64,000 nucleotides of DNA, from contig JAFYXB010000016.1 in NCBI GenBank assembly GCA_017546345.1, positions 5,052 to 69,051 on the forward strand, written 5' to 3'. Positions 1 through 64,000 of this stretch are shown here, one piece after another (position 1 is the first letter of the stretch; the number at the start of each line of letters is the position of its first letter). Both the position numbers and the translations under genes were made by a program. The notes beneath the pieces were generated by a model that saw only the letters and a list, made by a program, of their open reading frames with translations, was not told the origin of the DNA and did not search any database. The DNA comes from Alistipes sp. (GTDB lineage Bacteria > Bacteroidota > Bacteroidia > Bacteroidales > Rikenellaceae).

Positions 1-15
1 CCCAAAGCTGCTCCA

Positions 16-1647
16 TTACTCCTCTACGCCATTTTGCTCCACAACACTCCACTCTCCCATATCGAGCGAATCGACAATAGCTGCTACCGCGGCCATCTGC
101 GCTTCGATACTTGCTATACGAGCCTGCTCCCTGGCCCACGCCTCGCGAGCCTTACGCTCCTCCTCAACGCGTACCATCTCCTCACGCTCTGCAAGCAGAT
201 CGTAGACAGGTTTACGTATTGCCGCAGCCAAAGCCTCGGCAAGAGCACGGCCACCACGGAAGTTGATATGCGTATAATCCTTAGCTGCCCAACCATTAGC
301 CACAAACTTGGGCATACCGCCCAGCGCAGCCATAGCCTCGGCCGTATTCCAAAACGCAGCGCCACAACTATCTGCCGCAGCACGCTGATACTGACTCAGC
401 GCATCGACCGTACCGATAGGCTTATACCCCTCACCCTGCGTATCGCGTACCCAGCGGTCACTGACACCCATAACCATAATTGCGGCATTGGGGAAGCACC
501 TCTCGGCATAGGCTATCATATCGCGAAGCTGATCGCGGTATTTCGAATAGTTGCGTCTCTCGGCCTGCATGATATTAAGACCATACTGCAACACCACAAG
601 GTCGTAACCGAGCAGTTCGTCAATCTGGCGGTTGATATGCGCACCCGTGCCGAAGATAGCATGACCATTGTTGCTACGCACCGAGAAGTTGTCGATCATA
701 ACACCCGAGTCACCCTCCAGCGACACGCCATAGCATAGCACATCGCCCTCCACGACCTTGATTGCAAGATCAGTAATTGGTGCCTCGACATATATTTCAC
801 GAAGACGGCTATCAGCCTCCAACTCAACCTCATAGCGCAGCGTATCACTCAACGAAAGCTCCACACGGCTATCTGCCTCGCTAAGCAGGATGATACGCGC
901 ACGGCCCACCGAGTCGAGCGTTTCGAAGGCATCCGTAACACTCCACTGCGTTCTTGCTCCCGCTCCACCACGAGCCAGATAGCCCGACACGAAGAACTTA
1001 TCGCGCAACTCCTCGGGTGCCGACTTAGGTTTCATAACGCTATATGCCGACCAGCCCGACGATGTACGACGAATCGTGCGGCGCACCGTTGCAAAGGGTA
1101 TATCGCACGCCACAAAGCCTACACCTCGGCCACCGAATATCTGTTGTAGTTCGCTACGCAGATCCGAGGTAAGGATATCGCCCTCGACAAATGAATCGCC
1201 AAGGAATGCGATACGCGCAGCCTCACCCGAAGCCAACTTATCGACAAAGCGGTCGAAGCGCGACACTTCCAACGTATCGAAATCCTCGATAGCGACAATC
1301 GGAAGCGACATATCGGGCATAACCTCCTCGCTGCGTGGCACACGGCGCACAGCCTCGCCCTCACGTTCATATATCCACTCCTTGCGTATCGAGGGTAGCG
1401 GCTCTACCTGCTCGGCCTCAACCTCCTCAATACAGGGTTCAAGCGTAGCCAACTCGTGCTCCAGACGCTCAATGTCGGCCGAATACTCCACGACCTGCTC
1501 CTCGCCAACAATATCCTCCAAGAGGCTAACCTTTGCGAAGTGCATACCAAAGAGCTCGAAGGGTGGGATAAGAGCAAAAAGAGCCACACCCACCACAACG
1601 GCGAGTGTCAGCACAAAGCCTCTAAGCATATAATCCCTCTCCTTCAT
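16..1647 (-). CDS. SGNH/GDSL hydrolase-family protein (PatB/AlgJ-like O-acetyltransferase candidate) with N-terminal membrane anchor
   Basis: GDSF block I, GLN block III and DYTH block V motifs. ATG at 1647 preferred over TTG at 1662. The stop overlaps a downstream ATG at 16 (TAATG) that runs off the window. Confidence 0.75.
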   Translation of the reverse strand: MKERDYMLRGFVLTLAVVVGVALFALIPPFELFGMHFAKVSLLEDIVGEEQVVEYSADIERLEHELATLEPCIEEVEAEQVEPLPSIRKEWIYEREGEAVRRVPRSEEVMPDMSLPIVAIEDFDTLEVSRFDRFVDKLASGEAARIAFLGDSFVEGDILTSDLRSELQQIFGGRGVGFVACDIPFATVRRTIRRTSSGWSAYSVMKPKSAPEELRDKFFVSGYLARGGAGARTQWSVTDAFETLDSVGRARIILLSEADSRVELSLSDTLRYEVELEADSRLREIYVEAPITDLAIKVVEGDVLCYGVSLEGDSGVMIDNFSVRSNNGHAIFGTGAHINRQIDELLGYDLVVLQYGLNIMQAERRNYSKYRDQLRDMIAYAERCFPNAAIMVMGVSDRWVRDTQGEGYKPIGTVDALSQYQRAAADSCGAAFWNTAEAMAALGGMPKFVANGWAAKDYTHINFRGGRALAEALAAAIRKPVYDLLAEREEMVRVEEERKAREAWAREQARIASIEAQMAAVAAIVDSLDMGEWSVVEQNGVEE

Positions 1648-1662
1648 ATATTTATATTTCAA

Positions 1663-2412
1663 TTATTTACGTCGCGAGATAAGCACGACATAATATATTA
1701 CCGTAGCAATAGCACTCAGGGCCGATACCAGATATGTGCGTGCAGCCCAACGAAGCGAAAGACGAGCACCATCCAGATCCTTACCCACGAGCAACTCTCT
1801 ACTCTCCAGCCACTCCAAAGCTCTTGCCGAGGCATTATACTCCACGGGGAGTGTCACAATGGCAAAGAGTGCCGCAACCGAGACAAGCAAAATGCCCAAC
1901 CAGCACAACATTGCGTTGTTGGTAGCTGCCATAAGCGCCAAGCCAAGCATAATAACCCACGGAGCGACACGTGACGAGAAGTTTACGACGGGAACTAGAC
2001 GTGAGCGTAGGCGCAACGCATTGTAGCCCGTCACATACTGCACAGCATGTCCGCACTCGTGGCACGCCACGGCCATAGCAGCAACACTACGCTCCGAGTA
2101 GACGCTATCGCTAAGGTTTATCGTAAGCGTCTCGGGATTGAAGTGATCTGTTAGGTGTCCTCTGACACGTGTAACCTGCACATTATAGATACCGTGTGCA
2201 TGAAGCATCTTCAGAGCAACCTCTGCGCCGGTCAAGTTCTGAGGCGAAGGGAGCTTCGAGCACATCTGCATAACGCTACGCAAACGTGCCTGCACAGCAT
2301 AGCCCACAACAGCAATAAGCACCATAAGCACTATGGGCATTGCCATAGAGCCCTCACCAGCAAGAACATCACTACTTGCCAAGGCCACGGTATCAACCTG
2401 CAAAATATACAT
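1663..2412 (-). CDS. YugP-family neutral zinc metallopeptidase
   Basis: LTDHFNP, HECGHAVQ (HExxH), TLPVEYNASARA and AARTY motifs. Confidence 0.9.
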   Translation of the reverse strand: MYILQVDTVALASSDVLAGEGSMAMPIVLMVLIAVVGYAVQARLRSVMQMCSKLPSPQNLTGAEVALKMLHAHGIYNVQVTRVRGHLTDHFNPETLTINLSDSVYSERSVAAMAVACHECGHAVQYVTGYNALRLRSRLVPVVNFSSRVAPWVIMLGLALMAATNNAMLCWLGILLVSVAALFAIVTLPVEYNASARALEWLESRELLVGKDLDGARLSLRWAARTYLVSALSAIATVIYYVVLISRRK

Positions 2413-2424
2413 AATTTGAAGTTA

Positions 2425-3369
2425 CTATATGAGTGTATAGATGTATCCTACGAAGATAAGCAAGAAGATAGCACCCTCAAGGCGTGTGATACGCTTATCG
2501 CCAATAAACAGACCCGAAAGAAGCACCAATACGGGAGCCGACACCGCTACAGCGATATCTATCATCGTAATATTACCCATTGAGAGTGGTGTAATCAACG
2601 AGCTTGCACCAAGGATAAGCAATATGTTGGCGATATTAGAGCCGAGGACATTACCCAAAGCCAAGCCACCACGACCCTTGATAAGCGAGACCAAGCTCGC
2701 AGCCAACTCGGGAAGTGACGTACCACCAGCAACAAGCGTAATGGCAATCGTAGCCTCCGAAACACCGAGATTGCGAGCTATTTCGGTTGCGCTATCTACA
2801 CATAGCTGACCACCATAGATAAGCATTCCCAAACCTCCCAAAATCCACACAGGGATACGCCACGCGGGCATAGACTTAGCACTCTGAGCATCTTCCTCGC
2901 CATCTGCCGACACAGCAGCGCCCTCCTTGCGACTCTGACGAATCGAATAGAAGAGCATAAGTATATAGAAGAAGAGAAGCAACGCACCCTCCCAACGTGT
3001 GATGACATTATCGTAGGCCGTAACACCCCACAACGCCACAGAGGCTAAGATACAGATAGGTATATCGCTACGCATATTCGAGCGCGTTAGAAGCACAGGG
3101 GCTACCACAGCACATAGGCCCAAAATAGCATATACATTAAAGACATTAGATCCCACAACATTGCCGATAGCCATCTCGCCACTACCCGAAAGGGCCGAAA
3201 GTGCACTTACGACAAGCTCGGGCATCGACGTACCCACAGCAACAATCGTAAGACCTACGACAAATTCCGAAACCTTGAAACGTGCTGCCAAAGCCACCGA
3301 GCCATCGGTAAGCAGCGTAGCACCAAAGATAATCAACACAAGGCTGATAACAAGAAAAACGTATTCCAT
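2425..3369 (-). CDS. Calcium/sodium antiporter (YrbG family)
   Basis: Two alpha repeats, GTSMPEL...GNVVGSN and GTSLPEL...GNVLGSN; highly hydrophobic. Confidence 0.92.
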   Translation of the reverse strand: MEYVFLVISLVLIIFGATLLTDGSVALAARFKVSEFVVGLTIVAVGTSMPELVVSALSALSGSGEMAIGNVVGSNVFNVYAILGLCAVVAPVLLTRSNMRSDIPICILASVALWGVTAYDNVITRWEGALLLFFYILMLFYSIRQSRKEGAAVSADGEEDAQSAKSMPAWRIPVWILGGLGMLIYGGQLCVDSATEIARNLGVSEATIAITLVAGGTSLPELAASLVSLIKGRGGLALGNVLGSNIANILLILGASSLITPLSMGNITMIDIAVAVSAPVLVLLSGLFIGDKRITRLEGAIFLLIFVGYIYTLI

Positions 3370-3392
3370 TTACACAATTATTAGTAACGGCG

Positions 3393-3400
3393 CAAAGGTA
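3393..3400 (-). promoter_or_regulatory. Bacteroidota -7 promoter element (TACCTTTG) for the antiporter operon
   Basis: Matches TAnnTTTG, about 25 bp upstream of the start codon. Confidence 0.65.
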
Positions 3401-3558
3401 GTAAAAAAAGTGAATGACCACTATTATAAGTGGTCGAATTGTATTAAGTTGTTGTTACATTTTCAAGACAAGCTACAACAAGCCTTCTTTCCGACAAAAG
3501 GGCTATGCAGACATCTCAACAGCAATGGCTATGATAGCCGAGCGTAACGCTCTATCGC

Positions 3559-4332
3559 CTACCCGATCAATGCCTCAACAGCTCGTCTACCCTCCTCGCC
3601 AAGCGACAACGAGAACTCATTGACAAACAGCGCTATATGCTTCGATATAACCTCATCATCAAGCTCTCTTGCATGCTGCTTTATATATTCGCGCGACACC
3701 TCGGGATGCGCAAAAGCATACTCGATACTGCGTCGCAATACCCTATCGACACACTCCGCCAGCTCATCGCCCAAATCACGCGCCACGACAATCGAGCCCA
3801 AGGGCAACGGTAACGACATCCTACGCTCCCACTCCAGACCCAAATCGGCAACAAGCTCCAGGTTGCGTGCCGCATAGACAAACCTGCCCTCATGGATAAG
3901 CACTCCGCCATCAAACTCACCCCTCTCCACAGCCTCGGCAATCTCGCTAAAGAGGCGTGGCGTACGCTGCTCTATCTCAGGGAATAGCTTGCAGACCAAC
4001 GCATTAGCCGTAGTATGCACGCCCGGAACAGCGATATGACGCAGTGGTGCACTATCGCCCTTACGGCGCACCAGCAGCGGACCATTGCCACGACCAAGAG
4101 CCGAGCCACTATCGAGCAACGCATACTTATCACTAATGGCCGAAAGTATGACCGTACTACACTTCGTGACATCCGCCCTACGCGCCAAGGCCTGCTCGTT
4201 GAGCTGTTCGATATCGTGATACTCCACATCGAACTCCAACCCCTCAAGGTCGATACGTCTATTGACAATCGCATCGAACATAAAGGTATCGTTCGGACAT
4301 GGCGAGATCGAAAGTCGTAATCGTCGAGACAT
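3559..4332 (-). CDS. mqnD: 1,4-dihydroxy-6-naphthoate synthase (futalosine menaquinone pathway)
   Basis: SPCPNDTFMF, DIEQLN, LGRGNGPLL, IHEGRF, PLPLG and HIALFVN motifs. Confidence 0.92.
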   Translation of the reverse strand: MSRRLRLSISPCPNDTFMFDAIVNRRIDLEGLEFDVEYHDIEQLNEQALARRADVTKCSTVILSAISDKYALLDSGSALGRGNGPLLVRRKGDSAPLRHIAVPGVHTTANALVCKLFPEIEQRTPRLFSEIAEAVERGEFDGGVLIHEGRFVYAARNLELVADLGLEWERRMSLPLPLGSIVVARDLGDELAECVDRVLRRSIEYAFAHPEVSREYIKQHARELDDEVISKHIALFVNEFSLSLGEEGRRAVEALIG

Positions 4333-4337
4333 ATATT

Positions 4338-4520
4338 CTACTTTTTATTGCGGCCGTAGCGTCCCGAAAGCCAACCTACGCCATAGACAATAACAAACAA
4401 TGACACCCAGCCCAAGCCAACGATAATCTCGTTGCGGAAGAAGTGCCACACCACACCTATACATACGCACACTACAACAAAGATTAGGATGTATAGTATA
4501 ATCTGTTTTGTACGAGTCAT
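4338..4520 (-). CDS. Small two-TM membrane protein
   Basis: 60 aa with two hydrophobic stretches and basic ends; overlaps the upstream gene by 4 bp and ends 5 bp before mqnD. Confidence 0.65.
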   Translation of the reverse strand: MTRTKQIILYILIFVVVCVCIGVVWHFFRNEIIVGLGWVSLFVIVYGVGWLSGRYGRNKK

Positions 4521-5047
4521 AACTCCTTTTCTATTTTTATTAACACCTCAGCCAAAGCATTCAAGGCCTCCTCTACTCGCCACTCCGTAAAGGGTTCACC
4601 AACACGGTTCGATATTGCTCTGATCTCGGTGACTCTAAGTCCCAACTTCTCGGCAAGGGTAAACATCGCAGCACCCTCCATATTCTCGATATCGGCGCCA
4701 CAACTCTCACTGCCACAATGCACCGTATTAGAGCGCACGCTGCGCAGCGTCGTACAACACCTATTGTGGTACTCTTGCTGAAATCTTGTGGGAAGTTCCG
4801 AACATATCTCGCTACGCACCTCGACAACCTCGCACAACGCACAGCTATCGCCATAGCTACCCGCCAAGCCAGCGAGTATCAATCGCATATCGCAGGGCCG
4901 CTCGCAGGTTGCATATAGTGAGGCAATGGCGGCAGATGTTGCCGCCATACCTACACCAGATATTACAACCTCGGCAGTGGGAGAGAGCCTTCTAAAAGGC
5001 TCTGCCTCCAACTCCGTAGGAAATATGTATACCACCTTATGGTGCAT
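4517..5047 (-). CDS. mqnB: Futalosine hydrolase-like protein (PNP/MTAN family, MqnB-like)
   Basis: GVGM, AGLAGS, ENMEGAA and RAISNRV motifs; adjacent to mqnD. Confidence 0.72.
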   Translation of the reverse strand: MHHKVVYIFPTELEAEPFRRLSPTAEVVISGVGMAATSAAIASLYATCERPCDMRLILAGLAGSYGDSCALCEVVEVRSEICSELPTRFQQEYHNRCCTTLRSVRSNTVHCGSESCGADIENMEGAAMFTLAEKLGLRVTEIRAISNRVGEPFTEWRVEEALNALAEVLIKIEKEL

Positions 5048-5057
5048 AGTTACTCAA

Positions 5058-6458
5058 CTATTTGTAGTCCGATCCTACGACAGCCTCCAACTCCTCGACA
5101 GTGAGAGGAAGGAGCTTATCGCCGATAAAGCGGCTACCCGTCTCCGTTACGAGAACATCATCCTCGATACGGATACCACCGAACGTACGATAGTTATCCA
5201 ATGCGTTGTAATCCACAATATCGGTAAACTTACCCTCAGAGCGCATCTTATCGATAAGCGCTGGGATGAAGTAGATACCAGGCTCGTCAGACATCACCGT
5301 ACCTGGCTCCACGCGCCATGTCGAGCGGTGGATACATGTTGCCGACTTCGCAGCACGCTCCGCAACAGTCGAGAAGTCGAACGAACGCTCGCCAACATTC
5401 TCCAAGTCGTGAACATCAAGACCCATACCGTGGCCCAAACCGTGAGGCATAAAGAGGTACATCGCACCAGCCTCAACAGCGACCTCAGGCGTAGACTTGA
5501 TAAGACCCATACCCTTCAAGCCATCTGCCAACGAGAGATATGCTGCACGGTGGATGTCAGGATACATCGTACCTGGCTTAATCATATCCTTAACCTCGCT
5601 ATGCGCACGAAGTACTATATTATATATGTCGCGCTGTAGGTCGGTAAACTTACCGCTAACGGGATATGTACGTGTGTGGTCTGAGCAGTAGCCCTCGACA
5701 GACTCGCCACCGCCATCAACCAAGAGCAGACGGCCAGCCTCCAACACACCATCGTGGTTGTGGTTGTGCAAGATCTCGCCATGCTGCGTAACGATCGTTG
5801 GGAACGACACACCCTGACCATACGACTTAGCGATACCCTCAACACGACCAGCGATCTCGCGCTCAACAACACCAGGGCGACACATCTTCATTGCTGTCAT
5901 ATGCATCTGGTAGCCAATCTTGAATGCACGCTCCAAAGCCTCGATCTCCTCTGCCGACTTCTTCTCGCGCATCTCAGCCACGGCAAACATCAAGTCGAGC
6001 GACTTACGCTCGTGCAACATCGCAAGACGGATGCCCAACAAATCGGCAAGCTCAATCTTAAGCTCTGCACGGTAGGGAGGCAAGTAGTGCACAGGGCGGT
6101 TCTGCTCGATAGCACGCTTCAACACGTTACGAACATCTGCCTTAGGGAAGCACTTCTCAACACCGACACCAGCACCAAGCTCCGAGAGCGTAGGCATAGG
6201 ACCTGTCCAAATGATATCCTCTACGGTGAAGTCATCACCAAAGAGCATAGCCTCGCCCGACTCAGCATCGAGAAGACCAATCAACGATGGAACGTCGAGT
6301 CCGAAGTAGTAGCGGAACGTGGAGTCCTGACGATAGTAGTATGTATTGTTAGGATAGTTATTAGGCACCTCGGGGTTTGCAGGAAGAAGGATAAGTCCCT
6401 TACCCACACGGCGGCACAATTCGGCGCGACGCGCCACATAAGTCTCTTTGCTGAACAT
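5058..6458 (-). CDS. pepP: Xaa-Pro aminopeptidase (M24B)
   Basis: YRQDSTFRY, SDHTRT, HGLGHGMGLDVHD, EPGIYF and GGIRIEDD motifs. Confidence 0.92.
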   Translation of the reverse strand: MFSKETYVARRAELCRRVGKGLILLPANPEVPNNYPNNTYYYRQDSTFRYYFGLDVPSLIGLLDAESGEAMLFGDDFTVEDIIWTGPMPTLSELGAGVGVEKCFPKADVRNVLKRAIEQNRPVHYLPPYRAELKIELADLLGIRLAMLHERKSLDLMFAVAEMREKKSAEEIEALERAFKIGYQMHMTAMKMCRPGVVEREIAGRVEGIAKSYGQGVSFPTIVTQHGEILHNHNHDGVLEAGRLLLVDGGGESVEGYCSDHTRTYPVSGKFTDLQRDIYNIVLRAHSEVKDMIKPGTMYPDIHRAAYLSLADGLKGMGLIKSTPEVAVEAGAMYLFMPHGLGHGMGLDVHDLENVGERSFDFSTVAERAAKSATCIHRSTWRVEPGTVMSDEPGIYFIPALIDKMRSEGKFTDIVDYNALDNYRTFGGIRIEDDVLVTETGSRFIGDKLLPLTVEELEAVVGSDYK

Positions 6459-6539
6459 AGTTATAATAGTTTTAGTTTGTTAATCTCTACTTTGTTTCAG
6501 ATATAATTTTTTTGTATTTCAGTATTTTGTCGCATGTAA

Positions 6540-6644
6540 TGTCATCTTGAGCGCAGCGAAAGATCTCCTCATAACCAACAAAGCGACATTACCTTCACAG
6601 CGAGTTGTCGCGTAGGAGATTCTTCGCTTAAGCTCAGAATGACA
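6540..6644. repeat. REP-like palindromic element
   Basis: TGTCATCTTGAGCGCAGCGAAAGATCTCCT (6540-6569) is an imperfect inverted repeat of AGGAGATTCTTCGCTTAAGCTCAGAATGACA (6614-6644); inner GCGACA/TGTCGC pair. Confidence 0.8.
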
Positions 6645-6683
6645 AGTTTCTAAATATATAAATTCTTTGTCTTATATAAGTTC

Positions 6684-6847
6684 GCATTTGGCGGACAAGC
6701 CCGATACCGCAGATGCGCCCTTACCTCTCTTTTTTGTTGTCAGAAGGGTTGCAGATGTGGGAGCGGGTCGCAGGCCGACAAAGCGGAGCATACTTTAGCG
6801 TATGTGAGCATTTGGCGGACAAGCCCGATACTGCAGATGCGCCCTTA
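6684..6847 (+). repeat. Palindromic repeat element plus a duplicated 3' half
   Basis: 40-bp direct repeat at 6684-6723 and 6808-6847 (1 mismatch); core GCGGAG-CATAC-loop-GTATG-TGAGCA at 6783-6810. Confidence 0.8.
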
Positions 6848-6862
6848 TCACAACAAACCACC

Positions 6863-8104
6863 TTAGCGAGTCACCTCCTTGTAGACTTTATCACCTCTTC
6901 TAACCTCTTCGACAGTCTTTAGCGAGATGTAGTCACCCTGCTTTGCGTTCTCGGTGGGCTGCTCGTTGAGCATAATGCCCTCGGCCTTCTGCTCCACAAC
7001 GCCCGTCTTCTCACCCATAAAGAGGAGTGCATCGCCCTCGGCAACCTCGCAAGCCTCAACCAAGACCTCGGCAACACCGATACGCTTGAAGTAGTTGGTA
7101 ACCTTACCCATATATACCTTCTTCAACGTTGCCGACGAGCCGTAGTGCTGACTATGCTCGACCATCGTCTTAGCAGCGTAGTAGCCGCCCCAGAAATCGC
7201 GATTGAAGACCGTACGTAGGCGCTCCTTGAGCGGAGCAACACTCTCGGGCGTATACTCGCCACGCTCCAAAAGTTGCAACGCCTCGTTGTAGTTCTCCAC
7301 AACACGCTTTACATACTCGCCACCACGCGCACGACCCTCAATCTTGAGGACACGCACACCTGCACCGATAAACTTATCGAGAAAATCTACCGTACACAGA
7401 TCCTTGGGTGAGAGGATATACTGTCCATCGACATCGAGCGCCTGGCCCGAATCCTTATCCGTGATTGTGTACTTACGACGACATATCTGACGGCAAGCAC
7501 CACGGTTTGCCGAGTGGTGCGACTCGTGTTCCGAGAGGTAGCACTTACCCGACATCGACATACACATCGCACCGTGTGCAAACATCTCGATACGCACCAA
7601 CTCACCCGCAGGACCACAGATATTCTGCTCCTCGATCTGCTTCGAGATACGTGCAATCTGCTCCAAAGAGAGCTCTCGTGCCAACACCACAACATCGGCC
7701 CACTGCGCAAAGAAGCGCACAGCCTCGATATTCGAGATGTTGCTCTGCGTAGAGATATGCACCTCCATACCTATCTGGCGAGCGTAGAGGATAGCCGCAA
7801 GGTCGGTAGCGATGATAGCATCGACACCCTCGGCCTTAGCACGGTCGATAATGCTACGCATAACCTCCATCTCGTCGTCATAGATGACGATATTCACCGT
7901 AAGGTAGGTCTTAACACCCGCCGTACGTGCCGTACGCACAATCTCGGCAAGGTCGTCAAGCGTAAAGTTCACCGATGAGGCAGCACGCATATTGAGCTGC
8001 TCGACACCGAAATACACCGAATCGGCACCTGCGTTAATTGCCGCGTGCAACGACTCGTAAGAGCCCACAGGGGCCATTATCTCTATATCTTTTCTACGTA
8101 TCAT
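6863..8104 (-). CDS. U32-family protein (PrtC/TrhP-like Fe-S hydroxylation protein)
   Basis: EIMAPVG, HISTQ, ARELSL, HGAMCxxxSGKC, NRGACxQICR, SPKDLC and KIEGR motifs. Confidence 0.9.
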   Translation of the reverse strand: MIRRKDIEIMAPVGSYESLHAAINAGADSVYFGVEQLNMRAASSVNFTLDDLAEIVRTARTAGVKTYLTVNIVIYDDEMEVMRSIIDRAKAEGVDAIIATDLAAILYARQIGMEVHISTQSNISNIEAVRFFAQWADVVVLARELSLEQIARISKQIEEQNICGPAGELVRIEMFAHGAMCMSMSGKCYLSEHESHHSANRGACRQICRRKYTITDKDSGQALDVDGQYILSPKDLCTVDFLDKFIGAGVRVLKIEGRARGGEYVKRVVENYNEALQLLERGEYTPESVAPLKERLRTVFNRDFWGGYYAAKTMVEHSQHYGSSATLKKVYMGKVTNYFKRIGVAEVLVEACEVAEGDALLFMGEKTGVVEQKAEGIMLNEQPTENAKQGDYISLKTVEEVRRGDKVYKEVTR

Positions 8105-8109
8105 CTCTT

Positions 8110-9084
8110 CTACTTTTTACGTCCCATAAGGTTACGAGCAAACTCACGGAGGTGCACTCGACGCTCCTCAGCGATAGAGAGACTGTCGAGGATACTCAAC
8201 GCACGCTCGAAGCGCAACTCGATCTGCTGCTCGGTGGCATGCTTAACATCGAGCGCATCATATACAGCCTTCACACGCGCAATCTTCTCGTTGTCGCTGA
8301 TATCTGCCATCTTGTGCGTTGTGCGCAACACCTCGCGCTGTTCGGCCGTAGCACGGCTCATAGCTTGCACCATAAGATAGGTCTGCTTACCCTCGAGGAT
8401 ATCGCCACCAATCTTCTTGCCCAACGCCTCATCGCCATAGCTATCGAGCATATCGTCCTGAAGCTGGAAGGCAAGGCCAAGCTCCGTAGCGAAACGATAT
8501 ATTTTCTTTATGTCGTCATCCTTAGCACCCGCCAACGTAGCACCAATCATCGCCGAACCCGACAACAGGGCCGACGTCTTGCGCTCGATCATAAGGATAT
8601 AATCCTCAACCGACACGCGCTCCATGCTCTCGAAGTCCATATCGTACTGCTGGCCCTCGCACACCTCCAAGGCCATGTCGTTGAAGATGTTAATCACGCG
8701 CTTTAGCTTATCACCCTCCAAACCTGCGAGAAGCTTGTATGCCGTAATAAGCATTGCATCGCCCGAGAGGATAGCTACATTACCACCCCACTTCGCATAC
8801 ACCGAAGGCTTACCGCGACGCACGGCAGCATTGTCCATAATGTCGTCGTGCAGCAGCGTGAAGTTGTGAAAGACCTCCACAGCCATTGCCGCAGGCATAG
8901 CTGCCGCAACCTCACCACCAAAAGCCTCAGTAGAGAGGAGCAACAACACGGGGCGTAAGCGTTTACCACCACCCGACATCGAGTATATTATCGGAGTGTA
9001 GAGCAACTCTGGTTCTTCGGGAGTCTGCATCTGTCGAAGCGTAGCCTCGAAGAGCTCCAATATCTCATCGTTTGTATGACACAT
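8110..9084 (-). CDS. Polyprenyl diphosphate synthase
   Basis: GGKRLRP, first DDIMD, RRG, GQQYD, KT and second DDMLD aspartate-rich motifs. Confidence 0.93.
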   Translation of the reverse strand: MCHTNDEILELFEATLRQMQTPEEPELLYTPIIYSMSGGGKRLRPVLLLLSTEAFGGEVAAAMPAAMAVEVFHNFTLLHDDIMDNAAVRRGKPSVYAKWGGNVAILSGDAMLITAYKLLAGLEGDKLKRVINIFNDMALEVCEGQQYDMDFESMERVSVEDYILMIERKTSALLSGSAMIGATLAGAKDDDIKKIYRFATELGLAFQLQDDMLDSYGDEALGKKIGGDILEGKQTYLMVQAMSRATAEQREVLRTTHKMADISDNEKIARVKAVYDALDVKHATEQQIELRFERALSILDSLSIAEERRVHLREFARNLMGRKK

Positions 9085-9228
9085 AACCTTAAAAGAAACT
9101 ATTTTATTTTTGTTTTATAATCACTCTTTCGCGCTTAAGTTTCATCGCATCAGAGCTTAAATCGTAGTATTAAGCCCTATTATGGCTCAAAAATAGTAAT
9201 TTTTTTGCAGAGATTAAAATAATTTTGG

Positions 9229-9236
9229 TAACTTTG
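9229..9236 (+). promoter_or_regulatory. -7 promoter element (TAACTTTG) for the ROK kinase gene
   Basis: TAnnTTTG, with an upstream TTTG at 9204-9207. Confidence 0.6.
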
Positions 9237-9266
9237 ACCAATTAATTTCAAAAAACCTAACACACT

Positions 9267-10295
9267 ATGATGAAAAAATACGCAATGGGTATCGATATCG
9301 GCGGTACCAACACAGCTTTCGGCCTCGTAGACGAGGATGGTAATGTGATCGCCGAGGGCAAGATTTCTACCGACAAGTTCAAGTATTACGACGATTATAA
9401 ACCATACGTTGAGACCTTGGCTGCAGCAATGAAGGAGGTTATTGCCTCTCAGCCCGAGTGCGACCTCATCGGTATCGGCGTAGGTGCTCCTAATGCCAAC
9501 ATTCACTCTGGCCGCATCGAGACTCCTGCAAACCTTTGGAAGTTCGAGGATCCCGCAGATCCACGCCCCAACTCTATCCGCATATTCAACTTTGTCGAGG
9601 ATCTCGGCAAGCACTTTGGCGGTGCTAAGGTGATGATTACCAACGACGCTAACGCCGCAGCTATCGGCGAGATGGTCTTCGGTAACGCACGTGGCATGAA
9701 GGACTTTGCGATGATCACACTCGGCACAGGTCTTGGCTCAGGCATCGTCTGCAACGACGAGATGGTATATGGCCACGATGGCTTCGCTGGTGAATTTGGC
9801 CACATCGCTGTAGCATCACGCGAGACAGGTCGTCAGTGCGGTTGCGGTCGTCGCGGCTGTCTCGAGGCATACGTATCGGCAACAGGTATCAAGCGTACAG
9901 CTTTCGACCTTATGGCTTCGATGACTTGCGATAGCGAGCTTCGCGCAGTACCTTACGATAAGTTCGAGGCAAAGATGCTTTCGGAGGCCGCCGCAAAGAA
10001 CGATCCTATCGCTTTGGAGGCCTTCGAGCAGACAGGTAAAGTCCTTGGTTTGGCACTTGCCGACCTTACAGCAATCACCTCTCCCGAGGCTATCATCCTC
10101 TTCGGTGGCTTGGCTAATGCTGGCGACTACATCATGCGCCCAACATACAAGTTTATGGAGGAGAACCAGCTCTCTGTTTTCAAGGGCAAGGTTAAGCTTA
10201 TGATGAGCGGTATTCAGGATAAGAATGTTGCTATTTTGGGTGGCGCAGCTCTCATCTGGAAACAGCACCTTGAGGCAGTTATTGAGAACTACTAA
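9267..10295 (+). CDS. ROK-family sugar kinase (glucokinase-like)
   Basis: GIDIGGT, NDANAAA, TLGTGLG, GEFGH and CGCGRRGCLE motifs. Confidence 0.93.
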   Translation: MMKKYAMGIDIGGTNTAFGLVDEDGNVIAEGKISTDKFKYYDDYKPYVETLAAAMKEVIASQPECDLIGIGVGAPNANIHSGRIETPANLWKFEDPADPRPNSIRIFNFVEDLGKHFGGAKVMITNDANAAAIGEMVFGNARGMKDFAMITLGTGLGSGIVCNDEMVYGHDGFAGEFGHIAVASRETGRQCGCGRRGCLEAYVSATGIKRTAFDLMASMTCDSELRAVPYDKFEAKMLSEAAAKNDPIALEAFEQTGKVLGLALADLTAITSPEAIILFGGLANAGDYIMRPTYKFMEENQLSVFKGKVKLMMSGIQDKNVAILGGAALIWKQHLEAVIENY

Positions 10296-10316
10296 TCAAC
10301 AGATTAGCACTTCAAG

Positions 10317-10357
10317 TAAGGTGTTCGACATATGGTTGTCGAGCACCTTATATTTTT
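10317..10357 (+). terminator. Intrinsic terminator after the ROK gene
   Basis: TAAGGTGTTCGACA/TGTCGAGCACCTTA stem followed by a T tract. Confidence 0.7.
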
Positions 10358-10544
10358 ATGTTTTACAATCTTTTCTAAAGAGTGTTATTTTACACCAAAT
10401 TAATCATTATCGGCACACGTTTTTCGACTCCTCATATTGACATCTTTGACACACATAAAATATCTTCGACACATTGAGCCATAAAAAGGATTTTTTTCGT
10501 ACCTTTACGCCGTTATTTTTACTTTAAGTAAAAAGTCGATAAAA

Positions 10545-11453
10545 ATGAGCGCAGAAACATACCACATACCCGTACTTTTGGAGGAGTGCATCGAGGCCCT
10601 CGAGATTAAACCTAATGGCACATATGTCGATTTGACAATGGGTGGCGGCGGACATACCCGCGCCATACTCGAGCAGCTTGGCGAGGATGGACACCTCTAC
10701 TCCTTTGATCAGGATCCCGATGCCGAGGCCAACGCACCTCGCGACCCACGACATACATTCGTGGCCAGCAACTTCCGCTTCTTGCGTGGCGCACTACGTC
10801 TGCGCGGTGTGGAGGGCGTAGATGGAATTCTGGCTGACCTTGGCGTGTCGTCACACCACTTCGACGCCAAGCATCGTGGTTTCTCGTTCCGCGGCGAGGC
10901 TCCACTCGATATGCGTATGAACAGCCGTGCGGGTCGCACAGCTGCCGACATCGTAAACAACTATTCGAAGGAGGCGCTATCCGAGATCTTCGCACAGTAT
11001 GGCGAGTTGGACACAACGTGGAAAATTGCCAACTGCATTGAGCGAGCACGCGCCAACGCTCCAATCCTCACAACAGCCGACTTGGTGAAGGCTGTCGAGC
11101 CATGCACCCCTGCGAAGGATGAGTCGAAGTTCCTCACAAAACTCTTTCAGGCGTTACGCATCGAGCTTAATGGCGAGATGGAGGCACTCAAGATGGCCTT
11201 GGAGCAGAGTCTTAAGGTTCTCAACCCCAAGGGTCGCTTAGTTGTGATGTCGTACCACTCGTTGGAGGATAGAATGGTCAAGAACTTTATGCGTAGCGGT
11301 AATTGTAATGGCGAGGTCGAGAAGGACTTTTTCGGACGCAGCACAACACCGCTCAAGGTCATCACACGCAAGGCTATCATCCCCAGCGACGAGGAGATCG
11401 AGCGCAACCCACGTTCACGCAGCGCTAAGTTGCGTGTTGCCGAGAAGCTATAA
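10545..11453 (+). CDS. rsmH: 16S rRNA m4C1402 methyltransferase
   Basis: HIPVLL, GGGGH, DLGVSS, RGFSF, PLDMRM, FQALRI, YHSLEDR and NPRSRSAKLR motifs. Confidence 0.97.
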   Translation: MSAETYHIPVLLEECIEALEIKPNGTYVDLTMGGGGHTRAILEQLGEDGHLYSFDQDPDAEANAPRDPRHTFVASNFRFLRGALRLRGVEGVDGILADLGVSSHHFDAKHRGFSFRGEAPLDMRMNSRAGRTAADIVNNYSKEALSEIFAQYGELDTTWKIANCIERARANAPILTTADLVKAVEPCTPAKDESKFLTKLFQALRIELNGEMEALKMALEQSLKVLNPKGRLVVMSYHSLEDRMVKNFMRSGNCNGEVEKDFFGRSTTPLKVITRKAIIPSDEEIERNPRSRSAKLRVAEKL

Positions 11454-11486
11454 TTGCCGAGAGGCACACAAACCGATTCACGAAAG

Positions 11487-12026
11487 ATGCAACGAGGATA
11501 TACAAACGATAATGACGGCCGCGAGGAGGTTATCTTCGATATGGATGCCGAGAGGGAGAAGCGCATACGCCGCGAGGTGGTGCGCATAACACCTATCGAG
11601 CGCTATATGGATGACGACGAGGTCGAGAGATTGGACTACGAGGGCGACGATGAGGCAGAGGAGAACACCCCCAAGATGGATGGTGGCGAGGAGAGCGAAG
11701 CGCAGGTTGAGCGACGCTCCAAGTCGCTATGGCAACATATCACCACAGGTACGTTCTTCACAGATGGCGCAGCAAACTACTATCGCTACCTCATAGCTAT
11801 CGCCGCGATGTACTTTCTGAGCATTTTCCTAAGTTTCGTACAGCTCAACGCCGACCGCGAGTACCGTAATCTTCAGAACTACGCCACAGTTCTCAACGAA
11901 CGCGCTGTGCTCAAGGAGGAGGAGCGCTACTCGCTATCATCGAAGAGCAATGTCGAAGATAGATTGCGCAGCTACGGCATCGAACTTATAGACCTATCTA
12001 AGCACAGCCGCCTAATCGAGAAGTAA
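11487..12026 (+). CDS. ftsL: FtsL-like cell division protein with long acidic N-terminus
   Basis: Lies between rsmH and the PBP; single TM followed by a coiled-coil-like segment; start uncertain (TTG 11454 or ATG 11487). Confidence 0.65.
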   Translation: MQRGYTNDNDGREEVIFDMDAEREKRIRREVVRITPIERYMDDDEVERLDYEGDDEAEENTPKMDGGEESEAQVERRSKSLWQHITTGTFFTDGAANYYRYLIAIAAMYFLSIFLSFVQLNADREYRNLQNYATVLNERAVLKEEERYSLSSKSNVEDRLRSYGIELIDLSKHSRLIEK

Positions 12027-12028
12027 TA

Positions 12029-14368
12029 ATGGCACAAAAAGATACAACAACGACAAAACGTCCTAAGCAGGTGCAGGATGCTAAGCGCGACATTCTATCT
12101 CGCGTAAAGCTTCTCTACACCCTCTTCATACTGCTCGGCATAGGCATCGCAGCACGTCTATTATGGGTGCAGATTGCCAGTCCCTCGGTACGACATAACG
12201 CCCGTGTCCTTAACGACGGCATCCTTCGCGAGGTGATGCTACCAGCACACCGTGGCACAATCCTCACGCGCGAGGGTGAGCCTTTGGCGCTATCGAGCTT
12301 CCGCTACCACGCAGCTATCGATTTCGCATCCGAGGCGTTGCAGGATAGCGACGAGGAGACGCTACACCGCAACGTGGACTCTCTTGCCCGTATGCTGGCT
12401 ATGCACTTCAACCAGAGTGACGCAGCACGCCACGGCTATAAGTATATCTCCGCAGATGAGTATAAGCGAGAGTTTTTGCGCCTCACGGCAGCAGGTCGTG
12501 ACCGTTCTCGACAGATTTTCCCACGAGCGGTGACCACCGACGAGTGGAATATGATACGTCGCAACTTCCCTATCTTGAACGACAACATGGGTATCGTCTG
12601 CGGCACACGTCGTACCGACGAGCGCATATACCCCTCGGGCGATCTCGCCAAGCAGCTTATTGGCGTACTTCCCGACTCTACGAAGGCCGATAAGATTCGT
12701 TTCGGTACGGGTGTGGAGAGGGCCTATGACGACGACCTCGCAGGACAGCACGGCCTATCTGTCGAGCAGCGTATCGCCCACGGATTTTGGACCCGTATTG
12801 AGGATAGCCGCAACCGTATGGCCGAGGATGGCTGCAATGTGGTGACAACACTCGATGGCGGTCTTCAGAAGATGGCCACGGAGCGACTTCGCGAGGAGTT
12901 GGAGAAAGAACACGCCTCGTTTGGTGTAGCGATGGTTATGGAGGTAGCCACGGGAAATATGCTCTGCTTGGTAAACCTCAGCTCAGGTAAGGAGCGAGGC
13001 ACAAACTATCGTGAGGATGTCTTCAACCACGCATTCAGTACTGCAATGTGCCCAGGTTCGACCTTTAAGCTCGCCTCGGCAATGGCACTACTTGAGATCG
13101 GTGGTTGCGATGTAAATACGATAGTAAGCATCCCGAAGTCGAGCCAAAAGGTGGGTGATAAGTTGGTAGTCGATTCTCACCGCATAGACAACGAAGATGG
13201 CAAGGCTATGGATAGCGTAACGATGCGTGACGGCTTCGCCCACTCGTCGAATATCTACTTCGCCAAGGCCGTCTACGACCGTTTCAAGGATGAGCCCGAA
13301 CGTTACACACGCTTCCTCGAGGGCTTGCTCTTCAACGATCATGTCGGACTACAAAACTTTGGCGAGGTTAAGGCCAACCTTCCACGCCCAGGTACTGCAG
13401 AGTGGAAGCGCAACGGTAGCATAGGTCTTACATTGCCACAGCTCGCCTATGGCTATATCATCGAGCTACCGCCAATCCACACCCTAACATTCTTCAATGG
13501 CGTGGCCAACAATGGCCGCATGGTAGCACCACGACTTATTGATCGCATCGAGCGTAATGGCGAGGTTGTGGAGCGCCCTCCCGTTATCACCCTACGCGAG
13601 AAGATGTGCTCATCTAAGACGCTTGCAGGCTTGCGCGAGTGTCTATCGGCAGCCTCGGCAGACAACCGCACGGCATATAAGTTCCGCGGTCTTCCAGTAG
13701 AGTTTGGCTGTAAGACGGGTACTGCACAGATTTGGGGTAGCTTCATCTCTGAAAGCGAGGCCGATAAGCGAAGCATGAGCGACGGCATGAACCCCTCGCA
13801 GGATAAATACTACCTCGGCTCTGTAGTAACGATGTTCCCTATGGATAACCCCAAGTATACGGTTATGGTATGCGTAGCTAAGCAGCAAACGGGCTCGCAC
13901 CCCAACTACTACGGTATCAACCTCTCGGGACCCACGGCACGCTCTATCATGGACTACATCTATGCCAACGACCCTACGCTACACGCCCACGTTGAGGTTC
14001 CCGAGGAGCCATACGCAGCACGCAGCATCAAGGCAGGCAATGGCAAGGCGGTGTGGATGTGTGCCGACCGCTATGCCGCAGATATCGTAGAGTTTGAGAG
14101 CGAAGATGGCATCAAGGCTAAATCGGCCGAGTGGTGCAAGAGCTCGATTGATGCGGAGGGTGTTGCTACGATAAGCGCTGTAACGACGGCAGATGGCAAG
14201 GTGCCAAATGTCGTAGGTATGGGCCTCTCGGATGCGCTATACCTTTTAGAGAGTAGCGGCCTGAGCGTCACACATTCGGGTAGTGGCCGTGTGGTGAGCC
14301 AGAGCATACGTCCAGGCACGGCAATATCGAAACAGGGACGCACGATACACCTCACATTGGAGAGATAG
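12029..14368 (+). CDS. ftsI: Class B penicillin-binding protein with C-terminal PASTA domain
   Basis: RGTI dimerisation motif, PGSTFK (SxxK), SSN, KTGTAQ and VPNVVGM PASTA motif. Confidence 0.9.
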   Translation: MAQKDTTTTKRPKQVQDAKRDILSRVKLLYTLFILLGIGIAARLLWVQIASPSVRHNARVLNDGILREVMLPAHRGTILTREGEPLALSSFRYHAAIDFASEALQDSDEETLHRNVDSLARMLAMHFNQSDAARHGYKYISADEYKREFLRLTAAGRDRSRQIFPRAVTTDEWNMIRRNFPILNDNMGIVCGTRRTDERIYPSGDLAKQLIGVLPDSTKADKIRFGTGVERAYDDDLAGQHGLSVEQRIAHGFWTRIEDSRNRMAEDGCNVVTTLDGGLQKMATERLREELEKEHASFGVAMVMEVATGNMLCLVNLSSGKERGTNYREDVFNHAFSTAMCPGSTFKLASAMALLEIGGCDVNTIVSIPKSSQKVGDKLVVDSHRIDNEDGKAMDSVTMRDGFAHSSNIYFAKAVYDRFKDEPERYTRFLEGLLFNDHVGLQNFGEVKANLPRPGTAEWKRNGSIGLTLPQLAYGYIIELPPIHTLTFFNGVANNGRMVAPRLIDRIERNGEVVERPPVITLREKMCSSKTLAGLRECLSAASADNRTAYKFRGLPVEFGCKTGTAQIWGSFISESEADKRSMSDGMNPSQDKYYLGSVVTMFPMDNPKYTVMVCVAKQQTGSHPNYYGINLSGPTARSIMDYIYANDPTLHAHVEVPEEPYAARSIKAGNGKAVWMCADRYAADIVEFESEDGIKAKSAEWCKSSIDAEGVATISAVTTADGKVPNVVGMGLSDALYLLESSGLSVTHSGSGRVVSQSIRPGTAISKQGRTIHLTLER

Positions 14369-14406
14369 AGTGAAACATATACAGAAAGAGCTATATAGTT
14401 GATAAG

Positions 14407-15876
14407 ATGAAACGATTTGAAGATATTATCGCCGATGTAGAGGCGATCGAGATACACAATCCTCATAATCCCGAGATTACAGTCTTGGAGTATGACTCAC
14501 GCCGCATCGAGGCGGGTGCGTGCTTCTTTGCCGTAACGGGTACGGCAAGCGACGGACATAGCTACATCGCCTCGGCTATCGAGCGTGGTGCAGTGGCTAT
14601 CGTCTGCCAGCAGCTACCCGCAGAGCGCGATGAGCGAGTGAGCTACATCGTGGTTAAGGATAGCAACGTGGCTATGGCCGCTATGGCTGCTGCCTACTAC
14701 GACCACCCCTCACGTGAGCTGCACTTGGTGGGTGTTACGGGAACAAATGGCAAGACAACAACAGCTACCCTACTCTACGATATGTTCACAGCGTTGGGCT
14801 ACCGCGCAGGTTTGATATCTACGGTGATATATCGCATTGGTGAGGAGAGCATACACTCTACACACACCACACCCGACGCCATACGCCTCAACGCAATGAT
14901 GCGCCGTATGGTGGATGCTGGTTGTGACTACTGCTTTATGGAGGTGTCGTCACACGCCGCAGCTCAGCACCGCATTGCAGGTTTGCACTTCGAGGGCGCA
15001 CTCTTCAGCAACCTTACACACGATCACCTCGACTACCACGGCACCTACAAGGAGTATATCCGTGCTAAGAAATCCTTCTTCGACAATCTATCTGCCGAGG
15101 CCTGGGCTGTGACAAATATCGATGACCGCAATGGCGAGGTGATGATCCAAAACTGCAAGGCTCGCACCTTCAGCCTATCGCTACGCTCTATGGCCGACTA
15201 CCGTTGTAAGGTTATCGAGATGCTTCCCGACGGCATGCTGCTCAACATCGACGGCGTGGAGACATGGGTTAAGTTCTCGGGTAAGTTCAACGCCTATAAC
15301 CTCACTACGGTATATGCCGCTACGCGTCTGCTTGGCGTGGATAAAATGGAGGCACTCACCACGCTCTCGCAGCTACGCCCCGTGAGTGGCCGCTTCGAGA
15401 CAATTATGGCCGAAGACGGCACAATGGCCATTGTCGATTATGCCCATACGCCCGATGCATTGGAGAATGTCTTGGAGACTATCGAGGAGCTACGCCGCGA
15501 TAAAGAGCGATTGTTTGTGGTATGTGGCTGCGGTGGTGATCGCGACCGTACGAAGCGCCCCGAGATGGCCGCAATCGCTACAAAATATGCCACAACGGCG
15601 ATCTTCACATCGGATAACCCTCGTACGGAGAGCCCCGAGGCTATCCTCGATGATATGATTGCTGGCGTGAAGGATCGAAACAACTATCTGCGCATCAGCG
15701 ACCGCCGCGAGGCAATACGCACAGCTGCGATGATGGCTGAGAAGGGCGACATCATCCTCATCGCAGGTAAGGGTCACGAGGATTACCAGATTATCGGCAC
15801 GGAGAAGCATCACTTCGACGACAAAGAGCAGATACGCGAGGCCTTTACCACAACACACAACAGCGCAAAAAACTAA
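14407..15876 (+). CDS. murE: UDP-MurNAc-tripeptide synthetase (meso-DAP)
   Basis: GTNGKTT, TTPD, MEVSSH, DHLDYH, DYAHTPD, DNPR and GKGHE motifs. Confidence 0.97.
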   Translation: MKRFEDIIADVEAIEIHNPHNPEITVLEYDSRRIEAGACFFAVTGTASDGHSYIASAIERGAVAIVCQQLPAERDERVSYIVVKDSNVAMAAMAAAYYDHPSRELHLVGVTGTNGKTTTATLLYDMFTALGYRAGLISTVIYRIGEESIHSTHTTPDAIRLNAMMRRMVDAGCDYCFMEVSSHAAAQHRIAGLHFEGALFSNLTHDHLDYHGTYKEYIRAKKSFFDNLSAEAWAVTNIDDRNGEVMIQNCKARTFSLSLRSMADYRCKVIEMLPDGMLLNIDGVETWVKFSGKFNAYNLTTVYAATRLLGVDKMEALTTLSQLRPVSGRFETIMAEDGTMAIVDYAHTPDALENVLETIEELRRDKERLFVVCGCGGDRDRTKRPEMAAIATKYATTAIFTSDNPRTESPEAILDDMIAGVKDRNNYLRISDRREAIRTAAMMAEKGDIILIAGKGHEDYQIIGTEKHHFDDKEQIREAFTTTHNSAKN

Positions 15877-15917
15877 ACTCAAAGATACAACTCACAAAAC
15901 AAACGTAGAAAGAAACT

Positions 15918-17165
15918 ATGTTATACCGTCTTTTCGAATATCTCAACCACAACACCAATCTCCCTGGAATGGGTATTGGTAGCTACATATCGTTTCGTGC
16001 CGTAGCAGCCATCGTGCTATCGTTGCTTATCACCATTCTCTTCGGTAAGCTCATCATACGCTTCTTGCGCCGCAAGCAGATTGGCGAGGATATACGCGAC
16101 CTCGGCCTTGAGGGTCAGCTTCAAAAGAAAGGCACTCCAACGATGGGTGGTATCATCATTCTGTTAGCAATCATTGCCCCCGTATTACTCTTTGGCGACC
16201 TCGGCAATGTCTATGTGCAGCTTATGCTTATCTCGACAATATGGCTCGGCTTTATCGGTGGCTTGGATGACTACATCAAGGTCTTCCGCCACAAAAAAGA
16301 GGGCTTGCAGGGTCGTTTTAAGGTTGTTGGCCAGGTTGGCTTGGGTATTATCGTGGGTACTACGATGTGGCTTTCGGAGGATATCGTCGTACGCGAGAAG
16401 AGCTTCGAGACCTACACCTACACCATCACCGATAACCAAACAGGCGAGGTTGTAGGCAACCACACCGAGCGTCGCATCATCAGCACATCGCCCGAGAAGA
16501 GCACTAAGACATCAATCCCCTTCCTTAAGGACACGGAGTTGGACTACTCACAGCTCACAGCAGATAACGATACCGCAGCATGGTTGCTGTATATCGTCGT
16601 GGCAATACTTGTCATCACCGCCGTATCGAATGGTGCAAACCTCACGGATGGCATTGATGGACTACTTACGGGTGTCTCGGTGCCGATAGTCCTTGTGCTC
16701 GGTATATTGGCATACCTCTCGGGACATATCATCTACTCGGACTACCTCAACATTATGTACATTCCCGACAGTGGAGAGCTAATCGTCTTTGCAGCAGCAT
16801 TTGCAGGTGCACTCATCGGCTTTTTGTGGTATAACTCCTTCCCTGCGCAGATCTTTATGGGCGACACAGGTTCACTGACAATTGGTGGTCTTATCGCCGT
16901 ATTTGCGCTCTGCATCCGCAAGGAGTTGCTCCTACCACTTCTCTGTGGTATCTTCCTCGTAGAGTCGTTGTCGGTAATGTTGCAGGTGGGATACTTCAAA
17001 TACACGAAGAAGAAGTATGGCGAGGGTCGTCGCATCTTCCTTATGTCGCCCATACACCACCACTATCAGAAAAAGGGTATGTTCGAGACAAAGATTATGA
17101 TGCGCTTCTTCATCATATCGTTGTTGCTCTCGGCACTGACATTGGCAACGTTGAAGATGCAGTAA
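15918..17165 (+). CDS. mraY: Phospho-N-acetylmuramoyl-pentapeptide transferase
   Basis: [29 protein letters not shown] and PIHHHY motifs. Confidence 0.97.
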
Positions 17166-17209
17166 TTCGATATTGACACAACAAGAAATAATAAAACAGA
17201 AATAGGATA

Positions 17210-18577
17210 ATGAAACGTAAAATAGTTGTACTCGGCGGAGGCATATCGGGCTATGGCTCGGCAATACTTGCTAAAAAGAAGGGCTTTGACACCTTCCTCT
17301 CGGATATGGGCAAGATCGCACCTAAGTTCAAGGAGAGATTGGACGAGTGGGGCGTGGAGTATGAGGAGGGTCAGCATACCGAGGAGCGCATACTCGATGC
17401 CAACGAGGTGATTAAGTCGCCAGGTATTCCCGATACGGCACCTATCGTGGTAAAGCTCCGCGAGAGAGGTATCCCTATAATTTCGGAGATCGAGTTCGCA
17501 GGTCGTTACAAGGGTGTTGCCAAGACTATCTGTATCACAGGCTCGAATGGCAAGACTACGACCACGTCGCTTATCTACAAGATTATGAAGGATGCAGGCC
17601 GTAAGGTATCGCTTGGTGGCAATATCGGCGAGAGCTTCGCCTATTCGGTAGCTACCGACCGCTACTTCTGGCACGTCTTGGAGCTCAGCTCTTTCCAGCT
17701 CGATGGCTGTTTTAAGTTTAAGGCTGATATTGGTGTGCTTACAAACATCACTCCCGACCACCTCGACCGCTACGACTACAAATTGGAGAACTACGCCCGT
17801 TCGAAGATGCGTATCACGCAGAATCAGGGAACTGCCGACGCCTTCATCTACTCGGCAGACGATGTGGAGACACAGCGTATGCTCGACAATATGGACTCTA
17901 CGCTACGTGCCCGCCAGTTGCCATTCGCCATCAATACGGCTATCGCCAGCGGTGATGGTGATGCGGTGCTCGAGGGTCATAGCTTCACGGCTACGGTGGG
18001 TAAGAAGTCGGTAACGATCGACACCCGCAAGATGCAGATCGAGGGTATGCACAATGTCTACAACGCTATGGCCGCAGCATTGGCGACACTCGCTGCAGGT
18101 ATCGAGCCTCGCCACATCAAGCGCTCTATTTACGACTTCTCGCCCGTTGAGCACCGTCTTGAGCCAGCAGGCAAGAGAGATGATATCGAGTGGGTGAACG
18201 ACTCGAAGGCTACGAACGTAGACTCGGTATGGTATGCCCTGGAGAGCATGAAGCGCCCCACGGTGTGGATTGCTGGAGGTACGGACAAGGGCAACGACTA
18301 CACACCGCTCAAGGAGTTTGCACGCCGCAAGGTTAAGGCCTTGGTGTGTATGGGCGTGGATAACAGCAAGCTGCTCCGCGAGTTCGACGGCATAGTACCC
18401 AAGATTTACGATTGTAAGTCGCTCGATGAGGCTATGCGTGCAGCACGCGATGAGGCACGCAGTGGCGATACTGTACTCCTCTCGCCCGCATGCGCAAGCT
18501 TCGACCTCTTCCGCAACTACGAGGAGCGTGGCCGATTGTTCAAGGAGTGGGTCAAGGAGAATGTTCTAAACGACTAA
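17210..18577 (+). CDS. murD: UDP-MurNAc-L-Ala-D-glutamate ligase
   Basis: SPGIP, GSNGKTTT, ELSSFQL, DHLDRY, NDSKATN and LSPACASFD motifs. Confidence 0.97.
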   Translation: MKRKIVVLGGGISGYGSAILAKKKGFDTFLSDMGKIAPKFKERLDEWGVEYEEGQHTEERILDANEVIKSPGIPDTAPIVVKLRERGIPIISEIEFAGRYKGVAKTICITGSNGKTTTTSLIYKIMKDAGRKVSLGGNIGESFAYSVATDRYFWHVLELSSFQLDGCFKFKADIGVLTNITPDHLDRYDYKLENYARSKMRITQNQGTADAFIYSADDVETQRMLDNMDSTLRARQLPFAINTAIASGDGDAVLEGHSFTATVGKKSVTIDTRKMQIEGMHNVYNAMAAALATLAAGIEPRHIKRSIYDFSPVEHRLEPAGKRDDIEWVNDSKATNVDSVWYALESMKRPTVWIAGGTDKGNDYTPLKEFARRKVKALVCMGVDNSKLLREFDGIVPKIYDCKSLDEAMRAARDEARSGDTVLLSPACASFDLFRNYEERGRLFKEWVKENVLND

Positions 18578-18583
18578 TTGGCT

Positions 18584-19879
18584 ATGACCAAACATAACGA
18601 TAAGCAGACCACACAGGGTCGTAAGGATATATTTAGCGATGTTCGCCTCGTATTCGAAGGCGACCGCACACTGTGGATCATATACGCAGTGCTCATCGTC
18701 CTATCTATCCTTGTGGTTTACTCCTCTACGGCGAAGATGGCGTTCGACATCACGTCGAAGATGAGCACTACGGATGCACTACGCACACAGATTATGTTTG
18801 TGCTTATGTCCATACCGCTCATCTACTTCGTGCATAAGACCGACTATCGTCTCTTCCGTCGCTTCACGCCGATGATGTACTATCTCTTTATCGGCCTGAC
18901 GATTGCGGCATATCTCTTCGGTTCGACAACAAATGGTGCAGCACGATGGTTGCCTATCGGTCCCTTCCAGTTCCAGCCATCGGAGGGTCTTAAGATTATG
19001 ACTATTCTGATGCTCGCACGCTGTATGGAGCCACGACAGGCCGAGATTAATAAACTCAACCTGCTACCCACCTCGCTACGCTTTGGCGACGAGAAGCAGT
19101 GGCAGATTATTCGCAAGAATACCATACCGCTGGTAGGCCCCGTATTGCTGTCCTGTGGCGTTATTCTTCCTGCGCACACCTCCTCGGCCGTGATTATCTT
19201 TATGGCCTCGGTCATCATGCTCTATATTGGTCGTGTAAACACCAAGGAGATAGCAAAGTTTATTGTCGTGATGTCGGCTATCGGTATGTTGGGACTCTCG
19301 GTAATGTCGCTCGCAGGTATTGGTCGTGGCGATACGGCAGGAGGTCGTCTATCATCGTGGATTAACGAGTGGACAACCGATGGCAAGTGTTCGTCGATGA
19401 GCGAGATGTCCGATACGCAGCGTGCAATGGTGGCGATACACAATGGTAGCCTCTTTGGTGAGGGTGCAGGACACAGCACCTCGCGTGTAGTTGTCATCCA
19501 CCCCGAGAGCGACTACGCCTATGCCTTCTTCGTTTCGGAGTATGGCATAATCACCGCATTGTTGCTTATGCTCCTATACCTATGGATATTCTTCCGCTCG
19601 ATAGAGATATGTAGGAAGTGTCGCACGGCATTCCCGATGCTTATGACCGCAGGTCTGGGTCTGCTGATTACGATTCAAGCACTGCTACATATTCTCGTGC
19701 AGATAAACATCATCCCCGAGACGGGACAGACCCTGCCACTTATCTCGCGAGGTGGTACGTCGATGCTATTTACGAGCATCGCTATTGGTATAATCATCAG
19801 CGTAAGTCGCACAAATGCCCTTGCCGAGAGTAGCGAGATGAAAAAGCGCCAAACAAAAAAGAGTAACGACGATGAGTAA
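18584..19879 (+). CDS. ftsW: SEDS-family peptidoglycan polymerase
   Basis: NGAARW, FQPSE, ESDY and TGQTLPLISRGGTS motifs; follows murD. Confidence 0.92.
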   Translation: MTKHNDKQTTQGRKDIFSDVRLVFEGDRTLWIIYAVLIVLSILVVYSSTAKMAFDITSKMSTTDALRTQIMFVLMSIPLIYFVHKTDYRLFRRFTPMMYYLFIGLTIAAYLFGSTTNGAARWLPIGPFQFQPSEGLKIMTILMLARCMEPRQAEINKLNLLPTSLRFGDEKQWQIIRKNTIPLVGPVLLSCGVILPAHTSSAVIIFMASVIMLYIGRVNTKEIAKFIVVMSAIGMLGLSVMSLAGIGRGDTAGGRLSSWINEWTTDGKCSSMSEMSDTQRAMVAIHNGSLFGEGAGHSTSRVVVIHPESDYAYAFFVSEYGIITALLLMLLYLWIFFRSIEICRKCRTAFPMLMTAGLGLLITIQALLHILVQINIIPETGQTLPLISRGGTSMLFTSIAIGIIISVSRTNALAESSEMKKRQTKKSNDDE

Positions 19880-20288
19880 CGATATAAGATTAGATAAGTA
19901 TCTGTGGGCCGTGCGTATCTTCAAGACACGTAGCGATGCTGCAGATGCCATACGCCAAAACCGTGTGATGGTAAACGATGCCTATGCCAAACCCTCGCGC
20001 GAGGTGAAGATTGGCGATATGATCACGGTACGTCGTGAGCGTATCACATATAGCTACAAGGTATTGGACTTGGTATCGAGCCGCCAGCCCGCCAAGAACG
20101 TACCTATGTACTGCCTGAACTGCACGCCGCAGGAGGAGTTGGACAAGCTGAACGTGCCACACGAGACCATATTTGTCTTCCGCGACCGAGGTACGGGCCG
20201 TCCTACGAAGAAGGAGCGACGCGATATTGATGCGCTTATGGAGGGCTTCTATTTCGATGATGAGGCCTTCGACGATGACGAAGATTAG
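19872..20288 (+). CDS. hslR: Ribosome-associated heat shock protein Hsp15 (S4 domain)
   Basis: [16 protein letters not shown] and GRPTKKERR motifs. Confidence 0.93.
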
Positions 20289-20337
20289 AAGTAATAGAGC
20301 AAACAAAATAACAAAACAATATAAAACACAACAAGTT

Positions 20338-23094
20338 ATGGAATACGATTTCAGAGCCATAGAGTCGAAATGGCAAAAGAGATGGCAGGAGGAGGGCACC
20401 TACAAAGTAGATGTTGATGCCTCACGCCCTAAGTTCTATGTATTGGATATGTTCCCCTACCCATCAGGAGCAGGTCTTCATGTGGGTCACCCACTCGGAT
20501 ATATCGCATCGGATATCTACTCACGCTATAAGCGTCAGTCGGGTTTCAATGTTTTGCATCCTATGGGTTACGATGCCTTCGGTCTTCCCGCCGAGCAGTA
20601 TGCTATCCAGACAGGTCAGCACCCCGCGGTAACTACCGAGGAGAATATCGCACGCTACCGCTCACAGCTCGATAAGATTGGTTTCTCGTTTGACTGGTCA
20701 CGCGAGGTACGCACCTGCGAGCCCGAGTATTACCATTGGACACAGTGGGCATTCCTCAAGATGTTCGATCATTGGTACAATAATATCACGTGCAAAGCAG
20801 AGCCTATCAGTTCTCTTGTTAGCCACTTCGAGGAGCGCGGTACAACAGGTTTGGATGCAGCACAGACCACAAATCTCACATTTACGGCTGAGGAGTGGAA
20901 GGCTATGTCGGAGGCAGAGAAGGAGCAGACGCTTCAGAACTACCGTCTTGCATTCCGTGCCGACACTATGGTGAACTGGTGCCCCGCACTCGGTACGGTA
21001 TTAGCTAACGACGAGGTTAAGGAGGGTCTATCGGTTCGTGGTGGCCACCCCGTAGAGCAGAAACGCATGAAGCAGTGGTTGTTGCGTGTTACGGCCTATG
21101 CTCAGCGTATGTTGGACGGCCTCGAGAAGTTGGAGTGGAGCGAGTCGCTCAAGGAGATTCAGCGTAACTGGATCGGTCGCTCGGTAGGTGCTCAGGTATT
21201 CTTCGACGTAGCTGGCATGGAGCGTAAGTTGGAGATCTTCACCACACGTCCCGACACTATTTATGGCGTTACGTTTATGGTTATCGCACCCGAGCACGAG
21301 TGGGTGGCAGAGCTTACTACTGACGAAAACCGCGAGGCTGTCGAGGCATATATCGCCGAGACGAAGCGCCGCTCGGAGCGTGAGCGTATCGCCGACACTA
21401 AGCGTGTGAGTGGCGTGAAGACCGGCTCGTATGCTATCAACCCATTTACAGGCAAGCAGATACCTATCTACATCTCGGACTATGTACTCTCGGGCTACGG
21501 TACAGGTGCTATCATGGCAGTACCTGCGCACGACTCGCGAGATTATGCCTTCGCACGCCACTTCGGCTTGGATATCATCCCCGTTGTTGAGGGTGGTGAC
21601 ATCGAGAAGGAGTCGTACGACGCTAAGGAGGGTAAGCTCATCAACTCGGAGCTTATCAACGGCATGGATGTTAAGGAGGCTATCGACTTTATGTTTGCCG
21701 AGGTTGAGAAGCGCGGTCTTGGTAAGAGATTGGTAAACTACCGCTTGCGTGATGCTATCTTCTCTCGCCAGAGATATTGGGGCGAGCCATTCCCTATCTA
21801 TTATAAGGATGATGTAGCATACCGTCTTAGCGACGATGAGCTACCTTTGACACTCCCTGCAATCCAGAACTTCGGCCCTACAGCCGAGGGTGAGCCTCCT
21901 TTGGCACGTGTTGCCGAGTGGCACACAGCAGAGAGCTATCCCTATGAGCTCTCTACAATGCCAGGCTTCGCAGGCTCATCGGCATACTTCCTCCGCTATA
22001 TGGATCCCCGCAACAACAAGGAGCTTGTGGGTCGCGAGGCTAACGAGTACTGGCGTAATGTCGATTTGTATGTGGGCGGTATCGAGCACGCCACAGGTCA
22101 CCTTATGTACTCTCGTTTCTGGAATATGTTCCTCTACGACTTGGGCTATGTATGCGAGTCGGAGCCATTCAAGAAGCTCGTAAACCAGGGTATGATCCAG
22201 GGTCGCTCGAACTTTGTATATCGCGTTGTTGGCACAAATAAGTTCGTATCACTTGGTCTTAAGGGTGAGTACGAAACACAGGAGATCCACGTCGATGTGA
22301 ACATCGTGAAGAACGATATTCTCGACCTTGAGGCATTCCGCGCATGGCGTCCCGAGTTCGTAGATGCAGAGTTCATCCTCGAGGATGGCAAGTATATCTG
22401 CGGTTGGGCTATCGAGAAGATGTCGAAGTCGATGTTCAATGTCGTAAATCCCGACTATATCGTAGATACCTATGGTGCCGATACATTGCGTATGTACGAG
22501 ATGTTCCTCGGTCCATTGGAGCAGTCGAAGCCTTGGGATACCAACGGTATCGACGGTGTACATAAGTTCTTGCGCCGCTTGTGGGCTAAGTTCTACTCAC
22601 GCGATGGCCAGCTTCTTCTCAACGACGAAAAGGCTACACCTGCCGAGCTTAAGACACTTCATAAGACTATCAAGAAGGTTAGCGAGGATATCGAGAACTT
22701 CTCGTTCAACACTTCGGTTGCAGCCTTTATGATCTGCCTCAACGAGCTTGGCGACTGCTCTAAGCGCGAGATTTTGGAGCCTTTGACAGCTCTTATCGCA
22801 CCTTTCGCACCTCATATCGCCGAGGAGATGTGGCACACGTTGGGCCACGAGACATCGGTATGCGATGCAGCGTTCCCTAAGTTCGTAGCAGAGTATTTGG
22901 TAGAGAACTCGTTTGAGTACCCCGTGATGATCAATGGCAAGCTCCGCTTCAAGCAGGAGTACGCTCTCGATATGACACAGGAGGCTATTGTGGCGGATAT
23001 CGTCACAACCGAGGGCGCTCAGAAGTGGCTCGAGGGCAAGCAGCCTAAGAAGATTATCGTGGTGAAGGGCAAGATCATCAATATCGTGATGTAA
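20338..23094 (+). CDS. leuS: Leucine--tRNA ligase
   Basis: [26 protein letters not shown] and KMSKS motifs; probable start MEYDF at 20338. Confidence 0.98.
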
Positions 23095-23690
23095 TGACCC
23101 GAGAGTTTATTTCGATGTCGGTATTTGCCGGTCTACTGATCGGCATTGCCGGACTCGTTTTCCTACATGTCGGAGGCCTTGGCGGAGCAGTACTCTTCGC
23201 CTTTGGCCTTATGTCGGTGAGCATAAGCAAGTCGCTGCTCTTCACGGGCAAGGCGGGCTATCTCCCATATAAGGAGTCGCTGCAGCTACTTCCGATGGTT
23301 GTGCTAAATGCCGTAGGATGTCTTCTTATGGCTGGCATAGCATACTCGACCATCAAGGATAGTGCTAATGCTTTGGCTACGCTCGATACGATCATGGCGG
23401 CACGCGAGGCGGCATCGTGGAATATTGTTATTACATCTGTTGGCACGGGCATTATCGTAACCCTTGCATTGTATGGCGTGCGTAATGGCACCTACCTGCC
23501 ACTGCTCTATGGCGTTCCGGTATTTATTATGTGTGGACTTCCACACAGCATTGCCGACGCCTTCTACTACTGGGTAGCAATTCTGCACGGCGACTTTGCA
23601 CCGTGGATGATAGCGGCTTGGTTGTACTCTGTCGTTGGCAACTATATCGGCTGCAACCTTCCCCGCTGGTTTATGGGTAAGGAGTTTTAA
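23094..23690 (+). CDS. Short formate/nitrite transporter-family channel
   Basis: AGLLIG, LFTGK, VFIMCGLPHSIAD and VGNYIG motifs; TAATG overlap with leuS. Confidence 0.8.
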   Translation: MTREFISMSVFAGLLIGIAGLVFLHVGGLGGAVLFAFGLMSVSISKSLLFTGKAGYLPYKESLQLLPMVVLNAVGCLLMAGIAYSTIKDSANALATLDTIMAAREAASWNIVITSVGTGIIVTLALYGVRNGTYLPLLYGVPVFIMCGLPHSIADAFYYWVAILHGDFAPWMIAAWLYSVVGNYIGCNLPRWFMGKEF

Positions 23691-23763
23691 TATTTGTGGG
23701 TTATGCTATCGAGCGTAACGTCATAGCTGACATCAATTCGCAATACAAATAGTGCGTGAAGCA

Positions 23764-23799
23764 AGAAGGCTGTTCGACATGATCGAACAGCCTTCTTTT
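23764..23799 (+). terminator. Intrinsic terminator
   Basis: AGAAGGCTGTTCGA/TCGAACAGCCTTCT perfect stem followed by Ts. Confidence 0.8.
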
Positions 23800-23810
23800 A
23801 TAAAGTTGGA

Positions 23811-23912
23811 TAATAAGAGCTGATTTTAGGCTTGCGATGGTAGCGAAACCGCAGTTTACCTGACGTAAATGAGGATTTCGCTATCGAGCATAACGACAAA
23901 GCAGCCTTATTA
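23811..23912 (+). repeat. Palindromic (RPE/REP-like) element
   Basis: Outer TAATAAG(A)GCTG/CAGCCTTATTA, inner TAGCGAAA/TTTCGCTA, core CCGCAG-TTTAC-loop-GTAAA-TGAGGA. Confidence 0.75.
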
Positions 23913-23926
23913 GGCAACTGTAATCA

Positions 23927-24307
23927 TTAGCCGATAAGAGCCTCGTAAGCCGCTGCATCAAGCAAACCCTCAACCTCAGCAGGGTTAGACATCTTGATCT
24001 TAATCAACCAACCCTCACCGTATGGATCCTTGTTTACAAGTGAAGAGTCAGCCTCAACAGCCTCGTTGAACTCCAATACCTCGCCACCAACGGGTGAGAA
24101 AGCGTCAGATACGGTCTTAACAGCCTCGATAGAGCCGAATACCTCGTTAGCCTCGATAGTCTCACCTACAGTAGGAACGTCTACGAAAACGATATCACCA
24201 AGCTGTGACTGAGCGTAGTCTGTAATACCGATAACAGCAACATCGCCCTCTACACGACACCACTCGTGGTCGTTAGAATACTTCAAATTTGCAGGTACAT
24301 TAGCCAT
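23927..24307 (-). CDS. gcvH: Glycine cleavage system H protein
   Basis: HEW, GITDYAQSQLGD, EAVKTVSD (lipoyl Lys) and DPYGEGW motifs. Confidence 0.97.
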   Translation of the reverse strand: MANVPANLKYSNDHEWCRVEGDVAVIGITDYAQSQLGDIVFVDVPTVGETIEANEVFGSIEAVKTVSDAFSPVGGEVLEFNEAVEADSSLVNKDPYGEGWLIKIKMSNPAEVEGLLDAAAYEALIG

Positions 24308-24392
24308 AATAAACGAATTATTAAGTAGTTATAGTTTGATAATGTTTTATTGTCTTGCGTTTTGCTTGGCGTTATTCACACCTCCGCAACTA

Positions 24393-24400
24393 CAAATATA
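24393..24400 (-). promoter_or_regulatory. -7 promoter element (TATATTTG) for gcvH
   Basis: TAnnTTTG match upstream of gcvH. Confidence 0.6.
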
Positions 24401-24546
24401 CGTCTATTTTCGGATTATCAAAAATAAAAATCCACTTTTTTACACACAATTTTCTCTCCAAGCGTGACTTTTTCACACCGACAGCACAGAATATAGCAGC
24501 TACGCATAAAAATTATGCACGATTAGCGACCTATAGATTTCCTATG

Positions 24547-25428
24547 CTATTCGATGTTAAACTCGGCCATCGGCAGAATATGATTTCGCTGGATGACGAC
24601 CCTTTTATTTGTCGTTTTCTCTACCATACGACCATCAGTACACTTTATATTAATAGTAAGGCCCTGCTCGAACGACCTCGGTGGCAGAGCGATATAGAAT
24701 GTTGTAGCCTCGGCCGAAAGCTCCACACCACCACACTCCAACGTTATCTCCTCGACAATATCTCCTGGGAAGATCAACGTGCCTCCAACGCCTCCATCCT
24801 CAATTTCCGTTGCAGGCATTGTCACAAGACGCGAGGTGGCATCGGCCGTATTGATAAATGTGCGACCCGCAACCTGCTCTGCACAATTACCCCTCAAAGA
24901 GATACTCTCCACCCTATGACCACTACCCGAAATATGTAGGCGTAGCCAACCGCAGAGGTTACGAAGCATTAGCTCCGACGTTTCGCCTCTTGCAACCATT
25001 ATAGATGAGCCTATGCCAAAGCTATCCTCGGCATACTGCTGCACAGCGGGGAGCATAGCACCTACATTACAACTGTTCGAATTGATATCGTAGTTCGTAT
25101 CATAGGGATATAATGCCACGATAGAGGTTATGTCTCTTCGAGCCTCGGGGTTATCCACGCAGGTAAACGACCCTGTGCGCTCTCCCGTAGCACCATCGAA
25201 TCTCCACTTTTGGTTGGCGTCGCTAAAGCAATATACCGACACGTGGTCACCCTCGCTCCATACGGTCTTACCTGCCAACAACTCCATACGCGTAGCATCG
25301 CTCGCCTCGAGCGACAAGTGAAGCTCGTCGGGACGAGTGGTCGAGTTCTGCCAAGAGCCACCATCCATATCTGCCGCTGAGCAAGAGAGTAGCATCAGCG
25401 CAAAAAGTAGAGATATTGCGTGTTTCAT
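24547..25428 (-). CDS. Fimbrillin/type V pilin-like lipoprotein (pilin domain only)
   Basis: Lipobox LLSC, DATR site, TVWxxGD, YPY, LRNLCGWLRL, FYIALPP and RNHILPM; paralogous to three other genes in the window. Confidence 0.78.
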   Translation of the reverse strand: MKHAISLLFALMLLSCSAADMDGGSWQNSTTRPDELHLSLEASDATRMELLAGKTVWSEGDHVSVYCFSDANQKWRFDGATGERTGSFTCVDNPEARRDITSIVALYPYDTNYDINSNSCNVGAMLPAVQQYAEDSFGIGSSIMVARGETSELMLRNLCGWLRLHISGSGHRVESISLRGNCAEQVAGRTFINTADATSRLVTMPATEIEDGGVGGTLIFPGDIVEEITLECGGVELSAEATTFYIALPPRSFEQGLTINIKCTDGRMVEKTTNKRVVIQRNHILPMAEFNIE

Positions 25429-25456
25429 AGTGATACTAAGGGTTTAGTTAAGTGCT

Positions 25457-25513
25457 GTGGCCACATCCTGCATCCAGAGTCTCTAAAGAGAACCGAATAC
25501 AGAGTGTGGCCAC
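25457..25513 (-). promoter_or_regulatory. Long intergenic RNA hairpin between two pilin-like genes
   Basis: TGTGGCCACA ends plus TCTGTATTCGG/CTGGATGCAGG, which pairs with G-U wobbles only on the minus (sense) strand; no U tract. Confidence 0.6.
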
Positions 25514-25528
25514 ACGATATGAAGGCAA

Positions 25529-26902
25529 TTACATTATTTCGCTACCAGCGATAAAGTCGTACGCCTTGATCTTATCAGCAAACGTGCTCCAACCAGCAGC
25601 CTTCTTATAAGCATCGACAGAGGCGGCAGGAACATAGATATTATTCAAATTCGTCGAGTTGCTAAATACACCCTCACCAAGCGCTGGAGGTGTTGTTGCG
25701 CGACAATATAGGAATGAAAACCACGAACAGTTGCTAAACGCATTAGCCTCGATGCTCTTTACACCACGACCGAGGTGAGCTGTATAGAATTCAGCACAAT
25801 CCGAGAAGGCCGAAGCACCGATAGTTGTCACGCTGTGAGGAAGATAGATAGTATCCAAATCGTCATCGCCCTTGAATGCCTGAGCTGCAACGGCAGTAAC
25901 ACTCGCGTTGAATGTAAAGCGTCTAACATCGCGGCATAAGCCATCTACACACCACTGATACTCCTCATTAGCAACAATACTCTGATCGAATGGCTTACCA
26001 CTAACTGCGAGGGGATTATAGCTATAGGTTCCATACCACACCTGCTTAGAATCAGGATAGAACAGCTCGCCATCGAATGCCTCCATAGGGGTAATGTGAT
26101 TGCGAGAGATAGTCACGCTCTGCTCCGATTTCTTCGTGAAGCTTAGCTCACCATCGCAGACAACCTCAACCTCAAAGCCATTGCTAAAGGTCTGTGGAGG
26201 AAGCGAAATATAGAACGACGTAGCCGCAGCACCGAGCTTCACGCCCGATGTGCCGCAGTTGAGCGTAACCTCGCTGAGTGCATTTGCCGCATCACTTGTG
26301 AAGGTAGCTGTAGCATCAGCTCTCTTTACGATAATCTCGCCTGCTACCTGCTCGCTATTGTTGCCTCGGAACTTAATGCTGCGCACAACCTCGCCATAGC
26401 CACAAAGGTCGAGGCGCAACCAACCACATACGCTCTTAAGCGTAGTTGTCGTGCCCTCGACGATACCAACCATAATGTTGCTACCCACGCCGTAGCTATT
26501 CTCCAAGTAGTTCTGCTCGGCAGGAAGCGAAGCCTCAAACGTAGCATTGTCCGCATCAAAGGCGTAGTTTGCATAGGGATATATCGTAGTCATCTTAGGC
26601 TCATCCGCTGCGACGCTATTTGCCGCCACGGGCTTGAGAACTCCCGTGCGAGCACCCGTCTCACCCTCATACTTCCACTCCTCGACATTACCTGAAGCAT
26701 ATACTACTGCAACTCTATCGCCAGCAGTCCACACCGTCTGACACTCATCGTTGAGCTGCATACGGCTATTGTCACCCTCCAAGGTAGCGACAAGCTGGCA
26801 ATCTGTGTTAGTCGCCTCAACGCCCTGCAATACGACATCCTCCTGCGAGCATGCCACAGCGAGAAGCGCTGCGCAGAGCATAAACAATTTGGTCTTTCTC
26901 AT
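25529..26902 (-). CDS. Fimbrillin-like lipoprotein with C-terminal BspA-type leucine-rich repeats
   Basis: Probable start MRKTKLF at 26902; lipobox AVAC; DNSR; LKSVCGWLRL; LPHSVTTIGASAFSDC repeats; IYVPAASVDAYK cap. Confidence 0.82.
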   Translation of the reverse strand: MRKTKLFMLCAALLAVACSQEDVVLQGVEATNTDCQLVATLEGDNSRMQLNDECQTVWTAGDRVAVVYASGNVEEWKYEGETGARTGVLKPVAANSVAADEPKMTTIYPYANYAFDADNATFEASLPAEQNYLENSYGVGSNIMVGIVEGTTTTLKSVCGWLRLDLCGYGEVVRSIKFRGNNSEQVAGEIIVKRADATATFTSDAANALSEVTLNCGTSGVKLGAAATSFYISLPPQTFSNGFEVEVVCDGELSFTKKSEQSVTISRNHITPMEAFDGELFYPDSKQVWYGTYSYNPLAVSGKPFDQSIVANEEYQWCVDGLCRDVRRFTFNASVTAVAAQAFKGDDDLDTIYLPHSVTTIGASAFSDCAEFYTAHLGRGVKSIEANAFSNCSWFSFLYCRATTPPALGEGVFSNSTNLNNIYVPAASVDAYKKAAGWSTFADKIKAYDFIAGSEIM

Positions 26903-26931
26903 AAAACCTATTTTATTATCTAAAATTCGAC

Positions 26932-26969
26932 AAAAAAGGAGAGTGCCACTCTCAAGGCGGACACTCTCC
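26932..26969 (-). terminator. Intrinsic terminator after the transporter gene
   Basis: GGAGAGTG...CACTCTCC stem followed by TTTTTT on the minus strand. Confidence 0.7.
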
Positions 26970-26984
26970 ATTATCAATTAAACG

Positions 26985-28622
26985 TTACTCCTCCTCAGAA
27001 GCTGGCTCCTCAACAACAACCTCCTCAACGGCGAGAGGCTCTACATCCTCACGCTCAAAGCGGAAAGGAATAATCTCGTCGAGCTCGGCCAACTCCTCAG
27101 CGGTAAGCTCGCTAACGGGGCGCTTGAAGTACTTCATAGCAACCTCATCCTTATACCAGCTGAAGCCAACACGCACCTCGCGGTGGAGACTCTCGTACAT
27201 ATCCTCAGGAAGATCCTTATCGAAGATGAACTCAGCAACATTGAGCTTTGTACCCTCCTCGTTATCAGCGCTGATAACCTCAGAGTTAGCCTTGAGGTAG
27301 TCGAAGATGTAGTTAGCCAACGAACGATCGTCAGATGACTTATCGTTAGGATTATCAACGAATACACGGTCACCCACGCGAATCTCGTTCTCGCCAACCA
27401 TCTCGAAAGCGATAACATCCTTCTTATGTGTAGGCTCGTAGCGGTCAGCACCACCCTCGAATGTTGAAGGAGTACCAAATACCAATGCGTAGAGTACGAA
27501 CATCCAGTGTGCCGAGATAGCTGCAACAAGACCACCTACCGTGTGAGCGAGGATAGCCTTAGATGTGAGCTTACGGTAACCGAGAGCATCGAGCATAGCT
27601 GTATGTGTTGAGAGGTAACCGCTCCAGCACATACCGATAGCTGTAAACACGGCGATAGCATTGCCATCAACCCAACCCTCCTGAATGAAGCCAGGGATAA
27701 GACCCAAAGCTGCACCAACAGCACCAAGAGCTGTAATAGGGAAGGCCATAAGCGCTGGGTGCTCGAAACCGAACAACCACTCGAAGACGATGTTGATCTG
27801 GCCGAAGAACCAAGGCAAGAAGCCTACACCCTCGTATGCAGCACCATCGTATACACCGTTGTCACCTGTTGTGAAGGTGAGGATCATAACCAACGTTGAG
27901 ATAATCAATACGCCAGGGATGATCGAAAGACCTACATCAACACCTGTCTTACCACCGTCGAGCAACGAGTTGAGAATACGAGTAAACATCGAAGTCTCCT
28001 TAACCGACTCCTGCTCCTGCATATCGTTCTCATCGAGCACCGCAGCAAACTCCTCCTTGAACTCGGGGTACTGCTTAACGATGAAACGCTGCATAAGGCG
28101 CGTAGAGGTGATACAGCCGATAACCGCACCAGCCAAACCGATGAAAGGCTCTACGAAGAAGCCCTGCGACACCATAAACACGATAACGAGCAAACCCATA
28201 CCGAATGCTGTACCGAAGTTGGTGAGCGAGATGAACTGATACTTGCGGAAGTAGGTGCTGAAACGCTTATCCTTTGCAAGTGAGATAATTGCGGGGTTAT
28301 CAGACAAGAATGTCATAACCGCGCCAAGTGAAGCCACACCAGGAAGGTTGAACAAAGGCTTCATCAAGGGGCGCAAGATACGCTCCAAAAGGCCTACAAC
28401 GCCGAACTCAACGAAGATACGACCCAACGCACCTGTGATAACACAGATAGCCATAAGGTAGAATACGGTGTTGAGCAACAAGTCGTGCGCCGTCTTCATA
28501 ATTGTGTTAAGCATATTTGGCAAGCCCATAACTGAGCCGATACCGCCAAAGATGCCGATAACGATAACGAGGCAGATAATACCGCCGAGGTACTTCTTAA
28601 TACCTTTTGACTGATTCTCCAT
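26985..28622 (-). CDS. Nucleoside-recognition/GATE-type (CD0519/CD1768-like) membrane protein with a soluble ExbD-like C-terminal extension
   Basis: Multi-TM region with LMKPLFNLPG, LSDNPAII, TNFGTAFGMG and WSGYLSTH; about 160 aa hydrophilic tail. Confidence 0.7.
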   Translation of the reverse strand: MENQSKGIKKYLGGIICLVIVIGIFGGIGSVMGLPNMLNTIMKTAHDLLLNTVFYLMAICVITGALGRIFVEFGVVGLLERILRPLMKPLFNLPGVASLGAVMTFLSDNPAIISLAKDKRFSTYFRKYQFISLTNFGTAFGMGLLVIVFMVSQGFFVEPFIGLAGAVIGCITSTRLMQRFIVKQYPEFKEEFAAVLDENDMQEQESVKETSMFTRILNSLLDGGKTGVDVGLSIIPGVLIISTLVMILTFTTGDNGVYDGAAYEGVGFLPWFFGQINIVFEWLFGFEHPALMAFPITALGAVGAALGLIPGFIQEGWVDGNAIAVFTAIGMCWSGYLSTHTAMLDALGYRKLTSKAILAHTVGGLVAAISAHWMFVLYALVFGTPSTFEGGADRYEPTHKKDVIAFEMVGENEIRVGDRVFVDNPNDKSSDDRSLANYIFDYLKANSEVISADNEEGTKLNVAEFIFDKDLPEDMYESLHREVRVGFSWYKDEVAMKYFKRPVSELTAEELAELDEIIPFRFEREDVEPLAVEEVVVEEPASEEE

Positions 28623-28650
28623 ATCTTTAATTTAGGTTTTGTTTTTCGGA

Positions 28651-29760
28651 CTACTGCTTCTTAGTCTTGTTGATGATGTTGCGTGCAGCCTTCATAATGT
28701 CGATACGCCATGTAAGACCTGCCGAGAAGAACGAGCCCTTGTTAAGAGCTGTACCTGCAGGGTTGGTGTTGTCGCCAAAGTTGTAGACATAAGCGGCATG
28801 GAGACGCACATCGCGGTTACCCTTGTGACCTAATGGGTAGTACTCCACACCACCACCTACGCGAGAGATCTTTGTGTTAGGATATACGAAGAGGCCTGGA
28901 GCATACTCCTCACCAGCCGTATCGTAGGTGTACTTCGCAAAGACATTAACGCGGTCAGCAATAAGGTATGCAACCTCACCCATAATCGAGAAGTTGTTGA
29001 ACATAAACTCGTCGAAGGTTGTGCCGCGATCCATCAAGTCGAGCTGGATGGTTGCATCGCCAAACTTAAACTGGTTACCGAGAACGAAGTATAGGTCGTA
29101 CTTACCTGGAGCATACTGCAACAAGTTCAACGAGTGCAATGCTGTATACCAGCCGTGCGAACCTGACCAATAGAGGTTATAGGCATAGTAATCTGTCTCA
29201 CGTGTGTCGTATGGGCTCTGGCATACCTGGAAGGTAAGCGTATCGTCACCCTCGGTGGTTGTATAAGCCACGCTTGCACCGAGCTGGAAGCAGTTTACGT
29301 TGTTCCAAAACTCCGAGCAGAAGTAGATGTCGATAGGTGCACGATCATACTCCCAACCACCAATCATCACAACCTGCTTACCTGCCGAGATTGCGAGGTT
29401 CTTGATAGGCTTGTAGGTGAGGTGGAACCAATCCATATTGTTCACGAAATCGCTTGCCGAGTTCACCTTGCTGAAACGCTGACGCCACGAGTAGGTGAAA
29501 TTGGGAAGGATCTGGCCATCCATACGCAAATTGACGTAGCGAACCTTGAAACCAGAAGCTGCATCAATCTGCTTGCCTGCAAGAGCCTCGTTGATGTAGT
29601 CAAAGCGAGCCTCAACGCCCAAACGGAAGATGTCATTAACATCTTCTGTGCCCTGCTGTGCCGATGCTGTTGTCGTCGAAAAGAGCACTACGAATAGCGC
29701 CAACGCGTTCATTAGCAACACCTTGCCGAAGTTGCTAAAAAGATTACGGTTTGTCTTCAT
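28651..29760 (-). CDS. Outer-membrane beta-barrel porin (OprO/P-like)
   Basis: Signal peptide ending ASA-QQ; amphipathic strands; AGKQxxxxGGWEYD; terminal AGLTWRID; probable start 29760. Confidence 0.75.
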   Translation of the reverse strand: MKTNRNLFSNFGKVLLMNALALFVVLFSTTTASAQQGTEDVNDIFRLGVEARFDYINEALAGKQIDAASGFKVRYVNLRMDGQILPNFTYSWRQRFSKVNSASDFVNNMDWFHLTYKPIKNLAISAGKQVVMIGGWEYDRAPIDIYFCSEFWNNVNCFQLGASVAYTTTEGDDTLTFQVCQSPYDTRETDYYAYNLYWSGSHGWYTALHSLNLLQYAPGKYDLYFVLGNQFKFGDATIQLDLMDRGTTFDEFMFNNFSIMGEVAYLIADRVNVFAKYTYDTAGEEYAPGLFVYPNTKISRVGGGVEYYPLGHKGNRDVRLHAAYVYNFGDNTNPAGTALNKGSFFSAGLTWRIDIMKAARNIINKTKKQ

Positions 29761-29796
29761 TTTATTAAGTTTTAGTATCATCCCTAAATAATCAGA

Positions 29797-29804
29797 CAAA
29801 TATA
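29797..29804 (-). promoter_or_regulatory. -7 promoter element (TATATTTG) for the porin-transporter operon
   Basis: TAnnTTTG about 37 bp upstream of the ATG at 29760. Confidence 0.65.
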
Positions 29805-29933
29805 CGAAAACAATTCTAAATGCAAAGCACGTGAGGCTTAAAAAGTTATAAAAAGAGATTTTTCGAATGGTCCATAACCTCCACATCGCAAATAAAAAAG
29901 TAGCTACACTATTGCGCATTGCAAAATTTATAT

Positions 29934-29941
29934 TATCTTTG
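29934..29941 (+). promoter_or_regulatory. -7 promoter element (TATCTTTG) for the tRNA
   Basis: Perfect TAnnTTTG 23 bp before the tRNA. Confidence 0.75.
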
Positions 29942-29964
29942 CACCCACAAAACGTGAAAACGTT

Positions 29965-30038
<74 letters not shown>

Positions 30039-30042
30039 CAAC

Positions 30043-30072
30043 AAGGCGGTTGCAGATTTGCAGCCGCCTTTT
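30043..30072 (+). terminator. tRNA terminator
   Basis: AAGGCGGTTGCA/TGCAGCCGCCTT stem followed by Ts. Confidence 0.8.
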
Positions 30073-30165
30073 CTTATCTATCAGCCACCTTTGCAACAAA
30101 AATTTAGTAAAATAATAAATGTATTCGAAAATTTTTGTTACCTTTACCACAAATTTGAAACAACG

Positions 30166-31005
30166 GTGTCTGTCAAGAAGAAAATAATTGCTTGTGAACT
30201 ATTGGTGATCAGCATAATAGCTATCACCTCGTTTGCCGTGCAGCACCTCGTTGGCGATATTCCCGTAGAGCTTTTCAGCTTCCCGCTAAACATCCTGATC
30301 ATAGCCCTTTGGCTTGCCGCTCTCGTATGGTTATATCGTGCACGTCACACCTCACGAGTTACGCAATCGCTACTCTCGATGCGAGCAACGATTCTCGCCC
30401 TGCTTCTGATGATTGCCCTCGGCATACTCTTTGGCCTACAGCACTCACCTAAGACCTCGGCGTGGCCAACCGCTACTGCCCTACTCTTCATCCTCTCGCA
30501 CCTTAGTCTCATAACGTTGCGCGGACTACGTGACGGCCGAGGCAAGCTTCGCATACGCTTTATCCTCAACCATTTAGGCCTTATCCTCGCTCTTGGCGCA
30601 GGCTTCTGGGGCGCAGCCGACAGAGAGGAGTTACGCGTAGTTGTCGAGCGCGATATGCCCACGAATATCGCATACACGAAGACTGGTAACCGCACTATTT
30701 TGGATTACGAAATTGCAATGACCGATTTTGCGATAGAGTATTTCGACACGGGCACGCCATCATCATTCGAAGCGAGCGTAGTCGTTGATAACAAGCCCAC
30801 TACGCTGCGTGTAAACCACCCCTACAACCGCACATGGACCGAAACGATATACCTTATAAGCTACGACACGGAGCAGCCCGCCAAGGCTCGTTACTGCATT
30901 GTCGAGGTGGTGCGCGAGCCGTGGCGTTGGCTCACAGTTGCAGGTATATTGATGCTCATAATGGGCGCTATATTGATGTTTATTCAGGGTAAAAAGAGAG
31001 GATAG
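30166..31005 (+). CDS. Cytochrome c biogenesis protein, ResB/CcsB-like
   Basis: FSFPLN, FILNHLG (conserved His), LRVNHP and EPW motifs; precedes ccsA; the GTG start is estimated because the supplied ORF start overlaps the tRNA. Confidence 0.8.
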   Translation: MSVKKKIIACELLVISIIAITSFAVQHLVGDIPVELFSFPLNILIIALWLAALVWLYRARHTSRVTQSLLSMRATILALLLMIALGILFGLQHSPKTSAWPTATALLFILSHLSLITLRGLRDGRGKLRIRFILNHLGLILALGAGFWGAADREELRVVVERDMPTNIAYTKTGNRTILDYEIAMTDFAIEYFDTGTPSSFEASVVVDNKPTTLRVNHPYNRTWTETIYLISYDTEQPAKARYCIVEVVREPWRWLTVAGILMLIMGAILMFIQGKKRG

Positions 31006-31007
31006 CT

Positions 31008-31790
31008 ATGGTACTCGGCTGGAACATATTTCCCTTTGTTGCGGCACTCGCTGCACTACTCTCAGCAGTTGCTGCCGTCTGCGCAGCGCTACGTGAGGAG
31101 CGTGGTCGTCGTCTTGCCATAGCATCGGCCATTGGTGGCATAGCCATCCTTGCGGCATTTGTCGCTATGCTTTGGCTCACGCTCGAGCGTCCTCCGCTAC
31201 GCACTATGGGCGAAACACGACTTTGGTACTCGCTATTTCTGCTTCTCGCGGGCCTTGTGACATACCTACGTTGGCGCTATCGCTGGATAATGGGTTTCTC
31301 AACACTTCTGGCAACGGTATTTATGATTGTAAATATCGCCAAACCCGAGCTTCACGATCATACGTTAATGCCTGCACTACAGAGCGTATGGTTTGTACCA
31401 CACGTATCTATATATATGTTCTCATACGCACTTTTGGGCTGTGCGACACTCCTCTCGTTATATGGTCTGTGGCGTCCCTCGGCAGAGTTGGACGAAGCTA
31501 TAGGTCGCGTGATGAGTTCGGGTATCGCCTTCTTCACTATCGGCATGCTCTCGGGCGCGCTATGGGCCAAGGAGGCGTGGGGCACATATTGGAATTTGGA
31601 TCCTAAAGAGGCGTGGGCTGCAGCTACATGGGGATTATACCTTCTCGCCCTACACCTCGCGCCACATCGTCGCAGGCTCTACTACGCGATTGTCATTACA
31701 GCCTTTCTCGCGTTGCAGATGTGCTGGTGGGGCGTAAACTATCTGCCCAATGCAGCACGCAGCGAGCACACCTACACAATGCAGAAGTAG
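31008..31790 (+). CDS. ccsA: Cytochrome c biogenesis protein CcsA (System II)
   Basis: RPPLRTMGETRLW, PALQSVWFVPHV, WWD-type motif GALWAKEAWGTYWNLDPKEAW and terminal HTY. Confidence 0.93.
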   Translation: MVLGWNIFPFVAALAALLSAVAAVCAALREERGRRLAIASAIGGIAILAAFVAMLWLTLERPPLRTMGETRLWYSLFLLLAGLVTYLRWRYRWIMGFSTLLATVFMIVNIAKPELHDHTLMPALQSVWFVPHVSIYMFSYALLGCATLLSLYGLWRPSAELDEAIGRVMSSGIAFFTIGMLSGALWAKEAWGTYWNLDPKEAWAAATWGLYLLALHLAPHRRRLYYAIVITAFLALQMCWWGVNYLPNAARSEHTYTMQK

Positions 31791-31831
31791 TACACAGCAT
31801 ATCAAGCAATTAACAACTAAATAAAAACATT

Positions 31832-33277
31832 ATGAAGAAGATTAGACTATTTTTGGTTATGGCACTTATCGTTGCCGTTTCCCTGTTCGTAGCCTACCGT
31901 CTTTCGAACAATGCACCTGCCGAGAACCTCCCCGAGGAGGTACGCGTATTGGCAGTCTTGGAGGAGGGCGGATGTCTTAGCTGCCACTCGGCTAACCCCG
32001 AGATTCCCTTCTATGCAAAGCTTCCCGTAGCAGGTAAGGTTGTGATGAAGGATATCGAGGATGGCTACCGCGCCTACGACATCGAGCCATTGATGGAGGC
32101 GTTGCGAAATGGCGAGACACCTCGCCCCGTAGATGTTGCCAAGGTCGAGAAGGTAGCTTTGGATAAGCGTATGCCTATGGCAAAGTACTATCTTGTGCAC
32201 TGGGGTAGTCAGATGACCAACGAGAAGCGCGACATCATCCTCGATTGGGCTATCAACTACCGCACCGACTACTACGCCGATGGTCTTGCTGAGGAGCGTG
32301 CCGGTGAGCCCATACGCCCTATCCAGCCCGCAACAAACATCGACGAGGAGAAGGCAGCTCTCGGCTTCAAGCTCTACCACGACACACGTCTATCGGTGGA
32401 TAATACCGTGTCGTGCGCTACCTGCCACGGTCTCCATACAGGTGGTGTTGATAACCACCAGTACTCTGACGGCGTAGAGGGCCGCATGGGTGGTGTGAAT
32501 GCTCCTACGGTATATAATGCAGTCTACAACTTCGTACAGTTCTGGGATGGTCGTGCACGCACCCTCGCAGAGCAGGCCGCAGGTCCTCCACTCAACCCCG
32601 TAGAGATGGCTTCAACATCGTTCGACGAGATTATCGCAAAGCTTGCGCAGGATAAGGCTATGGTTGCTGCGTTCGACAATATCTATAGCGATGGCATCAC
32701 CGAGGCAAACATCACAAATGCTATCGAGGAGTTCGAGCGCACACTCGTAACCCCCAACTCGGCATTCGACAAGTGGCTTAAGGGTGACAACGAGGCGCTC
32801 ACAGCTGAGGAGCTTCGCGGATATGAGCTATTCAAGGAGTACAACTGCGCAACATGCCACGTAGGCGCTAACCTCGGTGGCGAGAGCTACGAGCTTATGG
32901 GCTTGCGACGTCACTACTTCGCAGATCGCGGCTTGGAGCTTACCAACGAGGATAACGGTCGCTTCAAGGAGACTCAGGATGAGCGTGACCGCCACCGCTT
33001 CAAGGTGCCTGGCCTACGCAACGTAGAGCTCACATGGCCTTACTACCACGATGGTACACGTCTTACTATGGAGGAGGCTGTGCGCGACATGGCACGCTAC
33101 CAGTCTGACGTAGATATCAACGACGAGGAGACTGCAGCGATTGTTGCATTCCTCCGCACATTGACTGGTGAGTATAAGGGTGTTAAACTCACAAACGAGA
33201 ATGAGTACGGCGTAATCCACCACCACGAGGATGATGCGATGTATCTCGATCGCAACCACACTCACGATAACGAGTAA
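31832..33277 (+). CDS. ccp: Tri-heme cytochrome c peroxidase (YhjA-like)
   Basis: N-terminal TM; three CxxCH motifs (CLSCH, CATCH, CATCH); QFWDGRA, NPVEM and FKVPGLRNV motifs. Confidence 0.92.
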   Translation: MKKIRLFLVMALIVAVSLFVAYRLSNNAPAENLPEEVRVLAVLEEGGCLSCHSANPEIPFYAKLPVAGKVVMKDIEDGYRAYDIEPLMEALRNGETPRPVDVAKVEKVALDKRMPMAKYYLVHWGSQMTNEKRDIILDWAINYRTDYYADGLAEERAGEPIRPIQPATNIDEEKAALGFKLYHDTRLSVDNTVSCATCHGLHTGGVDNHQYSDGVEGRMGGVNAPTVYNAVYNFVQFWDGRARTLAEQAAGPPLNPVEMASTSFDEIIAKLAQDKAMVAAFDNIYSDGITEANITNAIEEFERTLVTPNSAFDKWLKGDNEALTAEELRGYELFKEYNCATCHVGANLGGESYELMGLRRHYFADRGLELTNEDNGRFKETQDERDRHRFKVPGLRNVELTWPYYHDGTRLTMEEAVRDMARYQSDVDINDEETAAIVAFLRTLTGEYKGVKLTNENEYGVIHHHEDDAMYLDRNHTHDNE

Positions 33278-33293
33278 TCAATAACAGTGAAAT

Positions 33294-33333
33294 AAAACTA
33301 ATGGGCTGCCCCACGGGACAGCCCATTAGTTTT
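33294..33333. terminator. Bidirectional terminator
   Basis: AAAACTAATGGGCTG/CAGCCCATTAGTTTT between convergent genes. Confidence 0.85.
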
Positions 33334-33358
33334 GCCTGTATGTTTACCTTAACAAGCC

Positions 33359-35899
33359 CTACTCAACTGCGAAACGATATGCTGCACGAACTGCAAACTC
33401 ACTCGTCTTATATGGTTCAAGACAAACAACGCTGTTCGACATAAATGCTACAACCTCGATAAACTTTTCCGAGTTCTCGTTTGATGAAGAGTAATAGGTC
33501 TCGGTAAATGGCATACCACCCTTCTCTACAAGCAACTTATTGTAAGCCTTTACACTGTCGCTATTGAAGTCGCCTGTGCCGCCACTGATTGCGTTCCACA
33601 TCCAACCCAACTCCTTTGATGATGGCAAGAACCAACCATCGCCGTGCTCGATACACCACTTAAAGGCTGGGTAGTCATCAATATTCTGATTACCATAATT
33701 GAGGTTGAAGAGATCCTCGGTCATAAACTGGCCATTGCTGCTATGGTTGTATGGGCAGTCTACGTTTATTGTAGACCACTGCAAGTCGGCCTCATCGAGA
33801 GAGAAGATGTAGCAGTAACCCTTCTCGATAGCAAATACGATACCCTCTACTCCATTTACATTATAATAGTCACCAACCTTATACTCCTTATTAGGGTCGG
33901 TCTCTTCGCCAGAGCTGCCACCCTCACCATCTGAGCCTTCAACAGCCTTAGCAACAACGCGCACCTCGTTAGAGTAGTAGCCGCCATACAACGCAACAAA
34001 ACGATACTCACCCGCCACTGTAGTCGAAAACATCTTACCATTGAGCGCCTTGCTATCATCAATAGAGTAGATTGCCACACCATCTGTAATGGGCTGATTA
34101 TCGACACTAACAGAGAATGTTACACTCTCCACGCCATCGGCCTTAATCTCGCTCTTGTCTGCCGACAATGTAATATTGATATGCTCCTCGGGCTTTACAT
34201 AGTGCTCCTTCACACCATAGTAGTCGATAGATGACGAAAGTGCGCAAAGTGCCGTGTTCACAACATCGAAACGACCCAAATCATCCTTTGCCGAGACGAT
34301 AACCAACACCTCCATATTGTCGGTATTCCACGCTGCACTAAGGATAGGAAGAGAGAAGGTGCAGCCATTAGTCTCGCCCGCAACGATGATGCCGAGTGAG
34401 TCACCCGAGATATCTCGTCGGTCGTAAGCACCCGCAATATTGCGCAACGCGTGGTTGCTTATACGGTGATGCGAGTAGGTAGCACCAGCCTGGCTGGGAT
34501 TCGAGATATTGTTCTCGAGGAGCCATGCCGTAACCTTGTACTCCTGCGTAACAGCTGCCTTAACACCTACTGCAACCGATACCTCATCATTGTTCAATGC
34601 GGCATATACTGCAACACCTGCATCAGCACCGTTTGTCTTAACCAAATTGTTGATACTCTGACTATTCTTTGCGACAAAATTATCCGCACTCGTATCGCCC
34701 AGACCTCCGTAGAAGTTGAAGCGAATAGCTGGATAGCCTGCATTGGGATAGAATTTATCAACAACCGACGCAGCAGCAGAGTAGGCATTATCGCTATACT
34801 GACCCGTAGCAAAGCTACCGCCATGCACACCTACCTCGTGGTAGTAGTCGGCAACATCCTCCTCACCCAATGCCAAGAGGCCATCGATCACACGTGGGCA
34901 ATTTGTACAACCAACGCCCGTATGGTCTACAAGCAATATCTTATGAGGGAAAACTCGGCACTCGGGGCTGCTATCCTCGGGCAAGAACTCCTCCCAAGGT
35001 CTAATAGCACCATTACTACCCTCATACTCAAGCACCTCCATAGGCTTGATATAGTTGCGCTTAACCTCGAAAGATGCATCCGTAGCTATGCTTCGAAGCT
35101 CCTGACCCTTGCACTTAACCTTCACGCATATACCCTTCTCAAAGCTATTGGGAAGCAGCGCAAAGTAGAAGGCCGTAGGCTTAGATGTGAGTGTCACGCC
35201 ATCGCCACAATCGAGCGTGATGCTCATTGCGAGGCTCTTATCGTAGACTACCGTTCCCGAGAGTTCGTTATCGCCACCATCTACAGCGCCATCCTGACAC
35301 TCCTCCACCTCGGCCGTAGCAACATTAACATAGGCATAGCCAGCAATCTGCTCGCCACGGTTGCCCTCGAGCGTAATGCTCTCGACGACATCACCGTTAC
35401 CCGTAAGCTGCAACTTAAGCCATCCGCACACATTTCGCAACACGACATTATGGTCATGGCTCGCTGCAACCATAATATTACTCTTAGGGTCGTAGCTATC
35501 AGCCATATAGCTCTGCTGACTTGCCAAGACTATCTCAATATGCTCGGCATCGGAGTCTATGCGATAGCTCTTATCGTAGGGATATGCCACCACAACTCTA
35601 TCCGTAGCCTGCGCACCAGCCGCCTTAGGGTCAAACGAGATATCGCCCGAGCGATCACCCGTCTCACCAAGGAACTTTGCCTCGATATTTTCGTAAGACT
35701 TGTAAAAGAGCGAGAGCTTATCGCCTGCATTCCACACCGTCTTATTCTCGACAAGTTGAATACGCGTATCGGCATCTTCGAAGCCGACACTAAGCACCTC
35801 GGAGAGAGAGGTATTACCTCCCGACAACTCTGCGATATCGCTCTGCGCACACGCCACAAAGGCCAACGCAGCAACTACAAAAATCACAAGACGTTTCAT
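33359..35899 (-). CDS. Fimbrillin-like lipoprotein with Omp28/thioredoxin-like, Ig-like and C-terminal lectin-like domains
   Basis: Lipobox FVAC; DTRIQL; LRNVCGWLKL; HTGVGCTNCP...HG...GYP...NHALR; IKADGVESVTF; VGDYY...WFLPSSKEL...VRAAYRF. Confidence 0.8.
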   Translation of the reverse strand: MKRLVIFVVAALAFVACAQSDIAELSGGNTSLSEVLSVGFEDADTRIQLVENKTVWNAGDKLSLFYKSYENIEAKFLGETGDRSGDISFDPKAAGAQATDRVVVAYPYDKSYRIDSDAEHIEIVLASQQSYMADSYDPKSNIMVAASHDHNVVLRNVCGWLKLQLTGNGDVVESITLEGNRGEQIAGYAYVNVATAEVEECQDGAVDGGDNELSGTVVYDKSLAMSITLDCGDGVTLTSKPTAFYFALLPNSFEKGICVKVKCKGQELRSIATDASFEVKRNYIKPMEVLEYEGSNGAIRPWEEFLPEDSSPECRVFPHKILLVDHTGVGCTNCPRVIDGLLALGEEDVADYYHEVGVHGGSFATGQYSDNAYSAAASVVDKFYPNAGYPAIRFNFYGGLGDTSADNFVAKNSQSINNLVKTNGADAGVAVYAALNNDEVSVAVGVKAAVTQEYKVTAWLLENNISNPSQAGATYSHHRISNHALRNIAGAYDRRDISGDSLGIIVAGETNGCTFSLPILSAAWNTDNMEVLVIVSAKDDLGRFDVVNTALCALSSSIDYYGVKEHYVKPEEHINITLSADKSEIKADGVESVTFSVSVDNQPITDGVAIYSIDDSKALNGKMFSTTVAGEYRFVALYGGYYSNEVRVVAKAVEGSDGEGGSSGEETDPNKEYKVGDYYNVNGVEGIVFAIEKGYCYIFSLDEADLQWSTINVDCPYNHSSNGQFMTEDLFNLNYGNQNIDDYPAFKWCIEHGDGWFLPSSKELGWMWNAISGGTGDFNSDSVKAYNKLLVEKGGMPFTETYYSSSNENSEKFIEVVAFMSNSVVCLEPYKTSEFAVRAAYRFAVE

Positions 35900-35967
35900 C
35901 GTATACGTTTATAAGCTTTATAGAACTTATTGCGACACAAACACTTAGTCGCAAAATCCGACAACAA

Positions 35968-35999
35968 GGGGCCATCCAACATCTTTGCTGGATAGCCCC
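35968..35999 (-). promoter_or_regulatory. Hairpin between the micro-ORF and the pilin-like gene (leaky terminator or mRNA stabiliser)
   Basis: GGGGCTATCCAGC-AAAGAT-GTTGGATGGCCCC followed by an interrupted TTGTTG. Confidence 0.6.
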
Positions 36000-36036
36000 T
36001 CTTTATAACATTAGGTTATTGGTACAACGCTAAAGA

Positions 36037-36180
36037 TTAGTACCAAGCGCTTACTGACCAACTCTGAGTCTCGTCTACGATAGGATCCTCGAGATTTGAC
36101 TCCTGGAAGCCTGCCTCAACAACTGCCTCAACAATCTCAACCTCGGGAGCGAGGTAGCTTGCATAAAATTTAGTATTCAT
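36037..36180 (-). CDS. 47-aa acidic micro-protein (YLAPE family) upstream of a pilin-like gene
   Basis: Hand translation MNTKFYASYLAPEVEIVEAVVEAGFQESNLEDPIVDETQSWSVSAWY*; homologous to 45157-45297. Confidence 0.85.
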   Translation of the reverse strand: MNTKFYASYLAPEVEIVEAVVEAGFQESNLEDPIVDETQSWSVSAWY

Positions 36181-36256
36181 AGTTATATAGTCTTATAGTT
36201 AATAAATTCTCATCTGTTAGCAACACACTTTTTGCACATTAGGCTAAAAGATAGCA

Positions 36257-36264
36257 CAAAAATA
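36257..36264 (-). promoter_or_regulatory. -7 promoter element (TATTTTTG) for the micro-ORF/pilin unit
   Basis: TAnnTTTG about 77 bp upstream of the ATG at 36180. Confidence 0.6.
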
Positions 36265-36582
36265 CAAATATTTTTTCAAAAACAAAGAGGACCGCATGAT
36301 TTTTATCAAACAGTCCCCTGCCTCGCCGCAAAAAACGGTCGAGAAAACACCCAATAAAAACTAAAAAGATCAATCTATAAGCAGATCTACACGCCCGTAT
36401 TTATCCCATTTAAGCACCACTATACAACCACAAAGTGCATAAGAGAGAGCCACTTTAAGCGTGCATATCTTTCATGGTGCAAAGATGCAGCATTATTTTC
36501 AAGCACACAATCGCCCTCTTTAGGGAAATTTAGCCGACGAGCATCCCCGATTATAGGGATTGGCAAATTGGAGAATTATTTG

Positions 36583-36590
36583 TATCTTTG
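36583..36590 (+). promoter_or_regulatory. -7 promoter element (TATCTTTG) for the hemerythrin-LuxR operon
   Basis: Perfect TAnnTTTG; preceded by palindrome ATCCC-N8-GGGAT at 36543-36560. Confidence 0.7.
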
Positions 36591-36643
36591 CATAATGGTT
36601 AATAGATGATTTATAAAGTGTAACACAAACAACTGAAAGAGAA

Positions 36644-37351
36644 GTGAATAAGATAAACTATCATAGTCCAGCTGCCTCTCTCGCGCCCGACATGAAGATT
36701 TTTGAGCTGATAGACGCCTACCCCGTGCTGCTATCCGTATTTTCGCGTTTGGGCATAACACTCCCCTTCGGCGACATCTCCGTAGAGCAGATGTGCCGTA
36801 GAGATGGACACTCGCCCGAGCTATTCCTGCTGCTCTGCCGTATGCACATCGACACCTCATTCCGCCCACGCCCCTCGGAGCTTCGCGAAGATATGCTACT
36901 CTCGGTTGTCGGCTACCTGCGAGCTACACATCGCTACTACACCGACTATATGTTACCTCACGCAGGCGAGCACCTCGACGAGATTTTGAGCTACTGCGAC
37001 GAACTATCTCGCAGCATGCTCACGAAGTTCTATAGCGACTACGTGAGCTACATTCGAGAGCATCTCGAAGAGGAGGAGCAGACCATATTTGCTAGCGTTG
37101 AGAGTGCAGCAGCAGGCGAACGCCTCAACCTCGCATCCTTAGAGGTGCCACACAGCGATATCGACGATCGCACCAATGATATAGCATCGCTCATAATCAA
37201 GTGTCTACCCGAGGCGGCACCCACACAGCTACGCTGTGCTATGCTCAGCCACATATACGCACTGCGCGACGACCTACGACGCCACTACAACGTCGAGGTG
37301 GCTCTTTTGCGACCCTTGATAGCACAAACTATTAATACCTCGAAGCAATGA
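36644..37351 (+). CDS. Hemerythrin-domain protein (Ric/ScdA-like N-terminus)
   Basis: RLGITLPFGDISVEQMC, YLRATHRYY, HLEEEE, HSDIDD and HYNVE motifs. Confidence 0.8.
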   Translation: MNKINYHSPAASLAPDMKIFELIDAYPVLLSVFSRLGITLPFGDISVEQMCRRDGHSPELFLLLCRMHIDTSFRPRPSELREDMLLSVVGYLRATHRYYTDYMLPHAGEHLDEILSYCDELSRSMLTKFYSDYVSYIREHLEEEEQTIFASVESAAAGERLNLASLEVPHSDIDDRTNDIASLIIKCLPEAAPTQLRCAMLSHIYALRDDLRRHYNVEVALLRPLIAQTINTSKQ

Positions 37352-37923
37352 AGCGTTACCGCATAGCAATCATAGAGCCTGCATCGGTAATCGGCGAGGG
37401 CATAGCCTCGATGCTCGCAGCAAGTGGCGAGGTGGAGGTGCTCTTCTGCTGTCGCTCCATTGCCGAGGCGAAGGGCTACACACGTAGTCACGACGAGGTG
37501 GAGATACTCTTCGTGGCTGCAACTCTCGCACCGCAGCTCAGTGGCATATCGCTATTTGACAACGTGCCAATGGTAGCGATACAGAGCACTCTCGTAGATA
37601 ACGAGACGTTACGTCGCTTTGCCGCCACAGTGTCGATATTCTCAACGACAGAGGAGCTACTACGCACCCTTCACGAGACCCTCGACCGCGCCGCAGAGCC
37701 AAGCTACAGCGAGAGCCACGAACTGTCGGAGCGCGAAAAAGATGTGCTTATTCTTGTAGCACGCGGACATACAAACAAGGAGATAGCCTCGGAGCTAAAC
37801 ATTTCGCCCCACACGGTAATCTCGCATCGCAAAAATATCGTGCATAAGACTGGTATCCGCTCGGTGGCAGGTCTTACGGTATATGCCGTACTTAACAAAT
37901 TGATAACCAACGAACAACTATAA
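37348..37923 (+). CDS. LuxR-family HTH regulator with degenerate receiver-like domain
   Basis: LSEREKDVL...TNKEIASELNISPHTVISHRKNI; 4-bp overlap with the hemerythrin gene. Confidence 0.92.
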   Translation: MKRYRIAIIEPASVIGEGIASMLAASGEVEVLFCCRSIAEAKGYTRSHDEVEILFVAATLAPQLSGISLFDNVPMVAIQSTLVDNETLRRFAATVSIFSTTEELLRTLHETLDRAAEPSYSESHELSEREKDVLILVARGHTNKEIASELNISPHTVISHRKNIVHKTGIRSVAGLTVYAVLNKLITNEQL

Positions 37924-37925
37924 CT

Positions 37926-38666
37926 ATGAAATTCGAACTTTGTGCCTACTCCGTAGAGGCATGTCACACCGCAGCACGCCTCGGTGTCAATCGTGTAGAG
38001 CTATGCGCCTCACCCGCTGAGGGTGGCGTAACACCTTCGCTTGCGACCATCGAGCGCGTTGCAGCAATTCCCAACCTCGACCTTAGCGTTATGATTCGCC
38101 CACGTGGTGGCGATTTTCTCTACTCCGACGAGGAGTTTCAGACAATGCTCCAGGATATTGCCCACGCTCGCAAGGCGGGTGCTACGGGCGTAGTATTCGG
38201 CATCCTCACACCAGACGGCAAGGTAGATGTGGAGCGCACACGCGCCCTTGTCGAGGCATCCGAAGGTATGGAGACGACGTTCCACCGCGCGGTAGATATG
38301 ACCGAGGATTACGCTCAGGCCGTAGCTGATGTAATCGAGGCAGGATGCACACGCATTCTTACATCGGGAGGTTACGACAAGGCGATAGACGGCATCGATA
38401 ATATTCGTCGTGCAGTCGAGGTATCGCGTGGCCGCATTGAGATTATGGCGGGTAGTGGCGTGGTGGCCGCAAATGCCGCAGAGCTCAAAGCTGTAGGCGT
38501 TGATGCGCTACACTTCAGCGCCAAGAAGATGGTCGCAGGAGGTATGCAGTATCGCAATCCTCGAATCTCGATGGGAGGCTCGTCGGCTGTCGATGAGTTC
38601 GCACTCCGCGTAGTAGACGAGGCCGAGGTAGAGGCAATCCTAAAACTCTGTTCTGCAAATAATTAA
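37926..38666 (+). CDS. cutC: Copper homeostasis protein CutC
   Basis: RVELC, GGVTPS, MIRPRGGDF, TFHRA and RILTSG motifs. Confidence 0.93.
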   Translation: MKFELCAYSVEACHTAARLGVNRVELCASPAEGGVTPSLATIERVAAIPNLDLSVMIRPRGGDFLYSDEEFQTMLQDIAHARKAGATGVVFGILTPDGKVDVERTRALVEASEGMETTFHRAVDMTEDYAQAVADVIEAGCTRILTSGGYDKAIDGIDNIRRAVEVSRGRIEIMAGSGVVAANAAELKAVGVDALHFSAKKMVAGGMQYRNPRISMGGSSAVDEFALRVVDEAEVEAILKLCSANN

Positions 38667-38679
38667 ACCAACGCACAAT

Positions 38680-39888
38680 ATGAAAAAACTACTTCCCCTT
38701 TTCCTTGCCATAGTAGCAGCTTTGGCATACTGCTTTTGGCCAAAAAACAACATTAGCGAGGAGCTACGAGCAGCCATCGAAAGTTCACCACGTAGCACCG
38801 AGCTAACAGCACTATATGAGTCTACGCCCCGTGAGTCGAAGCGCGATATGGAGTATCTTATGGTCAATATGCCCGTGGCCGACCGCGATACAATGTCGCT
38901 CGCACTACTTGCTGAGAATGTGGAGTATGCGACACGTGCTCGCAAGGAGTTCGAGTGGTGCAAGTCGCTTCCAGAGGATGTATATCTTAGCGATGTTTTA
39001 CCCTATTTCGTAGTAGACGAGGTGCGCGATTCATGGCGTAAGGAGCTCTACGAGCTTTACGCTCCAGAGGTGGCTGAATGCAAGACAATGGAGGAGGCAA
39101 TAAAGATTGTAAATAGCAATATTCCTCGCATGACAGGTGTTGATTACAACACACTTAGAGAGAAGACCAACCAGAGTCCTCGCGAATCTATTCGTCAAGG
39201 CATGGCATCGTGCACGGGCCTTGCTATCCTGCTTGTCGATGCACTTCGCTCGGTGGGTATTCCCGCACGTTTTGCCGGCACTGCTTCATGGCACGACAAC
39301 CGCGGCAACCACAGCTGGACGGAGGTTTGGCTCGATGGCGAGTGGCGAGTTACGGAGTATTATATGCCCTCGAAGCTCGATCATCTTTGGTTTATGGCCG
39401 ATGCATCGAAGGCCAATGCCGAGGATCGCAACTACGCTATCTATGCCACACATTTTGGCGGTGCTAACGACTGGTTCCCAATGGTTTGGTGCGACGAAGA
39501 TGACAATCTACCCGTAGAGCTTCTACCTCAGACAATCGGTGCGGAGAATGTCACACAGCGATATATCGACCTGGCCTACGAGCAGTACACACGCCACTTG
39601 GAGGCTGGCACTCACACCTTTCTCCGCATTGCGGGTTATGCCGATGCATCGAAGCGCGAGCACTCGGGCGACCGCGTGGCGATGGGTGTCGATGTATTCT
39701 GCGGCACGGAGCAGATGGGCGGAGGTCTTACGGCTGGCCCATTGCGCGATATGAACGATATGTTCTCGGTGTTGCTGCCCAAGAATTGCGATTATGAGTT
39801 GCGCTACTACAACGCTGCAGGCGAGCTTCAGCGTCAGAGCGTACACCTCGGCGAGGAGCCTCAGACGGTAGCTATCGCGCTTAAGTAG
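38680..39888 (+). CDS. Exported transglutaminase-like domain protein
   Basis: N-terminal signal or anchor; ASCTGLAI, LRSVGIPAR and NHSWTEVW motifs. Confidence 0.85.
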   Translation: MKKLLPLFLAIVAALAYCFWPKNNISEELRAAIESSPRSTELTALYESTPRESKRDMEYLMVNMPVADRDTMSLALLAENVEYATRARKEFEWCKSLPEDVYLSDVLPYFVVDEVRDSWRKELYELYAPEVAECKTMEEAIKIVNSNIPRMTGVDYNTLREKTNQSPRESIRQGMASCTGLAILLVDALRSVGIPARFAGTASWHDNRGNHSWTEVWLDGEWRVTEYYMPSKLDHLWFMADASKANAEDRNYAIYATHFGGANDWFPMVWCDEDDNLPVELLPQTIGAENVTQRYIDLAYEQYTRHLEAGTHTFLRIAGYADASKREHSGDRVAMGVDVFCGTEQMGGGLTAGPLRDMNDMFSVLLPKNCDYELRYYNAAGELQRQSVHLGEEPQTVAIALK

Positions 39889-39911
39889 AGTCTTTCGAAA
39901 TAGATAAATTT

Positions 39912-39941
39912 ACGCAGTGTTCGTTGAGCACTGCGTTTTTT
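39912..39941 (+). terminator. Intrinsic terminator
   Basis: ACGCAGTGTTC/GAGCACTGCGT stem followed by Ts. Confidence 0.8.
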
Positions 39942-40044
39942 CGTAATAAATATGCGATAATCGCATCAATTATTAACTTTTTTTATTAATTTTGTCGCAT
40001 TATATATATGTATAAACAAAAACAAACAATAAAAACGATAAATT

Positions 40045-40776
40045 ATGGGAAGAGCATTTGAGTATCGCAAGGCGAGAAAGATGAAGCGCTGGGGACACAT
40101 GGCGCGTGTATTTACCAAGATTGGTAAGGAGATCGAAATGGCAGTTAAGGCATCTGGTCCAGATCCTTCGTCAAACTTGCGTCTTCGACTTTTGTTGCAG
40201 AACGCTAAGGCTGAGAATATGCCTAAGGAGAACGTTGAGCGTGCTATCAAGCGTGCTACAGATAAGGACTCTGCAGACTACAAGGAGATGATCTATGAGG
40301 GTTATGGTCCTCACGGTATCGCCGTTTTGGTAGAGACCGCTACTGATAACACAAACCGTACTGTTGCATCTGTACGTATGTACTTCAACAAGTATGGCGG
40401 TGCACTCGGCACATCAGGCTCTGTAGGCTTCATGTTCGAGCACAAGTGCGTATTTAAGTTCAAGCCTACCGAGGGCGTAGACTTCGAGGAGATGGAGCTT
40501 GAGATGATCGACTTCGGTGTAGATGAGTTCTACGCTGAGGAGGGCGAGGTAACAGTATACGCTGCTTACGAGTCGTTCGGTCAGATTCAGACTTGGATCG
40601 AGGATAAGGGCTACGAGCTCGTATCGGGTGAGAGCGTACGCATCCCAACAGATCAGAAGGAGCTTACAGCAGAGCAGCGCGAGGCGGTTAACAAGCTTAT
40701 CGAGCACCTCGAGGAGGATGATGACGTGACTAACGTCTACACTACAATGGCCGAGTCGGAGGAGGACGAGGAGTAA
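40045..40776 (+). CDS. yebC: YebC/PmpR-family protein
   Basis: MGRAFEYRKARK, NMPKENVERAI, YEGYGPHG and TDNTNRT motifs. Confidence 0.96.
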   Translation: MGRAFEYRKARKMKRWGHMARVFTKIGKEIEMAVKASGPDPSSNLRLRLLLQNAKAENMPKENVERAIKRATDKDSADYKEMIYEGYGPHGIAVLVETATDNTNRTVASVRMYFNKYGGALGTSGSVGFMFEHKCVFKFKPTEGVDFEEMELEMIDFGVDEFYAEEGEVTVYAAYESFGQIQTWIEDKGYELVSGESVRIPTDQKELTAEQREAVNKLIEHLEEDDDVTNVYTTMAESEEDEE

Positions 40777-40818
40777 TCCTTGACCCTTTCGCATGGCGCA
40801 AAAACAACTTTCACAGCT

Positions 40819-43800
40819 ATGGAAAAATTTACAGAGTATAAAGGTCTTGATTTGGCTGGCGTAGCCGACGAGGTGTTGGCACGCTGGACCGAGGAGGACA
40901 CATTCCACAAGAGCATCACAACACGTGAGGGTCACCCAACATTTGTATTCTACGAGGGTCCCCCCTCAGCAAATGGCACCCCAGGTATCCACCACGTTAT
41001 GGCGCGTACTATCAAGGATGTATTCTGCCGCTATAAGACACAGCAGGGCTACCTCGTACACCGTAAGGCCGGTTGGGATACACACGGTCTTCCCGTAGAG
41101 CTTGGCGTCGAGAAGAAGCTCGGTATCACAAAGGAGGATATCGGCAAGAAGATCACCATCGAGCAGTACAACAAGGAGTGCCGCGAGGCGGTGATGGAGT
41201 TCACCGACATCTGGGAGGACTTGACACGCCGTATGGGCTACTGGGTAAATATGGACGATCCATATATCACCTACGACAACAAGTTCATCGAGACGTTGTG
41301 GTGGCTTTTGAAGCAGCTCTACGAGAAGGGACTTCTCTATAAGGGCTACACTATCCAGCCCTACTCGCCTGCAGCAGGTACAGGTCTTTCGACTCACGAG
41401 CTCAACCAGCCAGGTTGCTACCGCGATGTGAAGGATACAACATGTACAGCTCAGTTCCGCATCCTCGACCCTAAGGCCGAGATGGAGGGTTGGGGCACAC
41501 CCTACTTCCTCGCATGGACAACAACACCTTGGACATTGCCTTCAAACACTGCACTCTGCGTTGGTCCTAAGATCGACTATGTTGCAGTACGCACATACAA
41601 CCCCTACAACGGTGAGAAGATGACGGCTGTCGTTGCCGAGCCATTGCTCTACTCGATCTTCAACAAGAAGGCTGAGGAGCTCAAGCTCGAGGATTACAAG
41701 GCTGGCGACAAGCTCATCCCATTCGAGGTTGTTGGCAAGTGGAGAGGTACGGAGCTTTGCGGTATGCACTACGAGCAGCTTTTGCCATGGGTTAAGCCCG
41801 TTAAGGCTGACGAGAAGGGCAACTGGTCGGAGGCTGCAGCTGAGGCGTTCCGCGTAATCTTGGGTGACTACGTAACAACTGAGGATGGTACGGGTATCGT
41901 ACATATCGCGCCTACGTTTGGTGCGGATGATGCCTTCGTAGCACGTCAGGCAGGCATTCCTTCGCTATTTATGATCAACAAGCGTGGCGAGACACGTCCT
42001 ATGGTTGATTTCACCGGTAAGTTCTACCTTACAGAGGAGCTCGATGAGGAGTTCGTAAAGCAGTGCGTAACTGAGGAGTATAACGAGTATGAGGGTCGCT
42101 TCGTGAAGAATGCATACGATCCACAGTACACCGTAGATGGTCGCTATGATGAGAAGGCTGCAGCTGCTGCCGAGAACCTCGACATCTACATCTCGCTCAA
42201 GCTTAAGGAGGCAGGTAAGGTATTCAAGATTGAGAAGCATACCCACAACTACCCCCACTGCTGGCGTACCGATAAGCCCGTGTTGTACTACCCTCTCGAC
42301 TCATGGTTCATCCGCACTACAGCACTCCGTGAGCGTATGATGGTGCTCAACAAGACCATCTACTGGAAGCCCGAGTCTACAGGTACTGGCCGCTTCGGTA
42401 AGTGGTTGGAGAATATCAACGACTGGAACCTCTCACGTTCACGCTTCTGGGGTACTCCATTGCCAATCTGGGCTACGGAGGATCGCTCGGAGTTGAAGTG
42501 CATCGGCTCTATCGAGGAGCTTATCGCCGAGATCGAGAAGGCGGTAGCCGCTGGCGTGATGACCGAGAACCCATACAAGAACTTCAAGGTGGGCGATATG
42601 TCTAAGGAGAACTACTCTACAGATGTTATCGACTTGCACCGTCCTTATGTAGATAATATCGTCCTTCTCTCGTCTAAGGGCGAGCCTATGCGCCGCGAGC
42701 CAGACCTCATCGATGTATGGTTCGACTCAGGTGCTATGCCATACGCACAGGTACACTACCCCTTCGAGGCGAAGGAGGGCTTCGATCAGATCTATCCCGC
42801 AGACTTTATTGCTGAGGGTGTCGATCAGACACGTGGCTGGTTCTACACGCTCCACGCTATCGCTGTGATGTTGTTCGACTCTGTAGCGTTCAAGAATATC
42901 ATCTCTAACGGCTTGGTACTCGACAAGAACGGCAACAAGATGTCGAAGCGTTTGGGCAACGCCGTAGATCCATTCGAGGTACTCAGAAAGTATGGTGCCG
43001 ACGCTACACGTTGGTATATGATCTCTAACTCGCAGCCTTGGGACAACCTCAAGTTCGACGTTGATGGCGTTGATGAGTGCCGCCGTAAGTTCTTCGGTAC
43101 ACTCTACAACACCTACTCGTTCTTCGCACTCTATGCAAATATCGACGGCTTCACAGGCCGTGAGGCTGAGGTGCCCGTAGCACAGCGCCCAGAGATCGAC
43201 CGCTGGATCCTCTCGGAGCTCAACACTCTTATCCGCGATGTCACCACATCGTTGGAGGAGTACGATCCTACACCTGCAGCACGCCGCATCGACGCCTTCG
43301 TAAACGAGAACCTCTCGAACTGGTACGTGCGTCTTAACCGTAAGCGTTTCTGGGGTGGCGAGATGAGCGAGGATAAGTTGGCTGCATACCAGACACTCTA
43401 CACTTGCTTGGAGACTGTAGTGAAGCTTGCTGCGCCTATCGCACCATTCATCACAGACCGCATCTTCCGCGACCTCAACGCAATGAGTGGCCGCCACACC
43501 GAGGAGAGCGTACACCTCTCAACATATCCTAAGGTTGATGAGTCGCTCATCTGCCCCGAGTTGGAGGCACGCACAGCACTCTCACAGCAGGTATCATCTA
43601 TGGTATTGGCATTGCGTCGTAAGGTGAATATCAACGTACGTAAGCCTTTGCAGAAGATCATCATCCCTGTTTTGGATAAGGAGATGGCAACACGCATCGA
43701 GGCTGTTCGCCAGCTTATCATGAACGAGGTGAACATCAAGGATATCGAGCTTATCTCGGATACAACAGGCATCATCACTAAGCGCATCAAGCCTAACTTC

Positions 43801-44304
43801 AAGACTTTGGGTGCTAAGTGTGGTAAGTATATGAAGCAGGTTGCAGCTCTTGTTGCAACATTCACTCAGGAGCAGATCGCTGCTGTTGAGAACAACGCTG
43901 AGACTATCCTCGAGGTTGAGGATCAGAAGTTCGTAACTACGGCCGCTGACTTCGACATCACATCGGAAGATATGCCAGGTTGGTTGGTTGCATCGGAGGG
44001 TAAACTTACCGTAGCTTTGGATATCACCATCACCGAGGAGTTGCGCCGCGAGGGTGTAGCCCGCGAGTTGGTAAACCGTATCCAGAACATCCGTAAGGAG
44101 TCTGGCTTCGAGGTTACGGACAAGATCCGCGTTGAGATCGAGCTTCAGGATGCTACTGCCGCAGCTATCGAGAGCTTTGCTGAGTATATCGCACAGCAGA
44201 CTCTTGCTGTTGAGGTTAAGGCTGTTGCCGAGCCTCAGGGTGAGACTGTTGTCGATTCGGAGCTTGACGAGGCAACGCTCAAGATCGCCGTATCGCGCAT
44301 CTAA
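40819..44304 (+). CDS. ileS: Isoleucine--tRNA ligase, type 2
   Basis: YEGPPSANG, GWDTHGLP, WTTTPWTLP, YPHCWR, EGVDQTRGWF and KMSKR motifs; probable start MEKF at 40819. Confidence 0.98.
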   Translation: MEKFTEYKGLDLAGVADEVLARWTEEDTFHKSITTREGHPTFVFYEGPPSANGTPGIHHVMARTIKDVFCRYKTQQGYLVHRKAGWDTHGLPVELGVEKKLGITKEDIGKKITIEQYNKECREAVMEFTDIWEDLTRRMGYWVNMDDPYITYDNKFIETLWWLLKQLYEKGLLYKGYTIQPYSPAAGTGLSTHELNQPGCYRDVKDTTCTAQFRILDPKAEMEGWGTPYFLAWTTTPWTLPSNTALCVGPKIDYVAVRTYNPYNGEKMTAVVAEPLLYSIFNKKAEELKLEDYKAGDKLIPFEVVGKWRGTELCGMHYEQLLPWVKPVKADEKGNWSEAAAEAFRVILGDYVTTEDGTGIVHIAPTFGADDAFVARQAGIPSLFMINKRGETRPMVDFTGKFYLTEELDEEFVKQCVTEEYNEYEGRFVKNAYDPQYTVDGRYDEKAAAAAENLDIYISLKLKEAGKVFKIEKHTHNYPHCWRTDKPVLYYPLDSWFIRTTALRERMMVLNKTIYWKPESTGTGRFGKWLENINDWNLSRSRFWGTPLPIWATEDRSELKCIGSIEELIAEIEKAVAAGVMTENPYKNFKVGDMSKENYSTDVIDLHRPYVDNIVLLSSKGEPMRREPDLIDVWFDSGAMPYAQVHYPFEAKEGFDQIYPADFIAEGVDQTRGWFYTLHAIAVMLFDSVAFKNIISNGLVLDKNGNKMSKRLGNAVDPFEVLRKYGADATRWYMISNSQPWDNLKFDVDGVDECRRKFFGTLYNTYSFFALYANIDGFTGREAEVPVAQRPEIDRWILSELNTLIRDVTTSLEEYDPTPAARRIDAFVNENLSNWYVRLNRKRFWGGEMSEDKLAAYQTLYTCLETVVKLAAPIAPFITDRIFRDLNAMSGRHTEESVHLSTYPKVDESLICPELEARTALSQQVSSMVLALRRKVNINVRKPLQKIIIPVLDKEMATRIEAVRQLIMNEVNIKDIELISDTTGIITKRIKPNFKTLGAKCGKYMKQVAALVATFTQEQIAAVENNAETILEVEDQKFVTTAADFDITSEDMPGWLVASEGKLTVALDITITEELRREGVARELVNRIQNIRKESGFEVTDKIRVEIELQDATAAAIESFAEYIAQQTLAVEVKAVAEPQGETVVDSELDEATLKIAVSRI

Positions 44305-44338
44305 TCTCAGAGCTTACCTAATATTATATATAGGTAGA

Positions 44339-44376
44339 GAAAGGGCTATCCAGCTTATGCTGGGTAGTCTTTTTCT
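44339..44376 (+). terminator. Probable intrinsic terminator after ileS
   Basis: GGCTATCCAGC/GCTGGGTAGTC stem followed by a T tract. Confidence 0.65.
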
Positions 44377-44501
44377 TATATTCCTCGACCGAGGTTTTGC
44401 GATAAATTTATGCTTTTTATTGAAAAATGTTTGCAAGTTTCATATTTTTTGCTTAATTTTGTTTACTAAACGATATATAACCGTACTAAAACGCTACGAT
44501 T

Positions 44502-44876
44502 ATGGCAGATGAGAAGACCAGATATAACGATTCGGAGCTTGAGGAGTTCCGCCAGTTGATAGAGAAGAAATTAGCATCGGCACGTGCCGACTATGAGATG
44601 TTGCGCTCGGCAACCAACAACGAGAACGACACCGAGGATTCGTCACCTACGTTCAAGGTGATGGAGGAGGGCGCTACAACGCTCTCGAAGGAGGAGTATG
44701 GCCGCTTGGCACAGCGTCAGGCGAAGTTCATCCGCAACCTCGAGATGGCTCTTGTGCGTATCAACAACAAGACCTACGGCATCTGCAAGACCACGGGCAA
44801 GCTCATTCCTCGTGAGCGTCTATTGCGTGTACCCCACGCTACGGAGTGCATCGAGGCTAAAGAGGCAAGACGATAG
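44502..44876 (+). CDS. dksA: TraR/DksA-family transcription factor
   Basis: RYNDSELEEF, RQAKFIRNL and TYGICKTTGKLIPRERL..VPHAT; follows ileS as usual in Bacteroidota. Confidence 0.9.
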   Translation: MADEKTRYNDSELEEFRQLIEKKLASARADYEMLRSATNNENDTEDSSPTFKVMEEGATTLSKEEYGRLAQRQAKFIRNLEMALVRINNKTYGICKTTGKLIPRERLLRVPHATECIEAKEARR

Positions 44877-44949
44877 AGGCTTGCATCGTAGCGTGTGCGC
44901 ATAACATAGGGATAATTCGCTCTATCGAGTAGGGCGACACCATATTATG

Positions 44950-44988
44950 ACGAGTGTGTTTAACTTTCGGGTTAGACACGCTCGTTTT
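44950..44988 (+). terminator. Intrinsic terminator after dksA
   Basis: ACGAGTGTGTTTAAC-TTTCGG-GTTAGACACGCTCGT followed by Ts. Confidence 0.8.
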
Positions 44989-45053
44989 GCGCATAAAAGA
45001 ACTGATTATCAGTCAAAAGTATCAACATTGTAGTGAATATTATTAGATTATAT

Positions 45054-45085
45054 TTTGTAATTCTTAGAAAATTTTTATATTTTTG
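45054..45085 (+). promoter_or_regulatory. Bacteroidota -33/-7 promoter for the micro-ORF/pilin unit
   Basis: TTTG at 45054-45057 and TATTTTTG at 45078-45085. Confidence 0.65.
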
Positions 45086-45156
45086 TAGTAGCTTTTGCGT
45101 GCGGACGACACTCAACAGCCCCTCTAATCGCTAATTACTAACTAAAACATAAGCTT

Positions 45157-45297
45157 ATGAACAGAAACACACACACCACTTACCTCGCGCCAGAGGCCGA
45201 GGTAGTAGAGAGCATCGTCGAGGCAGGATTTGCTTACTCTTCAGACAGCAACCTCGAAGATCCCAAAGTAGAAGATCCAAAGGAGTGGGAAAATTAA
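45157..45297 (+). CDS. 46-aa acidic micro-protein (YLAPE family) upstream of a pilin-like gene
   Basis: Hand translation MNRNTHTTYLAPEAEVVESIVEAGFAYSSDSNLEDPKVEDPKEWEN*; ends 12 bp before the next ATG; homologous to 36037-36180. Confidence 0.85.
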   Translation: MNRNTHTTYLAPEAEVVESIVEAGFAYSSDSNLEDPKVEDPKEWEN

Positions 45298-45309
45298 AGA
45301 AATGCAGCT

Positions 45310-48300
45310 ATGAAAAGATTTATATTGTACCTATTTGCTGCCTTAGCTTTTGCAGCGTGTACACAGAACGACATCGAAGAGCTTACGAACAATAAGCTAT
45401 TTGTTCCCGACAGTATTAGCGTAGGTTTCGAGAATGACGACACCCGTATCCAGCTCTTAAACAACAAAACCGTGTGGAACGAGGGTGACTGCGTTTCGGT
45501 CTTCTACCGTTCATTCGACAACCTTATGTGGCAGTTCCAGGGCCAGACGGGTGATCGTACTGGCGAGTTACTTCTCGTAGATGGTTATGTTGGCAACCAG
45601 ACTATGGAGGATGTAATCGTCGTATATCCATACAATGCGGACTACCTCGTCAGACTATCTGACCAGAGCGTCGAGGCTCGTATGCCATCGGTGCAGTACT
45701 ACCACGAGAATAGTTACGACCCTTCGTGCAACATTATGATTGCTCAGGGCTCAGACCGCAATTTCGTGCTTAAGAACGTATGCGGCTGGGTTAAGATTGA
45801 GCTTACGGGTGATGGCCAGGCCGTGCAGAGCCTCACTCTCACGGGCAACAACAACGAAGCTGTAGCGGGCGATATCTCGATTGTAGCTACTGACGCTACC
45901 GCAACCTATTTTTCGGCAAATAGCTCAGCCCCCAGCGATGATTCCGAGCTTGGCGGCGACCTTGTGTTTGACAATCAGACCATAACATCGTTAAAGCTAC
46001 AGTGCAACGGTGTAACACTATCATCTGAGCCTACAGCATTCTACATTGCGCTTCCTCCTCAGACCTTTAGCAATGGTTTCACCGTAGAGGTTAAGTGTCG
46101 AGGCTATCAGCCTATGGTTCTCCAGCGCAATGATGCAATCGCTATCGAGCGCAACCATATCCAGCCTATGCAGGCTGTTGAGTTCGAGGCCGAGGAGAGC
46201 AACGAAGTAGATGTTCCCAACAACGAGATTTGGTATACTGCAACCGATCAGGTATGGCCCAATAATGAATGGGATTTTGGCGCAACGCTTATCGACAACT
46301 ACTTTGACTACTACACTGGTCAGGGTATCTTGGTATTCGATGGCGATGTAACACGTATTCCAGCGGGTGCTTTTAGTTATAATGGAGGTCTTACAAGCAT
46401 TACTCTTCCAAATAGCATAGCAGAAATCGAGAGTTTTGCTTTTGATAATTGTTGGGGACTTACAACCATGACTATTCCCGACAATACCACAGTTATCGAG
46501 CCAGGAGCATTTTCGAGTTGCGGCAATCTTCAGGAGTTCAAAGGAAATTGTGTAACTGAGGATGGCCGATGCCTTGTGCTTGATAATGTACTACTTGCAT
46601 TTGCTCCTGCAGGTATCACATCCTACACAACTCCATCAGGTGTGCGAACCATTGCAGCAAATAGTTTTTCTTCTTCTCACGACCTAACGGAGATTGTCAT
46701 CTCTGAGGGTGTAGAGATAATTGGAACTTATGCCTTTAGTAGTTGCACCAACCTCTCAACTATTATATTACCCGAGAGTATATTGCATATCCGCGCCTAT
46801 GCATTCGATTATTGCTATTCATTGGCAGACATCACACTTCCATCAAATCTACAGTCAATTGAAGATTGGGCGTTTGTAAATTGTGCAAACCTTACTCAGA
46901 TAACTATTCCAGATAGTGTTCAGGGGTTTGGTCAAGGCATCCTCGCTGGTTGTTACAACCTTGAATACATCGATTGTCAATATGCTACCGAGGATGGTAG
47001 AAGTTTGATTATCGACGGCTGTTTGTTCGCAATTGCTCCTAAAGACCTATCGTCATATACTGTTCCTGAGGAGGCTACACATATTGGTTCAGGAGCACTA
47101 TGTGGTCTTGAATTCCCAGTCCTCCTTCATGATAATATATCTGTCATTGGCGATAATGCATTTGAAAGGTGTTCGTTTAGCACTATTACACTTCCTGCAA
47201 ACCTCGAGTATTTGGGATATGCTGCATTCCTGTATTGTTCGAATCTGACAGATGTATATTGCACAGCTACGACACCTCCATCTATGGGCGGAATGTTGTT
47301 TGGCTACAACTCACAAAATCGCAATATCTATGTTCCTTTGGAGTCATTAGAGGACTATAAGACAGCTGACGGCTGGAGAGAGTTTGCTTCATGTATCATC
47401 GGTTATGACTACGAGACTGGCGAGACCGTGATGCCAACTATCAACCTCGGCGTCTGCGGAACTATCACAGATTGGGGCAACAGTGACATTCCCGATATTG
47501 CAATGGAGTATCTCGAGGAGCGAAATCTCTATGTTGCATACGGTGTTGAGCTAACTACTGCCGATCGCTTCAAGTTGCGTGCAGACAATACTTGGCAAGG
47601 CTTGTATAACATTGGACTTTCATGGGATGATTCCGGCTACGCTATGGTGGCAAACACCTATAAGGAGTTGATGAATAGCCCAGAAAGCCAGGATATCCAT
47701 ATCGCAGTAGATGGCAGCTACGATATATACTTCAACCTCGAAACATTGACACTCTACTTTATGGAGGCGGACGCAGATCCTGATAATGCTACGGAGGCTC
47801 CCGAGCACTCTGAAATACCAGATGGACAATATCGTATCGGTATTGTTGGTTCATTCACGGACTGGGGAAACTTCCCCGATATTGCGATGAGCTATGATGA
47901 GGATATGGCTATGTATGTCTACTATGGCTTAGAGTTTAACGAGGGTGATGAGTTCAAGCTACGCGTTAACGAGTCGTGGGATATTAACTATGGTTTGGAG
48001 TACGACTATGCATCATCATTTGGTGGTAATAACTTCACCTATCTTATTAATGACGGACAAAATATCATCGTTTACAAGACAGGTAGCTACGACCTCTACT
48101 TTGATCCCAACTATTGCGAGTTCTACTTCATGGAGGCAGACGTAGATCGTTCGGAGGCTACGGAGCCTACAATTCTTCCTCAACTAGCAGCACCTCAGAA
48201 CGTTCGTGTTTTCAATGAGAGTGCAACATCATTTACCCTAACTTGGGACTATGTCGAGAATGCAACATCATATATGATCAATGATGGCAACGGTGGAGTA

Positions 48301-49470
48301 TATACCACAAGCGACAACTATATTGAGATTACTGATGTGGCTCCATATACACTCTATTGGACAATTGTATCAGCCCTTTCTGATTCATCTCTCTATCGCC
48401 AATCGAATTGGGTTGGAACCTATGCCTATACTGCTGACACTAATCAGTCTTGTTCGTGGTTTACGCAGAGCCTAAGTCCTGGTCAGGGAACAGAGTATGA
48501 TCATCAGCCATACAACTCCTTGGACGTCACATGGAAGGGTACGGGCGTTACCTCTATTTCATATTATTTATTAGACGCCGAAGATTACTATTATTACGGC
48601 TATTCATTGGGCCTTATTGTCGCAAACATGAACAATGCAGGTGGTCTTCTCGAACCTATAAACTCTGACGAGGGCTTCTCTGGCTACTTCTCTGATCAAT
48701 ATCAAGACTGCGGATATATTCTATTTACGCTTGTTACCAACGAGCAGGGAGAGACATACATGGCTATAAGCGAGAGCAAAACTGAAAGCTATGAGCTAAG
48801 CGAGGCTGAAAGCAGATGGATTGGCAGATGGCAGATGACTGCACACAAGGCACTCGTATATGATGGTGGGAACACTTCAATTATAGATCGAGAGGAGAGT
48901 TTCGTAGTCAATATTACCGCTAATCCTGATAGGGCTCGTTTCTTCTTTGTGGATGGCTTTAGCGTTTTGGGTGAGGGCTGGCCTATTGAAGCAGAACTTA
49001 ATGAAAATAACGAGCTTTGCTTAAGAAGTGGATATCTAACAGACATCGCATATAATGGCTACTATGCATGGCTTTCATACTGCATATATAGCGATGGCAA
49101 TGAAGGATACAACTTCTACAATAACCCTGTTCAGATCTTCTCGATGGACGAGGCTGGTAATGTTACATGTCGTCTATATTCTGACATAGCCTATTATTCG
49201 GGTGAAACTCCCGTAGAGTACACAAATATCCATACAGAGATGTATGTATATACATACGACGGTTTTGTTGAGTATATAACCGACTCATACCCTGTAACTT
49301 ACCGCGCTGGCGAGATGGATATGGTTAAGCTTGCGGATAATCGCGCTGCGAAGAGTTCGGCAATGCCTGCAAATGGCCTACAGGGATATCAACTTACGCC
49401 TAATAAGACGATCAAGCGAGATAATCTTTCAACGTTGAAGAGCGATATCTCGGTGGTGTACACTATGTAG
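45310..49470 (+). CDS. Large surface lipoprotein: fimbrillin-like domain, BspA LRRs, two SusE/F-like modules, FN3-like domain and unknown C-terminus
   Basis: Lipobox FAAC; DTRIQL; LKNVCGWVKI; LxxITLPxxxxxIxxxAF repeats; duplicated GxxTDWG...DIAM...FKLR...GSYD modules; LAAPQNV...SFTLTWD. Confidence 0.82.
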   Translation: MKRFILYLFAALAFAACTQNDIEELTNNKLFVPDSISVGFENDDTRIQLLNNKTVWNEGDCVSVFYRSFDNLMWQFQGQTGDRTGELLLVDGYVGNQTMEDVIVVYPYNADYLVRLSDQSVEARMPSVQYYHENSYDPSCNIMIAQGSDRNFVLKNVCGWVKIELTGDGQAVQSLTLTGNNNEAVAGDISIVATDATATYFSANSSAPSDDSELGGDLVFDNQTITSLKLQCNGVTLSSEPTAFYIALPPQTFSNGFTVEVKCRGYQPMVLQRNDAIAIERNHIQPMQAVEFEAEESNEVDVPNNEIWYTATDQVWPNNEWDFGATLIDNYFDYYTGQGILVFDGDVTRIPAGAFSYNGGLTSITLPNSIAEIESFAFDNCWGLTTMTIPDNTTVIEPGAFSSCGNLQEFKGNCVTEDGRCLVLDNVLLAFAPAGITSYTTPSGVRTIAANSFSSSHDLTEIVISEGVEIIGTYAFSSCTNLSTIILPESILHIRAYAFDYCYSLADITLPSNLQSIEDWAFVNCANLTQITIPDSVQGFGQGILAGCYNLEYIDCQYATEDGRSLIIDGCLFAIAPKDLSSYTVPEEATHIGSGALCGLEFPVLLHDNISVIGDNAFERCSFSTITLPANLEYLGYAAFLYCSNLTDVYCTATTPPSMGGMLFGYNSQNRNIYVPLESLEDYKTADGWREFASCIIGYDYETGETVMPTINLGVCGTITDWGNSDIPDIAMEYLEERNLYVAYGVELTTADRFKLRADNTWQGLYNIGLSWDDSGYAMVANTYKELMNSPESQDIHIAVDGSYDIYFNLETLTLYFMEADADPDNATEAPEHSEIPDGQYRIGIVGSFTDWGNFPDIAMSYDEDMAMYVYYGLEFNEGDEFKLRVNESWDINYGLEYDYASSFGGNNFTYLINDGQNIIVYKTGSYDLYFDPNYCEFYFMEADVDRSEATEPTILPQLAAPQNVRVFNESATSFTLTWDYVENATSYMINDGNGGVYTTSDNYIEITDVAPYTLYWTIVSALSDSSLYRQSNWVGTYAYTADTNQSCSWFTQSLSPGQGTEYDHQPYNSLDVTWKGTGVTSISYYLLDAEDYYYYGYSLGLIVANMNNAGGLLEPINSDEGFSGYFSDQYQDCGYILFTLVTNEQGETYMAISESKTESYELSEAESRWIGRWQMTAHKALVYDGGNTSIIDREESFVVNITANPDRARFFFVDGFSVLGEGWPIEAELNENNELCLRSGYLTDIAYNGYYAWLSYCIYSDGNEGYNFYNNPVQIFSMDEAGNVTCRLYSDIAYYSGETPVEYTNIHTEMYVYTYDGFVEYITDSYPVTYRAGEMDMVKLADNRAAKSSAMPANGLQGYQLTPNKTIKRDNLSTLKSDISVVYTM

Positions 49471-49490
49471 CACCTACGCTTTGCTAACAT

Positions 49491-49526
49491 TAAACGGCTG
49501 TCCTGCGGGCAGCCGTTTATGTTTTT
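49491..49526 (+). terminator. Intrinsic terminator
   Basis: TAAACGGCTGTCC/GGGCAGCCGTTTA stem followed by TGTTTTT. Confidence 0.8.
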
Positions 49527-49564
49527 ATTGCCATAGAGAAAATTTTGGTATGATTCCAAAATCG

Positions 49565-49953
49565 GAGCGCGAGTCCGCAGCATACTTTGGCGTATGTGAG
49601 GAACTCACGCTCGATGTATAACGAGAAAATATCCCAGCAATATGAAACTTAACGACTTAAAGGGTTGCGAAACATCGTAAACGCGCATAGCTGAGGATAG
49701 TTTTAGGCATACGAAGAGCGCGAGTCCGCAGCATACTTTAGCGTATGTGAGGAACTCGCGCTCGATGTATAACGAGAAAATATCCCAACGATATGAAACT
49801 TAACAACTTAAAGGGTTGCGAAACATCGTAAACGCGCATAGCTGAGGATAGTTTTAGGCATACGAAGAGCGCGAGTCCGCAGCATACTTTGGCGTATGTG
49901 AGGAACTCGCGCTCGATGTATAACGAGAAAATATCCCAGCTATGCGCGTTTAC
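49565..49953 (+). repeat. 151-bp tandem array (about 2.5 copies) of a palindromic element
   Basis: GAGCGCGAGTCCGCAGCATACTTTRGCGTATGTGAGGAACTCRCGCTC starts at 49565, 49716 and 49867, with near-identical linkers. Confidence 0.9.
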
Positions 49954-51203
49954 TTCGTGCGAACGAAGCGCAACGAATGAGGCGTACTCTGCTTAATAAT
50001 AATACGCTCATCGAAGGCGTAACGACGATAGAGCTCGTCGTTGTAGTAACGAATGGTAATCATCTCGACATCCTCGGTCTTCTCGACATCGAAGCCCTCA
50101 GCCTCGAGCTCCAACACAGCCTCGTCGATATGCCAAGAAGAGTCTACAGCGAGGTAGAGGTTCACCGCCGAGTTATGTACAAGATTGATACGTATGCGGT
50201 GGCTGTCGAGCGTAGCAAAGAGCTTCGCGAACTTCTCCTCCAAGACGAATGACAAATCGCGCGAATGAAGATTGAGAAGCACCTGATTGTTCTTCTGAAT
50301 CATGATTGGCTCGTAGGCACGCTCCACATCGCCCGTAATCACTGAGCCCTTAGCCTCCTTGTTGCCGAAGGGACGCACGTACAGAGGTATGTTCTTCTGC
50401 TGCAATGGCTTAATGGTCTTGGGGTGGATAATCTGCGCACCGCTATATGCCATCTCGATAGTATCCATATAGTTGAGTCGCTCGATCTTGCGGGCATCGG
50501 GAAAGATCTTAGGATCGGCATTTAGGATACCGTCCACATCCTTCCACACACTCATCGACTCAGCATCGAGAACATTTGCCACGATAGCTGCCGAGTAGTC
50601 CGAGCCCTCGCGTCCGAGCGTCGTCGTTGTACCATCGGGTGCACCGCCAATAAAGCCCTGACCGACAAATACCGAGACATCGCTACCCTCAATCTCGCGC
50701 TTAAGACGCACAGCTGTAGCCTCGAGGTTCACGTTAGCATCCTTGTGTCGCTGCTCGGTGAGGAAGGCACGACGCATATCCACCCAGCGGTTCTTCACGC
50801 CGAAGCCATTGAGGTAGTTCGAGACGATGGTTGTCGAAAGAAGCTCACCAAATGCCACGATAGTATCGTACCAAAGTTCGGCATCTGAAGCTCGGTAGAT
50901 AGTATTCTTCACCGTATTGCGCAACTGCTCGAAGAGCACGTTTACCTGATCTATTGTGATATCGGCACCCATAAGGTCGTCGATAATCGAGCGGTGGTAG
51001 GCGTAGCTCTGGTCGATACGCTCCAGGGCCAACTTCTCGTCGCCCTGCTGCATAGCCGAGAATACTCCCTCGAGAGCATTCGTAGTCTTACCCATCGCCG
51101 AAACGATAATAAAGAGATCGCTCTCGCCCTGCACTATATTTAGAAGGTTTCTCACGCCTGCGGCATCCTTGACCGAGGCACCACCAAACTTATATACTTT
51201 CAT
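49950..51203 (-). CDS. lysC: Aspartate kinase
   Basis: VYKFGGASV, VSAMGKTTN, TTTLGREGSDY, WKDVDG and ADPK motifs. Confidence 0.95.
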   Translation of the reverse strand: MKVYKFGGASVKDAAGVRNLLNIVQGESDLFIIVSAMGKTTNALEGVFSAMQQGDEKLALERIDQSYAYHRSIIDDLMGADITIDQVNVLFEQLRNTVKNTIYRASDAELWYDTIVAFGELLSTTIVSNYLNGFGVKNRWVDMRRAFLTEQRHKDANVNLEATAVRLKREIEGSDVSVFVGQGFIGGAPDGTTTTLGREGSDYSAAIVANVLDAESMSVWKDVDGILNADPKIFPDARKIERLNYMDTIEMAYSGAQIIHPKTIKPLQQKNIPLYVRPFGNKEAKGSVITGDVERAYEPIMIQKNNQVLLNLHSRDLSFVLEEKFAKLFATLDSHRIRINLVHNSAVNLYLAVDSSWHIDEAVLELEAEGFDVEKTEDVEMITIRYYNDELYRRYAFDERIIIKQSTPHSLRFVRTK

Positions 51204-51393
51204 ATGTTTAGGTTATTCTTTTGTTTTATGGCTACAAAAATACAAAAAAACTCCAAAAAAACATAATGGCAACAGGTCAAAATATAGATAAAATATTTAG
51301 AGAATGTTGGAGCCACCTCCAAAATTTGCAAAAAAACAGGGCTCTCCGACAACGCGGAGAACCCTACATGAATATTGGTATAGATTATTCGAC

Positions 51394-52689
51394 CTATACG
51401 CGGCAGCGCAAGAAACCGATACCAAAGCGCTCAACGGCTGCACGCTCCAAATCCTCGCGAACTGAAGGATCGGCAATCGAGATAAGCAACTTAGCACGCT
51501 GCGCCAACGACTTATTACGCAAGTAGACGATACCGTGCTCCGTAGCGATATACTGCGCCTGGAAACGTGTTGTTACGACACCTGCACCCTTCGTAAGCGT
51601 AGGCACGATCTTAGACTGACCTTTCGAGGTGATTGAAGGCAGAGCTATAAAGCACTTACCACCCTCCGACAAAGCACCACCATACATAAAGTCGTGCTGG
51701 CCACCAACACCCGAGAAGATACGCTCACCGATTGAGTCGGCACAAATCTGACCCGTAAGGTCGATCTCGATAGCCGAGTTTACGGCCATAACCTTAGGGT
51801 TCTGACGGATGTTCTGAGGATCGTTAGTCCATGCCACATCACGGATAACAACGTCGCGGTTGCCATCCAAATAGTCGTAAAGACGCTGGCTACCAAGGCA
51901 CAAGCAAGCAAGCGACTGGCCTGGATAGAGCTTCTTCAACGAGTTGTCGATGATACCCTTCTGGATGAGGGGCACAACGCCGTCGGTCATAGCCTCTGTA
52001 TGCAAGCCGAGGTGCTTGTGGCCCTGCAATGCATCGAGCACTGCGTTAGGAATACCACCTACGCCAATCTGCAACGTAGCACCATCGGGAATCTCGGATG
52101 CGATGAAGTTACCGATAGCACGCTCCACATCGTTAGGTACAACCGTAGGAACCTCAACAAGAGGCTCATCACCACGCACCATAGCTGCAATCTTCGAAAC
52201 GTGGATAACAGGATCACCAAACGTGCGAGGCATATACTTGTTTACCTGTGCAATGATTGTCTTCGAGCACTCCACAGCCGAGAAGGCCAAGTCTGCAGAT
52301 ACACCGTATGAGCAGTAGCCATCCTCATCGGGCTCCGACACGTTGAGAAGCGTCACATCCAATGGAATCTGGCCGCTGCGGAACAAGAATGGGATTTCGC
52401 CCAAGAATGCTGGGATAGTCTGCGCCACGCCCGAGTTAATGGCGTTACGCATATTGTTAGCCACAAAGAAGCTGAGTGGCTCGAACGAGTCGCGAAGCTC
52501 CGCCTTAGCGTATGGAGCATCGAAGCGACCGATAGCGAAGGCCGTATATACCTTCACATCGCGAAGCTCTGCGGCACGGTCGGTCATAGCCTGCACCAAG
52601 ACCTCGGGGATAGATGTCGAGCCCTGGATATATACCGAATCACCCGACTTGATAAGTTTTGCAGCCTCAGCTGCACTAACTAAATTCAT
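51394..52689 (-). CDS. Acetyl-CoA hydrolase/CoA-transferase family (4-hydroxybutyrate CoA-transferase-like)
   Basis: GATLQIGVGGIP, LGLHTE (catalytic Glu), DLTGQ, SGVGGQHDF and TEHG motifs. Confidence 0.9.
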   Translation of the reverse strand: MNLVSAAEAAKLIKSGDSVYIQGSTSIPEVLVQAMTDRAAELRDVKVYTAFAIGRFDAPYAKAELRDSFEPLSFFVANNMRNAINSGVAQTIPAFLGEIPFLFRSGQIPLDVTLLNVSEPDEDGYCSYGVSADLAFSAVECSKTIIAQVNKYMPRTFGDPVIHVSKIAAMVRGDEPLVEVPTVVPNDVERAIGNFIASEIPDGATLQIGVGGIPNAVLDALQGHKHLGLHTEAMTDGVVPLIQKGIIDNSLKKLYPGQSLACLCLGSQRLYDYLDGNRDVVIRDVAWTNDPQNIRQNPKVMAVNSAIEIDLTGQICADSIGERIFSGVGGQHDFMYGGALSEGGKCFIALPSITSKGQSKIVPTLTKGAGVVTTRFQAQYIATEHGIVYLRNKSLAQRAKLLISIADPSVREDLERAAVERFGIGFLRCRV

Positions 52690-52701
52690 ACTCTTAAGGT
52701 T

Positions 52702-52733
52702 AAAAAGGGCTGTCCTTAAACCTCGGGCAGCCC
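52702..52733 (-). terminator. Terminator-like hairpin between the aminotransferase and CoA-transferase genes
   Basis: GGGCTGCCC/GGACAGCCC stem followed by TTTTT on the minus strand. Confidence 0.65.
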
Positions 52734-52740
52734 ATAATTA

Positions 52741-54057
52741 TTAATAATCCTGACTAAAGAGGTGCAAGCGTTTGTCGAGCTCGTCATACTGATAGTCCGA
52801 AATCATCGACACACAACCACGCAAGCCCTCGCGCGAGCTACCCGTAGGTGTGAGCGTAATAGCCGAAATACCGTAGTATATAAGCTTGTTGATAAGCTGC
52901 TCGCCAGTCATATCCTTATAGCCAAAGGTAAAGAAGAAGCCGTCACCCACAGTCTCGTCGCAATCCTTATCGTAGACGATGTGGAAGCCGTTCTTAATCA
53001 TAATCTCCTTAACTCGCTCGGCACGACGCGCATACTCGCGTGTGTGCTCCACGTAGTTGAGCTTACCGTCCGATGCCGCACGGAACATAGCTGCCAAAGC
53101 GTACTGCGTAGAGTGAGGAACACCCGATGACAGAGCGTAGAGGATATTGAAAATGAAGTTGCGGCGGAACTGACCATCGTTGTTGAAGAGCTTAGCAAGG
53201 CCCTCGTAGCAACGATCAGCCAACGTAGGATTAAGCGCAACAACAGCCACACGCTGACCTGCATACGAGAACATCTTAGATGCTGAAAGCAGGTGCATAC
53301 AGTTGTTCGTATAGCGTGCAACAGATGGCTGGTAAGGTGGCTCAAAGGGCTTAGAGCGATCCTCACGGAAGTCCATATTGAGATATGCCAAGTCCTCGAT
53401 GACGATAACATCGTGCTTCGTAGCCATGCGACCGATAATCTCCAACTCCTCCTCGTTAAGACACATCCACGTAGGGTTGTTGGGGTTAGAGTAGATCATA
53501 CCGCTGATACGACCCGACGACAATACCTCCTCCAACTTAGCCTCGAGAGCCTTGCCACGGTAGTCGATAACGTCGAACGACTCGATGCGGATACCCTGCA
53601 CCTTACACTGTATCTTCTGCACGGGGAAGCCCGGATCGATAAAGAGAATTGTATCGCGACCCTCCTGCACCTTAGATAGTGCGGTGAAGGCTGCAAAAGC
53701 ACCCTGCATAGAGCCTACCGTAGGCACGATACATACGGGGGGAATGTCGATGTTGATGAAGGCCTTGATAAAGCGAGATGCCTCCTTTGTGAGGGGCTCG
53801 ATACCTGTGATAAGCGGATACTTCGATCCTACGCCCGAGAGCAAAGCCTCGTGCTCAGCGTCGATACCAATCTGCTCAGCGGGTAAGCCAGGCTCACCAA
53901 TCTCCATACGGATGTACTCCACGCCCATCTTAGCCTCGATATCCTTAACGACGCTAACAAACTGGCGAATAGAGGCTGCGCCCAACTCCTTGGCATTGCG
54001 CAAACCGTTGGCAATACAGATATTATCGACCGTCTGTTTATCTAATGGTCTCTCCAT
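52741..54057 (-). CDS. PLP-dependent aminotransferase, class I/II
   Basis: NPNNPT, EDLAY and SASKMFSYAGQR (PLP Lys) motifs. Confidence 0.92.
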   Translation of the reverse strand: MERPLDKQTVDNICIANGLRNAKELGAASIRQFVSVVKDIEAKMGVEYIRMEIGEPGLPAEQIGIDAEHEALLSGVGSKYPLITGIEPLTKEASRFIKAFINIDIPPVCIVPTVGSMQGAFAAFTALSKVQEGRDTILFIDPGFPVQKIQCKVQGIRIESFDVIDYRGKALEAKLEEVLSSGRISGMIYSNPNNPTWMCLNEEELEIIGRMATKHDVIVIEDLAYLNMDFREDRSKPFEPPYQPSVARYTNNCMHLLSASKMFSYAGQRVAVVALNPTLADRCYEGLAKLFNNDGQFRRNFIFNILYALSSGVPHSTQYALAAMFRAASDGKLNYVEHTREYARRAERVKEIMIKNGFHIVYDKDCDETVGDGFFFTFGYKDMTGEQLINKLIYYGISAITLTPTGSSREGLRGCVSMISDYQYDELDKRLHLFSQDY

Positions 54058-54071
54058 AGTCTTCTCCAAAA

Positions 54072-54653
54072 TTACAATTTCACGCTATTGTCATATCCTG
54101 CGCGAACAGCTGCGAGGTTCTTCTCGATAACCTCCTCGCCCTTACGTGCAAAGATACGACGGATACCTGCCTCGATCTTCTCCTTCTCGATATCGAGCAT
54201 AGGAATAGCAGCACCCAACAATACCATGTTGGCAGCCTGAAGTGGCGCACCTGCCTCCTTAGCCAACTCCTCAACGTTGAGCGATACGCAGTGAGGAAGC
54301 GCTGCAAGGTGCTTCTCTACCTCCTCCATATCGGGATAGTTAGGGATATTTACGAAGGGAACATTACTAGTTACTACCCAGCCATCCTTCTTCAAGTAGG
54401 GCAAGTAGCGCAAAGCCTCCATAGGCTCGAGCGAGATGATGATGTCGGCACCACCCTTAGCGATAAGATCCGAAGCAATAGGCTCGGTAGAGATACGCAA
54501 GTTACTCTGCACATCACCACCACGCTGGCTCATACCGTGAACCTCAGCCTGCTTGATGTTCCAACCCTCGGCAAGAACTGCCTCACCGATGACTGTGGCA
54601 ATCGACAAAATACCCTGTCCGCCGACGCCAGCTAAAATGATATCTTTCTTCAT
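54072..54653 (-). CDS. iorB: Indolepyruvate:ferredoxin oxidoreductase beta subunit
   Basis: GVGGQG, EVHGMSQRGG, EPMEALR and NMVLLGA motifs. Confidence 0.94.
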   Translation of the reverse strand: MKKDIILAGVGGQGILSIATVIGEAVLAEGWNIKQAEVHGMSQRGGDVQSNLRISTEPIASDLIAKGGADIIISLEPMEALRYLPYLKKDGWVVTSNVPFVNIPNYPDMEEVEKHLAALPHCVSLNVEELAKEAGAPLQAANMVLLGAAIPMLDIEKEKIEAGIRRIFARKGEEVIEKNLAAVRAGYDNSVKL

Positions 54654-54680
54654 TACGATTTCTGTTTTGTTGTTTTAGGC

Positions 54681-56297
54681 CTACTTCTTCTCTGCAGCAC
54701 GTGCCTTAGCGTGGCGCTTTGCTGTCTGGATACACTCACGACGAGGAATCACAACCGATACACCGTTGTACTCGATCTCCTCACGCAAGATGTTCTTAAT
54801 CTCATCCATGTTCTTTGGAAGGGGCACCACTACGCGTACGTGCTCGGGAGCAACACCCAAACCACGGCAGATATCCTCAATCTTGCCTGTACCTGCTGAG
54901 TCCTGACCACCGGTCATACCCGTTGTAAGGTTGTCCGAGATGATAACAACTACGTTTGCCTTAGAATTAACGCAGTCCAAAAGACCTGTCATACCTGAGT
55001 GAGTGAAGGTAGAGTCACCAATAACTGCGAATGAAGGGAACTGACCAGCATCTGCTGCACCCTTAGCCATAGTGATTGAAGCACCCATCTCGACACATGC
55101 CGACAAAGCGTTGAATGGTGAAAGTGCACCGAGTGTGTAGCAACCGATATCACCGAAGATGCGAGGATTCTCGTACTCTGCAGCAACCTCGTTCAAAGCC
55201 TTATACATATCGCGGTGACCACAACCCTGGCACAATGCGGGTGGACGTGCTACTACCAAGTCATCAGCCTCGTGGTTCTCCAAAGCTGCCATACCGAGTG
55301 ATAGACGTACGCTATCGGGAGTGAGCTCACCAACACGTGGAAGATCGCCAGTCAAACGGCCCTTAACAGCAACTGTCGAAGGCACAATAGCGCGGATCAT
55401 CTCCTCAACAACGGGCTGACCCTCCTCCATAACGAGGATCTCCTTAGCGCCGTCTGCTACCATCTGCTCAACGAGAGCAACGGGCAATGGATACTGCGAA
55501 ACCTTCAATACGCTACGCTCCTCAGCACCAGCTACATTCTCCATATAGTAGTTGTAGGCGATACCTGCAGTGATCACACCACGCTCGGGGTTAGAGCCCT
55601 TGCGGTAGATGTTGAACTTCGACTCAACAGCCTTTGTCTGAAGGTCATCCTGCTGAGAGAGCAACTCCACATAGCGCTTCTTTGCAAATGCGGGAAGCAA
55701 AATCCAGCGACGTACATCCTCTGGACGATTAATCTCGTTCTGCTTGCGTGGTGAGTCGCTAATCTCAACTACGGCGCGTGAGTGAGCCATACGTGTTGTA
55801 ACACGCATAAGCACTGGAAGCTTAACAGCCTCCGAAAGCTCGAACGCAGCACGTGTCATCTCGTAAGCCTCCTGCTGTGATGATGGCTCGAAGACAGGAA
55901 CCATAGCGAACTTACCGTAGAAACGTGAATCCTGCTCGTTCTGTGAAGAGTGCATAGATGGATCGTCGGCAGCAACAACCACCAAACCACCATTTACGCC
56001 TGTCATTGCCGAGTTCACGAATGGATCGGCAGCAACATTCACACCTACGTGCTTCATACATACCAAAGCACGCTTACCCATGTACGACATACCGAGAGCA
56101 CCCTCCATAGCGGTCTTCTCGTTAGTCGCCCAACGGCAACAAATCTTGTCGTCAGCAGCGCCGCGCTTCTCCTCGCGCAACTGAATGAACTCTGTAATTT
56201 CGGTCGAAGGTGTACCTGGGTACGCATAGACACCCGACAGACCTGAATCGATAGCGGCCTGAGCGATAGCCTCGTCACCGAGAAGTAGTTTTCTCAT
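54681..56297 (-). CDS. iorA: Indolepyruvate:ferredoxin oxidoreductase alpha subunit
   Basis: YPGTPSTEI, MKHVGVNVAAD, SSQNEQD, RPPALCQGCGH, DIGCY and GDSTFTHSG motifs; start MRKLL at 56297. Confidence 0.95.
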   Translation of the reverse strand: MRKLLLGDEAIAQAAIDSGLSGVYAYPGTPSTEITEFIQLREEKRGAADDKICCRWATNEKTAMEGALGMSYMGKRALVCMKHVGVNVAADPFVNSAMTGVNGGLVVVAADDPSMHSSQNEQDSRFYGKFAMVPVFEPSSQQEAYEMTRAAFELSEAVKLPVLMRVTTRMAHSRAVVEISDSPRKQNEINRPEDVRRWILLPAFAKKRYVELLSQQDDLQTKAVESKFNIYRKGSNPERGVITAGIAYNYYMENVAGAEERSVLKVSQYPLPVALVEQMVADGAKEILVMEEGQPVVEEMIRAIVPSTVAVKGRLTGDLPRVGELTPDSVRLSLGMAALENHEADDLVVARPPALCQGCGHRDMYKALNEVAAEYENPRIFGDIGCYTLGALSPFNALSACVEMGASITMAKGAADAGQFPSFAVIGDSTFTHSGMTGLLDCVNSKANVVVIISDNLTTGMTGGQDSAGTGKIEDICRGLGVAPEHVRVVVPLPKNMDEIKNILREEIEYNGVSVVIPRRECIQTAKRHAKARAAEKK

Positions 56298-56351
56298 ATC
56301 TTTAATTGTTTTAGGTTTGTTTGTTCGTTTAGTTACTACATAATATGTTGT

Positions 56352-56515
56352 CAAAGATATACATTTTTTTCTATTCTACGAAACATTTTTCCCGTTTTTT
56401 ATACCCGCGAGAAGCATCACATCTTGTGTTTGAACATTTCACCACATAATTGTTCTCATTTAGCACCGAATAGCGAATAACCATTTCGAGGTTTCACATT
56501 TTTTTTGTATATTTG
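56352..56515. promoter_or_regulatory. Divergent promoter region (iorA / lysE-like)
   Basis: TATCTTTG on the minus strand at 56352-56359; TATATTTG on the plus strand at 56508-56515. Confidence 0.65.
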
Positions 56516-56594
56516 CCACGATATATGTACGTGTGTAAAGCATAGCTTTGGCGGCTATTTTGCGGTACGTACCTTAGATTCAACAACAACGGTT

Positions 56595-57266
56595 ATGGTA
56601 GTCGAAATACTCAAGACTCTATTTGACGGAATATGCGTCGGACTGGCCTCATCGATGACGGTGGGACCCGTGGCGGTGCTCTGCATACAACGCACCCTAA
56701 GCAAGGGCGGCCTCTCGGGAATTATGTCGGGTATGGGCGTAGCGTGTGCCGATACACTACTTGCAATTCTCGCCTTCTCGGTATATGCCCTTCTGAAGAC
56801 ATACATCGACGAATACAGCACTGTGATACAGATTTGCGGAGGAGTATTCGTAGTGATTGTCGGCATCTTCATATTCTTCAAAAACCCCGTACCGCAGATA
56901 CGTAAAAACCGTGCAGGGCACATCGCCCTATGGCAGGATTTCGCCTCGATGTTTGGCTTCACATTGGCCAACTTCGTGGTTATCATCCCCTATATCCTTG
57001 CCTTCTTCACGATGTTTAACGTGGGTCTTGCCGACAGCTCGGAGAGCGTAGCTTCGAGCGGCTCAGATATAAGCACTATCGCGACGAATGTACTGATAAT
57101 TAGCGGATTCCTACTTGGTGCCTCGCTCTGGTGGCTTGCGCTAACATCTATCATCAACATCTTCCGTCGCCGATTCCGTCCACGCCATATGCTCACCATA
57201 AACCGCGTAGCAGGTGTGATAATCAGCGCCTTGGGACTCATCGCGCTAATCTCGCAATTTGTGTAA
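56595..57266 (+). CDS. LysE-family translocator
   Basis: VGPVAVLCIQRTL, GMGVACAD and GASLWW motifs; probable start 56595. Confidence 0.88.
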   Translation: MVVEILKTLFDGICVGLASSMTVGPVAVLCIQRTLSKGGLSGIMSGMGVACADTLLAILAFSVYALLKTYIDEYSTVIQICGGVFVVIVGIFIFFKNPVPQIRKNRAGHIALWQDFASMFGFTLANFVVIIPYILAFFTMFNVGLADSSESVASSGSDISTIATNVLIISGFLLGASLWWLALTSIINIFRRRFRPRHMLTINRVAGVIISALGLIALISQFV

Positions 57267-57285
57267 CGAAAACAACGAACGAAAT

Positions 57286-57981
57286 ATGAGCACTAAAAAA
57301 ATTATAGTTGCCCTCGACGGTCACTCGTCGTGTGGCAAGAGTACCTTTGCCAAGGCTATTGCCGCACGTCTTGGCTACATCTTCATCGACACAGGCGCAA
57401 TGTATCGCGCCGTTACGCTCTACGCCTTGGAGCACGGAGCTATCCGCTCGGGAATGGTCGATGAACAGGCCGTAGAGGCTATGCTCGACCAGATCAACAT
57501 CGACTTCCGCTTCAATGCGCAGCGTGGTGCCAGCGACATCTACGTCAATGGCGACTTGGTCGAGGGTAAGATTCGCACTATCGAGGTGAGTAACTGCGTG
57601 AGTGCTATCAGCTCTATCGCTGCCGTGCGCCAGAAGCTTGTGGCCATGCAGCAGGAGATGGGCGTGCGCAAGGGCGTGGTTATGGATGGCCGCGACATCG
57701 GCACGGTGGTATTCCCCGAGGCCGAGCTTAAGATCTATATGACGGCCGACCCTAAGGTACGCGCCGAGCGCCGCTATGCCGAGCTTCAGGCTAAGGGCGA
57801 CAGCGTAACCTTCGAGGAGGTATATGCCAATGTCGTATCACGCGACGAGGCCGATATGACACGTGCTATCTCGCCACTACGTCGTGCCGAGGATGCAATC
57901 CTTTTGGACAATACGCAGATGAGCGTCGAGGAGCAGATGGCGTGGTTTATGGAGCGTTATAACGATATAATCAGCCGATAA
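57286..57981 (+). CDS. cmk: Cytidylate kinase
   Basis: DGHSSCGKST, DTGAMYRA and MDGRDIGTVVFP motifs. Confidence 0.96.
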   Translation: MSTKKIIVALDGHSSCGKSTFAKAIAARLGYIFIDTGAMYRAVTLYALEHGAIRSGMVDEQAVEAMLDQINIDFRFNAQRGASDIYVNGDLVEGKIRTIEVSNCVSAISSIAAVRQKLVAMQQEMGVRKGVVMDGRDIGTVVFPEAELKIYMTADPKVRAERRYAELQAKGDSVTFEEVYANVVSRDEADMTRAISPLRRAEDAILLDNTQMSVEEQMAWFMERYNDIISR

Positions 57982-57982
57982 T

Positions 57983-58846
57983 ATGCGTGTTACGATAGAC
58001 GAAAATTCGGGTTTTTGCTTCGGTGTAGTACGTGCCATTGGCGAGGCTGAGGAGGCACTTGCCAAGTTGGGCAAGGTCTACTCCCTGGGCGATATCGTCC
58101 ACAACCGTATCGAGGTACAGCGCCTCGAGGAGTTGGGGTTAGGCACCATATCGCACGAGGATATGCCCTCGTTGGGAGGTGCGACGCTACTCATCCGCGC
58201 ACACGGAGAGCCTCCACGCACCTATCGTCGTGCCGAGGAGCTTGGTCTGAAGCTAATCGACGCCACATGCCCTGTTGTGGCACGTCTACAACGCCGCATA
58301 CGCGATGCCTACGACAAGATGCAGGCCGTTGGTGGCAGCGTTGTCCTTTTGGGCAAGCGCGGCCATGCCGAGGTTGTCGGACTCACGGGGCAGGTCAATG
58401 ACGATGTGGTTGTTGTGGAGCGCGAGGAGGATCTCGATTTGGTGGACTTCAGCCGTCCGATATACTTCCTCTCGCAGACTACGCAGAGCATCGATCTCTT
58501 CAACCGTTTGGGCGAGGAGATTATCCGCCGTGCAGGTAGCCGAGAGCGTGTGACGCTCGATGATACGATATGTCGTCGTGTGGCAGGTCGCGAGGAGTCG
58601 CTCACACAATTCTCTCTCAGCGTCGATGTGGTTATCTTCGTGGCTGGCCGTAAGTCGTCGAATGGCAAGGTACTCTGCGAGGTATGCCGCAAGGCTAATG
58701 AGCGCACCTACAATATCGAGGATGTAGGCGAGTTGGAGGCCGAGTGGTTCGAGGGTGTGGAGAGCGTTGGAATATGCGGTGCTACATCGACACCTCGCTG
58801 GCTTATGGAGCGTGTAGCTGAGGCTATCAATGCAAATTACAAATAA
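57983..58846 (+). CDS. ispH: 4-hydroxy-3-methylbut-2-enyl diphosphate reductase
   Basis: GFCFGV, IVHN, RAHG, DATCP, SQTT, TIC, SSNG and GATSTP motifs. Confidence 0.96.
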   Translation: MRVTIDENSGFCFGVVRAIGEAEEALAKLGKVYSLGDIVHNRIEVQRLEELGLGTISHEDMPSLGGATLLIRAHGEPPRTYRRAEELGLKLIDATCPVVARLQRRIRDAYDKMQAVGGSVVLLGKRGHAEVVGLTGQVNDDVVVVEREEDLDLVDFSRPIYFLSQTTQSIDLFNRLGEEIIRRAGSRERVTLDDTICRRVAGREESLTQFSLSVDVVIFVAGRKSSNGKVLCEVCRKANERTYNIEDVGELEAEWFEGVESVGICGATSTPRWLMERVAEAINANYK

Positions 58847-58863
58847 CGAAAATTATATTGATT

Positions 58864-59346
58864 ATGAAATACTTAGTACGTTCGCTAAAATATTTTGTAT
58901 TTCTCTGCGGCCTACTTTTAGCGCTGATCTGGATTATGACGATCAGCTATCCCGAGGCTGCGGGCATCGACTATTGGGCTATGGTACGCGCACAGCTATT
59001 CTCTAAGGAGGGTGTATGGCTCTCGGTCGGTGTGGTACTCCTTGCTGCGGCATATCCACGCTTCGGCTTTATCAGCAGCCACATCGGAGGTTGCGACATC
59101 GTGCGCGATGCCCTTCGCATCGACAATGCGATGATGACCTCGGGCTTCAAGCTTATCGAGGAGGGTGAGGGCATACGCGTATATCGTGCTATGGGTCCCA
59201 TTCTTCGCCTTACGATGATGTTTGAGGATCGTATCGAGGTGAGAGCCGAGGAGGATGGCGTGGTTATCACCGGCCTACGTCGCCAGGTGGTGCGCATCGC
59301 TATACGTCTCAAGGGCTATATGCATAACAGCCGCTACGAAAACTAA
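58864..59346 (+). CDS. Hypothetical membrane protein (two N-terminal TMs)
   Basis: Open frame packed tightly in the operon; YLVRSLKYF...AYPRFGF. Confidence 0.7.
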   Translation: MKYLVRSLKYFVFLCGLLLALIWIMTISYPEAAGIDYWAMVRAQLFSKEGVWLSVGVVLLAAAYPRFGFISSHIGGCDIVRDALRIDNAMMTSGFKLIEEGEGIRVYRAMGPILRLTMMFEDRIEVRAEEDGVVITGLRRQVVRIAIRLKGYMHNSRYEN

Positions 59347-59352
59347 AACGCT

Positions 59353-61038
59353 ATGTTGAATTTTCGCCATAAAGCATCCGCATTAGCACTGCTTCTTACC
59401 ATCGGCTCGCTCAGCGCAACGGCACAGGAGGCGGAGCGCGTAGCTAAGGATTTCGAGCTTGGCAAGGCTACCGAGATTCTTGCCAACATTATGCGCGAGT
59501 ACGAGGTGGGCTATGTCGATAAGATCGACGCAGAACGCATGCTTGAGTATGCCGCCGAGGGCATGGTGCGCGCTACAGACCCCTATTCGGAGTATCTTCC
59601 CGAGGAGGAGATGGAGCAGTTCGAGATACTCACTACGGGACGCTACGGCGGTGTAGGCTCGCTAATTCGCAAACGCGGCGATTATGTACTCTTTGCCCAG
59701 CCATACAAGGGATCTCCTTCGGACGAAGCGGGTATCAAGGTGGGCGATAAGATATTGGCTATCGACGGCACGGAGGCCTACAAAATGGAGGTTGGCGAGG
59801 TGAGCAAGAGGCTTAAGGGAGAGCCTGAAACAGAGGTCGAGGTTGTCGTTGAGCATTGCTACACCGGCAAGGTAGATACGCTGCGTATGATGCGTCGCCA
59901 TATCGCCATTCCGAGTGTTCCCTACGCAGGTATCATCCGCGATGGCATAGGCTACATCTGTCACAACGACTTTACGGAGGGTAGCTACAACGAGATGCGT
60001 GCCGCGCTGGAGCAGCTAATGAGTGCCGACTCACTACGCGGTCTGATTTTGGACTACCGCTCGAATGGTGGAGGCTTGGTGCAGGAGGCGATAGACATCG
60101 CATCGCTCTTCGTGCCACGTGGCGAGCGCATAGTGTCGATTATGGGTCGCGACTCATCATCGCTCAAGGAGTTCCGCACGGATCATCTTCCATTGGCTAC
60201 GGAGCTACCTATCGTAATGCTTGTAAGTGGCTCATCGGCTTCGGCATCCGAAATCTTGGCTGGTGCACTGCAGGATACAGATCGAGGTGTGATTATGGGC
60301 CAGCGCACCTTTGGCAAGGGCTTGGTGCAGGGTACGCGCCACGTGGGATACAACAACTTCCTGAAGTACACGACTGCCAAATACTATATCCCTTCGGGTC
60401 GCTGCATCCAGGCTGTGAACTACGCTTCGCGCGATGAGGATGGTAGCGTGAGAAGCGTGCCCGACTCGCTAATTAGGGAGTTTAGCACACGCGGTGGCCG
60501 CAAGGTCTACGATGGTGGTGGCATCGTGCCAGACATAAAGATTGAACCTCAATATGTAAGTCGCTTTGCCCTAACGCTCTACGCCATGGGATTTATGGAG
60601 GATTGGGCCGACGAGTATATGCGTAAGCACCACACGGAGAGTATCAACATCCGTAACTTCACGATTAGCGATAGTGACTATGCCGACTTTACGGCATATA
60701 TCGCCGAGCAGGATGTTCCCTACGAGTCGGAGACACGCCGTGCCTTTAAGAGTTTGGAGAAGGCCGTGGAGAACGACCTCTACGACGAGGAGCTTGGCGA
60801 GGCACTAAAAGCCCTTAGCGCCCTGATCAAAGATGATAAACTCTCGAATATGGAGACCTATCGCCGTGAGATTGTCGAGGCACTAAACGGAAATATTGTA
60901 ATGCGCTACGCCTATAACGAAGGTGCCGTGGAGTATAACGCCGTGAATGACTCGACGGTAGATGAGGCCATCGAGTTGTTGCTCAACAGCGAGGAGTACT
61001 CTCGCATACTCCGAGAGCAGGATCTCGATATGCACTAA
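59353..61038 (+). CDS. S41 carboxy-terminal processing protease with PDZ domain
   Basis: DPYS, YGGVG, LDYRSNGGG, SASASEI, TFGKGLVQ and YYIPSGRCIQ motifs. Confidence 0.93.
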   Translation: MLNFRHKASALALLLTIGSLSATAQEAERVAKDFELGKATEILANIMREYEVGYVDKIDAERMLEYAAEGMVRATDPYSEYLPEEEMEQFEILTTGRYGGVGSLIRKRGDYVLFAQPYKGSPSDEAGIKVGDKILAIDGTEAYKMEVGEVSKRLKGEPETEVEVVVEHCYTGKVDTLRMMRRHIAIPSVPYAGIIRDGIGYICHNDFTEGSYNEMRAALEQLMSADSLRGLILDYRSNGGGLVQEAIDIASLFVPRGERIVSIMGRDSSSLKEFRTDHLPLATELPIVMLVSGSSASASEILAGALQDTDRGVIMGQRTFGKGLVQGTRHVGYNNFLKYTTAKYYIPSGRCIQAVNYASRDEDGSVRSVPDSLIREFSTRGGRKVYDGGGIVPDIKIEPQYVSRFALTLYAMGFMEDWADEYMRKHHTESINIRNFTISDSDYADFTAYIAEQDVPYESETRRAFKSLEKAVENDLYDEELGEALKALSALIKDDKLSNMETYRREIVEALNGNIVMRYAYNEGAVEYNAVNDSTVDEAIELLLNSEEYSRILREQDLDMH

Positions 61039-61065
61039 TATTTTAGGTACACAACCCCGTAGATA

Positions 61066-62316
61066 ATGAAGCTACCACGTATCAACATAAAACAACCGAT
61101 GAGATACCTCTCGATGCGTCGTCAGGCCGCAGTCATTGTGGTCGGACTGCTTCTTGCCGCTATCTCGGTATTTTATACGTGGAGCATCTCGGCCGAGATG
61201 AGGCACGAGGATGAGATGGCCATCGAGCAGCTACGCCTTGCCGAGCGTAATGCCGTGGAGATGTGGGAGGATATCCTGCAATCTACGAACTTCGGCGGCC
61301 ACATGATCTACAGCCCAGAGCTACTCAACAAGCTCGCGGAGCACACCAACGTACCACTCATTATCGCAGATGAGAGGCTCAACGTATGGGTTACAAATCT
61401 GCCTATGGAGATTGTCGGCAATAGCGAACGTCTACGCGAAGAGATTATGCAGATGAGCCTGACTAACAAGCCTATATCAGTGAGCTCGGGACTTATGCGT
61501 AGCACCACATTTACAATCTACTACGGCACGACGGACTACACGGAATTGGTATCGAGTGCCCATAGCCAGGCATTGGCGCTATTCCCCTATGTGCAGCTTA
61601 TCATCATCATCATCTTTGCGATATTTGCCTATATGGCCTTCTCCTCTACGAAGCAGAACGAGCAGAACCGCGTATGGGTGGGTTTGGCAAAGGAGACAGC
61701 ACATCAGCTCGGCACACCAACATCATCGCTCTTGGGCTGGATCGAGTATCTGCGTAGTCAGCCCGTAGATCAGATGGCTGTGGAGGAGATGTCGAAGGAT
61801 TTGACACACCTACTCAAGATTGTGGATCGCTTCTCGAAGATTGGCTCCGAGACGCAGCTTACGCCGATGAACATCAACGAGGTTGTGGGCGATACGGTGA
61901 TGTACTTCCGTCGCCGCATACCACGAAACGTGACACTCACGTACAACGGCTTAGCGATGGCTCCGATATGCGTAGCGATGAATGCTGCGCTGTTTGAATG
62001 GGTAGTCGAAAACCTGCTTAAAAACTCGCTCGATGCGCTGCAAGGACATGGCGAGATAGATGTTGTCGTTGGCGAGGATGACAACGAGGTATTTGTCGAG
62101 GTTAGCGATACGGGCAAGGGCATTGCCAAGAGTAACTGGACTCGCATCTTCGAGCCCGGCTTTACGACAAAAACACGTGGCTGGGGCTTAGGTTTATCGC
62201 TCTCACGCCGTATTATAGAGGAGTATCACTCGGGCCGCATTGCCGTAGTACGATCTGATATTGGCCGTGGCACAACAATACGTATAACCCTGAAACGCAA
62301 CGCAGAGAATGAATAG
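61066..62316 (+). CDS. Membrane sensor histidine kinase
   Basis: ETAHQLGTP H box, ENLLKNS, DTGKG, FEPGFTTK and GWGLGL motifs. Confidence 0.94.
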   Translation: MKLPRINIKQPMRYLSMRRQAAVIVVGLLLAAISVFYTWSISAEMRHEDEMAIEQLRLAERNAVEMWEDILQSTNFGGHMIYSPELLNKLAEHTNVPLIIADERLNVWVTNLPMEIVGNSERLREEIMQMSLTNKPISVSSGLMRSTTFTIYYGTTDYTELVSSAHSQALALFPYVQLIIIIIFAIFAYMAFSSTKQNEQNRVWVGLAKETAHQLGTPTSSLLGWIEYLRSQPVDQMAVEEMSKDLTHLLKIVDRFSKIGSETQLTPMNINEVVGDTVMYFRRRIPRNVTLTYNGLAMAPICVAMNAALFEWVVENLLKNSLDALQGHGEIDVVVGEDDNEVFVEVSDTGKGIAKSNWTRIFEPGFTTKTRGWGLGLSLSRRIIEEYHSGRIAVVRSDIGRGTTIRITLKRNAENE

Positions 62317-63172
62317 CGAATATATATCATACCTTAAGGAGGCGGGCTACCACCCTACAACTGCCAAGAAGCTATTTGGCAAGGCCTCTACGCTCTGCGA
62401 TGGAGAGGTAAGCGATGGCGGCTATCAGGAGGGTAGCGCCGAAGATATATTCGGCATTGCCACATATCGCGCGACACTTGACACGCCAGAGAGCGTAGAG
62501 CCTACGTTCAGCAGCGAGCCACTATTTCAGTTGCTTGTAATCGCCTTTGTGGTTGTCTATATGCACATGGTGCTACGTGCATGGCACTTTATCGGCTCTA
62601 TATGGGGTGGCGTTATCGACTACCGCCGCAGTGAGCAGAATATGACCTACGCTGGTGGCGCCTTGCCGCTATCACGCTTCAAGCTCACGGCCGCAATCAC
62701 AGGTGCGGTGAGCCTTGCCTTGGTCGTTGTGCGACTGATGGACAAATACCTGGTTGGCGAGGCTGCGATATACGATATGGGCATATCAAATGTTATGCCT
62801 CTTGCGATGCTTATCATCATTGGCGCAGTACTTCTTTGGAGCTATCTGCTACACGCAACCCTCGGTTGGGTAACTTGCTCGACAAATGCCAAGGAGCTCG
62901 CTTCGATAGGCTATATAAATATTGTGCGTGCGGTCGTGGCTCTGTTTCTACCCGCAGCCGTATGGTTGGTTGCCGACGGCATAGTCGAAAGTATCGTCGG
63001 TTGGACGCTTATTGTGGGGCTAACACTCTTTGTTGTAATATATTTGAAAGATACTTTTATGTTCTTTCTCGAAAAAAAAGTTTCAGTTTTTAATTGGTTT
63101 TTGTACCTTTGCACCGCGATTTTGCTGCCGTTGAGTTTCTTGGCTGCTTGGTTGCCGAGGGTGCTTGGGTAA
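62309..63172 (+). CDS. DUF4271-like membrane protein
   Basis: Multi-TM; C-terminal FLYLCTAILLP; directly upstream of hemD. Confidence 0.7.
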   Translation: MNSEYISYLKEAGYHPTTAKKLFGKASTLCDGEVSDGGYQEGSAEDIFGIATYRATLDTPESVEPTFSSEPLFQLLVIAFVVVYMHMVLRAWHFIGSIWGGVIDYRRSEQNMTYAGGALPLSRFKLTAAITGAVSLALVVVRLMDKYLVGEAAIYDMGISNVMPLAMLIIIGAVLLWSYLLHATLGWVTCSTNAKELASIGYINIVRAVVALFLPAAVWLVADGIVESIVGWTLIVGLTLFVVIYLKDTFMFFLEKKVSVFNWFLYLCTAILLPLSFLAAWLPRVLG

Positions 63173-63280
63173 AATTGCACGCCGCAATATTTTGTTGGTC
63201 AATATGTTGCGCACTAAAAAGAGTGCTGCGAAGCAGTCAAAAAAGAGTAATTTGTGAACTAAGAAATAAAAGCGTACACT

Positions 63281-64000
63281 TTGAAAGTAGGTAAAATTTT
63301 GGTATCTCAGCCCAAACCGGCTGTATTAGAAAAATCGCCTTTTTACGAATTTTCAGGAAAATATGAGCTTGATATCGACTACAAGTCGTTGATTCGTGTA
63401 GTGGGCGTATCGCTCAAGGAGTTCCGCGCACAGCGTACAGAAATTCTTGAGCACTCGACGATGATTTTCTCATCACGTGCGGCAATTGACAGTTTCTTCC
63501 ATATCTGCGAGGAGGCTCGTATCACCGTTCCCGAGACAATGAAGTATATCTGCAATACGGAGGCTGTGGCTCTCTATTTGCAGAAGTATATCGTATATCG
63601 CAAGCGTAAGATTTCGTTTGCCGATGGTACGTTCAACTCGCTGCTTGAGCTTATCGTAAAGCATAAGGACGAGAAGTTTATCCTCGCCCTTACCGAGCCT
63701 TACAAGCCCGAGCTTCCCGAGACTTTGGCTAAGCTTAAGTTGAAGGTATCACCCGTAGTCTTCGCGCGTACCGTAGCTGCCGATATGTCGGAGCTTAAGC
63801 TCTCGGACTACGATATCGTAGCGCTCTACTCACCTGCCGAGGTTAAGGCATTGGTAGAGAACTACGACGTAGCAAACATCCCCGTCGTAGCAACCTTCGG
63901 CGAGGCTACGTTGCGTGCTGCAAAGGAGGCTGGCCTTAAGGTCAAGGCTTCGGCACCAACACCCGAGGCTCCCTCGATGGTTAAGGCTTTGGAGATCTAC
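63281..64000 (+). CDS. hemD: Uroporphyrinogen-III synthase-like protein (partial, runs off the window)
   Basis: TTG start; MKVGKILVSQPKP...KSPFY...KEFRAQR...EAVALYLQKYIVYRKRKI, typical of Bacteroidota HemD; absent from the supplied ORF track. Confidence 0.85.
   Translation, partial: MKVGKILVSQPKPAVLEKSPFYEFSGKYELDIDYKSLIRVVGVSLKEFRAQRTEILEHSTMIFSSRAAIDSFFHICEEARITVPETMKYICNTEAVALYLQKYIVYRKRKISFADGTFNSLLELIVKHKDEKFILALTEPYKPELPETLAKLKLKVSPVVFARTVAADMSELKLSDYDIVALYSPAEVKALVENYDVANIPVVATFGEATLRAAKEAGLKVKASAPTPEAPSMVKALEIY

What the first reader, a model, noticed from the sequence alone, without database searches (positions are those of the whole stretch)
36037..45297. Homologous unannotated micro-proteins head two separate type V pilin-like transcription units
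Seen: two short ORFs below the ORF-track cutoff, about 9 kb apart on opposite strands. 36037-36180(-) encodes MNTKFYASYLAPEVEIVEAVVEAGFQESNLEDPIVDETQSWSVSAWY and 45157-45297(+) encodes MNRNTHTTYLAPEAEVVESIVEAGFAYSSDSNLEDPKVEDPKEWEN. They share YLAPExExVExxVEAGF, SNLEDPxV and a late Trp, and many conserved residues use different synonymous codons (GCT/GCG, CCC/CCA, GGC/GGA, TTC/TTT, TCA/AGC), which points to selection on the protein. Each follows a TAnnTTTG promoter motif and is the first gene before a paralogous DTRIQL fimbrillin-like lipoprotein. Neither has a Sec signal peptide. Inference: a conserved micro-peptide + pilin/adhesin module of unknown function, where the peptide could be an assembly factor, an exported or modified peptide with a conserved leader and variable tail, or a regulatory uORF. 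Similar YxxP short ORFs occur in other Bacteroidales, so the family may be widespread but uncharacterised.
Basis: partly seen in the sequence, partly recalled or inferred. Interest (0 to 1): 0.85.

Follow-up and report, generated by a model that had tools for sequence, protein, structure and literature searches.

The report
Tiny modified peptides completing pilus adhesins
These two tiny genes belong to a large family of peptides that usually sit just upstream of pilus-type adhesin genes and, in this bacterial family, occur almost only in genomes that also carry a set of peptide-binding, -cutting, -phosphorylating and -exporting genes; the peptides are likely processed and exported, and their tail is predicted to slot into the adhesin as its missing strand, which would be a new way to build or anchor pili.

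Summary
Both ORFs are real and under purifying selection. They belong to a family with 9 copies in this genome and 3,011 clusters in a public library. Of 149 fetched peptides with downstream DNA, 133 directly precede a type V pilin-fold lipoprotein.

Y-x-x-P-x-[LVIA] is the motif bound by RiPP recognition elements (RREs). Across 121 family genomes, peptide and RRE agree in 118. An archaeal-type signal peptidase (60 genomes) and a P-loop kinase (61) occur only where the peptide does. Relatives encode peptide, kinase, peptidase, RRE, nucleotidyltransferase and ABC exporter as one cluster, the gene set of the recently described LPP RiPPs of Bacillota. This genome holds these genes dispersed.

A complex model places the peptide's tail, after the conserved Ser, in the pilin's donor-strand groove (score 0.80, best control 0.18; the mark was reached by 116/157 solved and 2/215 mismatched pairs; may reflect memorised geometry).

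Best reading: an LPP-like precursor (about 0.85) whose exported core likely acts as a free donor strand for adhesin-bearing pilins (about 0.5). Nothing was shown experimentally.

The parts
36037..36180 (-). Precursor peptide 1 (P0001, 47 aa). RRE-type leader Y9-x-x-P12-x-V14...E22; predicted core from G24 with conserved Ser28 (36097-36099) and an acidic, aromatic-ended tail
45157..45297 (+). Precursor peptide 2 (P0002, 46 aa), same architecture. Ser28 at 45238-45240; residues 29-46 (45241-45294) are the part modelled in the pilin groove
36257..36264 (-). TAnnTTTG promoter-like motif, 84 nt upstream of peptide 1 (common motif, weak evidence)
45078..45085 (+). TAnnTTTG promoter-like motif, 79 nt upstream of peptide 2 (common motif, weak evidence)
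35966..36001 (-). 16-bp RNA hairpin between peptide 1 and its pilin; may set a peptide:pilin mRNA ratio (untested)
   Evidence: -47.3 kcal/mol for the 137-nt gap, z -5.55, 0 of 200 shuffles as stable
33359..35899 (-). Partner lipoprotein P0003 (846 aa): lipobox Cys17, Thr-Arg46 site, pilin-like domain (about 1-295), Omp28 domain
45310..49470 (+). Partner lipoprotein P0004 (1386 aa): lipobox Cys17, Thr-Arg46 (45445-45447), type V pilin fold (17-300), BspA-type LRRs. No C-terminal donor strand directly after the pilin domain is evident, as other domains follow
46153..46173 (+). Last strand region of the pilin domain of P0004 (N282-Q288); the peptide's K37-K42 run along it in the complex model

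Best explanation
The two ORFs are likely precursor peptides of an LPP-like RiPP pathway encoded elsewhere in the genome, and the released core is predicted to act as a free donor strand that completes the neighbouring adhesin-bearing type V pilin. Step 1 (inferred from motif, co-occurrence and RRE residues; about 0.85): the genome's single PqqD-family RRE binds the YxxPx[LVIA] leader. Step 2 (inferred by analogy with LPP; about 0.7): the P-loop kinase phosphorylates the conserved Ser, and the archaeal-type signal peptidase removes the leader, most likely after V-E-x, leaving a core of about 19-23 aa that starts G-F-x-x-S. Step 3 (inferred; about 0.65): the MsbA/PglK-type ABC protein exports the core, possibly after the nucleotidyltransferase links the phospho-Ser to a lipid or glycan. 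Step 4 (modelled; about 0.5): the acidic, aromatic-ended tail enters the pilin's acceptor groove as a stalk or anchor pilin's donor strand would, so the adhesin can be stabilised or tethered without a separate anchor pilin. Shown directly: the ORFs, codon-level constraint, cassette arrangement, gene co-occurrence and clustering. Not shown: any binding, modification, export or display.
For: Leader: Y, P and E are invariant in 40 rows. In 149 library hits: Y1 100%, P4 100%, V/I/L/A at position 6 97%, E14 100%, G16 100%, S20 96% (the top hits of the profile, so biased). This fits the [Y/W]xxPx[L/V/I/F/A] RRE motif and resembles the LPP precursor motif YxxPxVLxHQxIxFETxxS (PMC13381572 section 6). 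RRE: PF05402 hit; its model folds best to TbiB1 bound to a lasso leader (5V1U, E 2e-4); N35 and D73 are invariant and Y63 and W77 near-invariant in 32 rows, with Y63/D73/W77 at the spacing of LppB Y60/D70/F74. Co-occurrence in the same 121 family genomes, own included: peptide 63, RRE 62; both 61, peptide only 2, RRE only 1, neither 57. Peptidase 60 and kinase 61, all in peptide-positive genomes. The split recurs inside genera: own genus 18 both / 9 neither / 1 RRE only of 28; g11 7 both / 4 neither. Clusters: L131 peptide-kinase-peptidase-RRE-NTase-ABC; L073 and L074 peptide-lipoprotein-RRE-NTase-kinase beside capsule genes; L072/L135 four peptides then RRE-NTase-kinase-peptidase. Own genome: ABC-kinase-peptidase operon on C22, RRE on C44, an NTP_transf_5 on C49. 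The peptidase is archaeal/SEC11 type. The ABC's best bacterial full-length PDB match is PglK (E 6e-59, against 5e-45 for MsbA). Partner: type V pilin fold (3UFI E 1e-9, also Mfa4 and Mfa3) with R46 in at least 90% of 41 rows; two clostripains are present. Complex model: score 0.80, best of 3 controls 0.18; the mark was reached by 116 of 157 solved and 2 of 215 mismatched pairs; runs share at least 58% of contacts; partner pLDDT at least 55. Confident contacts cover only peptide 29-46, running in parallel register along N282-Q288 and touching the loop after the Arg site. That matches the geometry described for the donor strand in polymerised Mfa1 (PMC13655056 passages). FimA and Mfa1 donor strands are 21 aa; the peptide core is 19-23 aa in 84 of 149 hits. 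In 3 of 15 pilin loci from five machinery-less genomes, a full-size ORF ending in a similar Trp-containing acidic tail stands where the peptide would (L254, L257, L260; judged by eye).
Against: Solved type V pilins with a strand in this groove exist, so the complex score may come from memory. One unrelated 30-mer control was also laid on the pilin with 102 confident contacts (score 0.18). I cut the pilin at the presumed Arg site myself, and my own alignments were used, so the calibration holds only roughly. The sequence test of the interface was not significant: contact columns partial r 0.118 against a shifted null of 0.058+-0.042, 9 of 83 shifts as high. Tail and leader both track the pilin, and their difference is not significant (41 and 38 of 500 permutations), so cassette co-inheritance explains it. 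19 of 27 related pilins in this genome have no upstream peptide. Related pilins occur in 101 of 121 genomes, including all 10 peptide-less genomes of the own genus, with 1-3 matches against 3-19 (profile built partly from peptide-linked pilins). 12 of 15 such loci show no donor-like gene upstream. This genome also has a conventional pilin locus (C35) with donor-like C-termini. Three peptides in L135 end at the Ser and have no tail. The Ser sits one residue further from the Tyr than in LPP, so the cut site is uncertain. The own NTP_transf_5 scores only E 1e-32 against the cluster profile, versus 7e-116 for G107, so it may not be the cognate enzyme. Order-wide the RRE family is common (134 of 201) while this peptide profile hits 7 of 201 (one of the 7, G276, lacked the motif). 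Kinase and ABC fall below curated cut-offs. Genomes are kin, so no p-value is given.
Confidence: 0.5

Rival explanations
1. The peptides are LPP-like precursors whose product works apart from the pilin's fold, for example as a primer or anchor for surface glycan, a matrix component or a signal. They sit before pilin genes only for co-expression and co-inheritance with adhesion functions.
For: All the machinery evidence. Clusters lie beside capsule genes (L073, L074), as LPP clusters do. Tail-less peptides exist (L135). Some peptides have no pilin downstream. Pilins exist without the system. The interface covariation test was not significant.
Against: 133 of 149 peptides stand 1-144 nt before a pilin. 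Tails keep a narrow length and an aromatic end (101 of 128 with W/F/Y in the last three residues). The complex model passes its controls and uses only the tail.
Confidence: 0.3
2. The peptide binds the pilin groove only transiently, as a chaperone or cap during export, and is later displaced by a donor strand from a conventional stalk or anchor pilin (such as the C35 locus). It does not anchor anything.
For: The complex model fits this equally well. A conventional locus with donor-like C-termini is present. Most pilins lack a cis peptide.
Against: Type V assembly is described as needing no separate chaperone strand (10.64898/2026.07.16.738973 passage). A chaperone role gives no reason for a conserved phospho-acceptor Ser, a nucleotidyltransferase or a flippase-like ABC (inference).
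Confidence: 0.1
3. The ORFs are cis-acting regulatory uORFs (translational coupling, stalling or attenuation) for the downstream lipoprotein.
For: First position in the unit, short gaps, a strong hairpin after peptide 1, and no signal peptide.
Against: Gaps fall in all three frames. Presence follows RRE, kinase and peptidase genes encoded far away. Peptides head the machinery operon itself and occur as a four-copy array. The leader is an RRE motif.
Confidence: 0.06
4. The peptides are lasso peptide precursors, cyclised between Gly24 and an acidic residue at core positions 7-9.
For: YxxPx[LV] leader at lasso spacing; Gly at the predicted core start and acidic residues at 7-9 in both window peptides; the RRE model is closest to lasso B1 proteins.
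Against: No Asn_synthase-type cyclase and no Transglut_core3 peptidase in the genome (81.6% complete), and none recognised in the gene lists of L072-L074 and L131. Glu, not Thr, at the penultimate leader position. Tails are acidic throughout, so the position 7-9 match is expected by chance.
Confidence: 0.02

Closest known systems
LPP (linear polyphosphorylated peptide) RiPPs of Bacillota, lppAKBSDN (Popov et al. 2026, PMC13381572; abstract, sections 6, 7, 8, 9, 11, 12 read; supplements searched by term)
   Same: YxxP leader with Glu near its end and a conserved Ser just after; discrete RRE, archaeal-type signal peptidase, HprK/PEPCK-type P-loop kinase, NTP_transf_5 and MsbA-type ABC; no cyclase; link to capsule loci; variable C-terminus.
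   Different: Different phylum (the paper calls LPPs restricted to Bacillota; its supplements have no Alistipes, Rikenell, Prevotella or fimbri hits, and one row seen lists a Paludibacter peptidase fusion with an RRE and no precursor). Consensus is V-E-x-G-F-x-x-S with Ser at Tyr+19, not FETxxS at Tyr+18. Up to 12 precursors per genome are scattered, each before a pilin, with usually one machinery. The ABC of this genome is PglK-like. LPP function is unknown.
Type V pili (FimA/Mfa1 stalks, FimB/Mfa2 anchors, Mfa4/Mfa5 tips; PMC13655056, PMC12632263, 10.64898/2026.07.16.738973, passages read)
   Same: Partners are lipoproteins with the two-domain pilin fold, a conserved Arg after the first strand and C-terminal adhesin domains, like tip pilins. 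The modelled peptide tail lies where a donor strand lies.
   Different: In known systems the donor strand is the C-terminus of a full Sec-exported, lipidated pilin. Here it would be a separate 45-aa gene product without signal peptide, made by RiPP-type enzymes. No Mfa2, Fimbrillin_C or P_gingi_FimA Pfam hit in this genome.
Lasso peptides (paeninodin type; TbiB1/TbiA 5V1U)
   Same: YxxPx[LV] leader and a discrete RRE of the same fold; paeninodin clusters share kinase and NTP transferase.
   Different: No macrolactam cyclase or B2 cysteine peptidase; Glu instead of Thr at -2.
HPr-rel-A system (TIGR04353 PqqD-family chaperone, TIGR04352 kinase)
   Same: Weak hits of the own RRE (E 9e-4) and of the L131 kinase (E 6e-4).
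   Different: Both are far below the curated cut-offs; no precursor or pilin link appears in the family descriptions returned.

Membership tests
LPP RiPP | Leader with [Y/W]xxPx[L/V/I/F/A] RRE-binding motif | tested here: met
LPP RiPP | Full precursor consensus YxxPxVLxHQxIxFETxxS | tested here: not met
   Consensus here is YxAPxxEVxExxVExGFAxS; Ser one position further
LPP RiPP | Discrete RRE with Tyr-binding Asp | tested here: met
   spacing compared, no direct alignment to LppB
LPP RiPP | Archaeal-type signal peptidase I linked to the RRE | tested here: met
   TIGR02228 E 1e-7 (below cut-off), SEC11 E 3e-5, invariant Ser/His/Asp; next to the RRE in relatives, on another contig in G000
LPP RiPP | HprK-like kinase | tested here: inconclusive
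   Invariant Walker A and DD motif; only weak PEPCK and HprK_rel_A hits
LPP RiPP | NTP_transf_5 nucleotidyltransferase in the cluster | tested here: inconclusive
   Met in L072, L073 (Pfam) and L131, L134, L249 (own profile); not seen in L082, L133, L251; the own copy is unlinked and divergent
LPP RiPP | MsbA-like ABC transporter | tested here: met
   (MsbA 259 bits, PglK 251 bits, both below cut-off)
LPP RiPP | Precursor inside the gene cluster | tested here: not met
   Not for the window peptides (machinery on C22, C44, C49); met by homologues in L072/L135, L073, L074, L131
LPP RiPP | Ser (poly)phosphorylation and RRE-dependent leader cleavage | not testable with these tools
   Ser in 114 and Thr in 14 of 128 at that position; needs mass spectrometry
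Lasso peptide | Macrolactam cyclase and B2 cysteine peptidase | tested here: not met
   (genome 81.6% complete)
Type V pilin (partners) | Lipoprotein with double beta-sandwich pilin fold | tested here: met
   Invariant Cys; model pLDDT 89, top 13 listed PDB hits are Bacteroidales adhesin/fimbrial structures; C44 partner passes Mfa_like_1
Type V pilin (partners) | Conserved Arg/Lys protease site after the anchor strand | tested here: met
   Arg in at least 90% of 41 rows; motif in 30 of 31 own pilins; cleavage itself not shown
Type V pilin (partners) | Assembly into a pilus by strand exchange | not testable with these tools
   needs microscopy or biochemistry
Type V anchor pilin (peptide) | Signal peptide, lipobox and pilin fold | tested here: not met
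   46-47 aa, acidic, no Cys in either window peptide
Type V anchor pilin (peptide) | Donor strand of about 21 aa that fills the acceptor groove | tested here: inconclusive
   Model passes (0.80 vs 0.18); covariation not significant

The most novel reading that the evidence does not exclude
These bacteria use a RiPP pathway to make miniature anchor pilins. A 45-aa precursor is cut, phosphorylated on Ser, coupled through that phosphate to a lipid or surface glycan, flipped out by a PglK-like transporter, and inserted as a free donor strand into adhesin-bearing type V pilins. One machinery would serve a dispersed, interchangeable library of peptide-adhesin cassettes, making a RiPP a structural subunit of a pilus.
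Probability: 0.3. Interest if true: 0.93.

Novelty: new variant of a known kind. Interest (0 to 1): 0.82.

Why it matters
LPP-type RiPPs have no known function (PMC13381572, Discussion), and discrete RRE genes are common across this order (134 of 201 sampled genomes) without assigned substrates in the papers I could search. This finding gives one branch of them concrete substrates, a candidate modified residue, and a physical target that can be tested with synthetic peptides and one recombinant domain. It also offers an answer to how genomes with dozens of stand-alone tip-like pilins and no recognisable anchor pilin could display them. At the least it extends the LPP kind to a second phylum, with scattered precursors and thousands of unannotated small genes. 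If the donor-strand role holds, it is a new route of pilus assembly, joining two fields.

Tried and rejected
Pfam and NCBIfam give nothing for the peptides. PDB sequence searches with the peptide profile or the RRE gave only chance hits. The ESM Atlas returned only unnamed clusters at 0.89-0.90, for peptide 2; peptide 1 did not complete.

Pfam Peptidase_S26 and S24 missed the cognate peptidase in the own genome; it was found with a profile from relatives' clusters.

Stop-codon readthrough fusing peptide and pilin is rejected: gaps fall in all three frames. My first idea, that the leader mimics the pilin's last strand, was dropped because the registers differ and the model uses the tail. Decay of the machinery in G034, G068, G115 and G119 is rejected: the split matches lie in single open frames with insertions.

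The mirror test of tail against contact columns was not significant (128 of 133 pairs used, pairs above 60% pilin identity dropped). The one RNA run found held 8% of the words and did not cover the peptide: no information. The sigma-70 scan is not suited to this promoter type. The G276 order-level hit lacked the motif and was dropped. The peptide-RRE and peptide-peptidase complexes were not modelled.

Literature searches with no paper holding the required terms. One search listed no paper with the LPP phrase among 8 shown; one search listed 15 of 16, none with PqqD. PMC10352776 and PMC12710340 (passages) did not describe this system. Earlier findings of the scan: none.

Full report
Observation. 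Both ORFs exist as written. The 20 codons from the conserved Tyr give pS 0.78 and pN 0.215 between the two, and third positions are the least conserved across 62 homologues. An iterated profile finds 9 members in the 1.6-Mb, 81.6%-complete genome, with a clean gap to background. Eight of them lie 12-137 nt before a related lipoprotein and one lies before a purine nucleoside phosphorylase-like gene (label from my reading of the sequence). The promoter motif is present but common. Its promoters and pilins are of Bacteroidales type; my guess of Rikenellaceae is recall, not a tool result.

The partners. P0003 and P0004 share a 295-aa N-terminal domain (43%), followed by Omp28 or LRR domains. A model of P0004 17-300 (41 rows, pLDDT 89) matches solved type V pilins, best 3UFI at E 1e-9, also Mfa4 and Mfa3. 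Cys17 is invariant and Arg46 near-invariant. The genome has 27 such genes (31 with a broader profile), and only 8 have a peptide directly upstream. It has two clostripains, no Mfa2, Fimbrillin_C or P_gingi_FimA hit, and one conventional-looking pilin locus on C35.

The family. The 40-row profile hits 3,011 clusters at 50% identity in a library of 1.84 billion proteins. The top 149 usable hits of 150 show Y1, P4, hydrophobic 6, E14, G16, F/I17 and S20, then an acidic tail, mostly 9-22 aa, with Trp in the last three residues in 94. Of 153 distinct peptides in all loci fetched up to, 149 had at least 400 nt downstream. Of these, 133 are followed by a pilin-profile gene, 3 by other lipoproteins, 4 lie in machinery clusters and 9 have neither. 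These loci were the better-scoring hits, not all hits. Order-wide this profile hits 7 of 201 genomes, one of them false, so this form is concentrated in a few families; divergent forms elsewhere were not sought.

The leader is an RRE ligand. PMC13381572 (sections 6-9, 11, 12 read) describes LPP RiPPs. [quoted passage not shown] This genome has one discrete RRE, whose model is closest to lasso B1-leader complexes and which keeps the Tyr-binding Asp spacing. It also has an ABC-kinase-peptidase operon on C22 and an NTP_transf_5 in a capsule locus. It has no lasso cyclase or B2 peptidase.

Co-occurrence and clustering. In one sample of 121 family genomes, peptide and RRE are both present in 61, both absent in 57, and discordant in 3 (cross-tabulated by hand). 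With the first 9-row profile the figures were 49, 57 and 15. The peptidase (60) and kinase (61) occur only in peptide-positive genomes. The pattern repeats inside five mixed genera, so it is not one inherited split, though kin remain non-independent. G084, a one-contig genome, lacks kinase and peptidase hits and has one peptide before a pilin ORF that looks broken. Physical clusters settle the link: L131, from another family, reads peptide-kinase-peptidase-RRE-NTase-ABC; L073 and L074 put peptide, lipoprotein and machinery beside capsule genes; L135 has four tandem peptides before RRE-NTase-kinase-peptidase. Of 29 RRE loci of 3 kb, 16 show ABC, kinase or peptidase neighbours. The peptidase is SEC11/archaeal type, the kinase a PEPCK/HprK-type P-loop protein (weak hits), and the own ABC is closest to PglK among bacterial structures.

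What the core does. In type V pili a C-terminal donor strand of 21 aa fills the groove of the next subunit; tip pilins lack one (PMC13655056, PMC12632263 and 10.64898/2026.07.16.738973, passages). The partners here look like tip pilins, and the predicted core is about that length. I modelled P0004 47-300 with peptide 17-46. The score was 0.80 against a best control of 0.18; the mark was reached by 116 of 157 solved and 2 of 215 mismatched pairs; runs agree in at least 58% of contacts; partner pLDDT is at least 55. Only residues 29-46 are placed with confidence. They run parallel to N282-Q288 and touch the loop behind the Arg site, as described for polymerised Mfa1. This supports but does not show binding: like geometry has been solved, and one control also sat on the pilin with many contacts.

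Independent tests of the interface are weak. Tails are conserved within pilin subfamilies across genera, but leaders track the pilins too, and the contact columns are not significantly special. Pilins also occur without the system (101 of 121 genomes), though fewer per genome in the own genus. None of 15 pilin loci from five machinery-less genomes has a peptide. In 3 of them a full-size ORF with a Trp-containing acidic tail stands upstream; in 12 none does.

Verdict. The family works like LPP, but it fails LPP's exact consensus and phylum range, so I file it as a variant, not a member. I put the LPP-like precursor reading at about 0.85, the donor-strand role at about 0.5, and the full anchored mini-pilin reading at about 0.3. 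Ten searches of the held library found no description of this peptide-pilin link; most subscription papers are not covered. Expression, modification, export and binding are all untested.

Noticed in passing
window 35966-36001 (-): Strong 16-bp hairpin between peptide 1 and its pilin (z -5.55); could leave peptide mRNA in excess for use by peptide-less pilins.
   Followed up: partly
window 24547-25428 and 25529-26977 (-): Two more pilins of the same subfamily (293 and about 480 aa) with no upstream peptide; the 293-aa one ends right after the pilin domain.
   Followed up: partly
L009:431-574 (G000 C77:1830-1973 +): A ninth peptide stands before a purine nucleoside phosphorylase-like gene, with three promoter-like motifs upstream; a candidate supplier in trans or a relic.
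   Followed up: no
L135:563-1036 (-): Array of four tandem peptides; three are 24-25 aa and end at or one residue after the conserved Ser, so the minimal product may be about five residues.
   Followed up: no
G000 C35:1-7065 (+) and C33:521-5661 (-): Conventional-looking type V loci whose small subunits end in acidic Trp-containing tails resembling the peptide tails.
   Followed up: partly
L244, L245, L246: Peptidase, kinase and ABC genes of G115, G119 and G034 carry in-frame insertions of tens to about 100 residues yet stay open.
   Followed up: partly
L254:430-1479, L257:436-1485, L260:1-801 (oriented to the pilin): In machinery-less genomes a full-size ORF with a Trp-containing acidic C-terminus directly precedes the pilin, in the peptide's position.
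   Followed up: partly
L132:5719-9885 and 18383-19999: G248 (family f6) has three RREs; one lies in a separate cluster whose neighbours look, by eye, like a sulfotransferase and asparagine-synthetase-like proteins, 10 kb from a peptide-pilin cassette.
   Followed up: no
window 30022-33277 (+): ResB-like, cytochrome c assembly and di-haem cytochrome c peroxidase genes converge on P0003.
   Followed up: no
G000 contig ends (C17, C24, C41, C60, C19, C15, C57, C44): 8 of the 31 pilin genes run off a contig end, suggesting repeated or variable adhesin domains that break the assembly.
   Followed up: no
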